Of a stretch of 64,000 nt of DNA, positions 1 to 64,000 are shown piece by piece. The stretch is taken from positions 4,975-68,974 of the forward strand of contig CANRTI010000001.1 of NCBI GenBank assembly GCA_947642635.1. The letters run 5' to 3'. The position numbers and the translations under genes were made by a program. Under the pieces are notes generated by a model. It was not told the origin of the DNA. It did no database searches and was given only the letters and a program-made list of their open reading frames with translations. This DNA comes from an uncultured Mycoplasma sp. Lineage in GTDB: Bacteria; Bacillota_I; Bacilli_A; RF39; UBA660. How positions within the stretch are numbered: position 1 is the first letter of the stretch; each line of letters opens with the position of its first letter.

Positions 1-1121
1 TAGTATTTTTAGGATTTATTACATTAAAAGATGAATTACGAAAGGAAGCTAAAGAAGGTATTAGCTTAATTCAAAATGCTGGAATAAATGTAATAATGAT
101 TACAGGAGATGCTAAAGATACAGCAAAAAATATTGCCAAGGATGTCGGAATCATTAATCATCCAGACGATTTAGTTTTATCTAGTAGTGAATTTAATCAA
201 ATGACTGATGACCAAGTTCAAAAAATTATTTCTCGTCTTAAAGTAGTAGCAAGAGCTCTTCCCCAAGATAAAAGTCGCTTAGTAACAATTTTAGAAAGTA
301 TGAATTTAATTGTAGGGATGACTGGAGATGGAGTTAATGATGCTCCAGCTTTAAAAAAAGCAAATGTTGGTTTTGCAATGGGAAGTGGTACTGAAGTTGC
401 TAAAGAAGCTAGTGATATTGTTATAATAGATAATAATATTTTATCAATTAGTAAAGCGATTTTATATGGTCGAACTATTTTTAAAAGTATTAGACGCTTT
501 GTGATTTATCAATTAACAGTTAATATGACAGCACTATTTTTATCCATTGTTGGTTCTTATATTGGGGTTAGTACTCCTATTACAATTATTCAAATGTTAT
601 GGTTAAATATGATTATGGATACTTTTGCGGGACTAGCATTTTCTTATGAAGCACCACTTACTTATTACATGGGTGAACAACCTAAAAAATTAAATGAACC
701 AATTATAAATAAATATATGTATTCTCAAATAATAATTATGGGCTTATACTCTGCTATATTGTGTATTTTATTTTTAAAATTACCATTTTTTAAATTATTA
801 ATTCGAAGTGATTATAAGCATTTTATGACTGCTTACTTTGCATTATTTATTTTTATTGGAATCTTTAATGCTTTTAATGCTCGAACTGAAAGATTGAATA
901 TTCTATCAAATATTTTAAAAAATAAAGTCTTCTTAATTATATTTTTATTTATTTCTATTGCTCAAATATATTTAATTTATCATGGTCATGATTTGTTTCG
1001 AACATATGGTTTATCAATAAAAGAATTAGTTGTTGTAATCATCTTAGCTTTTAGTGTTATTCCAATTGATTTTATAAGAAAACTCTTATTAAAGAAAAAA
1101 GATATTAAACTAGCAATTTAA
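1..1121 (+). CDS. P-type cation-transporting ATPase (Ca2+-type), C-terminal portion; 5' end outside window
   Basis: The frame is open from the window edge (VFLGFITLKDELRKEAKEG...IMITGD). It has the hinge motif GMTGDGVNDAPALKKANVGFAMG and multiple C-terminal hydrophobic helices. Confidence 0.9.
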   Translation, partial: VFLGFITLKDELRKEAKEGISLIQNAGINVIMITGDAKDTAKNIAKDVGIINHPDDLVLSSSEFNQMTDDQVQKIISRLKVVARALPQDKSRLVTILESMNLIVGMTGDGVNDAPALKKANVGFAMGSGTEVAKEASDIVIIDNNILSISKAILYGRTIFKSIRRFVIYQLTVNMTALFLSIVGSYIGVSTPITIIQMLWLNMIMDTFAGLAFSYEAPLTYYMGEQPKKLNEPIINKYMYSQIIIMGLYSAILCILFLKLPFFKLLIRSDYKHFMTAYFALFIFIGIFNAFNARTERLNILSNILKNKVFLIIFLFISIAQIYLIYHGHDLFRTYGLSIKELVVVIILAFSVIPIDFIRKLLLKKKDIKLAI

Positions 1122-1128
1122 TATCTTT

Positions 1129-1914
1129 TTAAAATGCATTATTTAATTTTTTATAGGATAAATCATAATTATTAAGATGCACACTTTGTTCTTCTGGAAT
1201 TTTTAATTGATGATTATTATGCCATAAAATAACTTTATAAGAATTATTAGTAATACTTACTTCGGGTTCAGGATAATTAAATTTAGCCAATTCTTTTTTG
1301 ATAACTTCCCACCCTTTTTCAGAATCTTCATTAATAATATTATATTCTTGATATAATTTATATAACTTAGGATTTTTTAATAAATCTTTTCTTTCTGGCT
1401 CTACTAATCCTCCGGGACTAGTAAAAATCATACAATTAGGATAAATAGCTATTTTGATAGAAGTATCAATAAATCTTTTATTATAACTACGATGTAATAA
1501 GCAATTATTGATTAGTTCAAAAAGAACTCTGTGTGGATAATTATTCTTTATCTTAGTCTTACAATAATCAGTAATATAATTTAAAGCTTGTTCTTGCATT
1601 TCTAAAATAGTTCCCGTTATTTTAACATTATCACTAGTTTTAATTATCTCACTCAAATTATTTAAATACATTTCTTTATAAGTACTAATTTCAATAAATA
1701 AATGTGGATAATAATCTTGAGGATTTTTACCAAAAAAGATTGTTCCTAATAGAGTTAAATAAATTAAATTGGCTTCTTCTTTGATAATGCCTTTTTTCTT
1801 GAAAAAATCAAATATTTCGGGATTACCAAATAAATTTAAATATTTAACCACATATTCTCTATTTAATTCTTCAATACTTGCATAATCATTTATTTGTAAT
1901 TCTCCATTAAGCAT
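1129..1914 (-). CDS. HATPase_c_4-like putative ATP-binding/transcriptional regulator domain protein (RecG-C-like)
   Basis: The motif ELINNCLLHRSYN...SPGGL parallels EALLNAIIHRDYN...SLGGI of the 432-aa AlbA_2 protein at 26825-28123. The likely start is ATG 1914 (MLNGELQ) with GAGGAAAG upstream, overlapping the stop of the preceding gene (AATGCTTAA). Confidence 0.55.
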   Translation of the reverse strand: MLNGELQINDYASIEELNREYVVKYLNLFGNPEIFDFFKKKGIIKEEANLIYLTLLGTIFFGKNPQDYYPHLFIEISTYKEMYLNNLSEIIKTSDNVKITGTILEMQEQALNYITDYCKTKIKNNYPHRVLFELINNCLLHRSYNKRFIDTSIKIAIYPNCMIFTSPGGLVEPERKDLLKNPKLYKLYQEYNIINEDSEKGWEVIKKELAKFNYPEPEVSITNNSYKVILWHNNHQLKIPEEQSVHLNNYDLSYKKLNNAF

Positions 1915-2326
1915 TTTGATAACTTTCCTCTCTATTTTTTTCTTCCCAAAGTTCATCTACTAAATTATTTTTTGCTTCTAGTAATAACATTTCTTCATTG
2001 ACAGCTATTCCTTTTAAAAGATAATTTTTAATGCCTTTAATTATTTCATCTCGCCAAGAGCCAATAATATCTCTTGAAATTCGAAAAATTAAATAAATGT
2101 AGACATCAAATTTATAGTAGAGTTTCTTTTTTTGGTTTACTTCTATTTCTTTACATACTTCTTCTACTTCGAAATAACTTTTTGAAAAAAGATCAATAAT
2201 ATGAGCATTTATTTCAAAAGGACTAATACCCAGTAAATAACTAAGCGTTTCAATTGACATGTATAACTCATCACTATCAGTATCAAAGTAGCTTCCTAAA
2301 TGATGCAGATTATGATCTATTTGCAT
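1907..2326 (-). CDS. RhuM-like (virulence RhuM family) protein
   Basis: The C-terminal WRDEIIKGIKNYLLKGIAVNEEML resembles the RhuM family segment (FR.WAT..LKEYL.KGF..D). The true start is ATG 2326 after AAAGGAGGTG; the tracked ORF begins at an upstream TTG. Confidence 0.5.
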   Translation of the reverse strand: MQIDHNLHHLGSYFDTDSDELYMSIETLSYLLGISPFEINAHIIDLFSKSYFEVEEVCKEIEVNQKKKLYYKFDVYIYLIFRISRDIIGSWRDEIIKGIKNYLLKGIAVNEEMLLLEAKNNLVDELWEEKNREESYQNA

Positions 2327-2489
2327 ATTTTCACCTCCTTTTGCCAATAATTTTGATTAATTAATTTAAACATAAATTTTCCTCCTTCTATATATATTTA
2401 CGTTTTAAATAGTTGATTTCCTTTTTTTATTTCAAAAAGTTTAGTTTTTGATTAAAAGCCTTTATTTTAAGGCGTATATACAAAAATTT

Positions 2490-2527
2490 AAAGTAATTTT
2501 ACTACTAATTTACTACTTTAGAAAGAG
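2490..2527 (+). repeat. Putative attL direct repeat
   Basis: AAAGTAATTTTACTACTAATTTACTACTTTAGAAAGAG here versus AAAGCAATTTTACTACGAATTTACTACTTTTGAAAGCG at 10963-11000, with 4 mismatches. Confidence 0.6.
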
Positions 2528-2595
2528 TTTTGAAAAAGAGCCTAGATATGCAAGTAGAAACTTTTAAATATTATAATTAAAACGACTAGTAATGA

Positions 2596-2802
2596 CTAAT
2601 CGTTTTCTTTTTTTCCCTTATTATCTTTAAATTCAAGATTATTAAGGGCATATTCTACGCACTGATTTATAAGTTCATTTCTACTAATATCAATTTTACT
2701 AGCAATTTCGTCAATTTTATTTATTCTACTAATATCCATACGAACTGATACCACTATTTTTTCATTATTTATAGGTTTTTTGCTAGGTTGAAAAGTATTC
2801 AT
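2596..2802 (-). CDS. Ribbon-helix-helix (CopG/Arc-like) DNA-binding protein
   Basis: It contains the beta-strand EKIVVSVRMD followed by two helices (ISRINKIDEIASKIDISRNELINQCVEYAL). The ATG at 2802 is the likely start. Confidence 0.55.
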   Translation of the reverse strand: MNTFQPSKKPINNEKIVVSVRMDISRINKIDEIASKIDISRNELINQCVEYALNNLEFKDNKGKKEND

Positions 2803-2895
2803 TTCTATCACGCCCTTTCTTACATATATATTGTAATATTTTTCACACTTTATTAATATATTCAAATCAAATAGTTAAAATATAAACTACACATA

Positions 2896-2924
2896 TTGAC
2901 TACAATAAATAAAAGTGGTAGAAT
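2896..2924 (+). promoter_or_regulatory. Sigma-A-type promoter for the surface-protein/sortase operon
   Basis: TTGACT, a 17-nt spacer, then TGgTAGAAT (extended -10). It lies about 185 nt upstream of the 3110 start. Confidence 0.55.
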
Positions 2925-3109
2925 GTTTTTGTCAGTTATAAGTGTTTATAATTGATGTTGTAATTGTTGGTCGCAGTATGCAGTTAAGCCAACAATAGCA
3001 GTAATGGAACGCCGTAGTTTAGTGTTCCGTATTTTATGGTAATAATATTCTTTATGAATATTTATTATATTTCAATAAAATTTTAGATGTAAGAAAGGAA
3101 AGGTATAAA

Positions 3110-4363
3110 ATGAGAAAGACAAGTAAAATTTTATTATCGGCATTAGCAGTATCTAGTATGTTCTTTACTATGACAGTTAATGCAGAAGAACTAATACCAA
3201 CACCAAGTGAAAACCAAAATATCACAGTAGCACAAGACACTACTACAACAAAAAGTTTAAAAGACTTAACAGAGGAAGAATTAAATAATATTATTCCAAA
3301 GACTATTGAAATAAATGTTACTAAAACAGATTATGTAAACTATATTATAAGAACTAATTTTCAAGAAACAGAGGAAGAAGATATTGTTGAAAAAGCATTA
3401 GAAAGAAAGTTTATAGAAATATTTAATACAAATGGAATAACAAATGTATCAAGTTCTGATTTTTCTGTAGGTTGTGAATTAAGTAGTGGAATAGCATTAA
3501 TGGAAAATGGAAGTATTGGAATAAACGGATTAAATTATGTGGCAGAATTTACTATAAAATATACAAAAGAAAGTGGTTATAGTGAACAAGATGCAACTTA
3601 TGTTAAAAATGCAGTAAATAGTATTAAATTTGCAAAATATAGCGACGATGGAATTTATCAAACTGACGCAGTATTTACAATGTACAATATTGGCGATGAA
3701 GAAAGTGCTAGTAAATGGACTGAAAATACATATGATTTTAGTAAATTATTAAATGATAGTTCTATTACAATTAAAAAGTCATTTGGTATTGGTGGTATAG
3801 GTGGTGGAACACCTTGGGGAACAGGAACAATATTATATTTTTATAAAAATGATGTTCTATATGATATAAAGGATATTATGAATATGGGTGCTTATGGAAC
3901 AACATTAGAAAATGGAACACCAGTAAATATGGCAAGATTAGAAACTGATGACGAAATTTACAAGATAATGTCAAAAGAATTAGAAAGTAAAGGTTTTACA
4001 AATATTTTAGGTTGTTATGAATTAACGGCCTATGGAACAACTTATGACAATATGAAAGTATCATTTACTCTAGGAAATAATTACAATGGTAAAGAAGTAC
4101 AAATATTACATAAAAAGAAAGACAATACTTATGAAATCTTTAAAACAATAGTAGCAGACGGAAAAGCAGAAATAACAGTTAATGAGTTTTCACCTTTTAT
4201 GATTGCTTTAACTGAAAACACTACTACTGAAAATGTAAATAAAGCACCTAACAATGCTCAAACTTCTTCAATAGATGTTGTACTATACTCTATATTGGCT
4301 CTTGGCTCTTTAGTAGGAATTACTTATATTCTAGTTAGTAAGAAGAAAAAGGAAATAGCCTAG
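3110..4363 (+). CDS. Cell-wall-anchored surface protein (sortase-B-type sorting signal NAQTS)
   Basis: It has an N-terminal signal peptide (KILLSALAVSSMFFTMTVNA). The C-terminus carries NNAQTSS, a hydrophobic helix and a KKKKE tail. The sortase gene is immediately downstream. Confidence 0.8.
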   Translation: MRKTSKILLSALAVSSMFFTMTVNAEELIPTPSENQNITVAQDTTTTKSLKDLTEEELNNIIPKTIEINVTKTDYVNYIIRTNFQETEEEDIVEKALERKFIEIFNTNGITNVSSSDFSVGCELSSGIALMENGSIGINGLNYVAEFTIKYTKESGYSEQDATYVKNAVNSIKFAKYSDDGIYQTDAVFTMYNIGDEESASKWTENTYDFSKLLNDSSITIKKSFGIGGIGGGTPWGTGTILYFYKNDVLYDIKDIMNMGAYGTTLENGTPVNMARLETDDEIYKIMSKELESKGFTNILGCYELTAYGTTYDNMKVSFTLGNNYNGKEVQILHKKKDNTYEIFKTIVADGKAEITVNEFSPFMIALTENTTTENVNKAPNNAQTSSIDVVLYSILALGSLVGITYILVSKKKKEIA

Positions 4364-4388
4364 TTGCTATTTCTTTCTATTTAAGACA

Positions 4389-5138
4389 ATGAAAAAAAGA
4401 AAATTTAAAGTAAAAAATATTCTACTTATTTTATTTGTAGTAGTGTTCTTGTTCTCTACTACTAAAATTATATTATTCCTATTCGATTCACACAACAATA
4501 AAAAAGAAACTAAAGAATTGATACAAGATGTTATCAATATAGAAATAGAAGAAGAAAAAGAAGTATTTAAAATTGATTTTGAAAAATTGCTATCTATCAA
4601 TAATGATACTATTGGTTGGATACGATTTAATCAAGACAAAGTAAACAACCCTATTGTACATACAAGGGATAATTCTTATTATCTTAAACGCTCTTTTGAA
4701 AAGAAAAGTAATCAAGCAGGGGCAATATTTATGGACTACCGAAATACATCTTTTAATGATAAAAATGTTGTATTATTCGGTCATGCGATGTTAGATGACA
4801 CAATGTTTGGCTCATTACAAGATATATTTAAAAATGATTTTTTTGATACGAAAGAAAATAACTATATTCAAATATACAACAAAGATAATGAACTTTTAAC
4901 CTATCAAATATTTAGTTATTATATTATTGAAAAAGAAGAATATTATATAACTACTTCATTTAAAAGTGATAGTGATTTCAATAAATTTATTGATACCATT
5001 ACAAAAAGGAGTTATAAGAAGTTTGATGTAGAAGTATTTACAAATGACAATATACTTACTCTTTCTACTTGTTCGGGTACGGGTGGGACATCTAAAAGAA
5101 AAGTCGTACATGCAAAAAGAGTTGAAAATTTAGAATAA
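4389..5138 (+). CDS. srtB: Class B sortase
   Basis: It has an N-terminal TM helix, the motifs IGWIRF...NNPIV and VLFGH, and the catalytic TLSTCS motif. The size is about 250 aa. Confidence 0.85.
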   Translation: MKKRKFKVKNILLILFVVVFLFSTTKIILFLFDSHNNKKETKELIQDVINIEIEEEKEVFKIDFEKLLSINNDTIGWIRFNQDKVNNPIVHTRDNSYYLKRSFEKKSNQAGAIFMDYRNTSFNDKNVVLFGHAMLDDTMFGSLQDIFKNDFFDTKENNYIQIYNKDNELLTYQIFSYYIIEKEEYYITTSFKSDSDFNKFIDTITKRSYKKFDVEVFTNDNILTLSTCSGTGGTSKRKVVHAKRVENLE

Positions 5139-5146
5139 TCTATAAA

Positions 5147-5189
5147 ATAATTTTGGCACAAATAAATGTGATCCAAAATTATTTTTTGT
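5147..5189 (+). terminator. Rho-independent terminator after srtB
   Basis: An 11-bp stem (AATAATTTTGG / CCAAAATTATT) is followed by a T-run. Confidence 0.6.
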
Positions 5190-5248
5190 TTGAGTCTATA
5201 TTATATTGGTTAAAAATGGTATAATTGTAATGAAAGGACGATGGCTTT

Positions 5249-5680
5249 ATGGTTAATGAAATAGAAAATCAAAATAGTATCAAAATTGACGATATTTTTT
5301 ATACTGATAGACATTGTGGCGTAAAAGGACATTATATACAATTTTTTCAAGTTGTCGATGTAAAAGAAAATAATCAAGTTATATTAAGAGAAGTTAAACA
5401 AATACTTGATTCACATAACGAGGAAAATAAAGCAATGGTTATTCCATCTAAAAATCAATTTAAAGATAGTAGCGCCTTTATAGAGGACAATAACATTGGA
5501 ATAGTAAAATCAATAGAATATGATGTTAATAGTAAAAATAATGACACGCCTTATATAATTATGTCCCCTCTTACTTCTAAAAATAAAGAGTCTATAAGTA
5601 TCAATGCTTATTTATGGGACGGACAATCAAAATGTCATTATAACGATTTATTTGAGTATGTAAATAAAGAAAAAATATAA
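5249..5680 (+). CDS. Hypothetical protein (paralog A of a tandem pair)
   Basis: It shares IKIDDIFY, IQFFQVV, VIP..N.FK, IEDNNIG and LWDGQ with the next ORF. Confidence 0.65.
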   Translation: MVNEIENQNSIKIDDIFYTDRHCGVKGHYIQFFQVVDVKENNQVILREVKQILDSHNEENKAMVIPSKNQFKDSSAFIEDNNIGIVKSIEYDVNSKNNDTPYIIMSPLTSKNKESISINAYLWDGQSKCHYNDLFEYVNKEKI

Positions 5681-5703
5681 TTTTTAATAGGAGGTATATT
5701 TAT

Positions 5704-6105
5704 ATGTCAAAGGAAATAAAAAATCAATATGGTGTAAAAATTGGAGATATATTTTATTTTGATAAAAATCAATTTATACAATTCTTTCAAGTTGTTGCTT
5801 TAAAGGGAAAAAGCCAAGTTACTATAAAAGAGGTTGAATTAGAAAAAGTAGGAGAAGATGAGTATAAAAAAGCCCTTGTAATACCCCATCTAAATCATTT
5901 TAAAACTGAATGCCTTTATATAGAAGATAATAATATTGGCGCAACAAAAACTATAAAAAAATATGACGATGGTCGCCTTTATATAAGTTTTAATGATTTT
6001 TTTAATAGAAACCCTGATGGAACATTATTTCTAAAAATGTCTTATTATCAAATAGCCAATTTATGGGACGGGCAACCAAGAATACATTGCCTTAACTATT
6101 ATTAA
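5704..6105 (+). CDS. Hypothetical protein (paralog B of a tandem pair)
   Basis: The SD TAGGAGG lies upstream. The conserved blocks are shared with 5249-5680. Confidence 0.65.
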   Translation: MSKEIKNQYGVKIGDIFYFDKNQFIQFFQVVALKGKSQVTIKEVELEKVGEDEYKKALVIPHLNHFKTECLYIEDNNIGATKTIKKYDDGRLYISFNDFFNRNPDGTLFLKMSYYQIANLWDGQPRIHCLNYY

Positions 6106-6130
6106 AATATTTTTTAAAGGAGCATGAGAT

Positions 6131-6550
6131 ATGAATAATTTAAAAGAAGAATTTGACAAAAATTTTGAACTAGACAAAGAAATAAATAAAACCTATGTTG
6201 AGGTTATGGAAGTGGTAAAAAAGACACATAAACCTACCCTACAAAAATTTATTGACGAAACGGGACTAGGTAAAGGAACTTTTTATAATCTAACTAATGG
6301 CTACAAAAAACCACTCATGACATCGCTTGTTGCGTTTGCAGTAGTATTTAAAATCAATTTAAAAAATGTTGAAGATTTACTACGAGCATGGGGACTAGGT
6401 TTTGAGCCAGGTAATAAAGTACATCATGCCTACTCACAACTTATAGAAAAATTTAGTGGTAAATCAATGGCAGAATGTAACGAATTCTTAAAAGAAGTCG
6501 GAATTCATGAAAAATATTGGTTAAATGATGGCAGAGAAACTAGACAATAA
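6131..6550 (+). CDS. Putative helix-turn-helix DNA-binding protein
   Basis: The SD AAAGGAG lies upstream. It has an HTH-like segment, LQKFIDETGLGKGTFYNLTNGYKKP. Confidence 0.5.
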   Translation: MNNLKEEFDKNFELDKEINKTYVEVMEVVKKTHKPTLQKFIDETGLGKGTFYNLTNGYKKPLMTSLVAFAVVFKINLKNVEDLLRAWGLGFEPGNKVHHAYSQLIEKFSGKSMAECNEFLKEVGIHEKYWLNDGRETRQ

Positions 6551-6560
6551 TTAAAAATTA

Positions 6561-6593
6561 GAGCATATTTTCAAAAAATATGTTCTTTTTTTT
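6561..6593 (+). terminator. Rho-independent terminator
   Basis: The hairpin GAGCATATTTT-caa-AAAATATGTTC is followed by T8. Confidence 0.7.
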
Positions 6594-6608
6594 ATGTCTT
6601 GAAACGAA

Positions 6609-6713
6609 AATTTCCATCATTGGTGGAATTTTTAACCTTTAAAACAAACACTTTTTAAATTATAAACCTTTTAAACCCTTTATTTATAAGGCTTTAATTT
6701 CCATCGTCGGTGG
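6609..6713 (+). repeat. Two copies of AATTTCCATCRTYGGTGG (candidate iterons/operators)
   Basis: AATTTCCATCATTGGTGG is at 6609-6626 and AATTTCCATCGTCGGTGG at 6696-6713. Both are in the non-coding gap between the cargo and transfer modules. Confidence 0.45.
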
Positions 6714-6802
6714 GCTACGGAATTCAAAATTCTTGCTAGAATGGACTTGTAATTTGAAAGGCGCCAACTAAAATTACAAACAAAATTTAACGAAAGGAGA
6801 AA

Positions 6803-7006
6803 ATGGCGAACATGATAAATATTGAGTTACCTTGCAAAGTTGAGGAACGCGTAAGTGCTAAAACTGGTAAATCTTACATTGTAGTAGCAATTAGAGTTGA
6901 TGACGACTACGAAATGTTACTATTCCCAAGCAACGAACAACAAGCAGTTATTCGTATGGCGTTCAAAAATAGCAAGCCAAAATTTAAAACGAGTCAACAA
7001 GACTAA
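6803..7006 (+). CDS. Small hypothetical protein (67 aa)
   Basis: The SD GAAAGGAG lies upstream. The 5' UTR holds a 9-bp-stem hairpin, TTGTAATTT...AAATTACAA. Confidence 0.55.
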   Translation: MANMINIELPCKVEERVSAKTGKSYIVVAIRVDDDYEMLLFPSNEQQAVIRMAFKNSKPKFKTSQQD

Positions 7007-7085
7007 TTAAACCCTTAATGTTATATCTTTCTATTATTTTAAATAGTAGTTAGATTAGCATTAAGGTAAATTTATAAAAATTATT

Positions 7086-7167
7086 GCTACATGCTACATG
7101 CTACATATAAGGGGTAATACTAGCCCTTATATGGTGGGGGCTAAAGTGGCTACGCCACTCGCCCCAC
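7086..7167. promoter_or_regulatory. Rolling-circle-type origin/nic site: iterons, then a stem-loop with the TAGTATTAC nonanucleotide, then a GC-rich nested hairpin
   Basis: GCTACAT occurs three times in tandem (7086-7106). The stem is ATATAAGGG (7105-7113) paired with CCCTTATAT (7124-7132). The loop GTAATACTAG is the reverse complement of CTAGTATTAC. A nested hairpin GTGGGG..AGTGGC-tac-GCCACT..CCCCAC spans 7134-7167. Confidence 0.7.
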
Positions 7168-7259
7168 TCATGGGCGTGTATTAACTAGTATATGTATTAG
7201 CGCATTAGTTCTTTGAAAATTTAATAATAATCTAAACTATAAAAAATAGGAGTGATAAC

Positions 7260-8246
7260 ATGGCAGATAATAGCCAAAGTCGTAAATGGGCTTTAACGAT
7301 AAATAACCCACTAGAACATGGCTTTACGGATGAAGTAATAAAAGAAACTTTGCAAAAATTCGCTCTTGACTACTATTGTATGTGTAAGGAAATCGGAAAC
7401 GAAACTCAAACACTTCACATTCATATATTTATGTATTCAAAATCGCCGATTCGCTTTACAACGATACAGAGTCGCTTTAACAAAATAGCCCACATAGAAA
7501 AAGCCTACGGGACTATACAAGATAACATTGACTATGTGAGAAAAACGGGCAAGTTTGAAAATACAGACAAAGCCGAAACATCTATTGAGGGCAGTTTTGA
7601 AGAATACGGAACGATACCATCGGAACTACAAGAAAAAGACCCCATTATAGGGCAATTATTAGAGGATATTAAAGATGGCAAGTCAAACATCGAAATAATA
7701 GAAAATAACCCACAATGGGCTTTAAAAATACGAGATATAGACTTAATTAGAGAAACTTATCTTGCAGACAAGTACATGAAAGAAAATCGCGACATCATAG
7801 TAACTTATGTTTATGGTAAAACGGGCGTTGGTAAGACACGAGATATATACAAAAGGCATGGTGCTAAAAATATATGTCGTATCACGAATTATACAAGTAG
7901 TAGAGGTGTGAATTTTGACTCATATAAAAGCACTATGAGTACCCTAGTTTTTGAGGAATTTCATAGTCAAATACCCATCGGCGATATGCTTAACTATACC
8001 GATATATACCCCCTTATGCTACCAGCGAGATATAGCGACAAAGTGGCTTGTTACACTTATGTATATATAACTTCAAATGTTCCCCTAGAGGAGCAATATT
8101 ATGACTTACGATGTAGTCTAAAGTATAGAGAAGTTTGGGACGCATTTTTGCGTAGAATTCATAACATAATTGAGTACAAAATTGATGGTTCAATTATAGA
8201 ACATAAATTAACTAAAAAATTGGAGGAATTAGAAAATGAAAAATAA
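7260..8246 (+). CDS. rep: Rep protein, HUH endonuclease plus SF3 helicase (CRESS-DNA virus / pCRESS plasmid type; probable relaxase/initiator of the element)
   Basis: Motif I is WALTINNP, motif II is HIHIF and motif III is YVRKTGK. Walker A is GKTGVGKT, Walker B is LVFEEF and motif C is ITSN. Confidence 0.85.
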   Translation: MADNSQSRKWALTINNPLEHGFTDEVIKETLQKFALDYYCMCKEIGNETQTLHIHIFMYSKSPIRFTTIQSRFNKIAHIEKAYGTIQDNIDYVRKTGKFENTDKAETSIEGSFEEYGTIPSELQEKDPIIGQLLEDIKDGKSNIEIIENNPQWALKIRDIDLIRETYLADKYMKENRDIIVTYVYGKTGVGKTRDIYKRHGAKNICRITNYTSSRGVNFDSYKSTMSTLVFEEFHSQIPIGDMLNYTDIYPLMLPARYSDKVACYTYVYITSNVPLEEQYYDLRCSLKYREVWDAFLRRIHNIIEYKIDGSIIEHKLTKKLEELENEK

Positions 8247-9453
8247 AATAATGAATATATTAAAAAAAATAAATTATATTAAGATTTATATTGTGTTGTT
8301 ATACATAATAGTAGCACAATTATTATGGCACTCAAGAGGCTATGTAATAGATTACATGGTTTCAAAAGCCACAACTGAATTACAAATAAAAATGATAAAT
8401 GCAGTAGTCAATATTGGGCTTGCACTACTTTTAACGCTAATCTTAATAGCACTAATAATAACTTTAAAAAGACACAATAAAGCCAAAGAAGAAGAACAAA
8501 AAAATGTTCAAGATGTCGGCTTAAAAAATGAAAGTGGCGAATATACGGAAATAATTGATATTTTAGATGGCGAAGAAGAAAACGAGTCTATATATGTTAT
8601 AGACCCTAAAAATATTTCTATTGAAAAATTAAGAGCAAGACAAGACGATATAGAAACGGCTTATCATATAGATATACATTATATGACACCAAGAATACCA
8701 ACAAAATATATCAATGTTTATGCAACACCTAGAGATTTATTACACCCTAAACTATTCCAAGTAACCCTAAATGACAACTTACTAGACGACTTTTTATCGG
8801 CTTTAGTAGTTGGAAGTACGGGAAGTGGTAAAACATATTTTACACACCAATTACTAGGAAAAATAGCCTTAAATAAATCTTGTAATGGTGAAGATGTACG
8901 AGTATTTATAAGTGATATAAAAAATGAAGATTTTAGACAATTTAAAAATCGTCCTAATTATTATGGTATCAATGCAATAGATGGAATTAAAGAGGTCCAT
9001 AAAATACTTAAAGAGCGTATGGAAAATGACGAAGACAACGAAGATAAAGAAACAATTATTCTTTTAATTGAAGAATATGCAGTACTTCTCAATTCAATAA
9101 AGAATAAAAGTGATAAAGAGGAAATTAAAGATATGGTTGCAGATTTATTGTTTATAGGGCGTAGCAAAAAAATAATAACAATAGTAAGCCTACAAAGAGC
9201 AGACGCAGAATACTTTGTAAGAGGTGCTAGAGAACAATTTAAAAAAATAATTTTGATGGGCGAAATATCCGATACTCAAAAGAAAATGCTTTTAGACGAA
9301 AAAAAGCAGAAACAAATTAGAGAAGTTAATAAACAAGGATATGGATACCTTTGCGAAGATGGAAAAATGAAAGTTACGCGTATTCAAGTAGCAAAAATTT
9401 CACAAAAGGACAAAGAAGAAATTGACAATATTATAAGTAGTAAGATGGTTTAA
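8236..9453 (+). CDS. FtsK/SpoIIIE-TcpA-like membrane DNA translocase (coupling protein)
   Basis: It has two N-terminal TM helices, Walker A VVGSTGSGKT and Walker B-like IILLIEE. Confidence 0.75.
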   Translation: MKNKIMNILKKINYIKIYIVLLYIIVAQLLWHSRGYVIDYMVSKATTELQIKMINAVVNIGLALLLTLILIALIITLKRHNKAKEEEQKNVQDVGLKNESGEYTEIIDILDGEEENESIYVIDPKNISIEKLRARQDDIETAYHIDIHYMTPRIPTKYINVYATPRDLLHPKLFQVTLNDNLLDDFLSALVVGSTGSGKTYFTHQLLGKIALNKSCNGEDVRVFISDIKNEDFRQFKNRPNYYGINAIDGIKEVHKILKERMENDEDNEDKETIILLIEEYAVLLNSIKNKSDKEEIKDMVADLLFIGRSKKIITIVSLQRADAEYFVRGAREQFKKIILMGEISDTQKKMLLDEKKQKQIREVNKQGYGYLCEDGKMKVTRIQVAKISQKDKEEIDNIISSKMV

Positions 9454-9690
9454 ATGGTAGATAATATCAACTATCAAGAGTCTTGTAAAAATATGATATA
9501 TGTTCCTATAAGTGAAAAATATACGCTTACTATTGAAGAAGCGTCAAAGTATTTCCGTATTGGCGAAAATAAACTTCGTAAACTAGCAGAAGAAAACCTA
9601 AACGCAAGTTGGGTTTTAATGAATGGCAACCGAATTCAAATAAAAAGAAAGCAATTTGAAAAAATTATTGATACTTTAAATGTAATTTAA
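9454..9690 (+). CDS. xis: Excisionase-family DNA-binding protein (Tn916 Xis-like)
   Basis: It is a 78-aa protein lying immediately upstream of int. It has an HTH segment, [20 protein letters not shown]. Confidence 0.7.
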
Positions 9691-9769
9691 TGAAAATTGA
9701 GCCTTAATGTGTGATATAATGTTATTGCATATCAAGGCTCTTTCTATTATTGAAAGGAGCAAAAAAAAT

Positions 9770-11059
9770 ATGATAGAAAAAAGACGCGATAAAAGAAATC
9801 GTATTTTACATAACGGAGAGAGCCAAAGAAAAGATGGAAGATATGTTTATAAATATACCGATAGTTTCGGCAAACCACAATTTATATATGCTTGGAAGTT
9901 AGTACCAACCGATAAAACACCAAACGGGAAACGCGACGACAAATCTTTAAGAGAAAAGGAACAAGAAATTTTAAAGGACATTAACGATGGAATCGACACC
10001 ATAGGTAAAAAAATAAGTGTATGTCAATTATATGCTAAAAAAAATAATCAACGACCAAATGTTAAAGATAGCACTAAAATAGGAAGAAATAGACTTATGA
10101 GGTTATTAGAAGAAGATAAAATCGGTGCTTGTTCTATTGAAAATGTTAAGATGTCGGACGCCAAAGAATGGGCTATACGCATGAAAGAAAAAGGAATAGC
10201 CTACCAAACAATAAGAAATGACAAGCGTTCTTTATATTCAGCGTTTCAAATGGCTATACAAGACGACTATATAAGGAAAAACCCGTTTGAGTTTAAAATT
10301 GACGATGTAATAGATAATGACACCGAGAAGAATATACCCCTTACATTAGAACAAGAAGAAAGCCTATACTCTTTTATTCAAAATGATAAAACATACTCTA
10401 AAAACTATGACGAAATTATTTTAATAAGAGAAACGGGACTTCGTATATCGGAATTTTGCGGACTGATAGACACCGACCTAGATTTTGATAATAGACTTAT
10501 CAATGTAGAACGCCAACTTTTAAGAAATACCGAACGAGGTTATTATATTGACGATACTAAAACCGATAATGGGGTAAGAAAAGTACCTATGAGCGACAAA
10601 GCGTTTGAAATCTTTAAGCGTATAATAGATAATTGTAAAAACGCAAAAACTATTGTTATTGATGGTTATAGTGGTTTCCTATTCTTAAAAAGAGATGGAT
10701 ACCCAAAAGTACGAGATAACTACGAAAGTATATTTAAAGGAATTGTTAAAAAATACAATAAATGTCATGAAGAACAACTTCCTAAAAAAATGACACCACA
10801 TACATTAAGACATACCTTTTGTACTAATTGGGCTAACGATGGACTAAACCCTCATACATTACAATATATTATGGGGCATAAAAATATTGAAATGACATTA
10901 AGTTATTATACACACCCTACCTATATGTCGGCAAAAGCAGAGATGGAAAAAATAAATAAACAAAAGCAATTTTACTACGAATTTACTACTTTTGAAAGCG
11001 AAAATATAAGAAATTATAAAAATATATGTGAATATCTTCCAAAATTAAAAATGTCTTAA
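9770..11059 (+). CDS. int: Tyrosine recombinase, Tn916-family integrase
   Basis: The N-terminal arm-binding segment RRDKRNRILHNGESQRKDGRYVYKYTDSFGKPQF is Tn916 Int-like. It also has GLRISEFCGL, HTLRHTF and LSYYTH (catalytic Tyr). The start is ATG 9770 after GAAAGGAG. Confidence 0.9.
   Translation: MIEKRRDKRNRILHNGESQRKDGRYVYKYTDSFGKPQFIYAWKLVPTDKTPNGKRDDKSLREKEQEILKDINDGIDTIGKKISVCQLYAKKNNQRPNVKDSTKIGRNRLMRLLEEDKIGACSIENVKMSDAKEWAIRMKEKGIAYQTIRNDKRSLYSAFQMAIQDDYIRKNPFEFKIDDVIDNDTEKNIPLTLEQEESLYSFIQNDKTYSKNYDEIILIRETGLRISEFCGLIDTDLDFDNRLINVERQLLRNTERGYYIDDTKTDNGVRKVPMSDKAFEIFKRIIDNCKNAKTIVIDGYSGFLFLKRDGYPKVRDNYESIFKGIVKKYNKCHEEQLPKKMTPHTLRHTFCTNWANDGLNPHTLQYIMGHKNIEMTLSYYTHPTYMSAKAEMEKINKQKQFYYEFTTFESENIRNYKNICEYLPKLKMS
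10963..11000 (+). repeat. Putative attR direct repeat (inside the 3' tail of int)
   Basis: It matches 2490-2527. It begins where similarity to the Tn916 Int C-terminus ends (…EKINKQKQ | FYYEFTTFE…). Confidence 0.6.
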
Positions 11060-11194
11060 ATGCTTATAAATAAAGGTTATAAAGACATTTAAGAACTTAT
11101 AAAAATATAATCAAAAAATTACACTATTTTTAACCACAAAAAAATGAAAAAAACGTTAATTTTCTTCATTTTGAATTCATTTTTCTCTTAAAAA

Positions 11195-13312
11195 TTAATT
11201 TTCAACTAAATTATTATTGTGAATTAATTTTTCTAAATTTTTATAACCAACTTGTTCATAATTACTTTTTTCAATAATAGTCTCTTTATTGAGAACTTTT
11301 TTAATCTTCAAATATTTTTCTAATCCATCTTTAGTTAAACTAGAAAACTTAATCGTCGCATCAACTAAATCTTCTAATTCATTTTCTCTTTGACTAGATA
11401 GTTCATTACTAAAACCAACTTTACGATTAGATAAAACATCATCAGTGATAAAAATAAAGGAATTATTAAAATAAATCTTATCACCTTTATTGTCACGGAT
11501 ATATCCTTCTTTTAATATCTCTTTAATTAATTCTTTGACACTTTGATGAGCTGCTTGATAATTATCAAATAAAATAATACTAAAATTATTGTTTTTTAAA
11601 GTACTAAGAAGATGTTCATCATTATAGCCAACATACCCACTATTAACACCAATTAATTTATTTAAATCCATACTACTATGATATTCTTTTAAATCGATGC
11701 GAACAAAATTATTTCCTGGAATATTTTCCGCAATTCTTTTCACAATCGTACTTTTTCCTAATCCTTCACTACCAGTTAAATAAATTTTTAAAAAACCTTT
11801 TTTATTTAATAAATTATCTTTTATTAAACACATTATTTTTTTGACATAATTATTAATACCATATAATTCTTTATTTAAATTATCTTCAATATCTTTTAAA
11901 CAATTTAATTTATTTTTTGTAAATATCATATTAGTTTTATTTTCTAAAACATTTATAATATCACTTTCCCTTAAAATTAGTTTTTGACTTTGTTGATAAT
12001 TTTTAATTTTTTTATTTATAGCTAACTCTTCACTATATATTTTTAAAGCATTATCATAATCATTTTTCTTTAATAATTTTTCTTTAGTTTTCTTTAAAGC
12101 TTCTAATTTTCGATATAATTCTTTTTTTTCAGGGCAATAATTATTTTGAGTTTTAACTTTAGAACAAACAGAATCTAGAAAATCAATCGCTTTATCTGGA
12201 TTTTTCTTAGTTTTAATAAATTTATCAGTATAATAAATAACTGAATCAATAATATTATCATTTATAATAACATTATGATGACGTTCATATTCACCTTTAA
12301 CTTTACTTAAAATTTCTTTAGTTTCAGCACTGTTAGGTTCTCTTACATTAACCATTTCAAATCTTCTAGTCAATGCTTTATCACAAGCAAAATATTTTTG
12401 GTATTCACTAGTAGTTGTAGCCCCAATACATTTAATTTTTCCTCTAGCTAAAGCTGGTTTAAAAATATCACCTGCGGTAATTGCGCCTTCTGCTCCACCA
12501 GCGCTAACCATCGAATGAATTTCATCAATAAATAAAATAATATTACTGTTATTTTCTAATTCTTTAATTATTTTAGTTAATTTCTCTTCAAATTCACCAC
12601 GGTACTTTGTTCCTGATACTAATGAACCCATTTCTAAAGCCACTATTTTAGTATTATATAAATTGTCAGGAACTTCTTTTCTTTCAATTCGGCGAACTAA
12701 TTCTTCAACAATTGCTGTCTTTCCAACCCCAGCATCGCCAATTAAAATTGGATTGTTTTTCTTTTTTCTAAGTAATGTTTCAATAATTTGTTCAATCTCT
12801 TTTTCACGGCCAATGACATTTTCTTCAAAATTTATCGAATTATTTAATAATATTCCCGTTTCATAAATTTCTAATTTTTTATTTGCAGTCAAATTATTTT
12901 TATTCAAATTTTCATAAATTTCATCAATATCAATACCCATGCCAATTAAAAGACGAATAGCAATACCTTCACCTTCTTCTAAAATAGAAAGAACTAAATG
13001 TCTTGGTGTTACCAGTGAATTATTATTTTCTTTGGCATTATCAAGAGCATTATTTATTACTCTTTTTAAAAGAGGGGTATAAAGATTGATTTCACAAGCT
13101 TTAGTAGCATTTCCTACCATTATATTTAATTCTTTTTTAAAGCTACTATATGTTAGATTATATTCTTTTAAATAATTAGCCATATCTTTATCTAGTGCTA
13201 ATATTCCTAACAATAAATGTTCTGTACCAACATACGGATGATGTAGTGTTAAACGTTCTTCTTCCGCTTTCCGGAAAATATTAGATACATGTACTCCAAA
13301 ATTATTAAACAT
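11195..13312 (-). CDS. clpC: ClpC-like AAA+ ATPase (Clp_N repeats, intact D1, degenerate D2)
   Basis: It has the Clp_N motif HPYVGTEHLLLGIL. D1 has GDAGVGKTAIVEEL and ILFIDEIH. D2 has GSEGLGKS, but its Walker B is ILFDNYQ. A KVGF ClpP-loop-like motif is present. Confidence 0.8.
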   Translation of the reverse strand: MFNNFGVHVSNIFRKAEEERLTLHHPYVGTEHLLLGILALDKDMANYLKEYNLTYSSFKKELNIMVGNATKACEINLYTPLLKRVINNALDNAKENNNSLVTPRHLVLSILEEGEGIAIRLLIGMGIDIDEIYENLNKNNLTANKKLEIYETGILLNNSINFEENVIGREKEIEQIIETLLRKKKNNPILIGDAGVGKTAIVEELVRRIERKEVPDNLYNTKIVALEMGSLVSGTKYRGEFEEKLTKIIKELENNSNIILFIDEIHSMVSAGGAEGAITAGDIFKPALARGKIKCIGATTTSEYQKYFACDKALTRRFEMVNVREPNSAETKEILSKVKGEYERHHNVIINDNIIDSVIYYTDKFIKTKKNPDKAIDFLDSVCSKVKTQNNYCPEKKELYRKLEALKKTKEKLLKKNDYDNALKIYSEELAINKKIKNYQQSQKLILRESDIINVLENKTNMIFTKNKLNCLKDIEDNLNKELYGINNYVKKIMCLIKDNLLNKKGFLKIYLTGSEGLGKSTIVKRIAENIPGNNFVRIDLKEYHSSMDLNKLIGVNSGYVGYNDEHLLSTLKNNNFSIILFDNYQAAHQSVKELIKEILKEGYIRDNKGDKIYFNNSFIFITDDVLSNRKVGFSNELSSQRENELEDLVDATIKFSSLTKDGLEKYLKIKKVLNKETIIEKSNYEQVGYKNLEKLIHNNNLVEN

Positions 13313-13396
13313 AAAATTTCTCCCTTACCATTCTATGAATATATTGTTTTATTTAGAAGAATTTTATACAAAAAAAACTAAGATTTGAAAAATATC

Positions 13397-15286
13397 TTAG
13401 TTTTTAGCAAAATAATAACTTAAAGTATAACTTATTTCATAATTACCATCAACATTAGGAGTTAATGACGTAATATCAAAATCACTATTTAATGGATTAT
13501 TTGGTAATACTTCTAAATCACTAGTAGTTGGATTATCAACACTTTCATTATTATTTCTCATAAATGTATTAATAGCCCCAGCTATTTCAAATAATTTATT
13601 TTGCATATTTGTAGCACTAGTAATAGCAATATCATTAATGCCAATTAAATTATTATCAATATCATACTCAAGCATATCAGGAGTAATTATTAATTTATTA
13701 GTAATTGTAATATCCATTTTATTTTCAAAATCTGGATTAATACCCATAACAATATCTAAATTAGGATTATCAACCTTGCTATAATTTAAGCTTTCAATAG
13801 CCATATAATTATATTCTTGAGCAAATGAGAAACTTCTAATTAATAAATAATAATTATTAGTTGTATCATATTCTAAGAAATAATCATTAAACTCTTCTTT
13901 AGTCGTTGGATATTCATTATTGTTATTTTTTAAAATCGAACTCAAGACAGGGTGTAAAACAACACTTCCACCAGAAGAACTACTAGATGTTAGCTTTGTA
14001 ATCATTTCGTTAGAAACAATACTACCATAAGATGTAGTTAATAAGTTTCTAAAAGTATTTTCCATATTAGGTTTTTCATCATATGATAAACGAATTGGAC
14101 TATTAGCAACTTGATGAGCATAATCAGATAATGCACTAGTTGTATCAATAACAATTAAATTATTATTAGCTATATATCTAAATCCTTTAATTGTATTAGC
14201 ATTAGTATCATTCATAATATAAGTTATACCAACATCATGACTTATTAAATTAACATAATTAATAATTTCAGTTACTTTACTAGTATTATTAGGATATGGA
14301 TATTTCTTTAAATAATATTCAAAAATTTCATTTATTTCAGCTGTATCAGTTGTACTAAAATATAACATAGCTCTACTAGTTGTATTCTTACTAGCATTAT
14401 CAGTTCTTGCGTAACCTTCTAGATTATCTTCGGCTGTAAATGTATAAGTGTTACTATCTTTATCATACATTGGTTTAATACCAGGTAATTTATAAACAGC
14501 TAAACCAGATCCATCTAATTCTTTAATCGCATCAGCTGTTTGATATTTATCTTTGACATAATTTAAAATCATTCCAGAATATGGAACTCTTGAATGTTCT
14601 TCAACATATTCTTCTAACCAATTATTAAATATTTCAACAATATCAGTATCAGGTTTTAAATCATCAATACTAATAGTTAAAGTTTTTTTATCAGGAGATA
14701 TGCCACTTCCATCTTCAACAACTGGATATTTTATTTTATATTCTCCATAAGTCATAGAAATATTACCAGGAGTATGATTATATAAAAATTCTTTTTCGCT
14801 TCCCACTTGTTCCCGAATTGAAACAGGTATTTGGATTTTTTCAGTATCAGGTTTACTTCCTTGTAAAGTAGAAATTGTACATTTTAAATTAATAATTGTT
14901 GTTACATTACTAGAACTATTAAATGTTACTGTAGCTATTCTTCCTGTATTATCAATTGTATAATTAGCTGGTAGTCCAGAATAAACACAACCATTTGGAA
15001 TAGTAAATTTATAGGTATCACTGGCATTTCCTAATCCAGCAGTATTTCTTGTAAATTCAAAAGAAGCATAAGTATAAGTTGGTTTAGGATTAAATAAAGA
15101 AACTTTTAAATCGTTTTTAGTTAAAGTATATAATTTAGAGTTATAAGCTAGGACATCATCCGTTTGATCATAATATTTTGAATGAGTAGTCGAGAAACTA
15201 GAAAAATTAAGAATACTTAAAACGAGTAAAGTATAAATAATTACTCTATGAATTGATTTTTTATGTCTTAGATTATTTTTTTTCAT
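13397..15286 (-). CDS. Large secreted hypothetical protein (629 aa), last gene of the SipW cluster
   Basis: It has an N-terminal signal-anchor ending SSFSTTHSKYYDQTDD, which resembles the SipW-cognate ends of its neighbours. I recognised no other motif. Confidence 0.7.
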   Translation of the reverse strand: MKKNNLRHKKSIHRVIIYTLLVLSILNFSSFSTTHSKYYDQTDDVLAYNSKLYTLTKNDLKVSLFNPKPTYTYASFEFTRNTAGLGNASDTYKFTIPNGCVYSGLPANYTIDNTGRIATVTFNSSSNVTTIINLKCTISTLQGSKPDTEKIQIPVSIREQVGSEKEFLYNHTPGNISMTYGEYKIKYPVVEDGSGISPDKKTLTISIDDLKPDTDIVEIFNNWLEEYVEEHSRVPYSGMILNYVKDKYQTADAIKELDGSGLAVYKLPGIKPMYDKDSNTYTFTAEDNLEGYARTDNASKNTTSRAMLYFSTTDTAEINEIFEYYLKKYPYPNNTSKVTEIINYVNLISHDVGITYIMNDTNANTIKGFRYIANNNLIVIDTTSALSDYAHQVANSPIRLSYDEKPNMENTFRNLLTTSYGSIVSNEMITKLTSSSSSGGSVVLHPVLSSILKNNNNEYPTTKEEFNDYFLEYDTTNNYYLLIRSFSFAQEYNYMAIESLNYSKVDNPNLDIVMGINPDFENKMDITITNKLIITPDMLEYDIDNNLIGINDIAITSATNMQNKLFEIAGAINTFMRNNNESVDNPTTSDLEVLPNNPLNSDFDITSLTPNVDGNYEISYTLSYYFAKN

Positions 15287-15306
15287 ATTAGTTCCTCCTT
15301 ATGCCC

Positions 15307-15912
15307 TTAATTATTTCTTTGAGTAGCAGCATAACTAACTTTGATTATTTCATAAGCGTCTTCATTCATAATATATTCATCATTAGTTATTAAGCCAGCA
15401 TATTTAACAATAACTTTATATTTAGTATTACCTCTAGTAGTAGCATCCACTTTTTTATAAATAATTTTCTTTTTAGTCTCATTATTATCAGCAGTATTAG
15501 AAATTGTAATTATCTCACTAGGGTCTGTTAAATTATGAATTTCTACTAATTCAAAATCCATACCAGCATCAATTGTTAAATATAAATCTGTATTAACTTC
15601 TATTTCACTAGTATCAACATTAAATATGTATTCTAAATTACTAGTTGGTCTAAAAGTTCCTGTTTCACAAGTAACCTTATCTTTTTTATTCGCTTCATCA
15701 TATTTAGTTTCACAATTATCAGCCGCAATAGTTTCATCTCGAGTTATTTTAACATTAAATTTGGCTGCTCTTGCTATATCGTCACTACTTTTACTTGTGA
15801 TATATCTCGAATAGGTTACTACAGTTGTAAGAAGTGCCATTACTCCTATGTACATGAATAACCATTTTCTTAAATTTTTGCGAAATCTCTTACTATGTAA
15901 TAATCCTTTCAT
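15307..15912 (-). CDS. TasA/camelysin-like small secreted protein (201 aa) with SipW-type signal
   Basis: It has an N-terminal helix followed by VVTYSRYITSKSSD. It lies directly downstream of a SipW gene. Confidence 0.6.
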   Translation of the reverse strand: MKGLLHSKRFRKNLRKWLFMYIGVMALLTTVVTYSRYITSKSSDDIARAAKFNVKITRDETIAADNCETKYDEANKKDKVTCETGTFRPTSNLEYIFNVDTSEIEVNTDLYLTIDAGMDFELVEIHNLTDPSEIITISNTADNNETKKKIIYKKVDATTRGNTKYKVIVKYAGLITNDEYIMNEDAYEIIKVSYAATQRNN

Positions 15913-15922
15913 TTTACTTCAC

Positions 15923-16624
15923 CTACTTAGCTTTCTTTTTAGCTGTATGCTTTTTAGTCTTCTTCCTTTTTTTCTTTTTCTTTGATTTTACTTCTTTTTT
16001 ATTTGCTTTTTTTAATCGCTTCTCTTTTAATAATGCTGTTTCTTGAATTTTCTTAGCAAGTTCTTTTTTTAATTCTTCTTTATTATCTACAAACTCTTGA
16101 AATTCAACTTCTTCATTTTCTAAAATTGGTTTTCCTTCTTTATCAGTACTAATTAAATAACATATAATAATGCCAATAACTAAAATCATAAACATTACTA
16201 AAGGACTTTTTAAGGAAGTTATTAATATTCCTAGTTTTCCAAGAGTATAAATATGTTTACCTACTATTTTATCTACACTTGTAGGATCATCAATTGAATT
16301 AGCTTTATTATCACCTTTTGTAACCATTTCTTTACCATCTATTTCTATAATTCGATGAGTTACAAAAGCATTATTAATATCATAAAAAGTTACAATATCG
16401 CCTTTTTGATAATCTTTGGCTTTAGTATCAATAATAATCATATCTCCAACTTTAATTGTCGGTTCCATAGAGCCAGATACAACTTCTAATAGAGCATAAC
16501 CATTAATAGTTGCTAAATCTTTATGCATTATTTTTAAACAAATAAAATTATAAATATTAAAAACTAAAATTAAACTGAGAATAATTGTAATAATAATTAT
16601 TAATACTCTTTTAAGAAGTTTCAT
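15923..16624 (-). CDS. sipW: Signal peptidase I, SipW/archaeal-ER type (S26B), with a Lys-rich C-terminal tail
   Basis: It has SGSMEPTIKVGD (catalytic Ser), THRI (His) and KGDN, plus a second TM helix and a tail KKKKKRKKTKKHTAKKKAK. Confidence 0.85.
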   Translation of the reverse strand: MKLLKRVLIIIITIILSLILVFNIYNFICLKIMHKDLATINGYALLEVVSGSMEPTIKVGDMIIIDTKAKDYQKGDIVTFYDINNAFVTHRIIEIDGKEMVTKGDNKANSIDDPTSVDKIVGKHIYTLGKLGILITSLKSPLVMFMILVIGIIICYLISTDKEGKPILENEEVEFQEFVDNKEELKKELAKKIQETALLKEKRLKKANKKEVKSKKKKKRKKTKKHTAKKKAK

Positions 16625-16626
16625 AA

Positions 16627-24310: not shown

Positions 24311-26653
24311 ATGAAGAATGAAATAAAAGGATTAAGTAGTATTGAAGCTAAAAAATTATATGAAGAAGGAATGAATAATCACCCTATTGAAGCCCCTTCT
24401 AAAACTATTAAAAAAATAATTAAAGATAATGTTTGTACATATTTTAATGGAGTTTTTTTAATAATTTCAATTTTATTAATTTTAGTTGGTTCAATAAGAA
24501 ATTTAACTTTTTTACCAATCATTATTGCTAATACTTTAATTGGTATTGTTCAAGAAATTCGATCTAAAAAAACTATTGATAAATTAACTATGTTAAATAC
24601 TCCTAAAGCTTTAGTTATAAGAGATGGAGAAACTTTTGAAATTCCTATCGAAGAATTAGTTTTAAATGATATTGTAAAATTTAAAAGTGGAAATCAAATA
24701 TGTGCCGATGCTAAAATAATAAAAGGTCAAGTGTGTGTTAATGAATCGTTACTTACAGGAGAAGAAGATGAAATAATTAAAGAGGAAAATGCTTTCTTAT
24801 TATCAGGAAGCTATATAGTTTCGGGTGAATGTCTAGCTCAGTTACAAAAAGTAGGTGCTGAGTCTTATATTTCAAAATTAACTTTAGAAGCTAAGACAAT
24901 GCACAAAGAAGAACAATCAGAAATAATTAAATCTTTAAATAAAGTTGTTCGACTAGCGGGAGTTGTTATTTTACCAATTGGTTTAACTTTATTTATTCAA
25001 CAATATATTTTACAACATGAAACTTTAAGAGTTTCTATAGAAGCAATGGTAGCTTCTGTAATTGGAATGATACCTGAAGGTTTATTTTTATTAGCTAGTG
25101 TAACCTTGGCAATTAGTGCAATGAAACTGGCTAAAAATAAAGTTTTACTTCATGATATGAAATCGATTGAAATGTTAGCCAGAGTTGATGTGCTATGTGT
25201 CGATAAAACTGGAACAATTACTGATGGTTCAATGAAAGTTGAAAATGTGGAAATATTAAATAAAAATATTCAAAATGATATTTATAGTTTAATAAGTGAT
25301 TTTTGCTTAGAACAAAATACTGATAATTCAACAATGTTAGCGTTGAAAGAACACTTTACAACTTTTGGAAATAGAAAAATTGAATCGGTTTTTGGTTTTT
25401 CTTCGGAGTATAAATATAGTGGTGTTAATTTTTTGGATAGTTCATATATTTTGGGAGCTCCAGAATTTGTTTTAAATAATTATAATAAATATGAAGAAAA
25501 ATTACAAAATTATGCCAAAAAAGGATTAAGAGTTTTAGTTTTTGGGAAATATAGTGATAAAGTTAATGGTAAAAAATTAACAGGAGATGTTACCCCTTAT
25601 GCTTTTATAACTCTTTCTAATCCTATTCGTAAAAATGCTAAAGAAACTTTTAAATATTTTAAAGACCAAAGTGTAGATATTAAAGTTATTTCGGGTGATA
25701 ATCCCATAACTGTTTCAGTAATTGCGGGAGAAGCGGGAATAAAAGGTGCTAAAGAATATATTGACGCAAGAACTTTAACTAGTGATGATGCGATTGAAAA
25801 AGCAATATTAAAATATACAGTTTTTGGACGTGTAACACCAGAACAAAAAAGAAAATTTATAACTGCCCTACAAAAAAATGGAAAAACTGTGGCCATGACA
25901 GGTGATGGCGTTAATGATGTTTTAGCTTTAAAAAAAGCCGATTGTGGAATTGCTATGGCATCAGGAAGCGAAGCAGCAATGCAAGTAGCAGAATTAGTTT
26001 TATTAGAATCTGACTTTTCAAAAATGCCAGAAATTGTACAAGAAGGAAGACAAGTTGTTAATAATTTAGAACGTTCTGGGAGTCTTTTCTTAGTAAAAAA
26101 TATATTTTCATTCTTAATTTCTTTACTCGCAATTTTATTTTCTGTTAAATATCCTTTACAACCTTCACAAATATCTTTAATTAGTATGTTTACTATTGGT
26201 ATACCTGCTTTCTTTTTATCACAAGTACCTAATCAATCTTTAATTAGAGGTAATTTTTTAAAAAATATTTTATTTCGGGCGATACCTGGTGGTCTAGTTG
26301 GAACAGTTATAGTCGCAGTTATGGTTGTCTTTGGAACTATTTTTGAAGCTAGTAGTAGTGATATTTCAACTGCCTCTACTATCCTTCTAGCAATTATTGG
26401 TTTAATGGTATTACATAATATCAGTAAACCGATGGATAAATACAAATGGGCTATTTGGAGTTTTTGTGCAATTGGCTTATTAACAGCAATCATTTTCTTT
26501 AAAGATTTATTTGGTATTGCAGAAAATATGTCCATTCAAGGTACTTTGTTGTGTATAAATTTTATTTTAATTTCCGAAGTATTTTTAAGATATTTAACAA
26601 ATATATTTGATTTTACAAAAAGCATTGTGGCAAAACATAAGAAATCATTGTAA
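24311..26653 (+). CDS. P-type cation-transporting ATPase (780 aa)
   Basis: It has TGE (LTGEED), the phosphorylation site CVDKTGTITDG and the hinge MTGDGVNDVLALKKADCGIAMA. About 10 TM helices are apparent. Confidence 0.92.
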   Translation: MKNEIKGLSSIEAKKLYEEGMNNHPIEAPSKTIKKIIKDNVCTYFNGVFLIISILLILVGSIRNLTFLPIIIANTLIGIVQEIRSKKTIDKLTMLNTPKALVIRDGETFEIPIEELVLNDIVKFKSGNQICADAKIIKGQVCVNESLLTGEEDEIIKEENAFLLSGSYIVSGECLAQLQKVGAESYISKLTLEAKTMHKEEQSEIIKSLNKVVRLAGVVILPIGLTLFIQQYILQHETLRVSIEAMVASVIGMIPEGLFLLASVTLAISAMKLAKNKVLLHDMKSIEMLARVDVLCVDKTGTITDGSMKVENVEILNKNIQNDIYSLISDFCLEQNTDNSTMLALKEHFTTFGNRKIESVFGFSSEYKYSGVNFLDSSYILGAPEFVLNNYNKYEEKLQNYAKKGLRVLVFGKYSDKVNGKKLTGDVTPYAFITLSNPIRKNAKETFKYFKDQSVDIKVISGDNPITVSVIAGEAGIKGAKEYIDARTLTSDDAIEKAILKYTVFGRVTPEQKRKFITALQKNGKTVAMTGDGVNDVLALKKADCGIAMASGSEAAMQVAELVLLESDFSKMPEIVQEGRQVVNNLERSGSLFLVKNIFSFLISLLAILFSVKYPLQPSQISLISMFTIGIPAFFLSQVPNQSLIRGNFLKNILFRAIPGGLVGTVIVAVMVVFGTIFEASSSDISTASTILLAIIGLMVLHNISKPMDKYKWAIWSFCAIGLLTAIIFFKDLFGIAENMSIQGTLLCINFILISEVFLRYLTNIFDFTKSIVAKHKKSL

Positions 26654-26695
26654 TTAATATTTAATAAATTTCCTTAACAAATACATAATATCATA

Positions 26696-26724
26696 AAAAC
26701 GACTTGTAAAAAAGTCGTTTTCTA
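26696..26724 (+). terminator. Rho-independent terminator after the ATPase gene
   Basis: The hairpin AAAACGACTT-gtaaaa-AAGTCGTTTT is followed by T-rich sequence. Confidence 0.65.
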
Positions 26725-26824
26725 TTGCTACTCTAAAAATTCGAGTTTCCTATCAATTTGGTGGCGATGATGTAGAGGTCTACAACTTTTTTGACAAATA
26801 TTTTATATATGAATCAATCTATAT

Positions 26825-28123
26825 TTATTTTAACACATACATTGTATTTTTTCCATTACCAATCATGATTATTAATTCTTTTTCACACATATTATTTAGT
26901 ATATTTTTTGCTCTAGTAGATGAAATATCTAATAATTGTTCTACTATATTTCTATTAATCTTGCTATTTTTATTTAAATATTCAATTATTTTTTCTTCTT
27001 GAGTTAAATTAGATGGTAACACTTTTTCGCTATTTTCTGAATAATTAACATTATATAATGTTACATTAAATGCATTATCTGTGTCAACAAATACTGGCTT
27101 TTTATCAAAATCATTATATGATTCTATTATTCTGCCTATACCTGTCCCAAAACTTTCTACATATTTCAACCTATAAAATATATTAGCTAAATTAGGATTT
27201 CTGCTTTCAGATATTCCTAAATATAAGTCATTTAAACTCAAACCTTTAACAATTCCACCTAATGATGTAATCTCAAAATGATTATCATATAATGAAATCA
27301 ATATGCTTCCCTTATAATTATAATCTCTATGTATAATCGCATTTAATAATGCTTCTCTTAAAGCATATTCGGGATAATCCTTTGTATCTATTCGCTCTAA
27401 TCCAATAATCTTGCCTTTAGTTTTATTAAATAATTCCAAGTATTCGAATACATCATTTACTTGTTTTAAAACTGAACCATTAAATTCTTTTCTATCCTTA
27501 AACTCTAATTTATTTGTTCCATTATAAATTGCACATTTTATTGAATAAGAACATTCGTCTGATAGAAGTAAACCTAAATTTGTATATTGACCATTCAAAT
27601 TAATAATATTTAAACTCTTTAATTTATTATCATCCAATTTAATGCTATGTTTATTAAATATACTATTAAGAGTTTCAAAATTTAGATTTTGATTTTGTGA
27701 AATTAGTGTTTCAAAAGAATCTCCTTGATTTTCAATCAACATTTTCTTTATTACTTCTTCACTAGCAGGAGCACTAGTGTTACCATATCTTAAATATACT
27801 CCTGATGACTTAATTCCTTTTTCAGTTAAATAATAAGGTTTATTAGGCGCTTCCATAACATTAATTTCTATTATATCTTTATCATTTATGTTTATTAAAT
27901 TAACTGAAGTATACAGTGTTAAATCACTTTTAATTCCTTCTCTTATCATTCCAGAAAGAGATTCTAAATCTTCTTTAAAATTTTTCAGACCAATAATATT
28001 TCCATCATCATCAATACCAATGTATATTTTTCCACCCTTAGTATTTGCAAAAGCAATAATTTCCTTTTTAATATCTTTTGTTAATTCAATTTTTAATTCA
28101 GTGTACTCATCTTCAACATACAT
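26825..28123 (-). CDS. AlbA_2 (Schlafen-like AAA_4) plus HATPase_c_4 plus wHTH putative regulator/ATPase
   Basis: The N-terminal EDEYTELKIELTKDIKKEIIAFANTKGGKIYIGIDDDG is typical of the AlbA_2 domain. It also has EALLNAIIHRDYN, FGTGIGRI and a C-terminal wHTH. Confidence 0.75.
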   Translation of the reverse strand: MYVEDEYTELKIELTKDIKKEIIAFANTKGGKIYIGIDDDGNIIGLKNFKEDLESLSGMIREGIKSDLTLYTSVNLININDKDIIEINVMEAPNKPYYLTEKGIKSSGVYLRYGNTSAPASEEVIKKMLIENQGDSFETLISQNQNLNFETLNSIFNKHSIKLDDNKLKSLNIINLNGQYTNLGLLLSDECSYSIKCAIYNGTNKLEFKDRKEFNGSVLKQVNDVFEYLELFNKTKGKIIGLERIDTKDYPEYALREALLNAIIHRDYNYKGSILISLYDNHFEITSLGGIVKGLSLNDLYLGISESRNPNLANIFYRLKYVESFGTGIGRIIESYNDFDKKPVFVDTDNAFNVTLYNVNYSENSEKVLPSNLTQEEKIIEYLNKNSKINRNIVEQLLDISSTRAKNILNNMCEKELIIMIGNGKNTMYVLK

Positions 28124-28174
28124 TTATATCACCTCAATTATAGTATATACAAAATAAAAAATATTATCAACGCA

Positions 28175-28206
28175 TTCGGTCACTTTTCGGTCACTTTTCG
28201 GTCATT
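28175..28206. promoter_or_regulatory. Three tandem 11-bp repeats (TTCGGTCACTT) just upstream of the -35 of the AlbA_2 gene promoter
   Basis: The units are at 28175-28185, 28186-28196 and 28197-28206. On the minus strand they precede TTGATA-17 nt-TATACT and the SD GAGGTG. Confidence 0.5.
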
Positions 28207-28281
28207 CAAAATATAAAATTAAATATTTTCTTATATTCAAATAAAAAAAACGAACTATAAAGGTTCGAATAAATATCAATC

Positions 28282-28366
28282 TGGTGGGCGTGGTGGGACT
28301 TGAACCCACACAGCCGAAACTATTGGTGTTTGAGACCAACGCGTCTACCTATTCCGCCACACGCCC
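28282..28366 (-). tRNA. tRNA-Leu (anticodon CAA), CCA encoded
   Basis: The reverse complement reads GGGCGTGTGGCGGAATAGGTAGACGCGTTGGTCTCAAACACCAATAGTTTCGGCTGTGTGGGTTCAAGTCCCACCACGCCCACCA. It has an anticodon stem TTGGT/ACCAA with loop CTCAAAC, a long variable arm and the T-loop GGTTCAAGTCC. Confidence 0.92.
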
Positions 28367-28408
28367 AAAAAAGATATATTTATTATACCACAATGTGGGA
28401 TAATAAAT

Positions 28409-28966
28409 CTACAAAATTTCATTATCTGTTTTCTTTTTAAATAAGTCTTCATTATCATTAATGCTCTCTTTAGGATATTCTGGTAAATCATTTAAAGAAG
28501 ATAAACCAAAACAATCTAAAAAATCTCTGGTAGTTTTATACATATTCGGATGCCCTGGTAAACTACTTTTACCAGCTATCTTTATTAAGTCTTTACTTAA
28601 TAATTTTTTTATAACATAAACACTACTAATTCCTCTTATCTCATCAACTTCAATTCTAGTTATTGGTTCGTTGTAGGCAATAATAGCTAAAACTTCTAAT
28701 TGTGCTTGTGACAACTCTTCTTTCTTAGTTGTAACTAATTTTTGATAAAATTCTTTATGTTCTTTTTTGGTTGTTAATTTAAAACGATTAGCTAAAAAAC
28801 TTATTTTAATTCCACGATCAGCACTTTCATAAATCTGTTTCAATGCTGTTAGCAAATTTTTAGCTTCTGTTTCAGATATTTCTAATATCTTAGTAATATC
28901 TTCAATAGTAACACCTTCATCTCCAACAACAAATAACAACCCTTCTAAAACTCCTAATAAATTCAT
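28409..28966 (-). CDS. scpB: Segregation and condensation protein B
   Basis: It has LEGLLFVVGDEG…, LSQAQLEVLAIIAYNEPITRIEVDEIRG and GRPNMYKTT-like PGHPNMYKTTRDFL. It overlaps scpA. Confidence 0.9.
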   Translation of the reverse strand: MNLLGVLEGLLFVVGDEGVTIEDITKILEISETEAKNLLTALKQIYESADRGIKISFLANRFKLTTKKEHKEFYQKLVTTKKEELSQAQLEVLAIIAYNEPITRIEVDEIRGISSVYVIKKLLSKDLIKIAGKSSLPGHPNMYKTTRDFLDCFGLSSLNDLPEYPKESINDNEDLFKKKTDNEIL

Positions 28967-29691
28967 AAAACATCCTGACTTTCTATAATAATTGTGCTAA
29001 ATACATTATCTTGCTTAAGTTGTATCTCTTTATTTTTACTCATATCTAAAAGTGATAATAATGTTACAACAATGCTTTCTCGAGTCATAATATCAAATAA
29101 TTCATGAAATTCAACTCTTTTTTTAGCTTTTAAAAAATTTCTAATTTCATTTATTCGTTCTTTAACACTATACTCTTTTCTCGTAACTTTAGTATTAATT
29201 GGTTTTTTAAAATTCATGCGTCTTTGCATTTCTAAAAAAGCATTTAATAAATCATTAATTGTTACATCACTATTAATGACTTTTTCACTTTCAACAAAAT
29301 CTTTCAAATTTTCAGGCATTTTGGTAAAATAGTCCATTCTTTTATTTTCTAATTCCCGGAAATTATCAGTTAATTCTTTATAACGCTCGTATTCAATTAA
29401 TTTATTACGTAAATCTTCTTCGCTTACAATACCAAATTCAGTTTCTTCCGTCGTTTCTTCTTCATCACATTTATTAATTAACATTTTACTTTTTAAATGA
29501 ATTAGTTCTGATGCTAATACAAGATATTCACTACTACTATCAATATCATATTTATCAAGACTATTAATAAATTCAATATATTGATTAATAATATTAGCAA
29601 TATTTACTTTATAAATATCCATTTTGGAAACTTTAACTAAATGCAATAATAAGTCAAAAGGTCCATCAAAATCTTCAATGTGTAAATTCAT
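28963..29691 (-). CDS. scpA: Segregation and condensation protein A
   Basis: It begins FDGPFDLLLHLVKVSKMDIYKVNIANI, the typical ScpA N-terminus. It lies upstream of scpB. Confidence 0.9.
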   Translation of the reverse strand: MNLHIEDFDGPFDLLLHLVKVSKMDIYKVNIANIINQYIEFINSLDKYDIDSSSEYLVLASELIHLKSKMLINKCDEEETTEETEFGIVSEEDLRNKLIEYERYKELTDNFRELENKRMDYFTKMPENLKDFVESEKVINSDVTINDLLNAFLEMQRRMNFKKPINTKVTRKEYSVKERINEIRNFLKAKKRVEFHELFDIMTRESIVVTLLSLLDMSKNKEIQLKQDNVFSTIIIESQDVL

Positions 29692-29709
29692 AAAATCCCC
29701 CTAATTTAG

Positions 29710-30663
29710 TTATTTACAAGTAAACCCATAAGTTTTCATTTCAAAATCAATTACTTTTGGTTCTTCTTTATAACTATAATAATAGCGACTGTCTAAATTA
29801 TTAATATTAGCACTTGTCAAATTAATAGATATTACTGCTGTATAACCATTACTATTTCCATTAAATGTTGCTGATATTCCACTCATATTATTATAAGAAG
29901 GTATTTTATTTTGATATAAATTATATTGTTCTTGATAATTTTGGTCTAGCGGATTACTATTACTAATAGTATGCGTTATTTGACGTAATTCGTCATTTTG
30001 GAAAGTATAAACAATATTTTCTATACCTTTAACACAAGTTAATTGACTACTTAAATTATCATCTTTATTCAAATTAATATTTGGATAATCTTCCTTATTT
30101 TTTTCGGTTAAGACAATATAATTAATAGTATTTTTAACATCAAAGGAAAAACTCTTCTTTCCTTTTGAAGCAATAGTGCCTATATCAATTTTAAATCTTT
30201 CTAGTAAAGTTTTATTAGTATTATAAGTTTCAATATAAAAATTTCTATTACTATAATTTATATTAGTACTACCATTATTAGTTAAATCAAAAGTTAATAA
30301 ATTATTTTGATTTTGAAAATTATTTAATACTAAATCTTTTTGAGTAATAGTTAAATCTGTATTAAATTCAAAATATTCTAAATCATTATCATTATTATTA
30401 TTGTTGTCATTATTTGGCTTATCCATGTTATCATTATCTTTATCATTAATATTATCCTTAATAGCGGGAGATGAACTTTTACCAATTAAATCATTAATAA
30501 AAACACTTATATCATTAATATAATAAATTACTAAAATGAATACAATAAATATAAAAATTACGCGTCCTAAATTACTCTTTTTCTTATAAACATTTCCAAT
30601 TACCTGCGGTTTTAATTCAATATTTTCTAAAACGACATTATTTTTTCCTTTATTTTTTCCCAT
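29710..30663 (-). CDS. Membrane-anchored Asn/Asp-rich hypothetical protein (317 aa)
   Basis: It has an N-terminal TM helix, a low-complexity DN-rich linker and a C-terminal globular part. I recognised no motif. Confidence 0.6.
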   Translation of the reverse strand: MGKNKGKNNVVLENIELKPQVIGNVYKKKSNLGRVIFIFIVFILVIYYINDISVFINDLIGKSSSPAIKDNINDKDNDNMDKPNNDNNNNNDNDLEYFEFNTDLTITQKDLVLNNFQNQNNLLTFDLTNNGSTNINYSNRNFYIETYNTNKTLLERFKIDIGTIASKGKKSFSFDVKNTINYIVLTEKNKEDYPNINLNKDDNLSSQLTCVKGIENIVYTFQNDELRQITHTISNSNPLDQNYQEQYNLYQNKIPSYNNMSGISATFNGNSNGYTAVISINLTSANINNLDSRYYYSYKEEPKVIDFEMKTYGFTCK

Positions 30664-30717
30664 TTTAATTCACCCTTATTATACTTTAATTATTATATCA
30701 TAAATTAAATAAATATC

Positions 30718-31437
30718 CTAACATTTATCATCTTTTGAACAAGATTCTTCATAGTTTTTGCTTTTAATAACTTCTTTAATAACTTTTTCTAATTCCTCTT
30801 CTTCACTAGATGAAAGTTTATCATAAGCACTTTTTTGTGACTTAAGTGTACTAACATGCACTTTTTTAACTACTCCATCTTTGACACTAACAATTGTGGG
30901 AGCATATAATCTTTTTTCTTTTGTATCAAAAGTGTTACCCTCAGCATCTTCTAAAACAAATTTTTCTAAATTTTTATCTAATAGTTTTAATATTTGATAA
31001 TATTCTTTAGTTCCTTCTTTAGTCTTTTTTAACTTTCCTTCTTCCAAAGCAAAAGCAGAACGAATATCTTGAATATTTAAATAATATATTGGTTCTTCAA
31101 GTTCTTCTGCCACTTTCGTTAATGAAGTTATTAAACTCCGGCACCACGGACAACTAGGATAACCAAAATAAATAATACCTGTTTTACTTTTTAATAATTC
31201 AATTATTTTTTGCGGTGTGGCATAAATAACTGTATTTTTTTCACCAATTGTAACTGTGGGATAAACTTTTCCATCTTTATTAGTTTGATCATTTAATTCC
31301 ATATATTCATTTCGAAATTTAATAGCATCAGTAATTGTTTTGGCATTATTATCTCGAAGAGCTAGAATGCATGCTATTAAAACTGCGATTGTTAAAACAA
31401 TTAAAACACCTAAAATAATTTTATTTCTTTTTTCCAT
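30718..31437 (-). CDS. Membrane-anchored thioredoxin-fold protein (CxxC)
   Basis: It has an N-terminal TM helix and the active-site-like motif YPSCPWCR. Confidence 0.7.
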   Translation of the reverse strand: MEKRNKIILGVLIVLTIAVLIACILALRDNNAKTITDAIKFRNEYMELNDQTNKDGKVYPTVTIGEKNTVIYATPQKIIELLKSKTGIIYFGYPSCPWCRSLITSLTKVAEELEEPIYYLNIQDIRSAFALEEGKLKKTKEGTKEYYQILKLLDKNLEKFVLEDAEGNTFDTKEKRLYAPTIVSVKDGVVKKVHVSTLKSQKSAYDKLSSSEEEELEKVIKEVIKSKNYEESCSKDDKC

Positions 31438-31530
31438 TTGTGTACCACCTTAATGTCTATAAAAAATATAACATAAAAAAAAAGATAAGTAAATAAATAT
31501 ATATTATTATCTTTTTATAAAATACTTGAT

Positions 31531-32526
31531 TTAATCTTTTATTTTAGGTAAAGCTTTATATGCTTTTTGATTTTCTTTAGTATAACCAATTAAAATGTTT
31601 TTGTTTTTGTCATGTAATTTTTCTAATATTTTTTCAAGAGTTTTATCATCAAAATTACTAGCAATTGAAATACTCTTTTTATTTTTCTTAAATGCAAGTA
31701 GTGTTTTACCAATAGTAATGCCATTTTGTTTTCTAGTTAATTTATATGACCAATAAATATCTTCATAAGGTGTTACTTCTAAACCATTAACATTTGATAT
31801 GACATATTTATCTGTAAAATATATATTAGCATTTTTAAATTCATCAACATCCTTAGCCATTAAAGCAGTTCTGATGATTTCTTCACCATATTTATCACAA
31901 GCTTTTTTCAATTTTCGTTTTTGATTAATATAACCACCTAAGTTAATAATTGTAAATATTCCTAATAAAACATCAACTAATACTACAATAATCATAACTT
32001 CACTTTTTGGAGTTCTTGCAGTATCTAAATAAGTTTTACCAAAATAATCTTCAAAGTTCGCATAAGTTAAGAAATTTTCTTTTACTTCTTCATTATAAGC
32101 TGAAATAGCTAATCTTTTCATTTCACTTGGAATAGATTTAGTTGTTCCATCAACTTCAAACTCAAATTTATTTTTGTCTTCTTCACTTAAAGCATCATAT
32201 TCTTTTTCAATTTTCTCATATAAACGATTATTTAAATGTAAGATAAACATAAAATTATCTTTATCAAATACTATATAGTATTTTTCTTTTCTGCCATCAC
32301 TAGTTTTCTCTGCAAATAAGTATGGAAAACTATTAAATTTTAAATTAACATATTTTTCAGATACATCTTTACCATCATCAAATAATGTTTGATAATTAAC
32401 TAACTCTTTTTCTTGCTTTTTAATTACATAACTCCCGACTAAATAACTTCCAGCCATTAACACTACTAAAACCAAGCTAATAATTAAACTTTTTTTAGAT
32501 ACTGTTAAAATATTATCTTTTTCCAC
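31531..32526 (-). CDS. Hypothetical two-TM membrane protein (331 aa)
   Basis: It is a long ORF with two hydrophobic helices. I recognised no catalytic motif. Confidence 0.6.
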   Translation of the reverse strand: MEKDNILTVSKKSLIISLVLVVLMAGSYLVGSYVIKKQEKELVNYQTLFDDGKDVSEKYVNLKFNSFPYLFAEKTSDGRKEKYYIVFDKDNFMFILHLNNRLYEKIEKEYDALSEEDKNKFEFEVDGTTKSIPSEMKRLAISAYNEEVKENFLTYANFEDYFGKTYLDTARTPKSEVMIIVVLVDVLLGIFTIINLGGYINQKRKLKKACDKYGEEIIRTALMAKDVDEFKNANIYFTDKYVISNVNGLEVTPYEDIYWSYKLTRKQNGITIGKTLLAFKKNKKSISIASNFDDKTLEKILEKLHDKNKNILIGYTKENQKAYKALPKIKD

Positions 32527-32628
32527 TTCACATCACCTCTATAAATTTACTAATATAATTGTACATTTATAACTAAAAATTTGCAAGACAAAAATAAAAA
32601 AAAGCATTCTTTTAAGAATACTTTTAGA

Positions 32629-33324
32629 TTAATCAAAAGATTCAACTGGATTACAACCAAATTCACTTACATTCATTTTAACAACAACTTGTTTACCAGC
32701 TAATTTTAATTGATCAGTTGTTGTATTATTAATGCTGACTTGAGCACTAATGGTTTCTATAGCATTTTCAGCAGTAGCTTTTGTAATTTTATAAGTAACA
32801 GGAATTGAAATTTCACCATCAGTGGCATCTGCTAATGTTTTTAAATCATATTCAGTTGTTCCAATAGTTACATTGGCACTTGGAATTAAAGTTACTTTAC
32901 CATCACCAACAACTAATTCATCTTTCATTGTTCCGCTTAAAGCAATTTTTAAATTACTAGTACATAAATATTTACTACCAATTTCACCATTACTTACTTC
33001 AGCTTGAGTTATAACGTGTGATTTAGCTGTTTCTTCATAATTTTTGTCAGTTTCTTTAGCAGCATAATATGTTTTACCTTGATTAGCCATATTCATATCT
33101 GTAGCGGCTAGATTAATATGTAAATCTTGAGTTGGATTAGTTAGTAGCGTTCCACCTAAACTTTCTGCTTCACCAGTAACAGTGGTTTCAGTAGTATTAT
33201 CATTACTTGTTATACTATAAAATGCAAATGTTGCTCCCACGACAGCGGCAAGTAAAGTTGCAATACCAATTATTGTTAAAATAATTGTCATGTTCTTATT
33301 TTTGTTTTCATTTTCGTTTTCCAT
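32629..33324 (-). CDS. Secreted protein with SipW-cognate-type signal peptide (231 aa); paralog of the N-terminal half of 59481-61001
   Basis: The signal is IILTIIGIATLLAAVVGATFAFYSITSND. It aligns along its full length with the first about 230 aa of the 506-aa protein. Confidence 0.7.
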   Translation of the reverse strand: MENENENKNKNMTIILTIIGIATLLAAVVGATFAFYSITSNDNTTETTVTGEAESLGGTLLTNPTQDLHINLAATDMNMANQGKTYYAAKETDKNYEETAKSHVITQAEVSNGEIGSKYLCTSNLKIALSGTMKDELVVGDGKVTLIPSANVTIGTTEYDLKTLADATDGEISIPVTYKITKATAENAIETISAQVSINNTTTDQLKLAGKQVVVKMNVSEFGCNPVESFD

Positions 33325-33449
33325 TTTCTATAATCTCCTTCTTTATGGTGCCCTAAAACTACAATAGCACACTTCTATTCTTTTTCATTATACCGATTAT
33401 ATAAAGGAAAATTTATGGTATCAAATGTCGTGTGTAAAGTTGGTAATAT

Positions 33450-33773
33450 TTATTTTAATTTTTTGGTTTTAACAGCTGTTCCATAAGCAATAATTTCGGC
33501 AGCGCCATTCATTACTTGCGAAGAACCATACCGAATATTGATAATAGCATCTGCTCCTAAATTAGTCGCTTCATCAACCATTCTTTTAGTAGCCATACTT
33601 CTAGCTTGACAAATCATTTCTGTGTAGCTACCAATTTCGCCACCTACAATAGTTTTCATTCCTGCCATAAAATCTTTACCAATGTTTTTAGATTGAACTA
33701 TTTGCCCTTTAACAATTCCTAAAACTTCTGTTATTTCTTCACCAGGAAGATAGTCAATATTTACTAGCTTCAT
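33450..33773 (-). CDS. YbjQ/UPF0145 family protein
   Basis: It has GIVKGQIVQSKNIGKDF…GGEI..Y and ADAIINIRY. The start is the ATG after GGAGGTG. Confidence 0.8.
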   Translation of the reverse strand: MKLVNIDYLPGEEITEVLGIVKGQIVQSKNIGKDFMAGMKTIVGGEIGSYTEMICQARSMATKRMVDEATNLGADAIINIRYGSSQVMNGAAEIIAYGTAVKTKKLK

Positions 33774-34398
33774 CTTCTTCACCTCCATTTATCTCTTTAA
33801 TCCGAAGAATTAAATTGTAAATAATGCCAATGACTGGTAATAAAAGTATAGTTATAATAAATATGTATATTACCCATGGTATTTTACTATTCTCAGTTAT
33901 TTGAAAATAAGAAAGAATACTAATTAAAAATAGAAAAAATAAACCAAATACACAACTTGATAGTACTGCCCCACGAATTTTTTTAGCTTTATTTGTTTTA
34001 ACATCCCGCATTGTAAATCCCTCCTTGTTTAGTGTATTCATTACTTCAATATGTTTAGTTAAATCAATATTGGCAAAAGTTTCTGCACTCTTAGAAATTT
34101 CATAACACATATTTTTGACTTTTTCATAATTCTTGGTAGCATTATCAATTTTTTGAATACGATCTATCATACAATCTTTTAATGATAATTGATTAGTATT
34201 TAATAATTGTAATTCCCGAATAGGTACTCCTAATTCTCTTAGAAATTTAATTACTTTTAACTTTTCAATATCTTTTTTTTCATAAATTCGATATTTATTA
34301 TTAACATCTCTTTTAGGAGTTAATAAACCATTTTCTTCATAAAAACGAATGCTTTTTTTTGATAAGCCAACTTTGTGCTCAACTTCATTAATAAACAA
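33754..34398 (-). CDS. MerR-family transcriptional regulator with C-terminal TM helices
   Basis: It has the MerR HTH INEVEHKVGLSKKSIRFYEENGLL and two C-terminal hydrophobic helices. The start is uncertain: TTG 34398 follows AAAGGAG, but the ORF is open to 34416. Confidence 0.75.
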   Translation of the reverse strand: MFINEVEHKVGLSKKSIRFYEENGLLTPKRDVNNKYRIYEKKDIEKLKVIKFLRELGVPIRELQLLNTNQLSLKDCMIDRIQKIDNATKNYEKVKNMCYEISKSAETFANIDLTKHIEVMNTLNKEGFTMRDVKTNKAKKIRGAVLSSCVFGLFFLFLISILSYFQITENSKIPWVIYIFIITILLLPVIGIIYNLILRIKEINGGEEDEASKY

Positions 34399-34515
34399 TA
34401 CCTTCACTCCTTTCACAGTTTTTAAGTATAGACTATGCCCTTAGGTTAAAGTCAAGTAATTTTTATGATATTTTAAAAGAGAGGTTTATTTACTCTCTTT
34501 AAACATACTATTATT

Positions 34516-35361
34516 TTAATTAAACAAGATTTTTAATTTACCAAGATTGTTTTCAAAATAGTATAAAGCTAACTCTTTTTCACCATCCATAAATAAGACA
34601 TAACCAGCAATTTTTAAAGATATAATATTGCCATTTTTTATTTTGGAATAATTATCATTTGCTGGAAGAATTAAAACATTTAAAACATCAGTTAAACTTA
34701 ACTCTTGATAATTGTTATTAGCAATGCTTTCCAATGAATTAGCATCTTTAATCTGAAAATTTCCTTGCCTAATTCTTTCTAAATCACTCATACAACCACA
34801 TATATTTAATTTTTCACAAATACTTGCAATAAGACTTCTGATATATGTTCCTTTACTCACAACTGCCCGAAATTTAATTAAATCATCATGGTATTCTATT
34901 AATTCGATTTTCTTAATATAAGTCTCACGATTAGGAAGTTTTACTTCTTCATTATTACGAGCATACTCATAAAGTCTTTTACCGTTGATACGTATTGCAG
35001 AATACAAGGGAACTTCACTATTAAATACTCCAACAAAACTATTTAAAACTTCCTTTATAGTTTTTAGTTCTAGTAATGGAACATTTTTAGTTTCTAAAAT
35101 ATTACCAGTAATATCTAAAGTATCTGTTTTAATTCCTAGTTTAATTGTAGCAATATATTCTTTATCATAACTGGTTATCAAATCAACTAATTTAGTATAT
35201 TTACCAATAAGACATACTAGAACGCCTGATGCTAGAGGATCAAGAGTTCCGGTATGTCCAATTTTTTGTGTATTAAATATTTTACATAATTTATTGACAA
35301 CATCTCTGCTAGTTAAACCTTTTTCTTTGTTAACAATGATTATTTTATTCATTTTAATCAC
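34516..35361 (-). CDS. truB: tRNA pseudouridine(55) synthase
   Basis: It has KEKGLTSRDVVNKL…KIGHTGTLDPLASGVL, with the catalytic Asp in the motif GTLDP. Confidence 0.92.
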   Translation of the reverse strand: MIKMNKIIIVNKEKGLTSRDVVNKLCKIFNTQKIGHTGTLDPLASGVLVCLIGKYTKLVDLITSYDKEYIATIKLGIKTDTLDITGNILETKNVPLLELKTIKEVLNSFVGVFNSEVPLYSAIRINGKRLYEYARNNEEVKLPNRETYIKKIELIEYHDDLIKFRAVVSKGTYIRSLIASICEKLNICGCMSDLERIRQGNFQIKDANSLESIANNNYQELSLTDVLNVLILPANDNYSKIKNGNIISLKIAGYVLFMDGEKELALYYFENNLGKLKILFN

Positions 35362-35926
35362 TTAAATTTTTATGCATAATATAAGCAAATTCTTCCGTAT
35401 TATCTGGTATATCAATACTATCTTCACTAAATCCTAAATCATCAGCTCTTATTAGTAAAGTTGGTTCTCGTAAAGGAACTTCTAAATACATTTTTTGAAT
35501 ATTTAATGATTTTAAATATTCAATTATATAGCTTACACCATTTTTCCAAATTTCTTTTTTCAGTTCTTTTTCTGCAACAACAACTATATCTTTTAATTTA
35601 ACTTGCGTTTTATTTAACCATTGTAAAATTGCGGAACCTAGTAAATTATTTGCACTATCTTTTATTAAAACCATTTTAATTTGAGGATCTTTTTCTACCC
35701 CCCTTATGGTATCAATAGCTTTACAATAATTCTTAGCAACTTTTAAAATACTAAAATCATTTTTAATAATATTAGTTTCTGTTTTAGCTAATGCGATAAA
35801 ATAATCAAAAATATCGGCACCATACATATTAATATAAAGATTTCGATAAGCTTCAATTAAAAACTCCATTTCATCTTTAGTTAAATCTAATTTTTCTACT
35901 ACTTCAAAAAATACTTCTTTTGACAT
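35354..35926 (-). CDS. Hypothetical protein inserted between rbfA and truB (possible degenerate GNAT-like fold)
   Basis: It is a 190-aa ORF overlapping the truB start by 8 nt. I saw no clear acetyl-CoA motif. Confidence 0.55.
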   Translation of the reverse strand: MSKEVFFEVVEKLDLTKDEMEFLIEAYRNLYINMYGADIFDYFIALAKTETNIIKNDFSILKVAKNYCKAIDTIRGVEKDPQIKMVLIKDSANNLLGSAILQWLNKTQVKLKDIVVVAEKELKKEIWKNGVSYIIEYLKSLNIQKMYLEVPLREPTLLIRADDLGFSEDSIDIPDNTEEFAYIMHKNLSD

Positions 35927-35935
35927 ACACCCTCC

Positions 35936-36277
35936 TTATTCTGCATGTATTTTATTAATAATACTTTCTATTTTAGTTGCATAAAGAATTGTTTCATCAT
36001 AAGAAAAATGTAATTCAGGAATGTTGCGAACCTTTAAAACTTTAGCTAAGCATCCTCTTAAATAAGGGGCTGCTTCATTCATTTCTTTTTCTAAAGTTGA
36101 ATGTTCCATATCACTTATACTAGTAAAAAATATTTTGGCATAACTTAAATCTTTACTAAGTGATACATCTGTTAGGGTAATTGTTTTCATTAATTTATCA
36201 TCTGTTTCATTATTAATAATACTACTTAAATATTTTAATATATCACTTTCAATGCGATCAATCTTATAATTAGCCAT
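35936..36277 (-). CDS. rbfA: Ribosome-binding factor A
   Basis: It has RIESDILKYLSSII…VSLSKDLSYAKIFF and VRNIPELHF. Its position after infB is conserved. Confidence 0.9.
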   Translation of the reverse strand: MANYKIDRIESDILKYLSSIINNETDDKLMKTITLTDVSLSKDLSYAKIFFTSISDMEHSTLEKEMNEAAPYLRGCLAKVLKVRNIPELHFSYDETILYATKIESIINKIHAE

Positions 36278-38375
36278 TTTTAACCTCGACTAATTCATAA
36301 GCTTCAATGATATCGCCTTCTTTAATGTCATTATAAGTTTCTAAAGTAATACCACACTCAAAACCTTTTTTCATTTCTTTAACACTATCTTGACCTTTTT
36401 GTAAAGATGATATTTTATCTTCGGCAATAATTATTCCATCTCTGATTAATCTAATATTTGTATTATTTTTAATAACTCCATCTGTAATATAACAACCAGC
36501 AATATTGCCAATTTTAGAAAACTTAAATATTTTACGAATTTCAGCATTTCCCATTACTTTTTCTTCATATTCGGGATCTAGCATACCATTAATTGCCAAT
36601 TCCATTTCTTCAACTAATTTATAAATAATTGTATATAATCTAATATCAACATTGTATTCTTTAGCAATTTCTTTAGTTATATTATTAGGTACAACATTGA
36701 ACCCAATAATAATTGCATTTGAGGCATTAGCTAGGACAACATCACTTTCAGTAATAGTTCCTATTCCACTACGAATTACTTTTACAACAACATCTTTAAT
36801 ATTAATCTTTTCTAAAGCATTACGAACTGCTTCTTCGCTTCCTCTAACATCAGCTTTTAAAACAACATTGACTTCTTTTTTACCACTTTCAATTTGTTTA
36901 AATAAATCATCTAATGAAACAACATTTTGTTTATATTTAGAGATATTAATATTTTTCCGTTTATTAGCAATTTCTTTAGCTTTACTTTCTGTTTCAAAAG
37001 CCATGAATTTATCACCTGCTGATGGATTTTCACTAATTCCGGTAACTTCTACTGGTGTTGAAGGTCCAGCTTCAACTATTGGTTCACCTAAATCGTTTTT
37101 CATAGTTCTAATTTTTCCAAAGAATTCACCAACTACAACTGGATCTCCGATTCTTAATGTACCATTTTGAATAATAAATGAGGCAATTCCACCAATATTT
37201 TTATCAAGCTTAGATTCAATAACTGACCCAGTCGCATAACGATTAGGATTTGCTTTATATTCATTTACTTCGGCAATAGTTTCAATTGTTTCTAGTAATA
37301 AATCGATACCTTCTCCTGTATGAGCAGAAATATTAATAAATGGAACATCGCCACCCCAAGCTTCTGGTGTAATGCCATTTTGAGACATTTCTGTTAGGAT
37401 TTTTTCGGGATTAGCTTCTGGTTTATCAATTTTATTTACTGCAACAATAATTGGCACATTAGCACTTTTAGCATGATCAATTGCTTCTTTAGTTTGTGGC
37501 ATAACACCATCATCTGCCGCAACAATGATAATAACAATATCTGTAACACTAGCTCCTCTAGCACGCATTTCAGTAAAAGCTGCATGGCCTGGAGTATCGA
37601 TAAAAGTTATTTTATTATTGTTATGTTCAATTTGATAAGCCCCAATATGTTGGGTAATTCCACCAAATTCACCTTCCACAACATGAGAATTACGAATATA
37701 ATCTAAAAGCGTTGTTTTACCATGATCAACATGACCCATAATTGTAACAATTGGTGGTCTTTTTATTAAATCTTCTTCTTTATCAATTATTTCATATTCT
37801 TCAAAATTAGCTAAATCTTGAGTTTCTTCTTTCTTTAAAGTTTTCTTATAATCTAAAACTACGATTTCAGCATTATCAAAATCAATTGGATCATTTAGAG
37901 CTAACATTAATCCAAGTGACATTAATTTTTTAATAATATCTGTACCACTAACATTTAAACTACTAGCAAGTTCTGAAACACTCATACCTTGTTTGTATAA
38001 AATTATATCTTCATTACTATTATTAGTCATTAATTTTTCTTTATGTTTGTACATTTCTTTTTTAAGAATTTTATAATTTTCTTTATTTTCTTTACTACTA
38101 TCTTTTTTCTTTAATTTTTGTTTCTTATTAGTATTTGTTTCTATAATATTATTACTTTCCATAATATCCATAGCAATATTTTCTACTAATTCATCTTCAT
38201 CATATGTAATTTCTGCATCTGTACTGATTAAATTTAAAGTATTATCTAACATAATGATATCATCATCAATTAAAGTATCATCTCCATTACTAACCTTTAT
38301 TCCTAGTTCAGCACACTTCTTTAATACTTCTGCGACTGATAAATTGATATCTTTTGCATATTCTTTAACGCTCAT
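36270..38375 (-). CDS. infB: Translation initiation factor IF-2
   Basis: The G domain has [19 protein letters not shown] and NKID. Confidence 0.95.
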
Positions 38376-38391
38376 TTAATCGGCTCCTTTC

Positions 38392-38655
38392 TTATTTTAC
38401 AATGTCTTTTAATTGTTCAAATATCTCACTTTCAATTGGGACTTCTAAAACTCTTTCTATTATTTTATTTTTTTCACACTTTTCAATTACTGCTAAATCT
38501 TTTTTTAAATAAGCTCCACGACCATTCGCTTTGCCAGTTAAATCTACTATTACACGACCTTCGGGAGTTCTAACAACTCTTATTAAATCTTTTTTTTCAC
38601 ACTTTTCTCTTGTTACAACACAAGAACGCATTGGAATTTTTTTATTCTTCACCAT
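38392..38655 (-). CDS. ylxR: YlxR/RnpM-family RNA-binding protein (DUF448)
   Basis: It has KKIPMRSCVVTREK…LIRVV and GRGAYL. It sits between nusA and infB. Confidence 0.85.
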   Translation of the reverse strand: MVKNKKIPMRSCVVTREKCEKKDLIRVVRTPEGRVIVDLTGKANGRGAYLKKDLAVIEKCEKNKIIERVLEVPIESEIFEQLKDIVK

Positions 38656-39769
38656 TTCTTTTGTTTCCTTCAGCATTGATTTGAGATAATGTCTTAATTT
38701 CTAAATGATATTTAGTTAATTTACTAGCTAATCTAATATTACTTCCTTTTTTACCAATGGCTAAACTTAAATTATCATCTGTAACAATAGCTAAAGCTTC
38801 TTTTTTCATTTCATCTGTAATATTGACAATAACATTTTTAGCTGGTTCTAAAGCATTAGCAATAAATACATTAGGATCTTCATCATATAAAATTAAATCT
38901 ATTCTTTCGCCATTTAATTCTTTTAAAATATTAGCAATTCGGCTTCCTTTTTCACCAATACAAGCTCCTTTGGCATCAATTCGATCATTAGTAGAATAAA
39001 CCGCTACTTTACTTCTGTTACCAGCATCTCTTGCTACTCCATACATTAAAACTGATCCATCTTGAAGTTCTGGAATAAATGACTCAAATAATCTTTTAAC
39101 AAAACCATAGTGTTTTCTGGAAGTCATTATTACAGGACCTTTAGTTCCATTTTCAACTTTAGTAATATAAACACGGATATTTGAACCCATTTTAATAGTT
39201 TCTCCAGGAATAATTTCACTTTTTGGTAAAATACCTCTTGTTCTTCCTAAATCAATATAGTAATTTCTTTGGTCTTCCATTGCTACCATACCTAGCATTA
39301 ATTCAAATTCTTTGTCAGCAAATTCTTCAATAATGCTATTTTTTTCAGCTTCTCTTATTTTTTGAGTTACTATTTGTTTAGCAGTACCAGCAGCAACCCG
39401 CCCAAAGTCCTTTGGAGTAACCTCTTTTTCAATTGTATCGCCAACTTTGGCAGTCGGATCAATTTTTAGAGCGTCCTCTATTAAAATTTGAGCATCAAGA
39501 TTAATCTCTGGAGGAATGTCAATAATGTTACCTTCTTCATCAGTAGTTTCTGTTCCTTCATCAATTTCATCTACAACTACTAAATATGAAAACACTTTAA
39601 TTTCACCAGTTTCTCTGTTAATATCAACTCGAACATTGGTTTTGGAATCAAAATTTTTCTTATAAGCTGTTTGTAGTGCTAAACTCATTGCTTCAAATAC
39701 AATATCCGAACTAATATTTTTCTCTTTTACAATATTATCTAATGCTTTTATAAATGCTTTACTATCCAT
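38642..39769 (-). CDS. nusA: Transcription termination/antitermination factor NusA
   Basis: It has an S1 domain and two KH domains (…GACIGEKGSRI…, …AIGKKGSNIRLA…). Confidence 0.93.
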   Translation of the reverse strand: MDSKAFIKALDNIVKEKNISSDIVFEAMSLALQTAYKKNFDSKTNVRVDINRETGEIKVFSYLVVVDEIDEGTETTDEEGNIIDIPPEINLDAQILIEDALKIDPTAKVGDTIEKEVTPKDFGRVAAGTAKQIVTQKIREAEKNSIIEEFADKEFELMLGMVAMEDQRNYYIDLGRTRGILPKSEIIPGETIKMGSNIRVYITKVENGTKGPVIMTSRKHYGFVKRLFESFIPELQDGSVLMYGVARDAGNRSKVAVYSTNDRIDAKGACIGEKGSRIANILKELNGERIDLILYDEDPNVFIANALEPAKNVIVNITDEMKKEALAIVTDDNLSLAIGKKGSNIRLASKLTKYHLEIKTLSQINAEGNKRNGEE

Positions 39770-39772
39770 TTT

Positions 39773-40024
39773 TTAATTACCTCTTTCCTTACTAATAACA
39801 TCTAAAATATATGAATCATCACAAATATCATATTCATCGACAATTGGATTAATAATATCAGTTGCCGCAACAATACTATCTAAATCCATACCACCTATAC
39901 GATCTAAAACAATTGTTAAAAATGTATAATTGCCTTTTTTCTCTGTATAAATATCGTCAACTAATATTTCGTCTTTTAATAAAACTTCTGTAAGTCGCTT
40001 TTTTAAATCTGTAATATCTTTCAT
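39773..40024 (-). CDS. rimP: Ribosome maturation factor RimP, N-terminal domain only (about 83 aa)
   Basis: It has LVDDIYTEKKGNYTFLTIVLDRIGGMDLD…YILDVIS, then a stop 3 nt before the nusA start. The ATG follows GAGGTGGGT. Confidence 0.7.
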   Translation of the reverse strand: MKDITDLKKRLTEVLLKDEILVDDIYTEKKGNYTFLTIVLDRIGGMDLDSIVAATDIINPIVDEYDICDDSYILDVISKERGN

Positions 40025-40145
40025 ACCCACCTCACTCTAATTAATAATAAAAGTGGGAATTTTCTGTCCCACTTCGTTTCTGTATATTAATTATATCAAA
40101 TTATTTTCTTATCGACAAGTTTTTTATTCTTATTTCTAAAATTAA

Positions 40146-40658
40146 TTATTTAAGTAAACCATTTTGGATTAATTTAGTTTCATTAACGACAATAAAGGCA
40201 CTGTGATCATAATGTTTAACAACATTAGTTAATTCTTTTAATTTATTATTATTAACTTGAATATATAACATATCTTTATTATCGCCTTCATAAGAATCTT
40301 TTAATTCAATTATGGAAATAGCATAACCAAGACTACGAAGTTTCTTAATTAATTTAGTACTATTTTCCTTAACAATTATTTGAACACCAACTACTCCTTT
40401 AATTAATTTATTGGACAAAATAGAGCCAATAAAAGTACCAAAGGCATAACCGCCAGCATACGAAATAGCAATTAAAATCGCATTGCCATCGACATTTAAA
40501 GCTTCTCTTGCTACAGCATACCAAACTAAAACTTCAAAAAATGCTAAAACAAAAGGTTCGATTGTTTTTCCTTTTACAAAAAAAACAGTCCGTAGTGTTC
40601 CTAAAGAAACATCAACAATTCTCGCTGCAAATATCTTTAGACAAGTTAATATTATCAT
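40146..40658 (-). CDS. UPF0316/DUF2179 family membrane protein
   Basis: It has IFAARIVDVSLGTLRTVFFVKGK, three TM helices and a C-terminal DUF2179-like alpha/beta domain. Confidence 0.8.
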   Translation of the reverse strand: MIILTCLKIFAARIVDVSLGTLRTVFFVKGKTIEPFVLAFFEVLVWYAVAREALNVDGNAILIAISYAGGYAFGTFIGSILSNKLIKGVVGVQIIVKENSTKLIKKLRSLGYAISIIELKDSYEGDNKDMLYIQVNNNKLKELTNVVKHYDHSAFIVVNETKLIQNGLLK

Positions 40659-40671
40659 AAATCACCTTAAT

Positions 40672-40896
40672 CTAACGTGTAAAAATAATAATACAAATAA
40701 GTAAAATAAAGAATAATAGAAAGCCTAATACAAAGCCCCACATTACGGCATCAGATGCTTCTTCTTCTCTTTTTTCTAACTTTTCATTATCAGTGTTATA
40801 CATTGCACTTTTTATTTTTACTTCTGGTACTTTTTTCTTATTTTTATTTTTCTTTTGTTCTTTTTTTTCTTCAATTAATTCTTTGTTATCTTCCAT
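40672..40896 (-). CDS. Small Lys/Glu-rich membrane protein (74 aa)
   Basis: It has a charged N-terminus and a single C-terminal TM helix, WGFVLGFLLFFILLICIIIF. Confidence 0.45.
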   Translation of the reverse strand: MEDNKELIEEKKEQKKNKNKKKVPEVKIKSAMYNTDNEKLEKREEEASDAVMWGFVLGFLLFFILLICIIIFTR

Positions 40897-40982
40897 AGTT
40901 ATTATTCCTACTTTCTATAAAAATTATACCAAAATATCATTTAAAATAAAGAATAATATAAGCTTTTTAAGTCAAGAAAACG

Positions 40983-41903
40983 TCAAAGATTCAAGTCTAA
41001 TTGTGTATTTTTATTTCTGTTTTGTCTTTTTCTTTTTGCATCACTTTTTTTCTTTGCCCTAATTAAAAGTTCAGAAGCTTTACTACTACTATAGTAATCA
41101 ATATAATTACGAGCTTCTTCTTCATTTAAGAATGTGAAAACAACTTCGGCGATTATTTTAATTAAAGATTTTAAGAGTTTTCTTTTAGGAACTCGGTAGT
41201 TTTTAGCCAATTCTAATAAGGCATCTTCTTCTCTTAAAAAAAATTCACAAACTTCTAATCTTATATATGAGGCGTCATTTTCATCTACTTGAAAGAAATC
41301 TTCAAATACTTTACTGTTACCTAACTGATGTTTAGGACTGATGTCAAACTTACAACTAATTAGGGATTGATTAAAAAATGCAATTGTATATGCTAAAGCA
41401 TAAAATTCTTCAATTAAATTTTGAGATTTATAATTATTAATTCTATTTCTTAATATTCCAAAAATTGTAGAATACATACTAGAACGAACAAATTTGGCAT
41501 AATCTAAATGATTGGAAGGATACTCTTCGGGTTCAAGAATACTTGATAATTTTTCTTCTAACTCTTCAAAATCTAAAATTGTTAGAAGCGTATTAGTTAA
41601 CCTGCTTTTAACATTTATATCAGCAACATTTTGATTAAATTGCGAAAACTCTTCTAAATCAGTATTAGATTCTAAAAGTTTTAACCAAATTTTAGCTTTT
41701 GGTGGAGTTATTTTAGATACTATTTTATTTTCAACTTCTAAAGCAATTTCTAAATAATCAATTTGTTTTAAATATTCTGAACTATTTTTTAAACCATTTT
41801 GTTCTAAAGAACATAATTTTCGGAAAATTGTTTTTATAGCACTAGCGGTTCTTATCCAATCATCTAATTCATCAAAATCTTTACTACTAACTTTATATGC
41901 CAT
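40983..41903 (-). CDS. Hypothetical protein (about 306 aa)
   Basis: It is a long ORF. The ATG at 41903 follows GAGGGGG. I recognised no motif. Confidence 0.6.
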   Translation of the reverse strand: MAYKVSSKDFDELDDWIRTASAIKTIFRKLCSLEQNGLKNSSEYLKQIDYLEIALEVENKIVSKITPPKAKIWLKLLESNTDLEEFSQFNQNVADINVKSRLTNTLLTILDFEELEEKLSSILEPEEYPSNHLDYAKFVRSSMYSTIFGILRNRINNYKSQNLIEEFYALAYTIAFFNQSLISCKFDISPKHQLGNSKVFEDFFQVDENDASYIRLEVCEFFLREEDALLELAKNYRVPKRKLLKSLIKIIAEVVFTFLNEEEARNYIDYYSSSKASELLIRAKKKSDAKRKRQNRNKNTQLDLNL

Positions 41904-42042
41904 AAAATCCCCCTCTAACAATAGACTTTATTATAATAAGCTAAATGAAATAAGTCAATAAAAGAATATATTTGAATATAAATAGGCAAAGGCAACTATC
42001 AATAAAAAAATATCTCATACATTATGGTAGGAGGTATATATT

Positions 42043-42498
42043 ATGTTATTTGATAACAACGATATTAATTTGGATTTAAATTTTTTAAATTTAGCAGGAC
42101 TTACTAATTTTGAAGCTATGACTTTAGATAATAACAATAATGTTTTAGATGCAAAAGAAGGATTTTTAAGAGGTAATATGTTTAAAGATGAATATTTACC
42201 TTATAAAAATATGACTTATATTAATATTCGACCTAAAAGTGACCGAGAAGCAAAACTATTTAATGTTATGCAATATAGTTTTGCAATTAATGATTTAAAC
42301 CTTTATTTGGATTTACATCCAGATGATCAAAAAATGCTTAGATTATTAGAAAAAATGCTTAAAGAAGAAGAAAAAGCTAAAAATGAATATATTGAAATGT
42401 ATGGGCCATTAAGTATAAATGACACTACAGGTGATAAATTTAAATGGATAGATAATCCTTGGTCATGGGAAAATTTAGGAGGTAGTTTATATGTTTAA
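42043..42498 (+). CDS. cotJB: Spore coat protein CotJA-like/CotJB fusion
   Basis: The N-terminal DAKEGFLRGNMFKDEYLPYKN resembles the CotJA EAL.KGT.W.DLY..Y..PY motif. The C-terminal MQYSFAINDLNLYLDLHPDDQKML matches the CotJB signature. Confidence 0.75.
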   Translation: MLFDNNDINLDLNFLNLAGLTNFEAMTLDNNNNVLDAKEGFLRGNMFKDEYLPYKNMTYINIRPKSDREAKLFNVMQYSFAINDLNLYLDLHPDDQKMLRLLEKMLKEEEKAKNEYIEMYGPLSINDTTGDKFKWIDNPWSWENLGGSLYV

Positions 42499-43048
42499 AT
42501 ATATTAAACACACTAATTATCCAATTGATATTAAAAAGAAAGATTTAAGGATGGCTAAATATTTAATTACTCAATTTGGGGGTGCTAATGGAGAATTGGC
42601 AGCAGCAATGCGATACTTTAGTCAAAAATTTACAATGCCTGATGATAAAGGAAGGGCATTACTAAATGATATTTCAACTGAAGAACTAGGTCATTGTGAA
42701 ATGATTGCTACAATGGTATCACAATTAACTAAAAATGCGACACCAAAAGAGATGGAAGATGCTGGTTTAGGTTCGTATTATACTGATCATAATATTGGTG
42801 TTTATCCAATCGATGCATCGGGTGTTCCTTTTACAGCAGCATATTTTGCTGTAACCGCTGATCCTATTGCAGATATTACTGAGGATATGGCTGCCGAACA
42901 AAAAGCCAGAGCTGTTTACGAAAATTTAATTGATTTAACTGAAGATGAAGATGTTTTAGCACCACTATTATTTTTAAGGCAACGAGAAATAGTGCATTTT
43001 GATCGCTTTAATGAATTATATAAATATTATAAAAAGAAAGGTTATTAA
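42491..43048 (+). CDS. cotJC: Spore coat protein CotJC (Mn-catalase-like ferritin fold)
   Basis: It has LITQFGGANGELAAAMRYFSQ, EELGHCEMIA and REIVH. Confidence 0.9.
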   Translation: MFKYIKHTNYPIDIKKKDLRMAKYLITQFGGANGELAAAMRYFSQKFTMPDDKGRALLNDISTEELGHCEMIATMVSQLTKNATPKEMEDAGLGSYYTDHNIGVYPIDASGVPFTAAYFAVTADPIADITEDMAAEQKARAVYENLIDLTEDEDVLAPLLFLRQREIVHFDRFNELYKYYKKKGY

Positions 43049-43091
43049 AAAAAGTTATATGAAAAATTTTAAATTTCATATAACTCTTTTT

Positions 43092-43808
43092 TTATTTTAC
43101 TTTTTCAAATTCGTAAATATCTAAAAGTTGTTCTAAATCACTAGCTTTAAATTTAGTATCTTTAACTCCATCTAATATATTATTTTCAATTATTTCTCCA
43201 TTTTGAACATAAATTACCGCAGGAATACTATTTATTTCTTTAATATCTAACTTCTCTTCAACAACATCTAAATAATGATTATTATTTTTCTTTAATTCTG
43301 TCAAATTAACATAATAGAAAATATCATTTAATTTATATGTATCGATTAATCTTTTAATTTCTTTTTCTAGATTATAAACATCTTCATCTTCTGTATAACT
43401 TAAATAAATGAAATATGATGAAGGAGCTTCCTCTAAAATTTGGCTTAAAGAATCTAAATCTTTAATATCAGATTCAATTGTATTTGTGGTAATTAAATAA
43501 CTGGTTTTTAATTCTTCTTCTTTTTTGACGTTATACCATGAAAATAAATAAATGGTAATTAGAATAGCACCAACTAAAATTAATAAAGAATATAAATAAT
43601 TTTGTGGCTTAATTGCTATCTCTTTAGAATTTTCTTTAGGAATTTCTTTTTTTACAACTTTTGGAGGAACTTTACTCGCAACAGTCTTTTTTTTCGCTGC
43701 TGTGGCACTGGCACTAGTTTTTTTAGTTACTTTCTTTGGTGTTTTTGGAGAAGTTCTAGTTGTGGTTTTTTTTGTTTCAATATTAGTACTACTTTTTCTT
43801 GGACTCAT
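43092..43808 (-). CDS. Membrane-anchored protein with a Lys/Thr-rich N-terminus and a thioredoxin-like C-domain lacking CxxC
   Basis: It has a basic low-complexity N-terminus and one TM helix. The C-terminal …IPAVIYVQNGEIIE… is Trx-fold-like. Confidence 0.6.
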   Translation of the reverse strand: MSPRKSSTNIETKKTTTRTSPKTPKKVTKKTSASATAAKKKTVASKVPPKVVKKEIPKENSKEIAIKPQNYLYSLLILVGAILITIYLFSWYNVKKEEELKTSYLITTNTIESDIKDLDSLSQILEEAPSSYFIYLSYTEDEDVYNLEKEIKRLIDTYKLNDIFYYVNLTELKKNNNHYLDVVEEKLDIKEINSIPAVIYVQNGEIIENNILDGVKDTKFKASDLEQLLDIYEFEKVK

Positions 43809-43986
43809 ATTAATCTACCCTTTCATACATATTGTATCATATTCCTATTTTTTTGGGAAATTAAATTTTAAAATTGTAAAAAGAATAATAAATTTTACGT
43901 CAAATAATTTTTTTAATTAATAAAAATATTATATAAGATAAAAAAATAAAAAAGTCTAGCTATAAGCTAAACTCTTTAAACCTTTA

Positions 43987-45474
43987 TTAAATATAAGTCA
44001 TGATGGTAAATAGGATTAGTAAAATAACTAAAATTCCTACAATAAACATCCAAATATATTTAAACCAGGTCTTATAATCTATATCTAAATATGATAATCC
44101 TACTAATAGGAAAGCACTTGTTGGAACAAATAATCCTGTAAAACCATAAAGGGTTGTAAAGATTACATGAATTATTTCACTGCTTGTTGTATAAACACTT
44201 GTGAAATAAGCACCAACTAAATAACCAGATAATCCAAAGTCAATATTAACTGCATTAGAAATTAATGCATCTAAACTAACTAAGTATGGATTAAATGTTT
44301 TTACTCCATCAAATATTGTATTAGTAATGGTTGGTAAATATGTACACATATAACCTGCTAACATAATTGTAAAAGCTCCAGTTATAAGTAATGCACTTTT
44401 ACTTAGCTTTTTGAAACCTTCGCCATAAGCATCAATAATATCATTTAATTTTAAACCACTCATTATTGCTACTAAAATACTAAATACTAATAACATAGCT
44501 GAACCATGGAATAATGTCCAGTATCCAAACGCACCTTTAGTAGATTCTAATGCTAAGCTTCCTAATAAAGTTTTAAATATTTCAAAATCGCCAATTTTTA
44601 AACCTATTAGCCAATTGTGAAAATCACTAAAAATAGTAATTTTAAATTGTGCTTCCCAACTAACATAACCAAGAATTACTAAAATAAATACTAATCCTAA
44701 AATTATGCTAATTGGCCAAGTTTTAGCTTTTTTGTCATATTCAACAACTTTAAATGGATCACTATCAACTTCATTTAATTTTTTATCTTTTAATGTTTTC
44801 TTGATATGCATAATTGTAAAGAAATTATATAAGATAAATGCAATAACTAAAACAATTAAACGATAAAGCATTCCTGATGTAAAATCAATATTTGAATAAT
44901 GCGTAAACCAAGTATCGCCGCCATAAGTAATACCCATTAAACCAATTACTATGGAACCAAAAGTTACAGCAAAAGCAGTTATTTTATCCAATTTCATTGC
45001 TAATAATATTGAAACAAAGAATGGTACAAATATTAAAGCTGCAAAATTTTGAGTTAATAATGAACCCATGGCTGCAAACAATAGTGATGTAATTAAAGCA
45101 AAAACAAATTCCTTTCCTTTTAATTTTTCGGCTAGTTTATTAACTAATTTCTTATAACCTTTGCAACGACATAAGATTGCATAAAATGCTCCTAAAGATA
45201 ATAAGAAAATGATTTTATCACTAGCAAAACCAATGGCATAATAAATCAAATTTACAATATCAGTTATTCCTTGACTATTCATGCCATATTCAACATATTC
45301 TGTCCCATTGAATACTCCACTAGCAAAAATCCAAGTCATGGCAATGGCTAAACAAGCAATTAAAATTGTCCATTTAACCAAGTCATTTTTTTGAGATTTT
45401 TTAGTAATAAAATATCCACATAAGCCAGCTACTACTAATACGACTATAAGACCAATAATTTGTGCTATTGTCAT
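43987..45474 (-). CDS. Polytopic membrane transporter (YfcC/DcuC-like putative anion or amino-acid carrier)
   Basis: It has at least 10 hydrophobic helices. The start is ATG 45474 after AGGAGG. The family call is tentative. Confidence 0.6.
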   Translation of the reverse strand: MTIAQIIGLIVVLVVAGLCGYFITKKSQKNDLVKWTILIACLAIAMTWIFASGVFNGTEYVEYGMNSQGITDIVNLIYYAIGFASDKIIFLLSLGAFYAILCRCKGYKKLVNKLAEKLKGKEFVFALITSLLFAAMGSLLTQNFAALIFVPFFVSILLAMKLDKITAFAVTFGSIVIGLMGITYGGDTWFTHYSNIDFTSGMLYRLIVLVIAFILYNFFTIMHIKKTLKDKKLNEVDSDPFKVVEYDKKAKTWPISIILGLVFILVILGYVSWEAQFKITIFSDFHNWLIGLKIGDFEIFKTLLGSLALESTKGAFGYWTLFHGSAMLLVFSILVAIMSGLKLNDIIDAYGEGFKKLSKSALLITGAFTIMLAGYMCTYLPTITNTIFDGVKTFNPYLVSLDALISNAVNIDFGLSGYLVGAYFTSVYTTSSEIIHVIFTTLYGFTGLFVPTSAFLLVGLSYLDIDYKTWFKYIWMFIVGILVILLILFTIMTYI

Positions 45475-45775
45475 CTTTCTACCTCCTATTAGAAAATATA
45501 ACACAAAATAAAGAAAAAAAAAAGCTTTTTTAAAATTTCTTCTAAAAAAACTATTACATTTATACTTATTTTAACAATTTATGCTTATTGATTATTATTT
45601 GGTTTCATGGAACAATTTTCTAAGTTTGCTGTATCATGCTTTATTATTAGCATTTCTAAGTTTTTTTCTAGTTGAAAAAGTGCTATTTTACAGCTACCCC
45701 ATTAAATTCTTTGAAACTCATTAAAACTTATTAATATTTTTCTTAGTCTTAATTACAATACATACTATATCATAT

Positions 45776-45803
45776 TATAATAGAAATTTTATAATAGAAA
45801 TTT
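45776..45803. repeat. Tandem 14-bp repeat, TATAATAGAAATTT twice
   Basis: There are two perfect copies, at 45776-45789 and 45790-45803. They lie next to the 3' end of the integrase pseudogene. Confidence 0.6.
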
Positions 45804-45840
45804 CAATTAAATGTAAGCATTTTTTAACTCTATTTTAGAA

Positions 45841-46560
45841 AATAGAATTAATTTTTTCAATTTCTTTTTCTTTAAATTCGTGAAATATACTTGTATATGT
45901 ATTTAATGTTACTTGAATATCTTTATGCCCTAAAATACTTTATAAAACAACTGGACTTACTCTATTTTCAATACATCTTGTTGCAAATGTATGTCTCAAC
46001 ATGTGTGTATTTACTTTGCTTTTAGTAATATTACATTGATATACTGTTTTAGTTTTTCTTCCACCCTTTATTTCTACTCTTTTTTTATCAATTTTGTATT
46101 CTAATAATTTATCATATAATGAATCTAATATTAGCACATCTCTCATTCCAGCATAAGTCTTTGTAGTATTTTCCAATAAAATTCTTCCTTTATCAACATG
46201 ACTTAATGTTTTCCTTACATATATTTTCTTATTTTCTAAATCTATATCTTCTCTTTTCAAAGCTAATATTTCACTTATTCTCATTCCTGCATATATATAT
46301 AGAAATATAAAATACTATTGTATAATCATCATACCCCTTATCTAGTTCTTGTATAAATCTTTCTTCTTCCTCTAATGTTAATGCATCTATTTCTTTTGTT
46401 GGTTTACTTGATTTAGGTTTCATTAAGTAACCTTTTAATTCAAAAGGATTTTTATTTACTATATCTCTGATTCTAGCATCATAAAAGCTCCTTGTAATTG
46501 CTGCTATACTTTTGTTATGACTGATTGTGAATATGAAGCATTTTCTTTCCTTTCGTTTCT
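45841..46560 (-). pseudogene. Tyrosine recombinase (phage-type integrase) pseudogene
   Basis: It retains GMRISEILAL…HMLRHTFATRC…VVL, then an in-frame TAA, then SILGHKDIQVTLNTYTSIF. The N-terminal part (46285-46560) is frameshifted. Confidence 0.75.
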
Positions 46561-46637
46561 ATTAATAAACATGGTTGTGGAAATTTTGTAATTTTCATAA
46601 TATCAAATCATTTCTTTTTTATTAAACTTATTTATAT

Positions 46638-47081
46638 TTATGAATTGTATTTATTATTATCAAATATATCTAAAGGATATATTTTGTTATTTTCAATGTC
46701 ATCAATAGTTTTTATACCTATTTCGTAACCTCTTAATTCTTCTTTTTTCATTTTCTTTATATCTTCTATTGGAATCCATTTAACATTTAAAATTTCTTCT
46801 TTGTCAAATTCTATGTTTTCTTCTACTATTTCTGCCATAAATCTTATTAAGATATGAGTTTCTTTTTCTAAATCAATGTTGGCAATAGGCAAAACACCTA
46901 TCAATTTAACTTTACATCCAGTTTCTTCAAAAGTTTCTCTTATTGCTCCATCCATTACTTTTTCAAATTCTTCTAAATGTCCTGCTGGATAATTCCATTG
47001 TCCATAGCATGATTTTTTTGCTTCTTTTACCATTAATATTTTATTATCTCTTTTTATTACACACCCTGCTATAATTTTCAT
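46638..47081 (-). CDS. NUDIX hydrolase
   Basis: It has the Nudix box GHLEEFEKVMDGAIRETFEETG. Confidence 0.85.
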   Translation of the reverse strand: MKIIAGCVIKRDNKILMVKEAKKSCYGQWNYPAGHLEEFEKVMDGAIRETFEETGCKVKLIGVLPIANIDLEKETHILIRFMAEIVEENIEFDKEEILNVKWIPIEDIKKMKKEELRGYEIGIKTIDDIENNKIYPLDIFDNNKYNS

Positions 47082-47098
47082 TATTTGATTTCCTCCGT

Positions 47099-47616
47099 TT
47101 ATTTTAAATAACTATATTTCTCACTTACAATATTATATAGTTCTCTTGCACCATTACTTAACTCATTTTTATCTACTTCGCCAATTTTATATCTTTCATA
47201 TCCTATACATTTATTAGGTTCTGCAATTCTTAATTCTCCACTTTTTAAATTGCCTTTATATACAAGATAAATCCAGTCTTGTTCTTTATTATTTCTTACA
47301 TCAAATGTCTTAGCATAAGTCGACACAATAAATTCTTGTAATTCAATGTTTGCTTATGTTCCAACTTCTTCTTCAATTTCTCTTTGTAATGCTGTTCTAA
47401 AATCCATATAACTTTTCTTTACTCTGCCTCCAATAGTTTTTAGTTTTAGTTGTTCATCTCTGCATCCTAAACCTCTTCTTTGAAAAACTATTTTATTTTT
47501 CGAATCAAAAGCTATACAATAACTGCAACTTCATATTCTCTTGATATTTCACTATTATTTTTTAGAATTTCATTTAATTCATTCATATCTTTTACTTCTT
47601 TTGAAAATAATTTCAT
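47099..47616 (-). pseudogene. NUDIX hydrolase pseudogene (frameshift plus in-frame stop)
   Basis: The start ATG 47616 follows GAGGTAAGG. The Nudix box GGRVKKSYMDFRTALQREIEEEVGT is followed by TAA. A frame change occurs near 47520. Confidence 0.65.
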
Positions 47617-47643
47617 TTTCCTTACCTCTTACTTCTATTAATC

Positions 47644-47905
47644 TTATTTTACATTTTCCATTTGATAATGCGTTTCAGTTTCTCCATATACTTTGAAACC
47701 TAATTTTTTATATAAACTTTTAGCTGGATTATCTTTAGATACTTGTAGAATCGTTCTAATTCCTTTTTGTCTATTTTCTTTTAATTGTTCTTCTAATATC
47801 TTTCTTCCAACTCCTTTATTTTGATATTCTTTTAATATACTTATTTCGTTTATAAATAAATCTGCATTTTCTGTTGTATGTACTGCATATACTCCTAAAA
47901 CACAT
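47644..47905 (-). pseudogene. GNAT acetyltransferase, C-terminal remnant
   Basis: It translates to …ILKEYQNKGVGRKILEEQLKENRQKGIRTILQVSKDNPAKSLYKKLGFKVYGE…, which carries the motif A Q..G.G. No N-terminal half or start codon is present. Confidence 0.6.
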
Positions 47906-47933
47906 TAAGATTTATTAGATTTTTTCAAATGTT

Positions 47934-49418
47934 CTAATTCAATGGCTTCATTGTTGGAAATAAAATAACTTCTCTAATAGTTTCACTCTCCGTAAATAAC
48001 ATACATAAGCGATCAATTCCAAAACCAATCCCACCAGCAGGTGGCATTCCATATTCTAAAGCTTCTATAAAGTCCATATCAATGTCATTAGCTTCAACAT
48101 TTCCTAAATTTTTCTCTTCTAATTGACTCTCAAAACGTTCTAATTGATCAATTGGATCATTTAATTCAGTGTAAGCATTAGCAAATTCCTTACCACCAAT
48201 AAATAATTCAAAACGATCGACAAATCTAGGATCTTCAGGATTCTTTTTAGTTAATGGCGATATTTCAATCGGATGACCGTATAAAAAGGTTGGTTCAATT
48301 AATGTTTCTTCAACATATTTTTCAAAGAATAAATTGATAATATGACCAACAGATTTTTGATGTTCTTCAACAGGAATATTATGCTCTTTTGCTAATTCTA
48401 AAGATAAAGCAACATCATTTATTTCTTTAAAATCAATACCAGTTTTTTCTTTTATCGCATCTGTCATACTAATTCTTTTCCATGGTCCTTGCAAATTGAT
48501 TACATGGCCATACCAATTATATGTCATTTTTCCAAAAACATTTTTGGCAATGCTTTGAAACATATTTTCAGTAAGTTCCATCATTCCTTCTAAATCAGAA
48601 TAAGCCAAATAAGCTTCCATCATAGTAAACTCTGGGTTATGTTTAGGATCCATGCCTTCATTTCGGAAAACTCGACTTATTTCATAAACTGCTTCCATGC
48701 CACCAACTAATAATCTTTTTAAAGGTAGTTCCAATGCAATTCTTAAATACATGTCTAAATTTTGAGTATTATGATGGGTAATAAATGGTCTTGCGGCTGC
48801 TCCAGTTAAAAGATTGGTTAGTATTGGAGTTTCTACTTCTGTAAAACCACGATTATCCATAAAATTTCGAATATTTTTAATTATCGCTGGTCTTAAAAAA
48901 GCAATATTTTTAGAATTTTCATTAGTAATTAGGTCAACATATCTCCGACGATATCTTTCTTCAACATCTGTAAGACCATGAAATTTTTCCGGAAGTGGAC
49001 GTAAAGATTTAACTAAATGAGTATATTTGGTCGCATGAATGCTTAAAGCTCCCGTATTAGTTTTACATATCCAGCCATTAATTCCAATAATATCACCAAT
49101 ATCACAAGATTTATATAACTCATATTCTTGTTCCCCAACATCACTTATACTAATATATATTTGAATAGTTCCAAAACGATCTTGAATATCCATAAATCCT
49201 GCTTTACCACTTCGTCTTTTATTCATAATACGTCCAGCAATGATAACAGGATTTTTAGCTTCTTCTAATTCTTCTTTACTAAATTTATTAAAATCTTCTT
49301 TTATTTTTGAAGAATTACTTGTTACAGTAAATTTTGAACCAAATGGATCAATTCCTAAACTTTTTAGATTTTCTAATTTTTCTCTTCTGACTAATTCTTG
49401 TTCAGTAAACTCACGCAT
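47934..49418 (-). CDS. lysS: Lysine--tRNA ligase (class II)
   Basis: It has an OB anticodon-binding domain and the class II motifs FRNEG, ELNDP and [10 protein letters not shown]. Confidence 0.95.
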
Positions 49419-49486
49419 AAAATCACCTTCCTAAATTATAACATAAAAAAATAGTCTTGTAAAAGACTATCAAAATATTGCATAAA

Positions 49487-50035
49487 TTATATTTTATACA
49501 TTTTAGCTTTATTTCTTGTAGCTACATAAGCTCCTACTGCAACAACTGCAATAGTACCTAAAGCAATGTAAGGTAATGTTGCTCCAGTTTGTTTATTATC
49601 GGCAGCTTCATCTGGGGTTTTTGGTGGAGTTATTGGTACTGTTTTATCGCCTAAACTAAGAATAACTTTACAATCTGTTGTTCCAGATTTTTTATACTTG
49701 AAAGTAAATAAATTTCCAGTTCCTGTTATACCATTAGGTTCCATTGAAGCAAGATTTACTGTCCAAACATTATTTAAAGGTGATGCCCCATCAACATTCC
49801 AATTACTATCAGCGGCATTGGTAATAGATGATTGTTCTATTTTAGCGCCACCTTCTTCAGTTAATTTAACTGTTAAATTTGTTTCAGGATTAGTACTAAT
49901 ATCATATGTTACCGTACATGTAACAATTTCTTCACCTTGATCACATTTGTAATTAATTCCAGTGCTAGCTTTTGCAACACATAAAGGTAATAAAGCCACA
50001 ACCATCAAAGCAACAAACCCAAATATCTTTTTCAT
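49487..50035 (-). CDS. Small cell-wall-anchored surface protein (sorting signal NKQTG)
   Basis: It has a signal peptide (…LLPLCVAKA). The C-terminus carries DNKQTGATLPYIALGTIAVVAVGAYVATRNKAK. It is divergent from a sortase gene. Confidence 0.75.
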   Translation of the reverse strand: MKKIFGFVALMVVALLPLCVAKASTGINYKCDQGEEIVTCTVTYDISTNPETNLTVKLTEEGGAKIEQSSITNAADSNWNVDGASPLNNVWTVNLASMEPNGITGTGNLFTFKYKKSGTTDCKVILSLGDKTVPITPPKTPDEAADNKQTGATLPYIALGTIAVVAVGAYVATRNKAKMYKI

Positions 50036-50176
50036 TTTTATCCTCCTACTCTTTATTATGTCAATATTATATCATAAAAATACAAAAAACTACAATTTTT
50101 TAGAAATTTTTGTATTTTTTTTATTAAAATATGTCAAATTGTGTTATCATATATAATAAGGAGACTATAATTAACC

Positions 50177-51784
50177 ATGAAGATACTTTTACAAATTAAA
50201 AATAATAAACTTCACTTTCAAGAAAAAAAGCGTTTAAATAATGAGCAAAAGAATTTGATGAATACTAGTGTTATTAATCAAAATGAATTATTATTTAGTG
50301 AAGAATATATCAAAAACAATATTAAAATTGTACATAACTTTATCAAAGAATTAGTAAACAAATATCAGATTGATACTATCGTAATTAAAGAATTTCCAAT
50401 AGCGCCTTTGGCATTACACATTTCTTCTCATATTAGTAAAATAAAATCTTTAATTTTATTAGAAGAATCCATTTTAACATATCAAATTTGTGATAAAATT
50501 ATCAAAACAAATTCTTTAAATTATGTTTCTTTATTTAATATTCCAACACATTTATTAGAAATGTTAGATAAAAACAATATTACTGTAGAGTCTCGTAGTG
50601 AAATGCTATTTATTAGTGATTTTATGAAAGATAACAATTTAGAAAATTTTTCTTCTTTATATTATAAAACTACTATTCGTTTAACTCTTCCTTTTAGTAA
50701 AGAAGATGAAGAAGATTTTTATTCGTTTATCAATATTAATAAATACTTAAAAAATATTTATGTTAACAAACTAAATAAAAATGATATTGAAAATATTTTA
50801 GATATCTTGTATAGTTTACGACTTAAAAATATTAAAATTTATATTAAAGATAATATTCATGACGTGGAATTAATTGAATACTTAAAAAAGATTAATAAAA
50901 AGAATGCGAAAACAAATGGGATACAATTTAAAATTGATTATTCTAAAGAATATTTAGAAAAAAATCTAATTAATCAAATTCATTTAAATACTATTAAACT
51001 ATGTATAATTATTGCTCTTTTCTTAATCAGTTCCCTAGTTTTCTATGTTTTTTATTCAAATTATACTTCGATGCAAACTGTTGAAGATATTCAAAAAGAT
51101 ATTGAGAATGTGATTGCTGAATCGAAAAATGAACCCGATTTGCCACCAGAAGAAGTTGAACCAAATAATCCAGATGATAATGAAAAACCGGAAGAAACTG
51201 AAAAGCCAGAACCAAAACCAATAAATAATGATGTAAATTCTTTAACTGCGATTAATCAAGATACCGTAGGATGGTTAAAAGTAAATAATACCAATGTTGA
51301 TTATCCTGTTGTTCAATATTCAGATAATGATTATTATTTAACACATAATTTTAAAAATCAAAAAGATACAAGTGGCTGGATATTTTTAGATTACCGAGCT
51401 GATGCTGAAAACTTAAGTCAAAACAATATTATTTTTGGTCATAATATGTATTATAGTGGTGTTATGTTTGGTACTCTTTATAAAACTAAACAATCTAATT
51501 GGTATAAGAATCCAGAAAATCAAATAATTGAATTTGATACAAAATACTACAAATTAAAATGGAAAATATTTTCAATATATGTTGTGCCAATAACAAATGA
51601 TTATTTAATAGCGGATTTTAGTACACCACAAAAATTTCAAGACTTCTTAGATTTAATAACTAATCGAAGTATTTATAATTTTAATACACCAGTTGCAACT
51701 AGCGACAAAATAATTACTTTATCAACTTGCTCTAATAATGGAAAAAATCGTTTAGTTATTCATGCAGTTTTATTAGAAGAATAA
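50177..51784 (+). CDS. Class B sortase with a 270-aa N-terminal cytoplasmic extension
   Basis: The C-terminal VGWLKV…VDYPVV, IIFGH and TLSTCS match the 249-aa SrtB at 4389. It has a TM helix at about aa 275-295 and a Pro/Glu-rich linker. Confidence 0.8.
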   Translation: MKILLQIKNNKLHFQEKKRLNNEQKNLMNTSVINQNELLFSEEYIKNNIKIVHNFIKELVNKYQIDTIVIKEFPIAPLALHISSHISKIKSLILLEESILTYQICDKIIKTNSLNYVSLFNIPTHLLEMLDKNNITVESRSEMLFISDFMKDNNLENFSSLYYKTTIRLTLPFSKEDEEDFYSFININKYLKNIYVNKLNKNDIENILDILYSLRLKNIKIYIKDNIHDVELIEYLKKINKKNAKTNGIQFKIDYSKEYLEKNLINQIHLNTIKLCIIIALFLISSLVFYVFYSNYTSMQTVEDIQKDIENVIAESKNEPDLPPEEVEPNNPDDNEKPEETEKPEPKPINNDVNSLTAINQDTVGWLKVNNTNVDYPVVQYSDNDYYLTHNFKNQKDTSGWIFLDYRADAENLSQNNIIFGHNMYYSGVMFGTLYKTKQSNWYKNPENQIIEFDTKYYKLKWKIFSIYVVPITNDYLIADFSTPQKFQDFLDLITNRSIYNFNTPVATSDKIITLSTCSNNGKNRLVIHAVLLEE

Positions 51785-51818
51785 TTTTTCAAACAAAAAA
51801 CCCAATTATGGGCTTTTT

Positions 51819-53225
51819 TTAAATTACATCAATTTTCATTAAGTTTGTTGTTCTACTCGTGTCAGTATTAGGAAAACCACCAGTAATAATTACTTTATCA
51901 CCTTGATTTAAATCCATAAATTCTTTAGCACTCTTGTTACTTAAATTTAATACTTCATCTGTAGAGTTACATACTTTTAATGGTGCAGGATATACACCCC
52001 AATTAAGAGCTAAATAACGACCAGTTTTTTCATCAGGACATAAAGCTAATATTGGCGCAGTTGGTTTTAAATTACTAATAACCTCTGCTGTTTTACCACT
52101 CATAGTAGCTGCACAAATTAGTTTTGCATTTAATCTATTAGCACTTTCAACTACATTACTAGCAATAGCAGTTTGAACACTATCAGTTTTCATATCTTTA
52201 ATGTAATCAAAACGAGCATATTTTTCAGCAACTTCACAAATATCGGCCATAGCTTTAACTGTTTCTACTGGATGTTTTCCAATAGTTGTTTCACCACTTA
52301 ACATTACAGCGTCAGTACCATCTAAAACAGCATTTGCAATATCAGATGTTTCAGCTCTTTTAGGACGAATATTTTCCATCATTGTTTCTAACATTTCAGT
52401 CGCAGTTATAACTACTTTACCCATTTCCCGACAAATATTAATCATTAATTTTTGCGCATGTGGTACTTCTTCAGAAGGTATTTCAGTTCCTAAATCCCCA
52501 CGACCAATCATAACACCATCAGAAACAGATAAAATATCACGTAAATTATCAATTCCTAATTGATTTTCAATCTTACAAATAATTTTTAAATCTTCACGAT
52601 TATATTGTTTTAAAATCTCTTTAACTTCTAAAACATTTTCTTTAGTTGTGACAAATGATATTGCTAAAAATTCACCTCCATGTAGACAAGAATATTCAAT
52701 ATCACTGCGATCTAATTCACTAACATAAGGAATATTTAATGCTTTACCAGGAACACTGATACTCTTACGGCTACCTAGAGTACCACCATTAATAATCTTA
52801 CAAGTTACTCCATCACTTTCAGTACTAATTACTTCTACTTTCATTTTAGCATTTTCAAGTAATACAATATCTCCTACTTCTAGGTCATCTAAAGCTTCAG
52901 GATGATTAACAGTAATTCTTTCTTTAGTTCCTAAAACATTATCTTTAACTAAACGAATATTGTGTCCTTTTACAAGTTCAATTGTTTCAGTTTCTAAAAC
53001 ACCACTTCGAAATTCTGGACCTTTAGTATCCCATAAAATTGCCACAGATTTGCCAGTTAATTTTCGCACTTCTCTTACAGAATTAGCTGCTTTTTCTCTT
53101 TCTTCTAAAGTAGCATGGGAAAAATTAATTCTAGCAACATTCATTCCAGCTTCAACCATTTCTTTCATAACTGGTACTTCATTACTAGCTGGACCAATAC
53201 TACAAACGATTTTTGTCTTTTTCAT
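51819..53225 (-). CDS. pyk: Pyruvate kinase
   Basis: It has MKKTKIVCSIGPAS, NFSHA, DTKGPE, MIGRGDLG and ATEMLE. Confidence 0.95.
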   Translation of the reverse strand: MKKTKIVCSIGPASNEVPVMKEMVEAGMNVARINFSHATLEEREKAANSVREVRKLTGKSVAILWDTKGPEFRSGVLETETIELVKGHNIRLVKDNVLGTKERITVNHPEALDDLEVGDIVLLENAKMKVEVISTESDGVTCKIINGGTLGSRKSISVPGKALNIPYVSELDRSDIEYSCLHGGEFLAISFVTTKENVLEVKEILKQYNREDLKIICKIENQLGIDNLRDILSVSDGVMIGRGDLGTEIPSEEVPHAQKLMINICREMGKVVITATEMLETMMENIRPKRAETSDIANAVLDGTDAVMLSGETTIGKHPVETVKAMADICEVAEKYARFDYIKDMKTDSVQTAIASNVVESANRLNAKLICAATMSGKTAEVISNLKPTAPILALCPDEKTGRYLALNWGVYPAPLKVCNSTDEVLNLSNKSAKEFMDLNQGDKVIITGGFPNTDTSRTTNLMKIDVI

Positions 53226-53361
53226 TTCTAAATTCCTACTCCTTTTCTTAAGTCGTTATAAATTATATATTATTTTTGAAATGTTGTAAAGTAATTATGG
53301 TATAATTATTGCAAGCAAACAAAGTTAAATAGTCAAAAAAATGTTAATGGGAGGAAAATAG

Positions 53362-54480
53362 ATGATTTATTTAGATTATAGTGCAACAACACCTGTTGAT
53401 GAAGATGTTTTAAATACATTTAATAAGGCTTCTCTAGAATTTTTAGGAAATGCTAATTCTTTACATAATTTAGGAAATAAATGTCAAACACTAATTGATA
53501 ATGCTAGTATGCAAATAGCGAATATTCTAAAAATAAAACCTCAAGAAATAATATATACTAGTGGAGCAACCGAGGCGAATAATTTAGCTATTAAAGGGAT
53601 TAGTTATCAATATCAAAATCGGGGAAAACATATTATTACTTCTAAATTTGAACATTCTTCAGTTATCGAATCTTTAAAATCTTTAGAAAAAAATGGTTTT
53701 GAAATTACTTACTTAGATACTAATGCAAATGGGATTATTGCAATCGAAAATTTAGTCAAAGTTTTACGAAAAGATACTATTTTAGTAACTATTAATGCAG
53801 TTAATAGTGAAATTGGTTTAAAACAACCTGTTGAAGAAATTGGGAAGTATTTAAATGAAAATGCTCATTGTTTTTTTCATGTTGATTTAACCCAAGCGAT
53901 AGGAAAAATACCCATTAATTTAGAAAATATTGATTTAGCTTCTTTTTCTAGTCATAAAATTTACGGTTTAAAAGGAATTGGTGCTCTCATTAAAAAAGAA
54001 AAAATTCAACTAATGCCTTTAATTAATGGTGGAAAATCTACGACTATTTATCGAAGTGGAACTCCTATGCATCCATTAATTGCTTCTTTGGCTAAATCAT
54101 TAAGATTAAGTATGGAAAATTTAGAAGAAAATATGCAAAAAGTAACTAATTTGAATAATTATCTTCAAAAGAATTTAAAATTATATCCTCATGTTTTTAT
54201 TAATAGTAATGAATACTCTATTCCCCATATTTTAAATATTAGTTTAAAAAATATTAAAGCTGAAACTTTTATGCATGCTTTAGAAAAATATAATGTTTAT
54301 GTTTCTACTAAAACAGCTTGTAGTGATGATACAAGTTTTAGCGAAAATGTTTACGATTTAACTAAAGATAAAGATTTAGCTAAAGGAAGTATCCGAATTA
54401 GTATTTCACATTTAACTACTCATGAAGAATTAGAAGAATTTTTAAAAATATTTGATAAATGTTATAAAGATTTATCTTAA
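53362..54480 (+). CDS. Cysteine desulfurase (class V aminotransferase, NifS/IscS-like)
   Basis: It has IYLDYSATTP, GATEANN, the PLP lysine in SSHKIYGLKG, and STKTACS (catalytic Cys). Confidence 0.88.
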   Translation: MIYLDYSATTPVDEDVLNTFNKASLEFLGNANSLHNLGNKCQTLIDNASMQIANILKIKPQEIIYTSGATEANNLAIKGISYQYQNRGKHIITSKFEHSSVIESLKSLEKNGFEITYLDTNANGIIAIENLVKVLRKDTILVTINAVNSEIGLKQPVEEIGKYLNENAHCFFHVDLTQAIGKIPINLENIDLASFSSHKIYGLKGIGALIKKEKIQLMPLINGGKSTTIYRSGTPMHPLIASLAKSLRLSMENLEENMQKVTNLNNYLQKNLKLYPHVFINSNEYSIPHILNISLKNIKAETFMHALEKYNVYVSTKTACSDDTSFSENVYDLTKDKDLAKGSIRISISHLTTHEELEEFLKIFDKCYKDLS

Positions 54481-54510
54481 AATAAAAAAATATTGCTGAT
54501 AAATATTTTT

Positions 54511-55593
54511 TTATTTTTGAGTTTTTCGTTCCATCTCTTCTAAATTCATTTTTAAGCGAATATTAGAAGGATCTTTTGCAATTGCTTTTTTTATATTCTC
54601 TAAGGCTTCTTCATAATATCCTAATTCATAAGCACATATACTTAATAAATCATAAATGAAACCATTCCAAGCAAATTCTTCATTAATATATATTTTACTT
54701 TTATTATCTATAGTTAAAGCTCTTTTTAAATAATTATATGCTTGTTCTATTTCATGTTCTTCATAATAAACAAATGCTAATTCAATATAAGCTTCGCGCA
54801 TGTATGGGGCTTCATCAATAGCTTTTAGATACCAATTAAGACATTCATCAGTATTTTTTAAAGCCCGATAACTACGTGCAATAAATCGCATTGATGCTGC
54901 TCTTTCGACATTCCAAGTGCTAGATGGTAGTTCAAGGTGCTTTTTTAAAGTTTTTATACAGTCTTCATATCTTTCATAATACATATATTCCCTACCTAAA
55001 TAATGCATATTTCGGTCATCCCATGGATCTTCATTAACACTTAATTCTAAAAGAGGTAAATAATTACTGCGAGATTTCGTTCGATCAGGATAATGATTTA
55101 AAACAATATCATCACAAGCAATTTCTTTTTCTTCTTTAATTGGAGCTAAAACTTCATGAACAGGATGAGTCCAAATAAAGGCATCTCGTTTATGAATTTT
55201 ATTTAATAAATATGTTGTGGCTGGTTTGCCATATTCATCAAATGACCAATTATAAGAATAACGAACACGGTTTACTTCTTCATTCCAAACAGTAATTAAT
55301 TTATTTTTCCAACCTGGCTCAAATACTTCATCTAAATCAGTACAAACACAAATTTCATAATCTTCTGGTACTAAAGCTAAAGAATCATTACGGGCTTGAT
55401 CAAAACGAAAACTTTCATATTTTTTAATGTGAACTTCGATTCCTAATTTTTTTAATAAATTAACTGTATTATCAGTAGAACCTGTATCTAATACAACAAT
55501 TTTATCCGCTTCTTTCATAGACTCATACCATCGTTCTACAAACTTTTCTTCATTTTTAGTTATAGCATAAACACATACTTTATATTTTTTCAA
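54511..55593 (-). CDS. Family-2 glycosyltransferase with C-terminal TPR repeats
   Basis: The N-terminal VCVYAITKNEEKFVERW…VVLDTGSTDNT is GT2-like. The C-terminus has TPR-like repeats (AYNYLKRALTID…, ALENIKKAIAKDP). Confidence 0.8.
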   Translation of the reverse strand: MKKYKVCVYAITKNEEKFVERWYESMKEADKIVVLDTGSTDNTVNLLKKLGIEVHIKKYESFRFDQARNDSLALVPEDYEICVCTDLDEVFEPGWKNKLITVWNEEVNRVRYSYNWSFDEYGKPATTYLLNKIHKRDAFIWTHPVHEVLAPIKEEKEIACDDIVLNHYPDRTKSRSNYLPLLELSVNEDPWDDRNMHYLGREYMYYERYEDCIKTLKKHLELPSSTWNVERAASMRFIARSYRALKNTDECLNWYLKAIDEAPYMREAYIELAFVYYEEHEIEQAYNYLKRALTIDNKSKIYINEEFAWNGFIYDLLSICAYELGYYEEALENIKKAIAKDPSNIRLKMNLEEMERKTQK

Positions 55594-55692
55594 AATATCA
55601 CCTATTCATAATATATGCATATTTTATAATTCTGGTTAATTAATTTTCCTAAAAAAAGAACTCTATTAATTAAAATAGAATTCTTTTTGCTT

Positions 55693-56400
55693 TTAAACAT
55701 TGCTAGGGCCAATTGGGCCTGTAGGTCCCGTTGGACCTGTTGGACCAGTAACTCCTTGGATACCTTGTAATCCTTGAGGACCGGTTGGACCAGTAACACC
55801 TTGGATACCTTGTAAACCTTGAGGACCTGTTGGACCAGTAGCACCTTGAATACCTTGTAAACCTTGAGGACCGGTTGGACCAGTAGCACCTGGATTACCT
55901 TGTAAACCTTGAGGACCTGTTGGACCAGTAACACCTTGGATACCTTGTAATCCTTGAGGACCTGTTGGACCAGTAGCACCTTGGATACCTTGTAATCCTT
56001 GAGGACCTGTTGGACCAGTAGCACCTTGAATACCTTGTAATCCTTGAGGACCTGTTGGACCAGTAGCACCTGGATTACCTTGTAAACCTTGAGGACCGGT
56101 TGGGCCAACTTGACCAGGAACACCTTGAAGTCCTTGAACACCTTGTGGTCCGGTTGGACCCATTGGACCCATTGGGCCTGTAGCTCCTTGAGGTATTGTT
56201 AAATTCAAGATGAAATTTGGAGCTACTCCTGTAATACTAGCACTAGCTAATGATCCGGGAGCACCAGTTGTAACAGTTCCGATAGTGAAACTAGCATTTA
56301 TAGGAGTTCCACTATTATTACAACAACAGCATCCAGTTGGTTGATAATGTTTATTGAAGTTATCAATTATACATCTTGCTCTTTCAACATTATTTTTCAT
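55693..56400 (-). CDS. Collagen-like triple-helix-repeat protein (BclA-like)
   Basis: About 50 uninterrupted GXY triplets ([22 protein letters not shown]…) follow a 75-aa N-terminal domain containing CCCC. Confidence 0.85.
55700..56180 (-). repeat. Tandem 45-bp-periodic DNA repeats encoding GXY triplets
   Basis: CCTTGAGGACCTGTTGGACCAGTAGCACCTTGGATACCTTGTAAT-type units are reiterated. Confidence 0.8.
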
Positions 56401-56468
56401 TTTAACCTCCTATAGTAAATTATGGTTAAATACTAATTTTGTAAAGTTCAAATAACTAAAAAAAAGTG

Positions 56469-57986
56469 CTATTGCACTTTCTCATAAATACAACTATATC
56501 CAAGGGTGTTACGGAAATAAGTAGAAATATTTATATAAGTAGATGTATTTTCTGCTCCAAATTTTGTATTAACATCATCACTACTAAGTTCATTAGAAAG
56601 AATAATCTTTTTATTAGTATCATCAAACTCAGGAGTACCCGTAATATTATTAATTGTAATTGAACTATTTGTTGTATATTCAGCTTTTAAATTCTTATAT
56701 TGAGTTTCATCAGTAAATGTAAAAGTATGTTGCTCAAATGCTACATTTGCAAAACTATTATTTTCATCATCTTGAATACCAAATTTATCACTAATTGTCA
56801 TATTAGCATTTATGCTTGATATACTTTGCTCATTAGATGTACAGGTATAATACCCTTTTATTTTATTTTCAGTAATGATTAATGTTCCTTCAATTTCAGC
56901 AGTTTTGTTACTGTTATCTGTAACTTTTATTTTGACAGTATAAGTTCCTGGTTCCCCATTTAAATAATTATTAACAGTTGCAGTATCAACAAATTCATAA
57001 GTTTGATTATTATCTTTTAATTTGATGAATTCTGAGGCATCAATAGTTTCGCCTTTTCCTTTATAAACTTTAACTGTTTCAACTTCTAAAGCTCGATTAT
57101 CAATAACTGTTATTTTACCTTTTCGCATAGTTTCACCACAAGTAACTTTATATTCATAAGTACCTGCTTTATTTGTATCAACATCAAGAACATCTAAATT
57201 ACAATTTTTAGCATCAGTTCCCGTAATAGTTGCATAATTTCCTAATTCAATTGATAATTTTTCACCAATATTAATTTCCACATCTTTAGTTTTTATATTA
57301 ATCGCTGCTGATTGAGAAAAAATATCTGTATATTTTAAAACATAATAGGTTCCAAACCCAACAGCTGCTAAAACAATGATAACTATTACAATAAAAATAG
57401 TATTGTTTCCTTTTTTCTTTGGTTGATTTTGAGGATTTTCTGGCTCAAAAGATATTGGCGGCGTAGTACCAATTGAATTTGGTGTATCAAATCCTGGCAT
57501 TACATTAGAACTAGGTGTTGGATTATTAATTGTATTAGGATTAGTATAATTTGGTGTAACTCCGGAAGAAGACAAATTAGTATTGCCTAAATTATTTTGA
57601 TTCATTTCCATGTTATTTGGTTGCATCGGATTTTGAAAATTGTTATTAAAATTATTGGGATTGTTTAAATTACTCGGCTCATTCATCCCCATATTTAATC
57701 CATTATTAGGCATAGGATTATTGTTAAGTGGTTGACTATTCATAGGATTTACATTCAAATTATTATTTGGCATAGTATTTGGAACTGGTTCAACCGGACT
57801 TGGGGTAACATTAACTCCATTATTAGGAATTGGTGTTGGATTAACGCCTGGATTTGGCATTGGATTAGGGATGGGATTAACTCCATTATTTAACATTTCT
57901 GTACTTCCATTAGGCATCGGATTATTATTTTGATTATTAACACTTCCTAAAACTGTTCCATTAAAATTATTATTTTCATTATTCAT
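56469..57986 (-). CDS. Membrane-anchored protein with an Asn/Pro-rich N-terminal low-complexity region and an extracellular Ig-like C-terminal region
   Basis: About 190 aa of N/P-rich sequence precede a TM helix (IFIVIVIIVLAAVGFGTYYVL). A beta-rich domain of about 290 aa follows. Confidence 0.7.
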   Translation of the reverse strand: MNNENNNFNGTVLGSVNNQNNNPMPNGSTEMLNNGVNPIPNPMPNPGVNPTPIPNNGVNVTPSPVEPVPNTMPNNNLNVNPMNSQPLNNNPMPNNGLNMGMNEPSNLNNPNNFNNNFQNPMQPNNMEMNQNNLGNTNLSSSGVTPNYTNPNTINNPTPSSNVMPGFDTPNSIGTTPPISFEPENPQNQPKKKGNNTIFIVIVIIVLAAVGFGTYYVLKYTDIFSQSAAINIKTKDVEINIGEKLSIELGNYATITGTDAKNCNLDVLDVDTNKAGTYEYKVTCGETMRKGKITVIDNRALEVETVKVYKGKGETIDASEFIKLKDNNQTYEFVDTATVNNYLNGEPGTYTVKIKVTDNSNKTAEIEGTLIITENKIKGYYTCTSNEQSISSINANMTISDKFGIQDDENNSFANVAFEQHTFTFTDETQYKNLKAEYTTNSSITINNITGTPEFDDTNKKIILSNELSSDDVNTKFGAENTSTYINISTYFRNTLGYSCIYEKVQ

Positions 57987-58028
57987 TTTATCTTAGCCCC
58001 TTTTGCTACTATATATCATATTATAACT

Positions 58029-59351
58029 TTAATTGAATAATTTTTCAACAATATTTTTAAATTCTTCGCCTCTAGTTTCAAATTTATCATACTGATCCCA
58101 AGATGCACTAGCGGGAGATAATAAAACAATCTCTTTATCTTCCGAAATATCTTTGATTTTTTCTAATGCTGTTTGTAAATCATAACAGGCATAACAAAGA
58201 ATTTTTCGACTTTTGGCATACTCAACAACTCGCTTTGTTACTTCACCAATAGCATAAATACATTTAACAATATTTATTTCACTATCTAATTCATGAAAAT
58301 CTTGTTTTCTTTCCATTCCTCCTAATATTAAATGAGTTGGCTTATGCATTGTTTTAAGAGCTATTAAAGTTGAAGTCGGATTAGTAGATTTCGAATCATT
58401 GTAGAATTCTAGATTGCTACTAGTATCTACTATCTCTATTCGATGAGGAACACCATTAAACTTTTGAAAATATTGATAAATAATGTCTTTGTCAAAAGCA
58501 AATTCTTTTAAAACTACAAGAGATGCTAAAATATTTTCATAATTATGATTTCCTTTTATTTTAATATCCGATAAATTAACAATTAATTTATTATCTATAC
58601 ATATTCCTTTTTCATTATAGTAATTATTTTCATTATTGAAATATACTTTCGTACTATTTATGTCTTTAATTAATTCTAGACTATCAGGATTTTGAAAATT
58701 AATATATGCTTTAGAATTTATATTATGATGTTGAAATATTCTTTTTTTAATATTTTTATAATTTTCATAATTACCATGAAAATCTAAATGAGTTGGACAT
58801 AAATTAGTTAAAATACTATAATCTGTTTTAAAATCTTTTAAGTTATATAATTGATGGTCGGATATTTCTAAAACTAAAACACTATTCTCTTTTATATCAT
58901 GAACTATTTCACTTAAGGGATTTCCAATATTTCCCCCAACAAAAGTAGTAATTCCATGAGATTTTAAAAGTTCGGATAAAATTGTGGTTGTGGTTGTTTT
59001 ACCATTAGAACCAGTAATACCAATTATTTGAACGTTTTTAGGTAAGTAATGATAAGCTACTTCCATTTCATTTACAATAGGAATATTTAATAAATTCGCT
59101 TTTTGTACGCATAAATGTTTAGGGTCAATTCCGGGATTTTTAATCATAATATCAAAAGTTTCGTCTAATAGTTCTTCACCAGTTGGACTATTAATAAAAG
59201 TTACTCCCCACTCTTCTAACTCTTTTAAAGTTTTTGTATCAGGCATTGATTGATCTGTAACTACTATTTCATTTTTTTCATGTAATAATTTAGTTACTTG
59301 ATAACCACTTCTGGCTAAACCCAAAACAAATATTTTTTTATTTTCTAACAT
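58029..59351 (-). CDS. murD: UDP-N-acetylmuramoylalanine--D-glutamate ligase
   Basis: It has KIFVLGLARSG, GITGSNGKTTTTT and the Mur ligase C-domain. The ORF is open to GTG 59369. Confidence 0.9.
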   Translation of the reverse strand: MLENKKIFVLGLARSGYQVTKLLHEKNEIVVTDQSMPDTKTLKELEEWGVTFINSPTGEELLDETFDIMIKNPGIDPKHLCVQKANLLNIPIVNEMEVAYHYLPKNVQIIGITGSNGKTTTTTILSELLKSHGITTFVGGNIGNPLSEIVHDIKENSVLVLEISDHQLYNLKDFKTDYSILTNLCPTHLDFHGNYENYKNIKKRIFQHHNINSKAYINFQNPDSLELIKDINSTKVYFNNENNYYNEKGICIDNKLIVNLSDIKIKGNHNYENILASLVVLKEFAFDKDIIYQYFQKFNGVPHRIEIVDTSSNLEFYNDSKSTNPTSTLIALKTMHKPTHLILGGMERKQDFHELDSEINIVKCIYAIGEVTKRVVEYAKSRKILCYACYDLQTALEKIKDISEDKEIVLLSPASASWDQYDKFETRGEEFKNIVEKLFN

Positions 59352-59480
59352 ATAATCACATTCTTTCACTAATTAATTATATACTTTTATAAATATAAAA
59401 AGCAATAATTCTCTTTTAAATAATGCAAAATAAAAGAATAAAAGCAATGTCTATTACATTTTATTCTTATTTAATTTTAA

Positions 59481-61001
59481 CTATTTTATAATATAAGGGT
59501 CATTTATAGTACCTGTTCCTGATGTTATTTTTGTATTTGATGTTAGGTAAAAGACTGGACGGATTGAAATCTCGTAATCCAAATTAGGAAGGTTAATACT
59601 ACCACCAGAATATATATTCCATGCACGATAATTACTATTATCACGTCCATACCGCGACATGGTCCATTCATTTGCTCTATTTCCGCTTACTTTTGTATCG
59701 TTTTGAGTTAAATGCATCCAGCTTGTTTTACACGTTGGATATGTACCACTTGAGTTAAAACTACAATTTGTTCCTGTTTTACTTAACCCAAAATAATAAT
59801 CTGCTAGATACATTAATCCGATTTTGGCACTCACTGTTGTTGTAAATCCTTGTTCTTTTTGTAACATTTCTGCTGCTGTTACATTTGTCGCTTCATGTGT
59901 ACTAGAATTATATATATCACCATATTTCCAATTATGATTATCTATTTTATTTAACCATTTTGTTGGTAGATATTCTTCATTACCTATGAATAAATTATTA
60001 TATGTTCCTCCTGTTATTCCATTTAGTCCTTTGTATAAATCACTTTCTGGCCATTTTATATCTGATGAATATGAATTGTGCCAGTGGTATGCTGTGTTTA
60101 GTGCTTCTTTCTTAATTAACTTCATTTTATTATCTTTTGTTATACCAATTATTCGATACATATATTTATCGGTGTCATTTACACAGATATCTTTGTTATT
60201 TGTTCCAAAACAGATATAATTATCTGGATTTGTTCCATAGTATCTTACTGCAAGTTCATCTTCTGCTACTCCAGTTGATTCTACTACTCCTGAAGTTGGG
60301 TTATTAATTATATCATCAGGAGTCATTGGGTCAATAAATTCACTAACTACTTCACATTTGAAACTACTATTAGTTATATTTATATTTATTTGTTTACCAG
60401 CTAAGTTTAATTGATCTGTTTCTCTATTGTTTATTAACATAATGGCTTCTATTTTTTCTTCATTACTTCCAGTTATTTTATATACTACTGGAAGTGTTAT
60501 ACTTGTCTTATCTCCTAAGTCTTTTAAATCTATTTCTGTTGTTTCTATTTCAATACCACTTGTTGGGGTTAAGACTATCTTTCCATCACCATTTGTTAAG
60601 ACATCTTTCATACTACCATCTATTTCAATAGTTAGTGTACTTTCACATTGGTTTTTTGTATCTTCTAATCCTCCTCCTACTGAGGCAATAGCTATACTTC
60701 TTTTGGTTTCTTCTGTATCATAATTTTTATTTATATCATTAGTAGCATAATAAATTTTACCTTTATTTGCACTATTCATATCAACTGCTGATAGTTTTAA
60801 ATGAAGTTTAGGAGTTGGATTTGTTAATATTGCTTGTCCTAATCCTTCAGTATTACCTGATACATTTGTTGGATTAGTTTTATCATTAGTAGTCATTGTA
60901 TAAAATGCAAATGTTGCTCCTACTACTAAACTAATTAATGTTATTAAACCTATAATTGTTAAAATAATTGTTTTCTTTTTATTATTATTTACATTTTCCA
61001 T
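59481..61001 (-). CDS. Secreted protein with SipW-cognate-type signal peptide (506 aa), C-terminal …IRPVFYL… domain
   Basis: The signal is IILTIIGLITLISLVVGATFAFYTMTTND. The N-terminal half is paralogous to 32629-33324. Confidence 0.75.
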   Translation of the reverse strand: MENVNNNKKKTIILTIIGLITLISLVVGATFAFYTMTTNDKTNPTNVSGNTEGLGQAILTNPTPKLHLKLSAVDMNSANKGKIYYATNDINKNYDTEETKRSIAIASVGGGLEDTKNQCESTLTIEIDGSMKDVLTNGDGKIVLTPTSGIEIETTEIDLKDLGDKTSITLPVVYKITGSNEEKIEAIMLINNRETDQLNLAGKQININITNSSFKCEVVSEFIDPMTPDDIINNPTSGVVESTGVAEDELAVRYYGTNPDNYICFGTNNKDICVNDTDKYMYRIIGITKDNKMKLIKKEALNTAYHWHNSYSSDIKWPESDLYKGLNGITGGTYNNLFIGNEEYLPTKWLNKIDNHNWKYGDIYNSSTHEATNVTAAEMLQKEQGFTTTVSAKIGLMYLADYYFGLSKTGTNCSFNSSGTYPTCKTSWMHLTQNDTKVSGNRANEWTMSRYGRDNSNYRAWNIYSGGSINLPNLDYEISIRPVFYLTSNTKITSGTGTINDPYIIK

Positions 61002-61164
61002 AACTACCTACTCCTTTTATTATTAATATGGTTTATTTATATTAATTTTATACTTTTTGTTATATATACCGATAATGTTTTATATACCAAAAAAGTTGAA
61101 CACTAAATACTTTCCTATGTTCAACTTTATTATACTGGTTATATAACCATTAGTCAATTTGTAT

Positions 61165-61193
61165 TTGCATAAATTATTATTTTAATGTATAAT
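61165..61193 (+). promoter_or_regulatory. Near-consensus sigma-A promoter with no downstream ORF
   Basis: TTGCAT (61165-61170), a 17-nt spacer, then TATAAT (61188-61193). Confidence 0.55.
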
Positions 61194-61200
61194 CATTTAT

Positions 61201-61269
61201 GTAAGTGTTACTTAAAAGGTCACACCTACTAATGGTGGATGCAAAACCTTTTAGTTTTGCGTCTTTTTT
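61201..61269 (+). ncRNA. Candidate small RNA of about 70 nt (repeat copy 1), ending in an intrinsic terminator
   Basis: It starts about 7 nt after the TATAAT. The terminator is GCAAAAC-cttttaG-TTTTGC plus T6 (61241-61269). It is convergent with the 22-aa peptide ORF. Confidence 0.35.
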
Positions 61270-61294
61270 ATATTAACTTATAAATTATTAAAAG
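61203..61294 (+). repeat. 92-bp direct repeat, copy 1
   Basis: It matches 61495-61586 at 85 of 92 positions. The hairpin is retained despite substitutions in the stem. Confidence 0.8.
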
Positions 61295-61336
61295 TAATAT
61301 AATTATAATAATTAAAAGAACATCTCTTTCTCTCAT
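61268..61336 (-). CDS. Candidate 22-aa hydrophobic peptide (type I toxin-like): MRERDVLLIIIIILLLIIYKLI
   Basis: The SD AAAAGGAG lies 6 nt upstream of the ATG. Its stop codon lies within the T-run of the plus-strand terminator. A possible promoter, TTGACA-17 nt-TACACT, is on the minus strand at 61461-61433. Confidence 0.35.
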   Translation of the reverse strand: MRERDVLLIIIIILLLIIYKLI

Positions 61337-61494
61337 AACTTACTCCTTTTATAGCTAACCCCAGAATTTGTCCCAGTGATCATATTGCCATTTTTTGTCG
61401 TAAGTAGACGTCCTTTTTAGTAACACATTTCCAGTGTAAATCTGATGTTAATATTTGTCAAATATAATTACTAATTTTTTTAAATAATCGTTCA

Positions 61495-61586
61495 AAGTGT
61501 TACTTAAAAGGTCACACCTACTAATTGTAAATGCAAAACCATTTGGCTTTGCGTCTTTTTTGTATTAACTTATAAATTATTAAAAG
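61495..61586 (+). repeat. 92-bp direct repeat, copy 2
   Basis: See copy 1. The hairpin is GCAAA-a-CC-attt-GG-c-TTTGC followed by T6. Confidence 0.8.
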
Positions 61587-61636
61587 AATATTTTTCGACA
61601 AAAAAAGAAAGTAACTAAACTTTCTATCTTAAGTAT

Positions 61637-62197
61637 TTAAATATAAATTTTTTCTTTATTTTTGATTTGAAAATTTTCAATTATACCATCACTTTCAGGA
61701 ATTAAAACAATATTTTTGCTTTTTAAAGTTTTAGGCATATCAATAAGTCTTTGATTGCTAGAACCTCGGAAAAGAAGTGTTAAATCTTTTAATTCGTTAA
61801 CAAATTTACCATCTACTAAAACATCAACATATTGTAAAAATTCCAAATAAGTTTTGTTTTTCTTTCCCATATTTAATATTTCTTCATAAGTAAAACCTGT
61901 ATAACACCATACATTTAAACCAATAGTTTTGGCATGTTTAACTATAATAGTTACAGCTTCGATTTGAAATAAAGGATCACCACCACTTAAAGTGATACCA
62001 TCTTGGGTTTTTAAAGAATCTATTTCAGTTAGAATATCATCAATTGAAAAAGACATACCACCGTTAAAATCATGAGTAATAGGATTTTGGCAAAAAGGAC
62101 AATTATGAGAACAACCTTGTGTCCAAATAACTGTCCTTACACCAAAACCATCAACAACACTATCAGATTGTAGTGGTGCTGCTAGTCTTATATTCAT
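61637..62197 (-). CDS. nrdG: Anaerobic ribonucleoside-triphosphate reductase activating protein (radical SAM)
   Basis: It has GCSHNCPFCQNP (the CxxxCxxC cluster motif) and GITLSGGDP. Confidence 0.9.
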   Translation of the reverse strand: MNIRLAAPLQSDSVVDGFGVRTVIWTQGCSHNCPFCQNPITHDFNGGMSFSIDDILTEIDSLKTQDGITLSGGDPLFQIEAVTIIVKHAKTIGLNVWCYTGFTYEEILNMGKKNKTYLEFLQYVDVLVDGKFVNELKDLTLLFRGSSNQRLIDMPKTLKSKNIVLIPESDGIIENFQIKNKEKIYI

Positions 62198-62198
62198 A

Positions 62199-62354
62199 CT
62201 ATTTTACTCCTGTATGTTTTACACGATCTTGTTCTTCACATCTTTTTGCATTATTAAATCTTTCAGTAGTTCCTACTAAATATCCGGTAATACGGCGAAT
62301 TTTTTCAAATCCTACTCCTTCACCGACAGTTTTTACTTTTTTTGTTGCTTCCAT
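62199..62354 (-). CDS. Stand-alone 51-aa glycyl-radical segment of NrdD (not in the supplied ORF track)
   Basis: The sequence is MEATKKVKTVGEGVGFEKIRRITGYLVGTTERFNNAKRCEEQDRVKHTGVK. IRRITGYLV fits the glycyl-radical signature. The SD AGGAGGAG lies upstream, and the stop is 1 nt before the nrdG ATG. Confidence 0.7.
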   Translation of the reverse strand: MEATKKVKTVGEGVGFEKIRRITGYLVGTTERFNNAKRCEEQDRVKHTGVK

Positions 62355-62384
62355 TTTTATCTCCTCCTCTTTCTATAATAAATT

Positions 62385-64000
62385 TTAGCAATCACATTCT
62401 AAATTACTTATTGTCTCTAATGGGATACCTTCAAAATTCTTCCGTCCACATTTTGGACAAACATCATTAATAACCCCAACATATCCACAAACTGGGTCTC
62501 TATCAACTGGGTGATTTACAGCCCCATATCCAATATCACTATCATGCATTATTCGAACAATTTTTTCAAATGCATCAATGTTATTAGCTGTATCACCATC
62601 AATTTCAATATATGAAATATGACCTGCATTAGTATATTTATGATAAACTCCTTCTATTTCTAACTTATGTTGAATAGTAGTATGGTAATATACTGGTACA
62701 TGGAATGAATTTGTATAGTACTCTCTATCAGTAATTCCTTTAATTTTACCATAAATTGAACGATCAATTCCAACAAAGCGACCACTTAATCCTTCAGCTG
62801 GTGTAGCAAGACAAGTAAAGTTTAATTTTGTATCAGCACTATAAGCATCGCATTTTTCACGCATATGTTTAACTATTTCTATTCCTAGTTTTTGAGCTTC
62901 TGTACTTTCACCATGATGTTTTCCCATCAAAGCTTTTAAACATTCTGCTAAGCCAATAAAACCAATTGATAAAGTACCATGTTTTAAAACTTTTTTAATT
63001 TTAGCTCCTGACTCTAATTTTTCTGAATCTAACCAAACATTAGCTCCCAATAAAAATTTAAAATTATTAACTCCTTTACTACATTGAATTTCAAATCTTT
63101 GTAATAATTGTCCTTTACATAAATCTAATATTTCATCAAGTTCTTCATAAAAACCTTTCATATCGGCTTTTTCGCGTTCATTATTACATATTCCATATTT
63201 TATCCCTAAACGTGGTAAATTGATTGTTGTAAATGATAAATTTCCTCTTCCTGGTGTAATTTCTTTATCAGGATAAGCAACATTACCAATTACTCTAGTA
63301 CGACAACCCATATAACCAACTTCTGTTTTCGGATCCCCATTTAAATATGGTTTATTAAATGAAGAATCTAAGAAGGAAAAATTGGGAAATAATCTTTTTG
63401 CTGATACTTTACAAGCTAATTTAAATAAATCATAACTTGGATCATCAACATTATAGTTAACACCCTCTTTTAGTTTAAATATAGAAATTGGGAATATTGG
63501 TGTTTCACCATTACCTAAACCAGCATCTGTTGCTAGTAAGAAATTTTTAATTACCATTCTTCCTTCTTCAGATGTATCAGTTCCAAAGTTGATTGATGAA
63601 AATGGTACTTGAGCTCCCGCTCTTGAATGCATCGTATTTAAATTATGAATAAATGCTTCCATAGCTTGATATGTAATACGATCTGTTTTAGCTAATGCTT
63701 TATCATAAGATTTAACAAATATTTCTTCTAATCTTTCACTACTAATAAAGTTACTAAATACTTCTTTAGGTTTAAAATCAATGCCTTTTTCTTTATCAAT
63801 AACTTTAACTACTTCTTCAAAATCAATTTCTCCTAAAAAACCATCTAAATCTAAATAATCATAAATCATTTGTTTTAATTGCTTTTTAAAAGTTTTTTTA
63901 ACTCCTGGAGCCATATAATAATCAAACATTGGAATACTTTGACCACCATGTTGATCATTTTGATTAGCTTGAATACAAATTGCTGCTAAAGCAGTATAAC
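62385..64000 (-). CDS. nrdD: Anaerobic ribonucleoside-triphosphate reductase, large body; 5' end outside window; lacks the glycyl-radical tail
   Basis: The frame is open to the window edge (…YTALAAICIQANQNDQHGGQSIPMFDYY…). It has the C-terminal Zn-ribbon region VCGY…CPKCG and ends …ECDC*. Confidence 0.9.
   Translation of the reverse strand, partial: YTALAAICIQANQNDQHGGQSIPMFDYYMAPGVKKTFKKQLKQMIYDYLDLDGFLGEIDFEEVVKVIDKEKGIDFKPKEVFSNFISSERLEEIFVKSYDKALAKTDRITYQAMEAFIHNLNTMHSRAGAQVPFSSINFGTDTSEEGRMVIKNFLLATDAGLGNGETPIFPISIFKLKEGVNYNVDDPSYDLFKLACKVSAKRLFPNFSFLDSSFNKPYLNGDPKTEVGYMGCRTRVIGNVAYPDKEITPGRGNLSFTTINLPRLGIKYGICNNEREKADMKGFYEELDEILDLCKGQLLQRFEIQCSKGVNNFKFLLGANVWLDSEKLESGAKIKKVLKHGTLSIGFIGLAECLKALMGKHHGESTEAQKLGIEIVKHMREKCDAYSADTKLNFTCLATPAEGLSGRFVGIDRSIYGKIKGITDREYYTNSFHVPVYYHTTIQHKLEIEGVYHKYTNAGHISYIEIDGDTANNIDAFEKIVRIMHDSDIGYGAVNHPVDRDPVCGYVGVINDVCPKCGRKNFEGIPLETISNLECDC

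Follow-up and report, generated by a model that had tools for sequence, protein, structure and literature searches.

A probable integrative mobilizable element of the pCRESS2/IME-PF02407 class in an uncultured Mycoplasma sp.

What kind of mobile element unites a Rep of the type found in CRESS-DNA viruses with a Tn916-type integrase and an FtsK-like ATPase, and by what route might it pass between cells? The question is raised by a window of 64,000 nucleotides, the whole stretch of DNA analysed here, from an uncultured Mycoplasma sp. The original prediction offered two readings of the locus, namely, an integrative mobilizable element (IME) with a viral-type Rep as relaxase or initiator, or an element transferring double-stranded DNA in the manner of actinomycete AICEs. 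Our analysis indicates that the locus is probably an IME of the pCRESS2/IME-PF02407 class.

Limits, integration genes and cargo

Conspecific metagenome contigs with an empty site delimit an insertion of 8,694 bp (window 2430-11123). L009-L011, L013 and L015 lack the insertion, and their flanks agree with the window at 100% and 99.98% identity: positions 1-2429 match L009, L010 and L013 throughout, and the sole mismatch to the empty-site contigs across 11124-16000 (99.98%) lies inside the attR 9-mer. The empty site reads GATTTCCTTTTTTTA|ACCACAAAAAAATG, an intergenic T-run/N6/A-run target, and the G+C fraction is 0.30-0.35 in the element core versus 0.20-0.27 in the flanks. The element and its ends comprise the following features:

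2430..11123 (+): inserted element, 8,694 bp; crossover placement ambiguous by 9 bp
2421..2429 (no strand): attL crossover region, CTTTTTTTA, the target T-run
11124..11132 (no strand): attR crossover region, CTATTTTTA, 8/9 identical to attL
2445..2454 (+): left-end inverted repeat TTTTTGATTA, read from the sequence; partner at 11108-11118
11108..11118 (-): right-end inverted repeat TAATCAAAAAA, reverse complement of TTTTTTGATTA, kept at the right ends of relatives
2490..2525 (+): 36-nt repeat, left copy; two TTTACTAC motifs, 11 nt apart
10963..10998 (+): 36-nt repeat, right copy; two TTTACTAC motifs, within the 3' end of int

The boundaries originally proposed, 2490-11000, derive from the 36-nt repeat, which lies inside the element; accordingly, we rejected the repeat as an att site or boundary in favour of 2430-11123. 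Failure of the boundaries in comparative genomics had been named beforehand as grounds for refutation, and the empty-site contigs show a discrete insertion. The left-end inverted repeat, which L001, L018, L021, L022, L024 and L025 also carry at their left ends, would be a core-type site of the integrase (Int). The two copies of the 36-nt direct repeat are 92% identical, and the repeat is kept in L001; its motif TTTACTAC is found 15 times across the window versus 4.3 expected, with paired copies only at both element ends. Given this pairing and the Tn916 arm-binding domain of Int, the repeat pair probably represents arm-type sites. The related locus L001 has the ends and core in common with the element, at another chromosomal site and with different cargo, and at least 9 distinct insertion sites are found among close relatives, all with a T-run, a short spacer and an A-run.

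Two genes at the right end account for integration and excision:

9454..9690 (+): Tn916-type excisionase (Xis), PF09035 Tn916-Xis, 69.4 bits
9767..11059 (+): Tn916/Tn1549-family tyrosine integrase; ORF reaches back to 9707

Int probably starts at the ATG at 9767, which is preceded by an AAAGGAG ribosome-binding site. It matches PF02920 (113 bits) and PF00589 (125 bits), the ‘Int protein’ structures 6en0/6emz/6emy (E=3e-135) and the N-terminal domain of Tn916 Int (1bb8/1tn9, E=6e-28), and RRDKRNRILHNGESQRKDGRYVYKY is readable at its N-terminus. Thus, the excisionase and the Tn916 Int-like N-terminus had been recognized correctly, and all four genes originally described are present as ORFs (7260-8246, 8236-9453, 9454-9690 and 9707-11059). 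The element resembles Tn916 and Tn1549 in the arm-binding and 6en0/6emz-type catalytic domains of Int, in its Tn916-type Xis, in the T-run/N6/A-run target, and in crossover sequences that differ between the two junctions. Tn916 and Tn1549, however, are conjugative transposons of 18-34 kb with a full type IV secretion system (T4SS) and a MobT (Rep_trans) relaxase, whereas the element carries neither.

The insertion holds 12 ORFs, all of 450 aa or less; those upstream of the replication origin encode cargo and small core proteins:

2596..2865 (-): small ribbon-helix-helix/CopG-like regulator; start probably an internal Met (2596-2802)
3110..4363 (+): cargo, secreted surface protein whose C-terminus bears a sorting signal (NNAQTSS, hydrophobic stretch, KKKKEIA)
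4389..5138 (+): cargo, class B sortase; TIGR03064 sortase_srtB, 194 bits (cut-off 153.75), and PF04203 Sortase
5249..6105 (+): two paralogous small all-beta proteins (5249-5680, 5704-6105), conserved core
6131..6550 (+): 139-aa conserved core protein; phrog_4031 (unknown function), E=4e-6; kept in L001 and L002
6803..7006 (+): 67-aa conserved core ORF between the candidate regulator at 6131..6550 and the origin

The CopG-like regulator, with matches to PHROG families of transcriptional repressors and CopG-like proteins (E=1e-7 to 5e-4), is encoded in the cargo region, which varies between elements. The surface protein has no match in Pfam, NCBIfam or PHROG; its sorting motif and the neighbouring sortase gene suggest a sortase B substrate, so that the cargo is likely a class B sortase with its surface-protein substrate. 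The all-beta paralogues are 44% identical to each other and kept in L001, with only 12 homolog clusters found; the AlphaFold model has a pLDDT of 88.7, and Foldseek against the PDB returned nothing better than E=0.06. The 139-aa protein is possibly a DNA-binding regulator, and the 67-aa ORF, with no family match in Pfam, NCBIfam or PHROG, has a 64-aa counterpart in L001-L003.

Rep and the replication origin

The replication module consists of the following features:

7260..8246 (+): Rep, HUH endonuclease plus SF3 helicase, pCRESS2 group (PF02407, 7lar, pCRESS2 identity)
7104..7133 (-): origin hairpin, 10-bp stem CATATAAGGG/CCCTTATATG, loop C-TAGTATTAC
7114-7122 (-): nonamer TAGTATTAC in the hairpin loop
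7086..7106 (-): three tandem ATGTAGC iterons, directly 3' of the hairpin
7134..7168 (-): second, G+C-rich hairpin adjoining the origin, folding within the 7075-7185(-) structure

All motifs attributed to Rep (WALTINNP, HIHIF, YVRK, GKTGVGKT, VFEEF and ITSN) are readable in the translation, and the family alignment shows no variation at the catalytic residues H53, H55, Y92, K192, E232, E233 and N273. Rep scores 27.2 bits against PF02407 Viral_Rep (cut-off 26), and its residues 7-280 align to the Rep of porcine circovirus 2 (7lar, E=2.8e-10), with Walker A, Walker B and motif C covered. The assignment as a CRESS-type HUH-SF3 protein therefore stands, the SF3 domain being found and no grouping with Rep_1/Rep_2 initiators being observed. 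Identity is 35-53% to all 8 pCRESS2 references tested versus 23-26% to pCRESS1. Motifs I-III and the SF3 domain are common to Rep and its circovirus counterpart, but motif II is HUH in the former and HUQ in circoviruses; furthermore, unlike circoviruses, the element lacks a capsid gene and is an 8.7 kb stretch of chromosomally integrated double-stranded DNA.

The origin lies 138 nt upstream of rep and comprises the 10-bp-stem hairpin with TAGTATTAC in its loop, followed by the three iterons. The DNA fold of 7075-7185(-) has an energy of -21.2 kcal/mol (z=-3.95), and the origin matches Rfam RF03070 at 57.4 bits (gathering score 41.5), with the iterons belonging to the consensus. Thus, this origin is already in Rfam, where the RF03070 ‘ssNA-helicase’ motif is filed as a candidate sRNA. 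The hairpin is present in 147 of the 158 related Rep-bearing loci, with 35 different stems, and in 59 related hairpins the nonamer is followed by two or three copies of TGTAGC. This arrangement resembles the circovirus/nanovirus origin, in which the nonanucleotide (T/A/C)AGTATTAC occupies a hairpin loop and short iterons lie directly 3' of the stem. On the model of circovirus and geminivirus Reps, the nick is predicted between 7116 and 7115. The second hairpin, a candidate single-strand origin or Rep-binding element, has a similar sequence beside the origin of L004.

Reps 41-43% identical to that of the window, with the same TAGTATTAC hairpin, are encoded in circular, Zot-encoding inovirus genomes; in IMG/VR contigs, the Reps are 35-56% identical to it, with the hairpin present in 60 of 67. 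In inoviruses, the ori-Rep cassette functions without TcpA, which shows Rep to be primarily a replication initiator and counts against the reading as an IME. The same kinship could suggest a filamentous-phage satellite or degenerate relative, the single-stranded circles of which would be packaged or exported by a helper inovirus. We regard this as highly improbable: searches of Pfam and PHROG recovered neither Zot nor coat nor any further morphogenesis gene from the element, a packaging signal was not identified, and in integrated elements it is TcpA rather than Zot that is conserved alongside Rep.

The ATPase and the route of transfer

Immediately downstream of rep is the gene on which the mode of spread hinges:

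8236..9453 (+): TcpA-family (FtsK-like) membrane ATPase, putative coupling protein; two N-terminal hydrophobic segments

The ORF overlaps the rep stop by 11 nt, and an FtsK-like gene directly follows rep in 78 of 80 loci, regardless of the recombinase. Because the ATPase falls below the Pfam cut-off (PF01580, 22.6 bits versus 24), its family membership was established by profile comparison. It matches the PHROG FtsK/SpoIIIE-like family (E=1e-16), and its clade profile matches both an independent Clostridia-clade profile (99.7% probability, E=2e-25) and pCW3 TcpA (6o1w; 90%, E=1.5e-6); the wider family profile matches 6o1w with E=5e-86, and the best solved relative of the family is pCW3 TcpA (292 bits versus 108 bits for chromosomal FtsK). 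A direct search of the PDB with the window’s own ATPase gave no match. Judged from its sequence, the protein belongs, as a divergent representative, to the TcpA family of coupling proteins, in agreement with the two-TM FtsK/TcpA-like ATPase originally proposed, the motif VVGSTGSGKT of which is readable. It terminates ~25 residues past the motor domain, too early to accommodate a C-terminal DNA-recognition domain. In pCW3 TcpA, the C-terminal domain enhances conjugation, according to a review, so that the shorter C-terminus counts against a conjugative coupling role, as does the annotation of the pCRESS2 ATPase as a ‘segregation’ protein (Kazlauskas 2019, PMC6668415).

The element could, then, be a non-conjugative, integrated rolling-circle plasmid, moved by Int/Xis and replicated as a circle by Rep, with the ATPase serving in segregation or resolution and spread occurring by transformation, transduction or similar. 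The terms ‘integrated plasmids’ and ‘FtsK-like DNA segregation ATPase’ (PMC6668415), a related RepA on the Bifidobacterium plasmid p4M, and FtsK-related proteins on small plasmids (Coluzzi 2017, PMC5357655) all fit this view, as does the fact that Coluzzi 2017, Guedon 2017 (PMC5704250) and ICEscreen 2022 (PMC9585547) report neither demonstrated transfer of a PF02407 IME nor a Rep of this group acting as relaxase. Nevertheless, we consider it unlikely: the ATPase family is nearest to pCW3 TcpA rather than chromosomal FtsK, the N-terminal membrane anchor is typical of coupling proteins, and relatives, found in the genomes of at least 440 species from several families, occupy many insertion sites, implying efficient horizontal transfer.

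As originally stated, the element has no T4SS: no match to VirB4, VirD4 or mating-pore families was found among its 12 ORFs in Pfam, NCBIfam and PHROG. Of the remaining ORFs of the window, the ten largest include no T4SS gene either, and no helper conjugative element was identified in the window. A self-transmissible, T4SS-independent minimal element, in which the TcpA-like hexamer, perhaps with some of the several conserved core proteins of unknown function, would move DNA between attached cells, would resemble TraB in Streptomyces. Indeed, actinomycete AICEs (pSAM2, SLP1) likewise combine int and xis with a rolling-circle rep and just one FtsK-like translocase. Such an element is very unlikely here, however, given that the ATPase groups with TcpA, which works with a T4SS, and lacks a C-terminal DNA-recognition domain, that the Rep belongs to a different family, and that the host is Firmicute-type, T4SS-independent conjugation not being known in Firmicutes. 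Moreover, an HUH Rep together with a hairpin origin implies a single-stranded rather than double-stranded substrate, and no result on the window element supports double-stranded transfer. Thus, of the two original readings, the IME with a CRESS-type Rep as relaxase or initiator is supported, whereas the AICE-like alternative is not.

Descent from a Tn916/Tn1549-like conjugative transposon through decay and loss of the T4SS genes would explain the very close similarity of Int to 6en0/6emz/6emy and the Tn916-type Xis, and a TcpA-type protein is also present in Tn916-family ICEs (PMC5357655). Yet the relaxase belongs to PF02407, not to the Rep_trans/MobT type of those ICEs, the compact ori-Rep-TcpA core recurs with serine recombinases, with other tyrosine integrases and in hundreds of genomes, and between the ends all ORFs are intact and T4SS pseudogenes are absent, making this origin extremely improbable.

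Published relatives and a proposed life cycle

Coluzzi 2017 (PMC5357655) defined a group of IMEs that combine TcpA with a tyrosine integrase and a relaxase of the PF02407 type; the group, IME_Class_7/superfamily PF02407, is also covered by Guedon 2017 and by ICEscreen 2022, the HMMs of which include models for such relaxases. Integrated pCRESS2 elements in which Rep is accompanied by an FtsK-like ATPase, an integrase and a Xis of Tn916 type were described by Kazlauskas, Varsani, Koonin & Krupovic (2019, Nat Commun), for example, in Lachnospiraceae bacterium 6_1_63FAA and [Clostridium] methoxybenzovorans SR3. The combination of genes presented as notable in the original prediction had, therefore, already been published, and its supposed direct bearing on the link between plasmids and CRESS viruses reduces to one more member, with no new argument, of the integrated pCRESS2 set on which that proposal was built.

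As in the integrated pCRESS2 plasmids of Clostridia/Lachnospiraceae, the Rep combines HUH and SF3 domains with the VFEEF Walker B glutamates and the ITSN motif C asparagine, accompanied by an FtsK-like ATPase, Tn916-type Xis and tyrosine integrase and by no virus structural genes. By contrast, rep precedes the ATPase gene here but follows it in the published tables (PMC6668415); the small core proteins showed no similarity to the published ‘SSB (2k5d/DUF961-like)’; many AT-rich sites are used by this subfamily in the fashion of Tn916, rather than mostly tRNA genes or rpsI; and the hosts are gut MAGs labelled ‘Tenericutes/Bacilli’. With the streptococcal IME_SiniSF1_ebfC class, the element shares the tyrosine integrase, the PF02407 Viral_Rep putative relaxase, the TcpA-type coupling protein and the lack of VirB4; in that class, however, tcpA is reported to lie upstream of the relaxase gene, not downstream and overlapping it, and integration to be site-specific (ebfC), whereas the Int described here is of the low-specificity Tn916/Tn1549 type.

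For PF02407 IMEs, helpers ‘with TcpA and FA’ T4SS have been proposed (PMC5357655, PMC5704250), and we infer that this element, too, is transferred via a helper T4SS. Under this scenario, excision by Int and Xis would follow the Tn916/Tn1549 mechanism, which is staggered and tolerates heteroduplexes, and would yield a double-stranded circle. Rep would bind the iterons, extrude the hairpin and nick the minus strand within TAGTATT|AC (presumed cleavage target CTAGTATTACC), remaining on the 5' end via Tyr92, while the SF3 helicase would unwind the DNA and rolling-circle synthesis would maintain the circle. The Rep-bound single strand could then be passed to the element’s own TcpA hexamer, which would dock on the FA (Firmicute-type) T4SS of a co-resident Tn916/ICEBs1/pCW3-like conjugative element and pump the strand into the recipient, where Rep would rejoin it, the complement would be synthesized, and Int would insert the circle at another AT-rich site.

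The element is a good new example of a kind published in 2017-2019 rather than a discovery; its subfamily, however, is far more widespread than the 2017 survey, with only 2 PF02407 IMEs (PMC5357655), had indicated.

Boundaries, integration module and cargo

The element is a discrete insertion of 8,694 bp (window 2430-11123), as seen from metagenome contigs carrying the empty site (L009-L011, L013 and L015), which were obtained via exact-sequence look-ups of the flanking host proteins; in these, the counterpart of window 1-2429 (100% identical) continues without interruption into that of window 11124-16000 (99.98%). Without the insertion, the site has GATTTCCTTTTTTTA before the insertion point and ACCACAAAAAAATG after it, with attB being TTTTTTT-AACCAC-AAAAAAA. 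Because attL (CTTTTTTTA) and attR (CTATTTTTA) are identical in 8 of 9 positions, placement of the crossover is ambiguous by 9 bp; the predicted attP junction is ...CAAAAAATTACACTATTTTTATTTCAAAAAGTTTAGTTTTTG... The main features are the following.

Features of the element (window coordinates)
2490-2525 and 10963-10998: 36-nt direct repeat
3110-5138: cargo, secreted protein gene first, sortase gene next
7260-8246: Rep; PF02407 (Viral_Rep), 27.2 bits, cut-off 26
8236-9453: ATPase, 405 aa; first 11 nt shared with the end of rep
9454-9690: Xis, 78 aa; PF09035 (Tn916-Xis), 69 bits
9707-11059: Int ORF; PF02920 (Tn916 integrase DNA-binding domain), 113 bits, and PF00589, 125 bits

The empty site bears out the element put forward in the original prediction, but the proposed coordinates followed the 36-nt direct repeat, which we reject as an att site, given that its copies are set back from the true junctions, on the element side, by 60 to 125 nt. 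A 94%-identical Rep is encoded in L001, a 107-kb contig, within an element at a different chromosomal location. Both the ends (corresponding to window 2434-2550) and the core (window 5142 to about 11122) are shared by the two elements, which differ in cargo. The repeat is internal because it is kept in L001, next to other cargo and at another site. Within the repeat, each element end contains two TTTACTAC motifs, 11 nt apart, for which arm-type sites of Int are the simplest reading because Int has the Tn916 arm-binding domain; the DR2 arm site of Tn916 contains GTAGTAAA, the reverse complement of TTTACTAC. In a global alignment, the two ends are only weakly similar, the 10-bp TTTTTGATTA repeat being the only terminal inverted repeat reported. 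An 8,376-bp MAG contig (L019, CANSWQ010000030.1) begins and stops exactly at the left and right ends of the element, with no terminal overlap seen between its ends; these represent either an assembly break, caused by the presence of the element in several contexts, or an excised form.

The recombination module consists of a PF02920 arm-binding domain, a tyrosine recombinase catalytic domain and a PF09035 Xis, the combination that characterizes Tn916 and Tn1549. Structures matched by Int are those named 'Int protein' (6en0/6emz/6emy, E=3e-135), the Tn1549 integrase-DNA complexes, and the N-terminal domain of Tn916 Int (E=6e-28). Translation of Int likely begins at ATG 9767, which an AAAGGAG ribosome-binding site precedes, given that the Pfam N-terminal domain starts at residue 22 of the ORF. 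Among close relatives in species-representative genomes, at least 9 different insertion sites were found, all consisting of a T-run separated by a short spacer from an A-run; such numerous AT-rich sites with non-identical crossover (coupling) sequences are the hallmark of Tn916/Tn1549-type targeting. Taken together, the structure matches and the varied sites show a genuine Tn916/Tn1549-type module, with low target specificity and tolerance of mismatched crossover sequences.

The variable left part of the element comprises a minus-strand gene for a small ribbon-helix-helix regulator, followed by those for a secreted protein and a class B sortase (TIGR03064, 194 bits). At the C-terminus of the secreted protein, NNAQTSS is followed by a hydrophobic segment and then KKKKEIA, which resembles a sorting signal for sortase B, and the cargo looks like a sortase accompanied by its likely substrate. 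The regulator region (window 2580-2882) shows 72% DNA identity to L004-L006 (about 6267-6556), loci of serine-recombinase elements with Rep at 63%, suggesting that regulators may be shuffled between subfamilies.

The conserved core also encodes a pair of all-beta paralogs and, in addition, proteins of 139 and 67 aa, none with an assigned function. DUF961/HelP-type proteins occur in Tn916 and ICEBs1. Identification of the paralogs with these proteins or with the 'SSB (2k5d-like)' proteins is not supported, as they had no Pfam, NCBIfam or PHROG match and no PDB sequence match, and a confident paralog model (pLDDT 88.7) had no Foldseek match better than E=0.06, TM 0.35. Proteins labelled 'SSB (2k5d-like)' are listed for pCRESS2 elements (Kazlauskas 2019, PMC6668415). 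Two copies of AATTTCCATC(A/G)T(T/C)GGTGG (window 6610-6628 and 6697-6715) precede the 67-aa ORF, the first of them inside the palindrome TTCCA...TGGAA; the repeated AATTTCCATC sequence looks like an operator for one small regulator.

On the host side, HATPase_c_4 proteins flank the target site (window 1129-2347 and 26825-28123, minus strand), and a second HATPase_c_4 paralog, elsewhere in the window, has an additional Schlafen AlbA_2 domain. The cluster adjoining the insertion site (window 13397-19638, minus strand) encodes a signal-peptidase-like protein (Peptidase_S24 in the contig annotation), proteins of 201 and 629 aa and a 1003-aa protein with a Cadherin-like domain, and resembles a SipW/TasA-type fibre or pilus locus. 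The chromosome carries a further sortase-domain gene at 50177-51784, and although 'uncultured Tenericutes' is the label of the nearest host MAGs, a walled lineage of Bacilli is the probable host.

Rep and its hairpin origin

All four genes named in the original prediction and every motif quoted there are present in the ORF translations, and the Pfam profiles bear out Rep, Xis and Int outright. Rep contains the HUH endonuclease motifs I (UUTU; ALTINN), II (HUH; HIHIF) and III (YxxK; YVRK), and its residues 7-280 align to the full-length Rep of porcine circovirus 2 (PCV2; PDB 7lar; phmmer E=2.8e-10), with the endonuclease domain covered. In the Pfam search, the window Rep alone stays below PF00910, a family that its relatives do reach. 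Despite this miss, the predicted SF3 helicase half is real because the alignment pairs GKTGVGKT with GPPGCGKS (Walker A), VFEEF with VIDDF (Walker B) and ITSN with ITSN (motif C) of PCV2 Rep.

The signature of the pCRESS2 Reps includes Asp to Glu in Walker B, Asn in motif C, HUH rather than the HUQ of pCRESS3, and no YLxH (Kazlauskas 2019 Supplementary Note 1, PMC6668415); the window Rep fits it, with VFEEF (Glu-Glu), ITSN, HIHIF and YVRK. In BLASTP comparisons with the reference sequences printed in the supplement of that study, identity to pCRESS2 was 35-53% (131-327 bits) for 8 of 8 sequences tested, compared with 23-26% (54-60 bits) for pCRESS1, and identity to Bifidobacterium p4M RepA was 28.7%. 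By all features of the group, the Rep appears to belong to pCRESS2, closeness being judged by BLASTP identity. The family, whose source name is 'viral replication protein', includes 1,907 cluster representatives in the protein collection, and relatives are encoded in 440 species-representative genomes. The majority of these are Clostridia (Oscillospiraceae, Lachnospiraceae and Acutalibacteraceae, with cultured Flavonifractor, Pseudoflavonifractor and Agathobaculum), and the other hosts include gut MAGs labelled 'uncultured Tenericutes/Bacilli', which harbor the nearest copies (up to 99%).

Overlooked in the original prediction, an origin is located 138 nt upstream of rep and, read on the minus strand, consists of a hairpin followed by iterons. 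The 10-bp stem (CATATAAGGG/CCCTTATATG) closes the loop C-TAGTATTAC, in which TAGTATTAC, by its sequence, matches the circovirus/nanovirus nonanucleotide, and three tandem ATGTAGC iterons lie directly 3' of the hairpin on the same strand. The count of TAGTATTAC alone is not significant (3 in the window versus 1.26 expected); the significance comes from position, hairpin context and conservation across loci. In all loci of the initial Rep-bearing set, a single copy of the nonamer precedes rep, and nAGTATTAC occupies a hairpin loop in 79 of the 79 genome loci with enough upstream sequence, one of which reads GAGTACTAC. A perfect hairpin of at least 7 bp surrounds the nonamer in 147 of 158 Rep-bearing loci, and the 35 different inner-stem sequences among these hairpins represent strong covariation. 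Orientation depends on the clade: origin and rep lie on opposite strands in the Bacilli/Tenericutes clade, whereas the Clostridia clade has both on one strand. Single-stranded CTAGTATTACC is the predicted Rep substrate, with nicking predicted between TAGTATT and AC, as in circovirus and geminivirus Reps.

The origin motif was already catalogued because the consensus of Rfam RF03070 ('ssNA-helicase'), which Rfam files as a candidate small RNA, is exactly the hairpin, nonamer and iterons; the match is full-length (window 7085-7134, minus strand, model positions 1-49) at 57.4 bits against a gathering threshold of 41.5 (E=2e-8). RF03070 was reportedly described in Weinberg 2017. For pCRESS elements, no nonanucleotide is mentioned in Kazlauskas 2019 (text and supplements) or in Tarasova & Khayat 2021. 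A second, G+C-rich hairpin (window 7134-7168; inner stem AGTGGC/GCCACT) adjoins the origin hairpin, with a similar sequence beside the origin of L004, one of the serine-recombinase elements, and might serve as a single-strand origin or in Rep binding.

The TcpA-like ATPase and the search for a secretion system

The ATPase scores 22.6 bits on PF01580, under the cut-off of 24, and neither the protein by itself nor a profile of its eight-member clade matched a PDB entry in direct searches. In 78 of 80 genome loci, the gene next after rep is FtsK-like, both exceptions being contigs that end there, and a profile of 26 such proteins matches PDB 6o1w/6o1x/6o1z ('DNA translocase coupling protein'; E=5e-86, 292 bits) far above FtsK itself (108 bits). 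The 6o1w sequence is 100% identical (tblastn) to a gene of the 47,263-bp Clostridium perfringens plasmid NC_010937, which is TcpA, the coupling protein of pCW3-family conjugation. Although only ~20% identical to the Clostridia-clade proteins, the window ATPase is a divergent member of the TcpA family, because two profile comparisons show homology: the eight-member clade profile matches a profile from an independent Clostridia-clade alignment (99.7% probability, E=2e-25) over 305 columns that span the membrane segments, linker domain, Walker A/B and QR motif, and also matches pCW3 TcpA (90%, E=1.5e-6). Thus, the TcpA/FtsK-like assignment made originally, below the Pfam cut-off for this protein, is shown by profile comparison. 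The ATPase stops ~25 residues after the motor domain.

The ATPase gene varies among elements with Reps more than 90% identical, identity to the window protein being 41% in L024 and 23% in L025, the coupling-protein gene being replaced without regard to rep; the same intramodular replacement has been described previously (Coluzzi 2017, PMC5357655). The TcpA-like genes of these two loci are at 10977-12167 (L024) and 10977-12446 (L025), and the Reps there are 92% identical to that of the window.

As anticipated, no type IV secretion system (T4SS) is encoded by the element: none of the 12 ORFs (12/12 searched against Pfam, NCBIfam and PHROGs; none longer than 450 aa) matches VirB4, mating-pore or other T4SS families. 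No helper T4SS was apparent outside the element among the ten largest remaining ORFs of the window, which encode housekeeping or surface proteins. Under the main rival explanation, the element is a non-conjugative integrated plasmid with an ATPase dedicated to segregation.

Class membership and possible route of transfer

The element has its own integrase, is delimited by att sites, and encodes a PF02407 protein as a putative relaxase and a TcpA-type coupling protein, with no VirB4, all features of the superfamily of integrative mobilizable elements (IME) denoted PF02407 or IME_Class_7. Streptococcal IME_Class_7 combines a tyrosine integrase, a Rel_PF02407 relaxase and TcpA (Coluzzi 2017, PMC5357655); IME_SiniSF1_ebfC has been listed, and helpers 'with TcpA and FA' type IV secretion systems, FA being the Firmicute type, have been proposed (Guedon 2017, PMC5704250); and ICEscreen recognises PF02407-like relaxases with three HMMs and has an IME superfamily so named (ICEscreen 2022, PMC9585547). 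Outside pCRESS7 and pCRESS9, 97.5% of bacterial HUH-SF3 Reps are in site-specifically integrated elements, an FtsK-like ATPase is common to pCRESS1-3, 5 and 8, and the supplementary table includes a Lachnospiraceae pCRESS2 element with FtsK, RC-Rep (PF02407), Tn916-type Xis and integrase (Kazlauskas 2019, PMC6668415). Compared with the published class, Rep precedes the ATPase in the present element, the integrase is Tn1549-like and of low specificity, the cargo includes a sortase and its likely substrate, and the host lineage differs; these are variations within the class. We are highly confident of this identification of the element.

Rep and origin are CRESS-like, yet the element is not a virus: the ORFs of this 8.7-kb chromosomal insertion include no match to a capsid or virion family, as would be expected of Cressdnaviricota, whose small circular ssDNA genomes encode a capsid protein as well as Rep. 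It is not an inovirus prophage either, none of its ORFs matching PF05707 (Zot/pI), in contrast to the phage genomes L016 and L017, where Zot scores 65-85 bits. In AICEs, dsDNA is moved by a translocase of the TraB type, which has a DNA-recognition domain at its C-terminus, and the Rep is of the RepSA/RepAM type. For the ATPase family here, the best solved relative is TcpA, and the Rep is PF02407, TraB being compared by description only; autonomous AICE-like transfer, like phage-assisted export, is possible but unsupported.

Circular 5.7-10 kb Zot (PF05707) inovirus genomes from rodent faeces encode pCRESS2-type HUH-SF3 Reps that pass PF02407 and PF00910, are 41-43% identical to the window Rep, and are preceded by the same TAGTATTAC hairpin; in IMG/VR contigs with a Rep relative, the hairpin is present in 60 of 67, a recognisable Zot in at least 12 and FtsK in 5. 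The ori-Rep cassette is thus common to TcpA-bearing islands and filamentous phages. Reps related to that of the window are encoded in L016 (PQ006121.1, 1-1941), L017 (PQ006124.1, 1-2991) and the IMG/VR loci L098-L164. Given that inovirus Reps have been described as lacking the helicase domain (Kazlauskas 2019, PMC6668415), the inovirus case may deserve a separate look.

What is observed here is a discrete insertion with mobility between sites, intact genes and a CRESS-type Rep with its cognate hairpin origin, in which a TcpA-family ATPase is tightly linked to rep and the mating pore is absent. We propose, with moderate confidence, transfer via a helper FA-type T4SS. Under this scenario, Int and Xis would excise a circle; Rep would nick the minus strand between TAGTATT and AC, by analogy with circovirus and geminivirus Reps, and drive rolling-circle replication; the Rep-bound strand would be handed to TcpA and on to the T4SS of the helper element; and, in the recipient, Rep would rejoin the strand and Int would insert the circle at a new AT-rich site. 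The PF02407 protein would act as the relaxase.

Very improbably, in our estimation, the Rep-TcpA pair, conserved and translationally coupled, is a self-sufficient, T4SS-free DNA-export unit, or export proceeds via a co-resident filamentous phage with the same TAGTATTAC origin. If either were true, no smaller autonomous machinery for horizontal transfer than these 8-kb elements would be known in Firmicute-type bacteria, and they would be a living model of a plasmid ori-Rep cassette passing into a virus.

The current picture is unchanged: the original prediction was right about what the element is and overstated its significance, the architecture, Rep group and origin motif all being already catalogued. 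CRESS-DNA viruses have been proposed to owe their replication module to bacterial relatives of this class, which are widespread mobilizable islands. The present copy is a clean specimen, with exact ends, an empty site, intact genes, a predicted nick site and a Tn1549-like integrase with close relatives of solved structure, and therefore makes testable the use of a circovirus-type Rep as a conjugative relaxase, the docking of TcpA on a helper secretion system and the role of the TAGTATTAC hairpin as both oriV and oriT.

Follow-up and report, generated by a model that had tools for sequence, protein, structure and literature searches.

A probable rolling-circle origin cassette of circovirus type in an integrated pCRESS2-type element

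Based on a 64,000-nucleotide stretch of DNA from an uncultured Mycoplasma sp., analysed as a whole and hereafter called the window, we assign positions 7086-7167 with good confidence to the cassette from which a pCRESS2-type element of about 8.7 kb, plasmid-like, mobilizable and integrated, would start rolling-circle replication. The assignment draws on the anatomy of the cassette, on its conservation and covariation among related loci, on the family of the adjoining Rep, and on the joint travel of cassette and Rep across integrated elements, a plasmid and phages. Both the RF03070 motif of Rfam and integrated elements with circovirus-like Reps (pCRESS2, IME class 7) are already known. Since motif, Rep family and type of element have each been catalogued, the cassette adds a well-supported example to a known kind of system; one new detail is the inversion of the whole cassette relative to rep.

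Anatomy of the cassette, its Rep and the element

The features are listed below by their positions in the window.

2436-11133, no strand: whole integrated element of about 8.7 kb, from the homology limits among about 12 related loci; ends +/-15 nt
2596-5138: variable cargo, comprising a small repressor-like ORF, a surface protein and a sortase
7086-7106, minus: iterons, three tandem 7-nt GCTACAT; read directly, with the repeat finder concurring (3 x 7 nt family)
7104-7133, minus: predicted nick hairpin, a perfect 10-bp stem with a 10-nt loop; from sequence and fold, with the repeat finder concurring
7134-7167, minus: GC-rich nested hairpin that immediately precedes the nick hairpin in the 5' to 3' reading of the nonamer strand
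7172-7201, plus: degenerate copy of the nonamer and 3' arm (GGGCGTGTATTAACTAGTATATGTA...) in opposite orientation, flanked by the cassette and the likely rep promoter
7260-8246, plus: Rep of the pCRESS2 group, in which a single-tyrosine HUH nuclease is joined to an SF3 helicase (PF02407, match to PCV2 Rep)
8236-9453, plus: membrane-anchored FtsK/SpoIIIE-like ATPase, a candidate coupling protein of TcpA-like type; the start of its gene overlaps the stop codon of rep
9454-9690, plus: Tn916-type excisionase (PF09035, E = 3.1e-19)
9707-11059, plus: Tn916-type tyrosine integrase (PF00589 3.6e-36, PF02920 7.7e-33)

The three heptamers, which an earlier sequence-only reading of this DNA had placed correctly to the base, read as ATGTAGC x3 on the minus strand, i.e. 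the strand of the nonamer, where they lie directly 3' of the nick hairpin; they are predicted to be the Rep-binding repeats. The stem, described there as perfect over 9 bp, is indeed perfect but 10 bp long, with CATATAAGGG (7104-7113) pairing with CCCTTATATG (7124-7133) at all ten positions. The loop GTAATACTAG (7114-7123) is the reverse complement of CTAGTATTAC, and the nonamer TAGTATTAC is found inside it from 7122 to 7114 on the minus strand, as had been claimed. By analogy with circoviruses, the cut is predicted at TAGTATT/AC, on the minus strand between 7116 and 7115. In the GC-rich hairpin the outer arms are GTGGGG (7134-7139) and CCCCAC (7162-7167), and the inner hairpin is AGTGGC-TAC-GCCACT (7145-7159). 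On the minus strand the order is thus GC hairpin (7167 to 7134), nick hairpin (7133 to 7104) and ATGTAGC x3 (7106 to 7086), and the cassette ends 92 nt before the rep ATG (7260). On the whole, a nonanucleotide (NAGTATTAC) in a stem-loop, iterons beside the stem and a Rep with HUH and SF3 domains, by which an origin of CRESS type is recognized, are all present.

The cassette is also distinct within the window. The minus strand from 7175 to 7080 folds at -19.7 kcal/mol, compared with -10.3 +/- 2.0 for shuffled sequences (z = -4.65), and 0 of 200 shuffles are as good. The GC content reaches 0.57 at 7110-7169 against 0.17-0.40 alongside, which bears out the earlier remark that the GC-rich hairpin stands out. 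By itself TAGTATTAC is unremarkable, with 3 copies in the window versus 1.26 expected; the origin's copy is the sole one borne by a hairpin, those at 15423 and 56231 being without flanking complementarity. The double iteron GTAGCATGTAGC is unique to the cassette within the window (0.11 expected).

Between the cassette and rep, the degenerate copy at 7172-7201 matches at 25 of 48 positions in one register, versus 8-17 in twelve others, and the repeat finder reports it as an inverted repeat (I1) with 19 of 25 positions complementary to 7102-7126. This box may be a relic of an ancestral origin in rep sense, or a Rep operator. As it is kept in the related locus L013, whose Rep is 65% identical, it may be functional and not a relic. 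Statistical support for an inversion by palindromic duplication (7172-7196 against 7102-7126) is modest.

The Rep carries HUH motifs I (WALTINN), II (HIHIF) and III (YVRK, with Y92), and SF3 motifs Walker A (GKTGVGKT), Walker B (FEEF) and C (SN). It matches PF02407 with 27.2 bits (cut-off 26), and its closest solved structure is the Rep of porcine circovirus 2 (7LAR, E = 2.8e-10), aligned over residues 7-280 and thus over both domains. H53, Y92, K95, G191-K192-T193, E233, S272 and N273 are invariant across the Reps of IMEs, plasmid and phages; H55 is conserved too, alongside H53, Y92, K95, Walker A/B and motif C. In a comparison with published pCRESS2 and pCRESS1 sequences, its identity amounts to 50-53% with three pCRESS2 Reps, falls to 39% with a divergent member of that group, and is 23% with pCRESS1. 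Motif III is YLxH in pCRESS4-8, and Asn in motif C marks pCRESS2/3 (PMC6668415); the YVRK found here is unlike the former, and the Asn fits the latter.

Homology with about 12 related loci begins at 2418-2435 and ends at 11121-11153, and one related contig (L002) starts and stops at the same points. The element is ordered as left end, variable cargo, small ORFs, origin, rep, ftsK-like gene, xis, int and right end, with the module from origin to int alone spanning 7086-11059. This module of origin, rep, FtsK-like gene and recombinase is kept among relatives even where the recombinase type is swapped. The flanks are chromosomal (P-type ATPase and ClpC genes), and no tRNA is found in 1-14000. The product of 8236-9453 has a hydrophobic N-terminus; it scores 22.6 bits against PF01580, just under the cut-off of 24, and 1.3e-16 against the FtsK/SpoIIIE-like PHROG, and the gene in the same position in relatives scores 63-73 bits against PF01580. 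Together with the PF00589 and PF02920 matches of the integrase, this agrees with the setting proposed before, an integrative element with a tyrosine integrase and a DNA translocase. Mating-pore or conjugation families are matched by none of the element ORFs of at least 60 aa, and capsid families of Pfam and PHROGs by no element ORF. Integrated, about 8.7 kb long, with integrase, excisionase and FtsK-like ATPase and with no capsid match, the element is not a virus. For the ORFs at 5249-5680, 5704-6105, 6131-6550 and 6803-7006, searches relaxed to E = 10 give nothing in Pfam or NCBIfam and nothing useful in PHROGs, and the '2k5d-like SSB' annotated by Kazlauskas et al. in pCRESS2 elements is not confirmed among the small ORFs upstream of the origin. 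Outside the element, helper conjugation genes are absent among the five large ORFs scanned at 13-38 kb. A circular or extrachromosomal form was not detected, and the two contigs equal to the element (L002, L167) are without terminal overlap, which speaks neither for nor against an excised circle.

Conservation in related loci and parallels in other replicons

The strongest argument that the cassette is no product of chance is its conservation, with covariation, in related loci. In total, 30 distinct homologous hairpins have perfect stems of 8-15 bp which differ in sequence, with adjoining Reps 26-99% identical to that of the window; most of them have the loop nAGTATTAC followed by 2-3 direct repeats, and most distal stem positions show 3-4 Watson-Crick pair types. 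These pair counts are anchored on the hairpins; a MAFFT alignment of 27 origins shifted the stems and was unfit for counting. Stem-loop and repeats are kept across about 60 related loci with compensatory changes in the stem, and nearly all of 51 genome loci, as well as 5 metagenome contigs, have beside rep a perfect hairpin that bears nAGTATTAC and is followed by GTAGC repeats. Homologous elements therefore do conserve stem-loop and nonamer, the check that the sequence-only reading had itself named. The nonamer is kept in the loop for Reps down to 40% identity while the stems vary, and the hairpin tracks rep, the upstream genes differing from locus to locus. Nearly all relatives have the core repeat GTAGC(A/G) 3' of the hairpin; loci with a variant loop carry other repeats (ATCGCA, TAGCAG, GTACCA, TGTCGA, TGTCGCA, TTGTAAAA), and loop and iterons have changed jointly in L029, L031 and L037.

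The three-part order on the nonamer strand is constant, whether the cassette faces rep or is inverted. In Clostridia-clade loci the motif lies on the rep strand, with the repeats abutting the ribosome-binding site. Throughout the clade of the window (more than 15 loci, Rep 65-99% identical), the whole cassette is inverted relative to rep, so that the motif is fully kept on the strand opposite to rep and more than 90 nt away; L013, L168 and L171 likewise have it on the opposite strand. The GC-rich hairpin inverts together with the nick hairpin. Its consensus fold in this clade has 7 pairs kept through changes on both sides, the inner GTGGC-N3-4-GCCAC being conserved and the outer stem covarying, and all 9 of the 9 replicons that were folded, p4M and inoviruses among them, have a stable long hairpin at the corresponding distance and side of the nonamer (z between -2.3 and -6.2). 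No T-run comes after the GC-rich hairpin and no terminator is called there, nor does it show any of the known sso sequence motifs; by position and structure it may be a single-strand (complementary-strand) origin or an accessory structure of the origin.

A pattern scan of IMG/VR for nonamer and iterons gives 111 matches, of which about 80 stem from a single conserved coding sequence that recurs in small viral contigs and forms no stem; these were rejected. Only 4 are real hairpins (L063, L077, L098, L145), showing that the cassette is rare in predicted viral contigs. Two contigs, L045 and L046, both begin inside the loop. A biological end at the nick site was considered and dismissed, because the two first differ at base 120; the assembly has probably broken where a repeat shared by both ends.

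Outside integrated elements, the autonomous plasmid p4M of Bifidobacterium pseudocatenulatum and filamentous phages (bajarodino viruses; ctbe30/ctbc27 of Tisza et al. 2020) have the same three-part layout upstream of rep: a GC hairpin, a hairpin with (C)TAGT(A/G)TTAC, and direct repeats. Differences are that these replicons are extrachromosomal or encapsidated, that they fall below the RF03070 threshold, that their iterons are GTACCA, TGTCGA, TGTCGCA or TTGTAAAA, and that their Reps are overall only 26-43% identical to that of the window; in the three inovirus genomes with this layout the identity is 40-43%. Neither an integrase nor an FtsK-like gene is annotated in the phage genomes. Phages which join inovirus genes with a CRESS-type Rep had been noted before (PMC7000223); this origin is not described in the literature that we searched on the nonamer, pCRESS stem-loops and bajarodino viruses. 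Since p4M and inoviruses need a replication origin, the shared layout supports the origin reading, and the occurrence of the same cassette with related Reps means that it is best read as the Rep-cognate rolling-circle origin. Together with the HUH/SF3 Rep and the covariation, these parallels uphold the earlier claim of a circovirus-type stem-loop with iterons which serves rep.

Compared with the origins of PCV1 and PCV2, which likewise present TAGTATTAC at the tip of a perfect stem (about 10-11 bp) and have short direct repeats adjoining it, the repeats here are 7-mers with the core GTAGC instead of hexamers (PMC7659335). The cognate Rep is of the HUH and SF3 type in both, and PCV2 Rep is the best solved match. 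In the family of the present element the repeats follow the stem on its 3' side, as read along the nonamer strand. The element differs in an extra GC-rich hairpin on the 5' side, in having no capsid gene, and in being an integrated bacterial replicon of about 8.7 kb. In addition, its origin is inverted relative to rep, as in cycloviruses but unlike in circoviruses.

Among bacterial elements, the pCRESS2 integrated plasmids of Kazlauskas et al. 2019 are among the closest, sharing the Rep at the identities given above, an FtsK-like ATPase, an integrase and a Firmicute-type chromosome; as the Rep groups with pCRESS2 and the integrated element has both an FtsK-like ATPase and a site-specific recombinase, it belongs with them. 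Most of those elements lie in tRNA genes, whereas the element studied here has Tn916-type Int/Xis and an AT-rich non-tRNA site (PMC6668415). Neither a nonanucleotide nor a stem-loop is mentioned anywhere in that paper and 13 of its supplementary files (PMC6668415), and the origin reported here thus adds to it. IME class 7 is defined by Rel_PF02407, TcpA and a tyrosine integrase, its relaxase being putative and non-canonical (Coluzzi et al. 2017, Guedon et al. 2017; PMC5357655, PMC5704250), and PF02407 proteins beside TcpA-like ATPases have been proposed as relaxases of mobilizable elements (PMC5357655, PMC5704250). All three signature genes are present in the window and mating-pore genes are absent, which places the element in this class. 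For this class two streptococcal examples only were reported, with the nic site undefined (Coluzzi et al. 2017, Guedon et al. 2017), and tcpA is upstream of the relaxase gene there, whereas the ftsK-like gene is downstream of rep here (PMC5357655). Mobilization is a proposal for both. A functional model is given by ICEBs1 and Tn916, with a rolling-circle-type initiator beside an FtsK-like coupling protein (PMC5704250), although their initiators are of the Rep_trans/MobT family, without a fused helicase and with unrelated recognition sequences.

Replication origin, transfer origin or RNA

The Rfam entry suggests that the motif is a structured RNA (a 5' leader or a small RNA) regulating the downstream helicase/rep gene, which we consider very unlikely. 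The minus strand at 7085-7134 matches RF03070 ("ssNA-helicase RNA") with 57.4 bits (E = 2.3e-09), above the gathering score of 41.5, over the full model (positions 1-49 of 49, repeats included), and relatives reach 45-71 bits. Model and cassette share a hairpin with a UAGUAUUA loop and then UGUAGCA UGUAGCA, the model having two repeats and the cassette three. RF03070 is filed as an RNA gene (type sRNA) of unknown function upstream of helicase genes; it comes from the screen of Weinberg et al. 2017, whose main text is silent on it (PMC5737381). In the window the motif is upstream of a Rep/helicase gene, on the opposite strand and not on the same one as RF03070 has it. The authors reportedly chose 'ssNA' because they could not distinguish RNA from single-stranded DNA. 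The Clostridia arrangement, next to the ribosome-binding site, would suit an RNA; however, the inversion of the cassette in the window clade with full conservation argues against such a role. Besides, the loop agrees exactly with the nick sequence of circoviruses, the direct repeats are unpaired and co-vary with it like protein-binding iterons, the protein that goes with the motif is an HUH nuclease, an enzyme known to act on DNA loops of this kind, and no promoter-like site for a minus-strand transcript is called near the cassette. Hardly credible is a palindrome or terminator unrelated to Rep, such as the operator of an HTH repressor or the terminator of an upstream operon, in which the nonamer would be coincidental. 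The window does have about 9 perfect stems of at least 10 bp, hairpins are common at its gene ends, and the nonamer alone is not over-represented; yet no T-run follows the hairpin, a promoter and terminator scan calls nothing at the cassette, and across loci the loop is kept through changing stems and follows rep, not the upstream genes.

An improbable but more serious rival is that the site is an oriT only, with Rep as a pure relaxase, helper type IV secretion, FtsK/TcpA-like coupling and no autonomous rolling-circle replication. Rep, FtsK-like ATPase and recombinase are tightly linked in all clades, the element is without conjugation genes of its own, and the literature on class 7 has a putative non-canonical relaxase (PMC5357655, PMC5704250). 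However, the cassette-Rep pair is present also in the filamentous phage genomes, where no FtsK-like gene or integrase is annotated, and the small plasmid p4M must replicate with it. Rep also has a complete SF3 replicative helicase, and origins of replication typically have iterons and a structured element beside the nick site. In the best-studied parallels, ICEBs1 NicK and Tn916 Orf20, one site is both oriT and the replication origin of the excised element (PMC5704250). We therefore favour a rolling-circle origin. With the help of the neighbouring FtsK-like ATPase it may plausibly serve in transfer too, which would agree with published hypotheses for such elements (PMC5357655, PMC5704250).

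Proposed mechanism and implications

The functional steps that we infer for this origin are as follows. The element would be excised as a circle by Int and Xis, its iterons would be bound by Rep and the hairpin extruded. Tyr92 of the HUH domain would then cut TAGTATT/AC on the minus strand (7116/7115) and stay joined to the 5' end; the free 3'-OH would prime leading-strand synthesis, with the SF3 helicase domain of Rep unwinding the duplex, and the displaced minus strand would be closed at the regenerated hairpin. The GC hairpin, which would be the last to be exposed on the displaced strand, may serve complementary-strand synthesis. For transfer, the Rep-DNA intermediate would probably be passed to the membrane FtsK-like ATPase and thence to the mating pore of a helper element. 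The strand that would be displaced is antisense to every gene of the element, so replication would run head-on into rep, ftsK, xis and int; such head-on replication in the window clade is unusual, not prohibitive.

A wider proposal can be advanced only tentatively, and may well not hold in full: RF03070 would be no RNA but two parts, nonamer-bearing nick hairpin and iterons, of a portable three-part cassette that begins with a complementary-strand hairpin and moves with pCRESS2-type Reps among integrated elements, plasmids and filamentous phages, and in FtsK-linked elements the Rep would double as a conjugative relaxase. If so, a single DNA-processing step would serve both replication of circovirus style and conjugative mobilization, and the clade-wide inversion would switch the displaced or transferred strand, here to the template strand of every element gene; this inversion is also a simple argument for RF03070 acting as DNA. 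Three catalogue entries, an orphan Rfam motif, the pCRESS2 Reps and the class-7 mobilizable elements, would be joined in one testable mechanism, with an exact predicted nick site (minus strand, 7116/7115) for gut-bacterial elements whose processing site the literature searched left undefined. Beyond Rep alone, these bacterial relatives share the sequence and the layout of the circovirus origin, which strengthens the plasmid-to-virus scenario for CRESS-DNA viruses.

Origin cassette and Rep protein

The features upstream of rep, and those of the genes around it, are as follows.

Features of the origin and the element (positions in the window)
2596-5138: variable cargo block with a small repressor-like ORF, a surface protein and a sortase
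7086-7106: iterons, three perfect GCTACAT heptamers, ATGTAGC on the minus (nonamer) strand; from sequence and repeat finder
7104-7113 and 7124-7133: 10-bp nick hairpin stem, CATATAAGGG paired with CCCTTATATG; from sequence and repeat finder
7134-7139 and 7162-7167: GTGGGG and CCCCAC, outer arms of the GC-rich nested hairpin, with inner AGTGGC-TAC-GCCACT; from sequence
7260: ATG start codon of rep (7260-8246)
Rep motifs: motif I, WxLTINNP; motif II, H53 and H55; motif III, Y92xxK95; Walker A, GxGKT; Walker B, EEF; motif C, S272 and N273; each conserved in an alignment of relatives
8236-9453: FtsK/SpoIIIE-like ATPase with a hydrophobic N-terminus (PF01580, 22.6 bits; PHROG FtsK-like, 1.3e-16)
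9454-9690: Tn916-type excisionase
9707-11059: Tn916-type integrase

Reverse-complemented, the 10-nt hairpin loop GTAATACTAG reads CTAGTATTAC, which puts the nonamer TAGTATTAC on the minus strand, running from 7122 to 7114. The heptamers, the nonanucleotide in the loop and the GC-rich hairpin at 7134-7167 had all been described in the sequence-only reading and are confirmed here; its perfect stem stands as a hairpin, with a length of 10 bp and not 9 bp. The repeat finder recovers both the hairpin and the family of heptamers, the fold of the minus strand is more stable than that of shuffled sequences by 4.65 sd, and the GC content reaches 0.57 at the cassette against 0.17-0.40 in the adjoining stretches on either side. 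The nonamer alone is not significant (3 copies in the window, 1.26 expected), and no stem was found around the other two copies in the window, while the double iteron occurs at one site only in the whole window. Between the cassette and rep, at 7172-7201, there is also a degenerate nonamer with a copy of the 3' arm, GGGCGTGTATTAACTAGTATATGTATTAGC, in opposite orientation. This copy is complementary to 7102-7126 at 19 of 25 positions and is also kept in the related locus L013. It might be what is left of an ancestral origin in rep orientation, produced by palindromic duplication about the GC hairpin, or it might serve as an operator for Rep.

Rep, a protein of 328 aa encoded by 7260-8246, hits Pfam Viral_Rep PF02407 at 27.2 bits (cut-off 26), and its nearest solved structure is porcine circovirus 2 Rep (7LAR, E = 2.8e-10), in an alignment over residues 7-280 which covers both nuclease and helicase. 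The motif alignment took in Reps of integrated elements, a plasmid and phages. Among the groups pCRESS1-9, defined as mostly integrated elements with circovirus-like Reps and with FtsK-like ATPases common to pCRESS1-3 (Kazlauskas et al. 2019, PMC6668415), the Rep is 50-53% identical to members of pCRESS2, while only 23% to pCRESS1. A nonanucleotide or stem-loop is absent from the main text and 13 supplementary files of that study. The streptococcal class 7 elements likewise join a PF02407 protein, a TcpA-type ATPase and a tyrosine integrase, and the Rep-like protein was proposed to be the relaxase, possibly serving maintenance too (Coluzzi et al. 2017, Guedon et al. 2017; PMC5357655, PMC5704250). 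On the minus strand, 7134-7085 is a full-model match to Rfam RF03070, 'ssNA-helicase RNA' (57.4 bits, gathering score 41.5), whose consensus places UAGUAUUA in the loop of the hairpin and UGUAGCAUGUAGCA after it; this Rfam motif was found in the screen of Weinberg et al. 2017 (PMC5737381), with no discussion in the main text. The locus belongs to the already known RF03070, pCRESS2 and IME class 7.

Conservation and inversion of the cassette

The scan for Rep relatives, with one genome per species, gave 51 loci, to which 5 further metagenome contigs were added. Loci with 85-99% Rep identity are gut MAGs labelled Tenericutes or Bacilli, with one locus at 65%, and those with 48-58% are Clostridia (Oscillospiraceae, Acutalibacteraceae, Lachnospiraceae), including the isolates Flavonifractor sp. 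An306 and Oscillibacter sp. MSJ-31. As the sequence-only reading had asked of homologous elements, the stem-loop is kept: a perfect hairpin with an nAGTATTAC loop adjoins rep in nearly all loci having enough upstream sequence, and 2-3 direct repeats, usually with the core GTAGC(A/G), always lie directly 3' of the stem on the nonamer strand. All replicons pooled, there are 30 distinct hairpins, every one perfectly paired across 8-15 bp, with 3-4 different Watson-Crick pair types at most loop-distal positions, which is compensatory change on a large scale. Three loci depart from the common loop AGTATTAC: L029 (5900-5990) and L031 (690-770) have AAGCATTG and three ATCGCA iterons, and L037 (5910-5990) has TACCATTG and TAGCAG-type repeats. 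Judged from these sequences, the joint change of loop and iterons is the pattern to be expected if nick site and binding sites are fitted to the cognate Rep.

Read along the nonamer strand, the cassette has an invariant order: a structured GC-rich hairpin comes first, the nick hairpin second and the iterons last. In the Clostridia clade it lies on the rep strand, 65-89 nt upstream of the ATG, with iterons abutting the ribosome-binding site. In the window clade, that is all loci with Rep at least 65% identical (including L013 and L167-L171), the whole cassette is inverted, so that rep and the nonamer are on opposite strands and rep is faced by the GC hairpin instead of the iterons. The outer pairs of this hairpin covary in the window clade around a conserved inner GTGGC-N3-4-GCCAC, with 7 pairs retained through two-sided changes, and a stable long hairpin is at the matching relative position in all nine replicons folded (z -2.3 to -6.2). 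The GC hairpin inverts jointly with the nick hairpin and so has a role linked to the nonamer strand rather than to transcription of rep. In rolling-circle plasmids and filamentous phages, the displaced strand carries a complementary-strand origin immediately before the nick site, and by this analogy we infer that the GC hairpin may be a single-strand origin or an origin accessory structure.

Several relatives deserve separate mention. L168-L171 (e.g. L171, 7071-8960), with Rep 65-68% identical and the cassette likewise inverted, carry a large serine recombinase in place of the Tn916-type Int/Xis, with origin, rep and ftsK retained. Two contigs of Oscillibacter sp. MSJ-31 (L045 and L046, 1-120) hold module copies 92% identical and start at the identical base within the origin loop (TAAGTATTAC...); their starts were set aside as biological ends, as the first difference is at base 120 and an assembly break at a shared repeat is therefore probable. 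L035 and L036, with which L032 is grouped, have upstream sequence, origin and Rep match in common, and come from MAG bins named Cellulosilyticum sp. and Methanosphaera stadtmanae in a single study, most likely a mis-binned mobile contig rather than an archaeal host.

The element and its surroundings

Compared with a dozen close relatives, the element ends near 2436 and 11133. Chromosomal genes flank it, namely those for a P-type ATPase and, at the other end, ClpC, with IF-2 further out. Mating-pore genes were found neither in the element nor among the large ORFs sampled outside it, and there are no tRNA genes in window 1-14000. The cargo at 2596-5138 is present in L008 and L167 and missing from L001/L002 (97% identical); it comprises a minus-strand CopG/repressor-like small ORF, a secreted protein of 417 aa anchored in the membrane at its C-terminus, and a sortase. 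On a mobilizable element, a surface protein that comes with its own sortase might help cells to make contact. Two adjacent paralogous ORFs, 5249-5680 (143 aa) and 5704-6105 (133 aa), are about 43% identical in tblastn searches of relatives; neither matches a family in Pfam, NCBIfam or PHROGs, and both are conserved across related elements in variable copy number. Beside the left end, the overlapping minus-strand ORFs 1129-1956 (HATPase_c_4) and 1907-2347 resemble a broken copy of the AlbA_2 + HATPase_c_4 gene that is intact at 26825-28123. On the other side, the minus strand of 13397-19638 carries a cluster of secreted/surface genes: a 629-aa ORF without family, ORFs of 201 and 233 aa, and a 1003-aa Cadherin-like + Big_2 protein.

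Proposed function of the origin

The only PLSDB plasmid with a Rep relative is the 4.5-kb p4M of Bifidobacterium pseudocatenulatum (Rep 26-29% identical), with the order FtsK-domain gene, GC hairpin, hairpin GTGGGCGG/CCGCCCAC with loop CATAGTGTTAC, GTACCA GTACCA, repA. The phage collection holds six records of 'bajarodino viruses' with Reps 40-43% identical. These circular genomes of 5.7-10.2 kb are assigned to Inoviridae and carry Zot genes, joined in one record by RstB-like genes; inovirus genes and a CRESS-type Rep in one phage were previously noted (Tisza et al. 2020, PMC7000223). All three genomes inspected have CTAGTATTAC in a hairpin loop on the coding strand upstream of rep, preceded by a GC-rich hairpin and followed by their own repeats (TGTCGA, TGTCGCA or TTGTAAAA). 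Phages and plasmid require a replication origin, and no FtsK-like gene or integrase is annotated in the phage genomes; the cassette therefore goes with Rep, not with transfer or integration genes. A further set of about 80 small viral contigs (IMG/VR, L052-L162) was rejected as an accidental fit to the nonamer-plus-iteron pattern, without hairpin, in a shared conserved coding start (reverse strand ...GCAGTATTACCCGCTGC...GTAGCAGTAGCCAT), a caution against origin searches by pattern alone.

Mainly because the cassette goes with Rep in phages and plasmid, the site is called a replication (nick) origin first, and it is probably the nick origin cognate to this Rep; the circovirus-type reading made from the sequence was correct. 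That it should be an oriT only is weakened by the same phages and plasmid, and by the helicase fused to Rep. Rep is tightly linked, as a gene, to a membrane FtsK-like ATPase in every clade, also where a serine recombinase replaces the tyrosine integrase, which lends likelihood to a second use of the nick for mobilization, as in ICEBs1/Tn916 (PMC5704250); granted a nick origin, the chances of such dual use as oriT would be about evenly balanced.

The name 'ssNA' of the Rfam motif reportedly reflects the doubt of its authors between RNA and ssDNA. Related loci match RF03070 as well, with the motif on the rep strand in those from Clostridia and opposite to rep in L013, L168 and L171; the threshold is not reached in L029, L031 and L037, in p4M, or in the two inovirus genomes scanned (L164, L165). 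An action as RNA, as Rfam has it, becomes less likely given full conservation in spite of the strand inversion, the behaviour of the iterons, and a loop identical to a known DNA nick site. Nor does a terminator or operator unrelated to Rep fit, for the hairpin has no T-run and stays with rep while upstream genes vary.

For the Rep-cognate nick origin, we propose that Int and Xis would first excise the element, and Rep would then bind the ATGTAGC iterons. Once the hairpin is extruded, Tyr92 would cut the minus strand at TAGTATT/AC, between 7116 and 7115. This strand would be displaced by leading-strand synthesis, and Rep would reseal it at the regenerated hairpin; the GC hairpin, displaced last, may support complementary-strand synthesis. 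For every gene of the element in the window clade, the displaced strand would be the antisense strand, with the fork running head-on into rep-ftsK-xis-int.

What is added here is the identification of an Rfam 'RNA', RF03070, with a circovirus-type DNA origin, the three-part cassette conserved over integrated elements, a plasmid and filamentous phages, its inversion across a whole clade, and the joint change of loop and iterons. The variant-specificity origins of L029, L031 and L037, within the same Rep family, are a natural experiment to map the determinants of Rep specificity.
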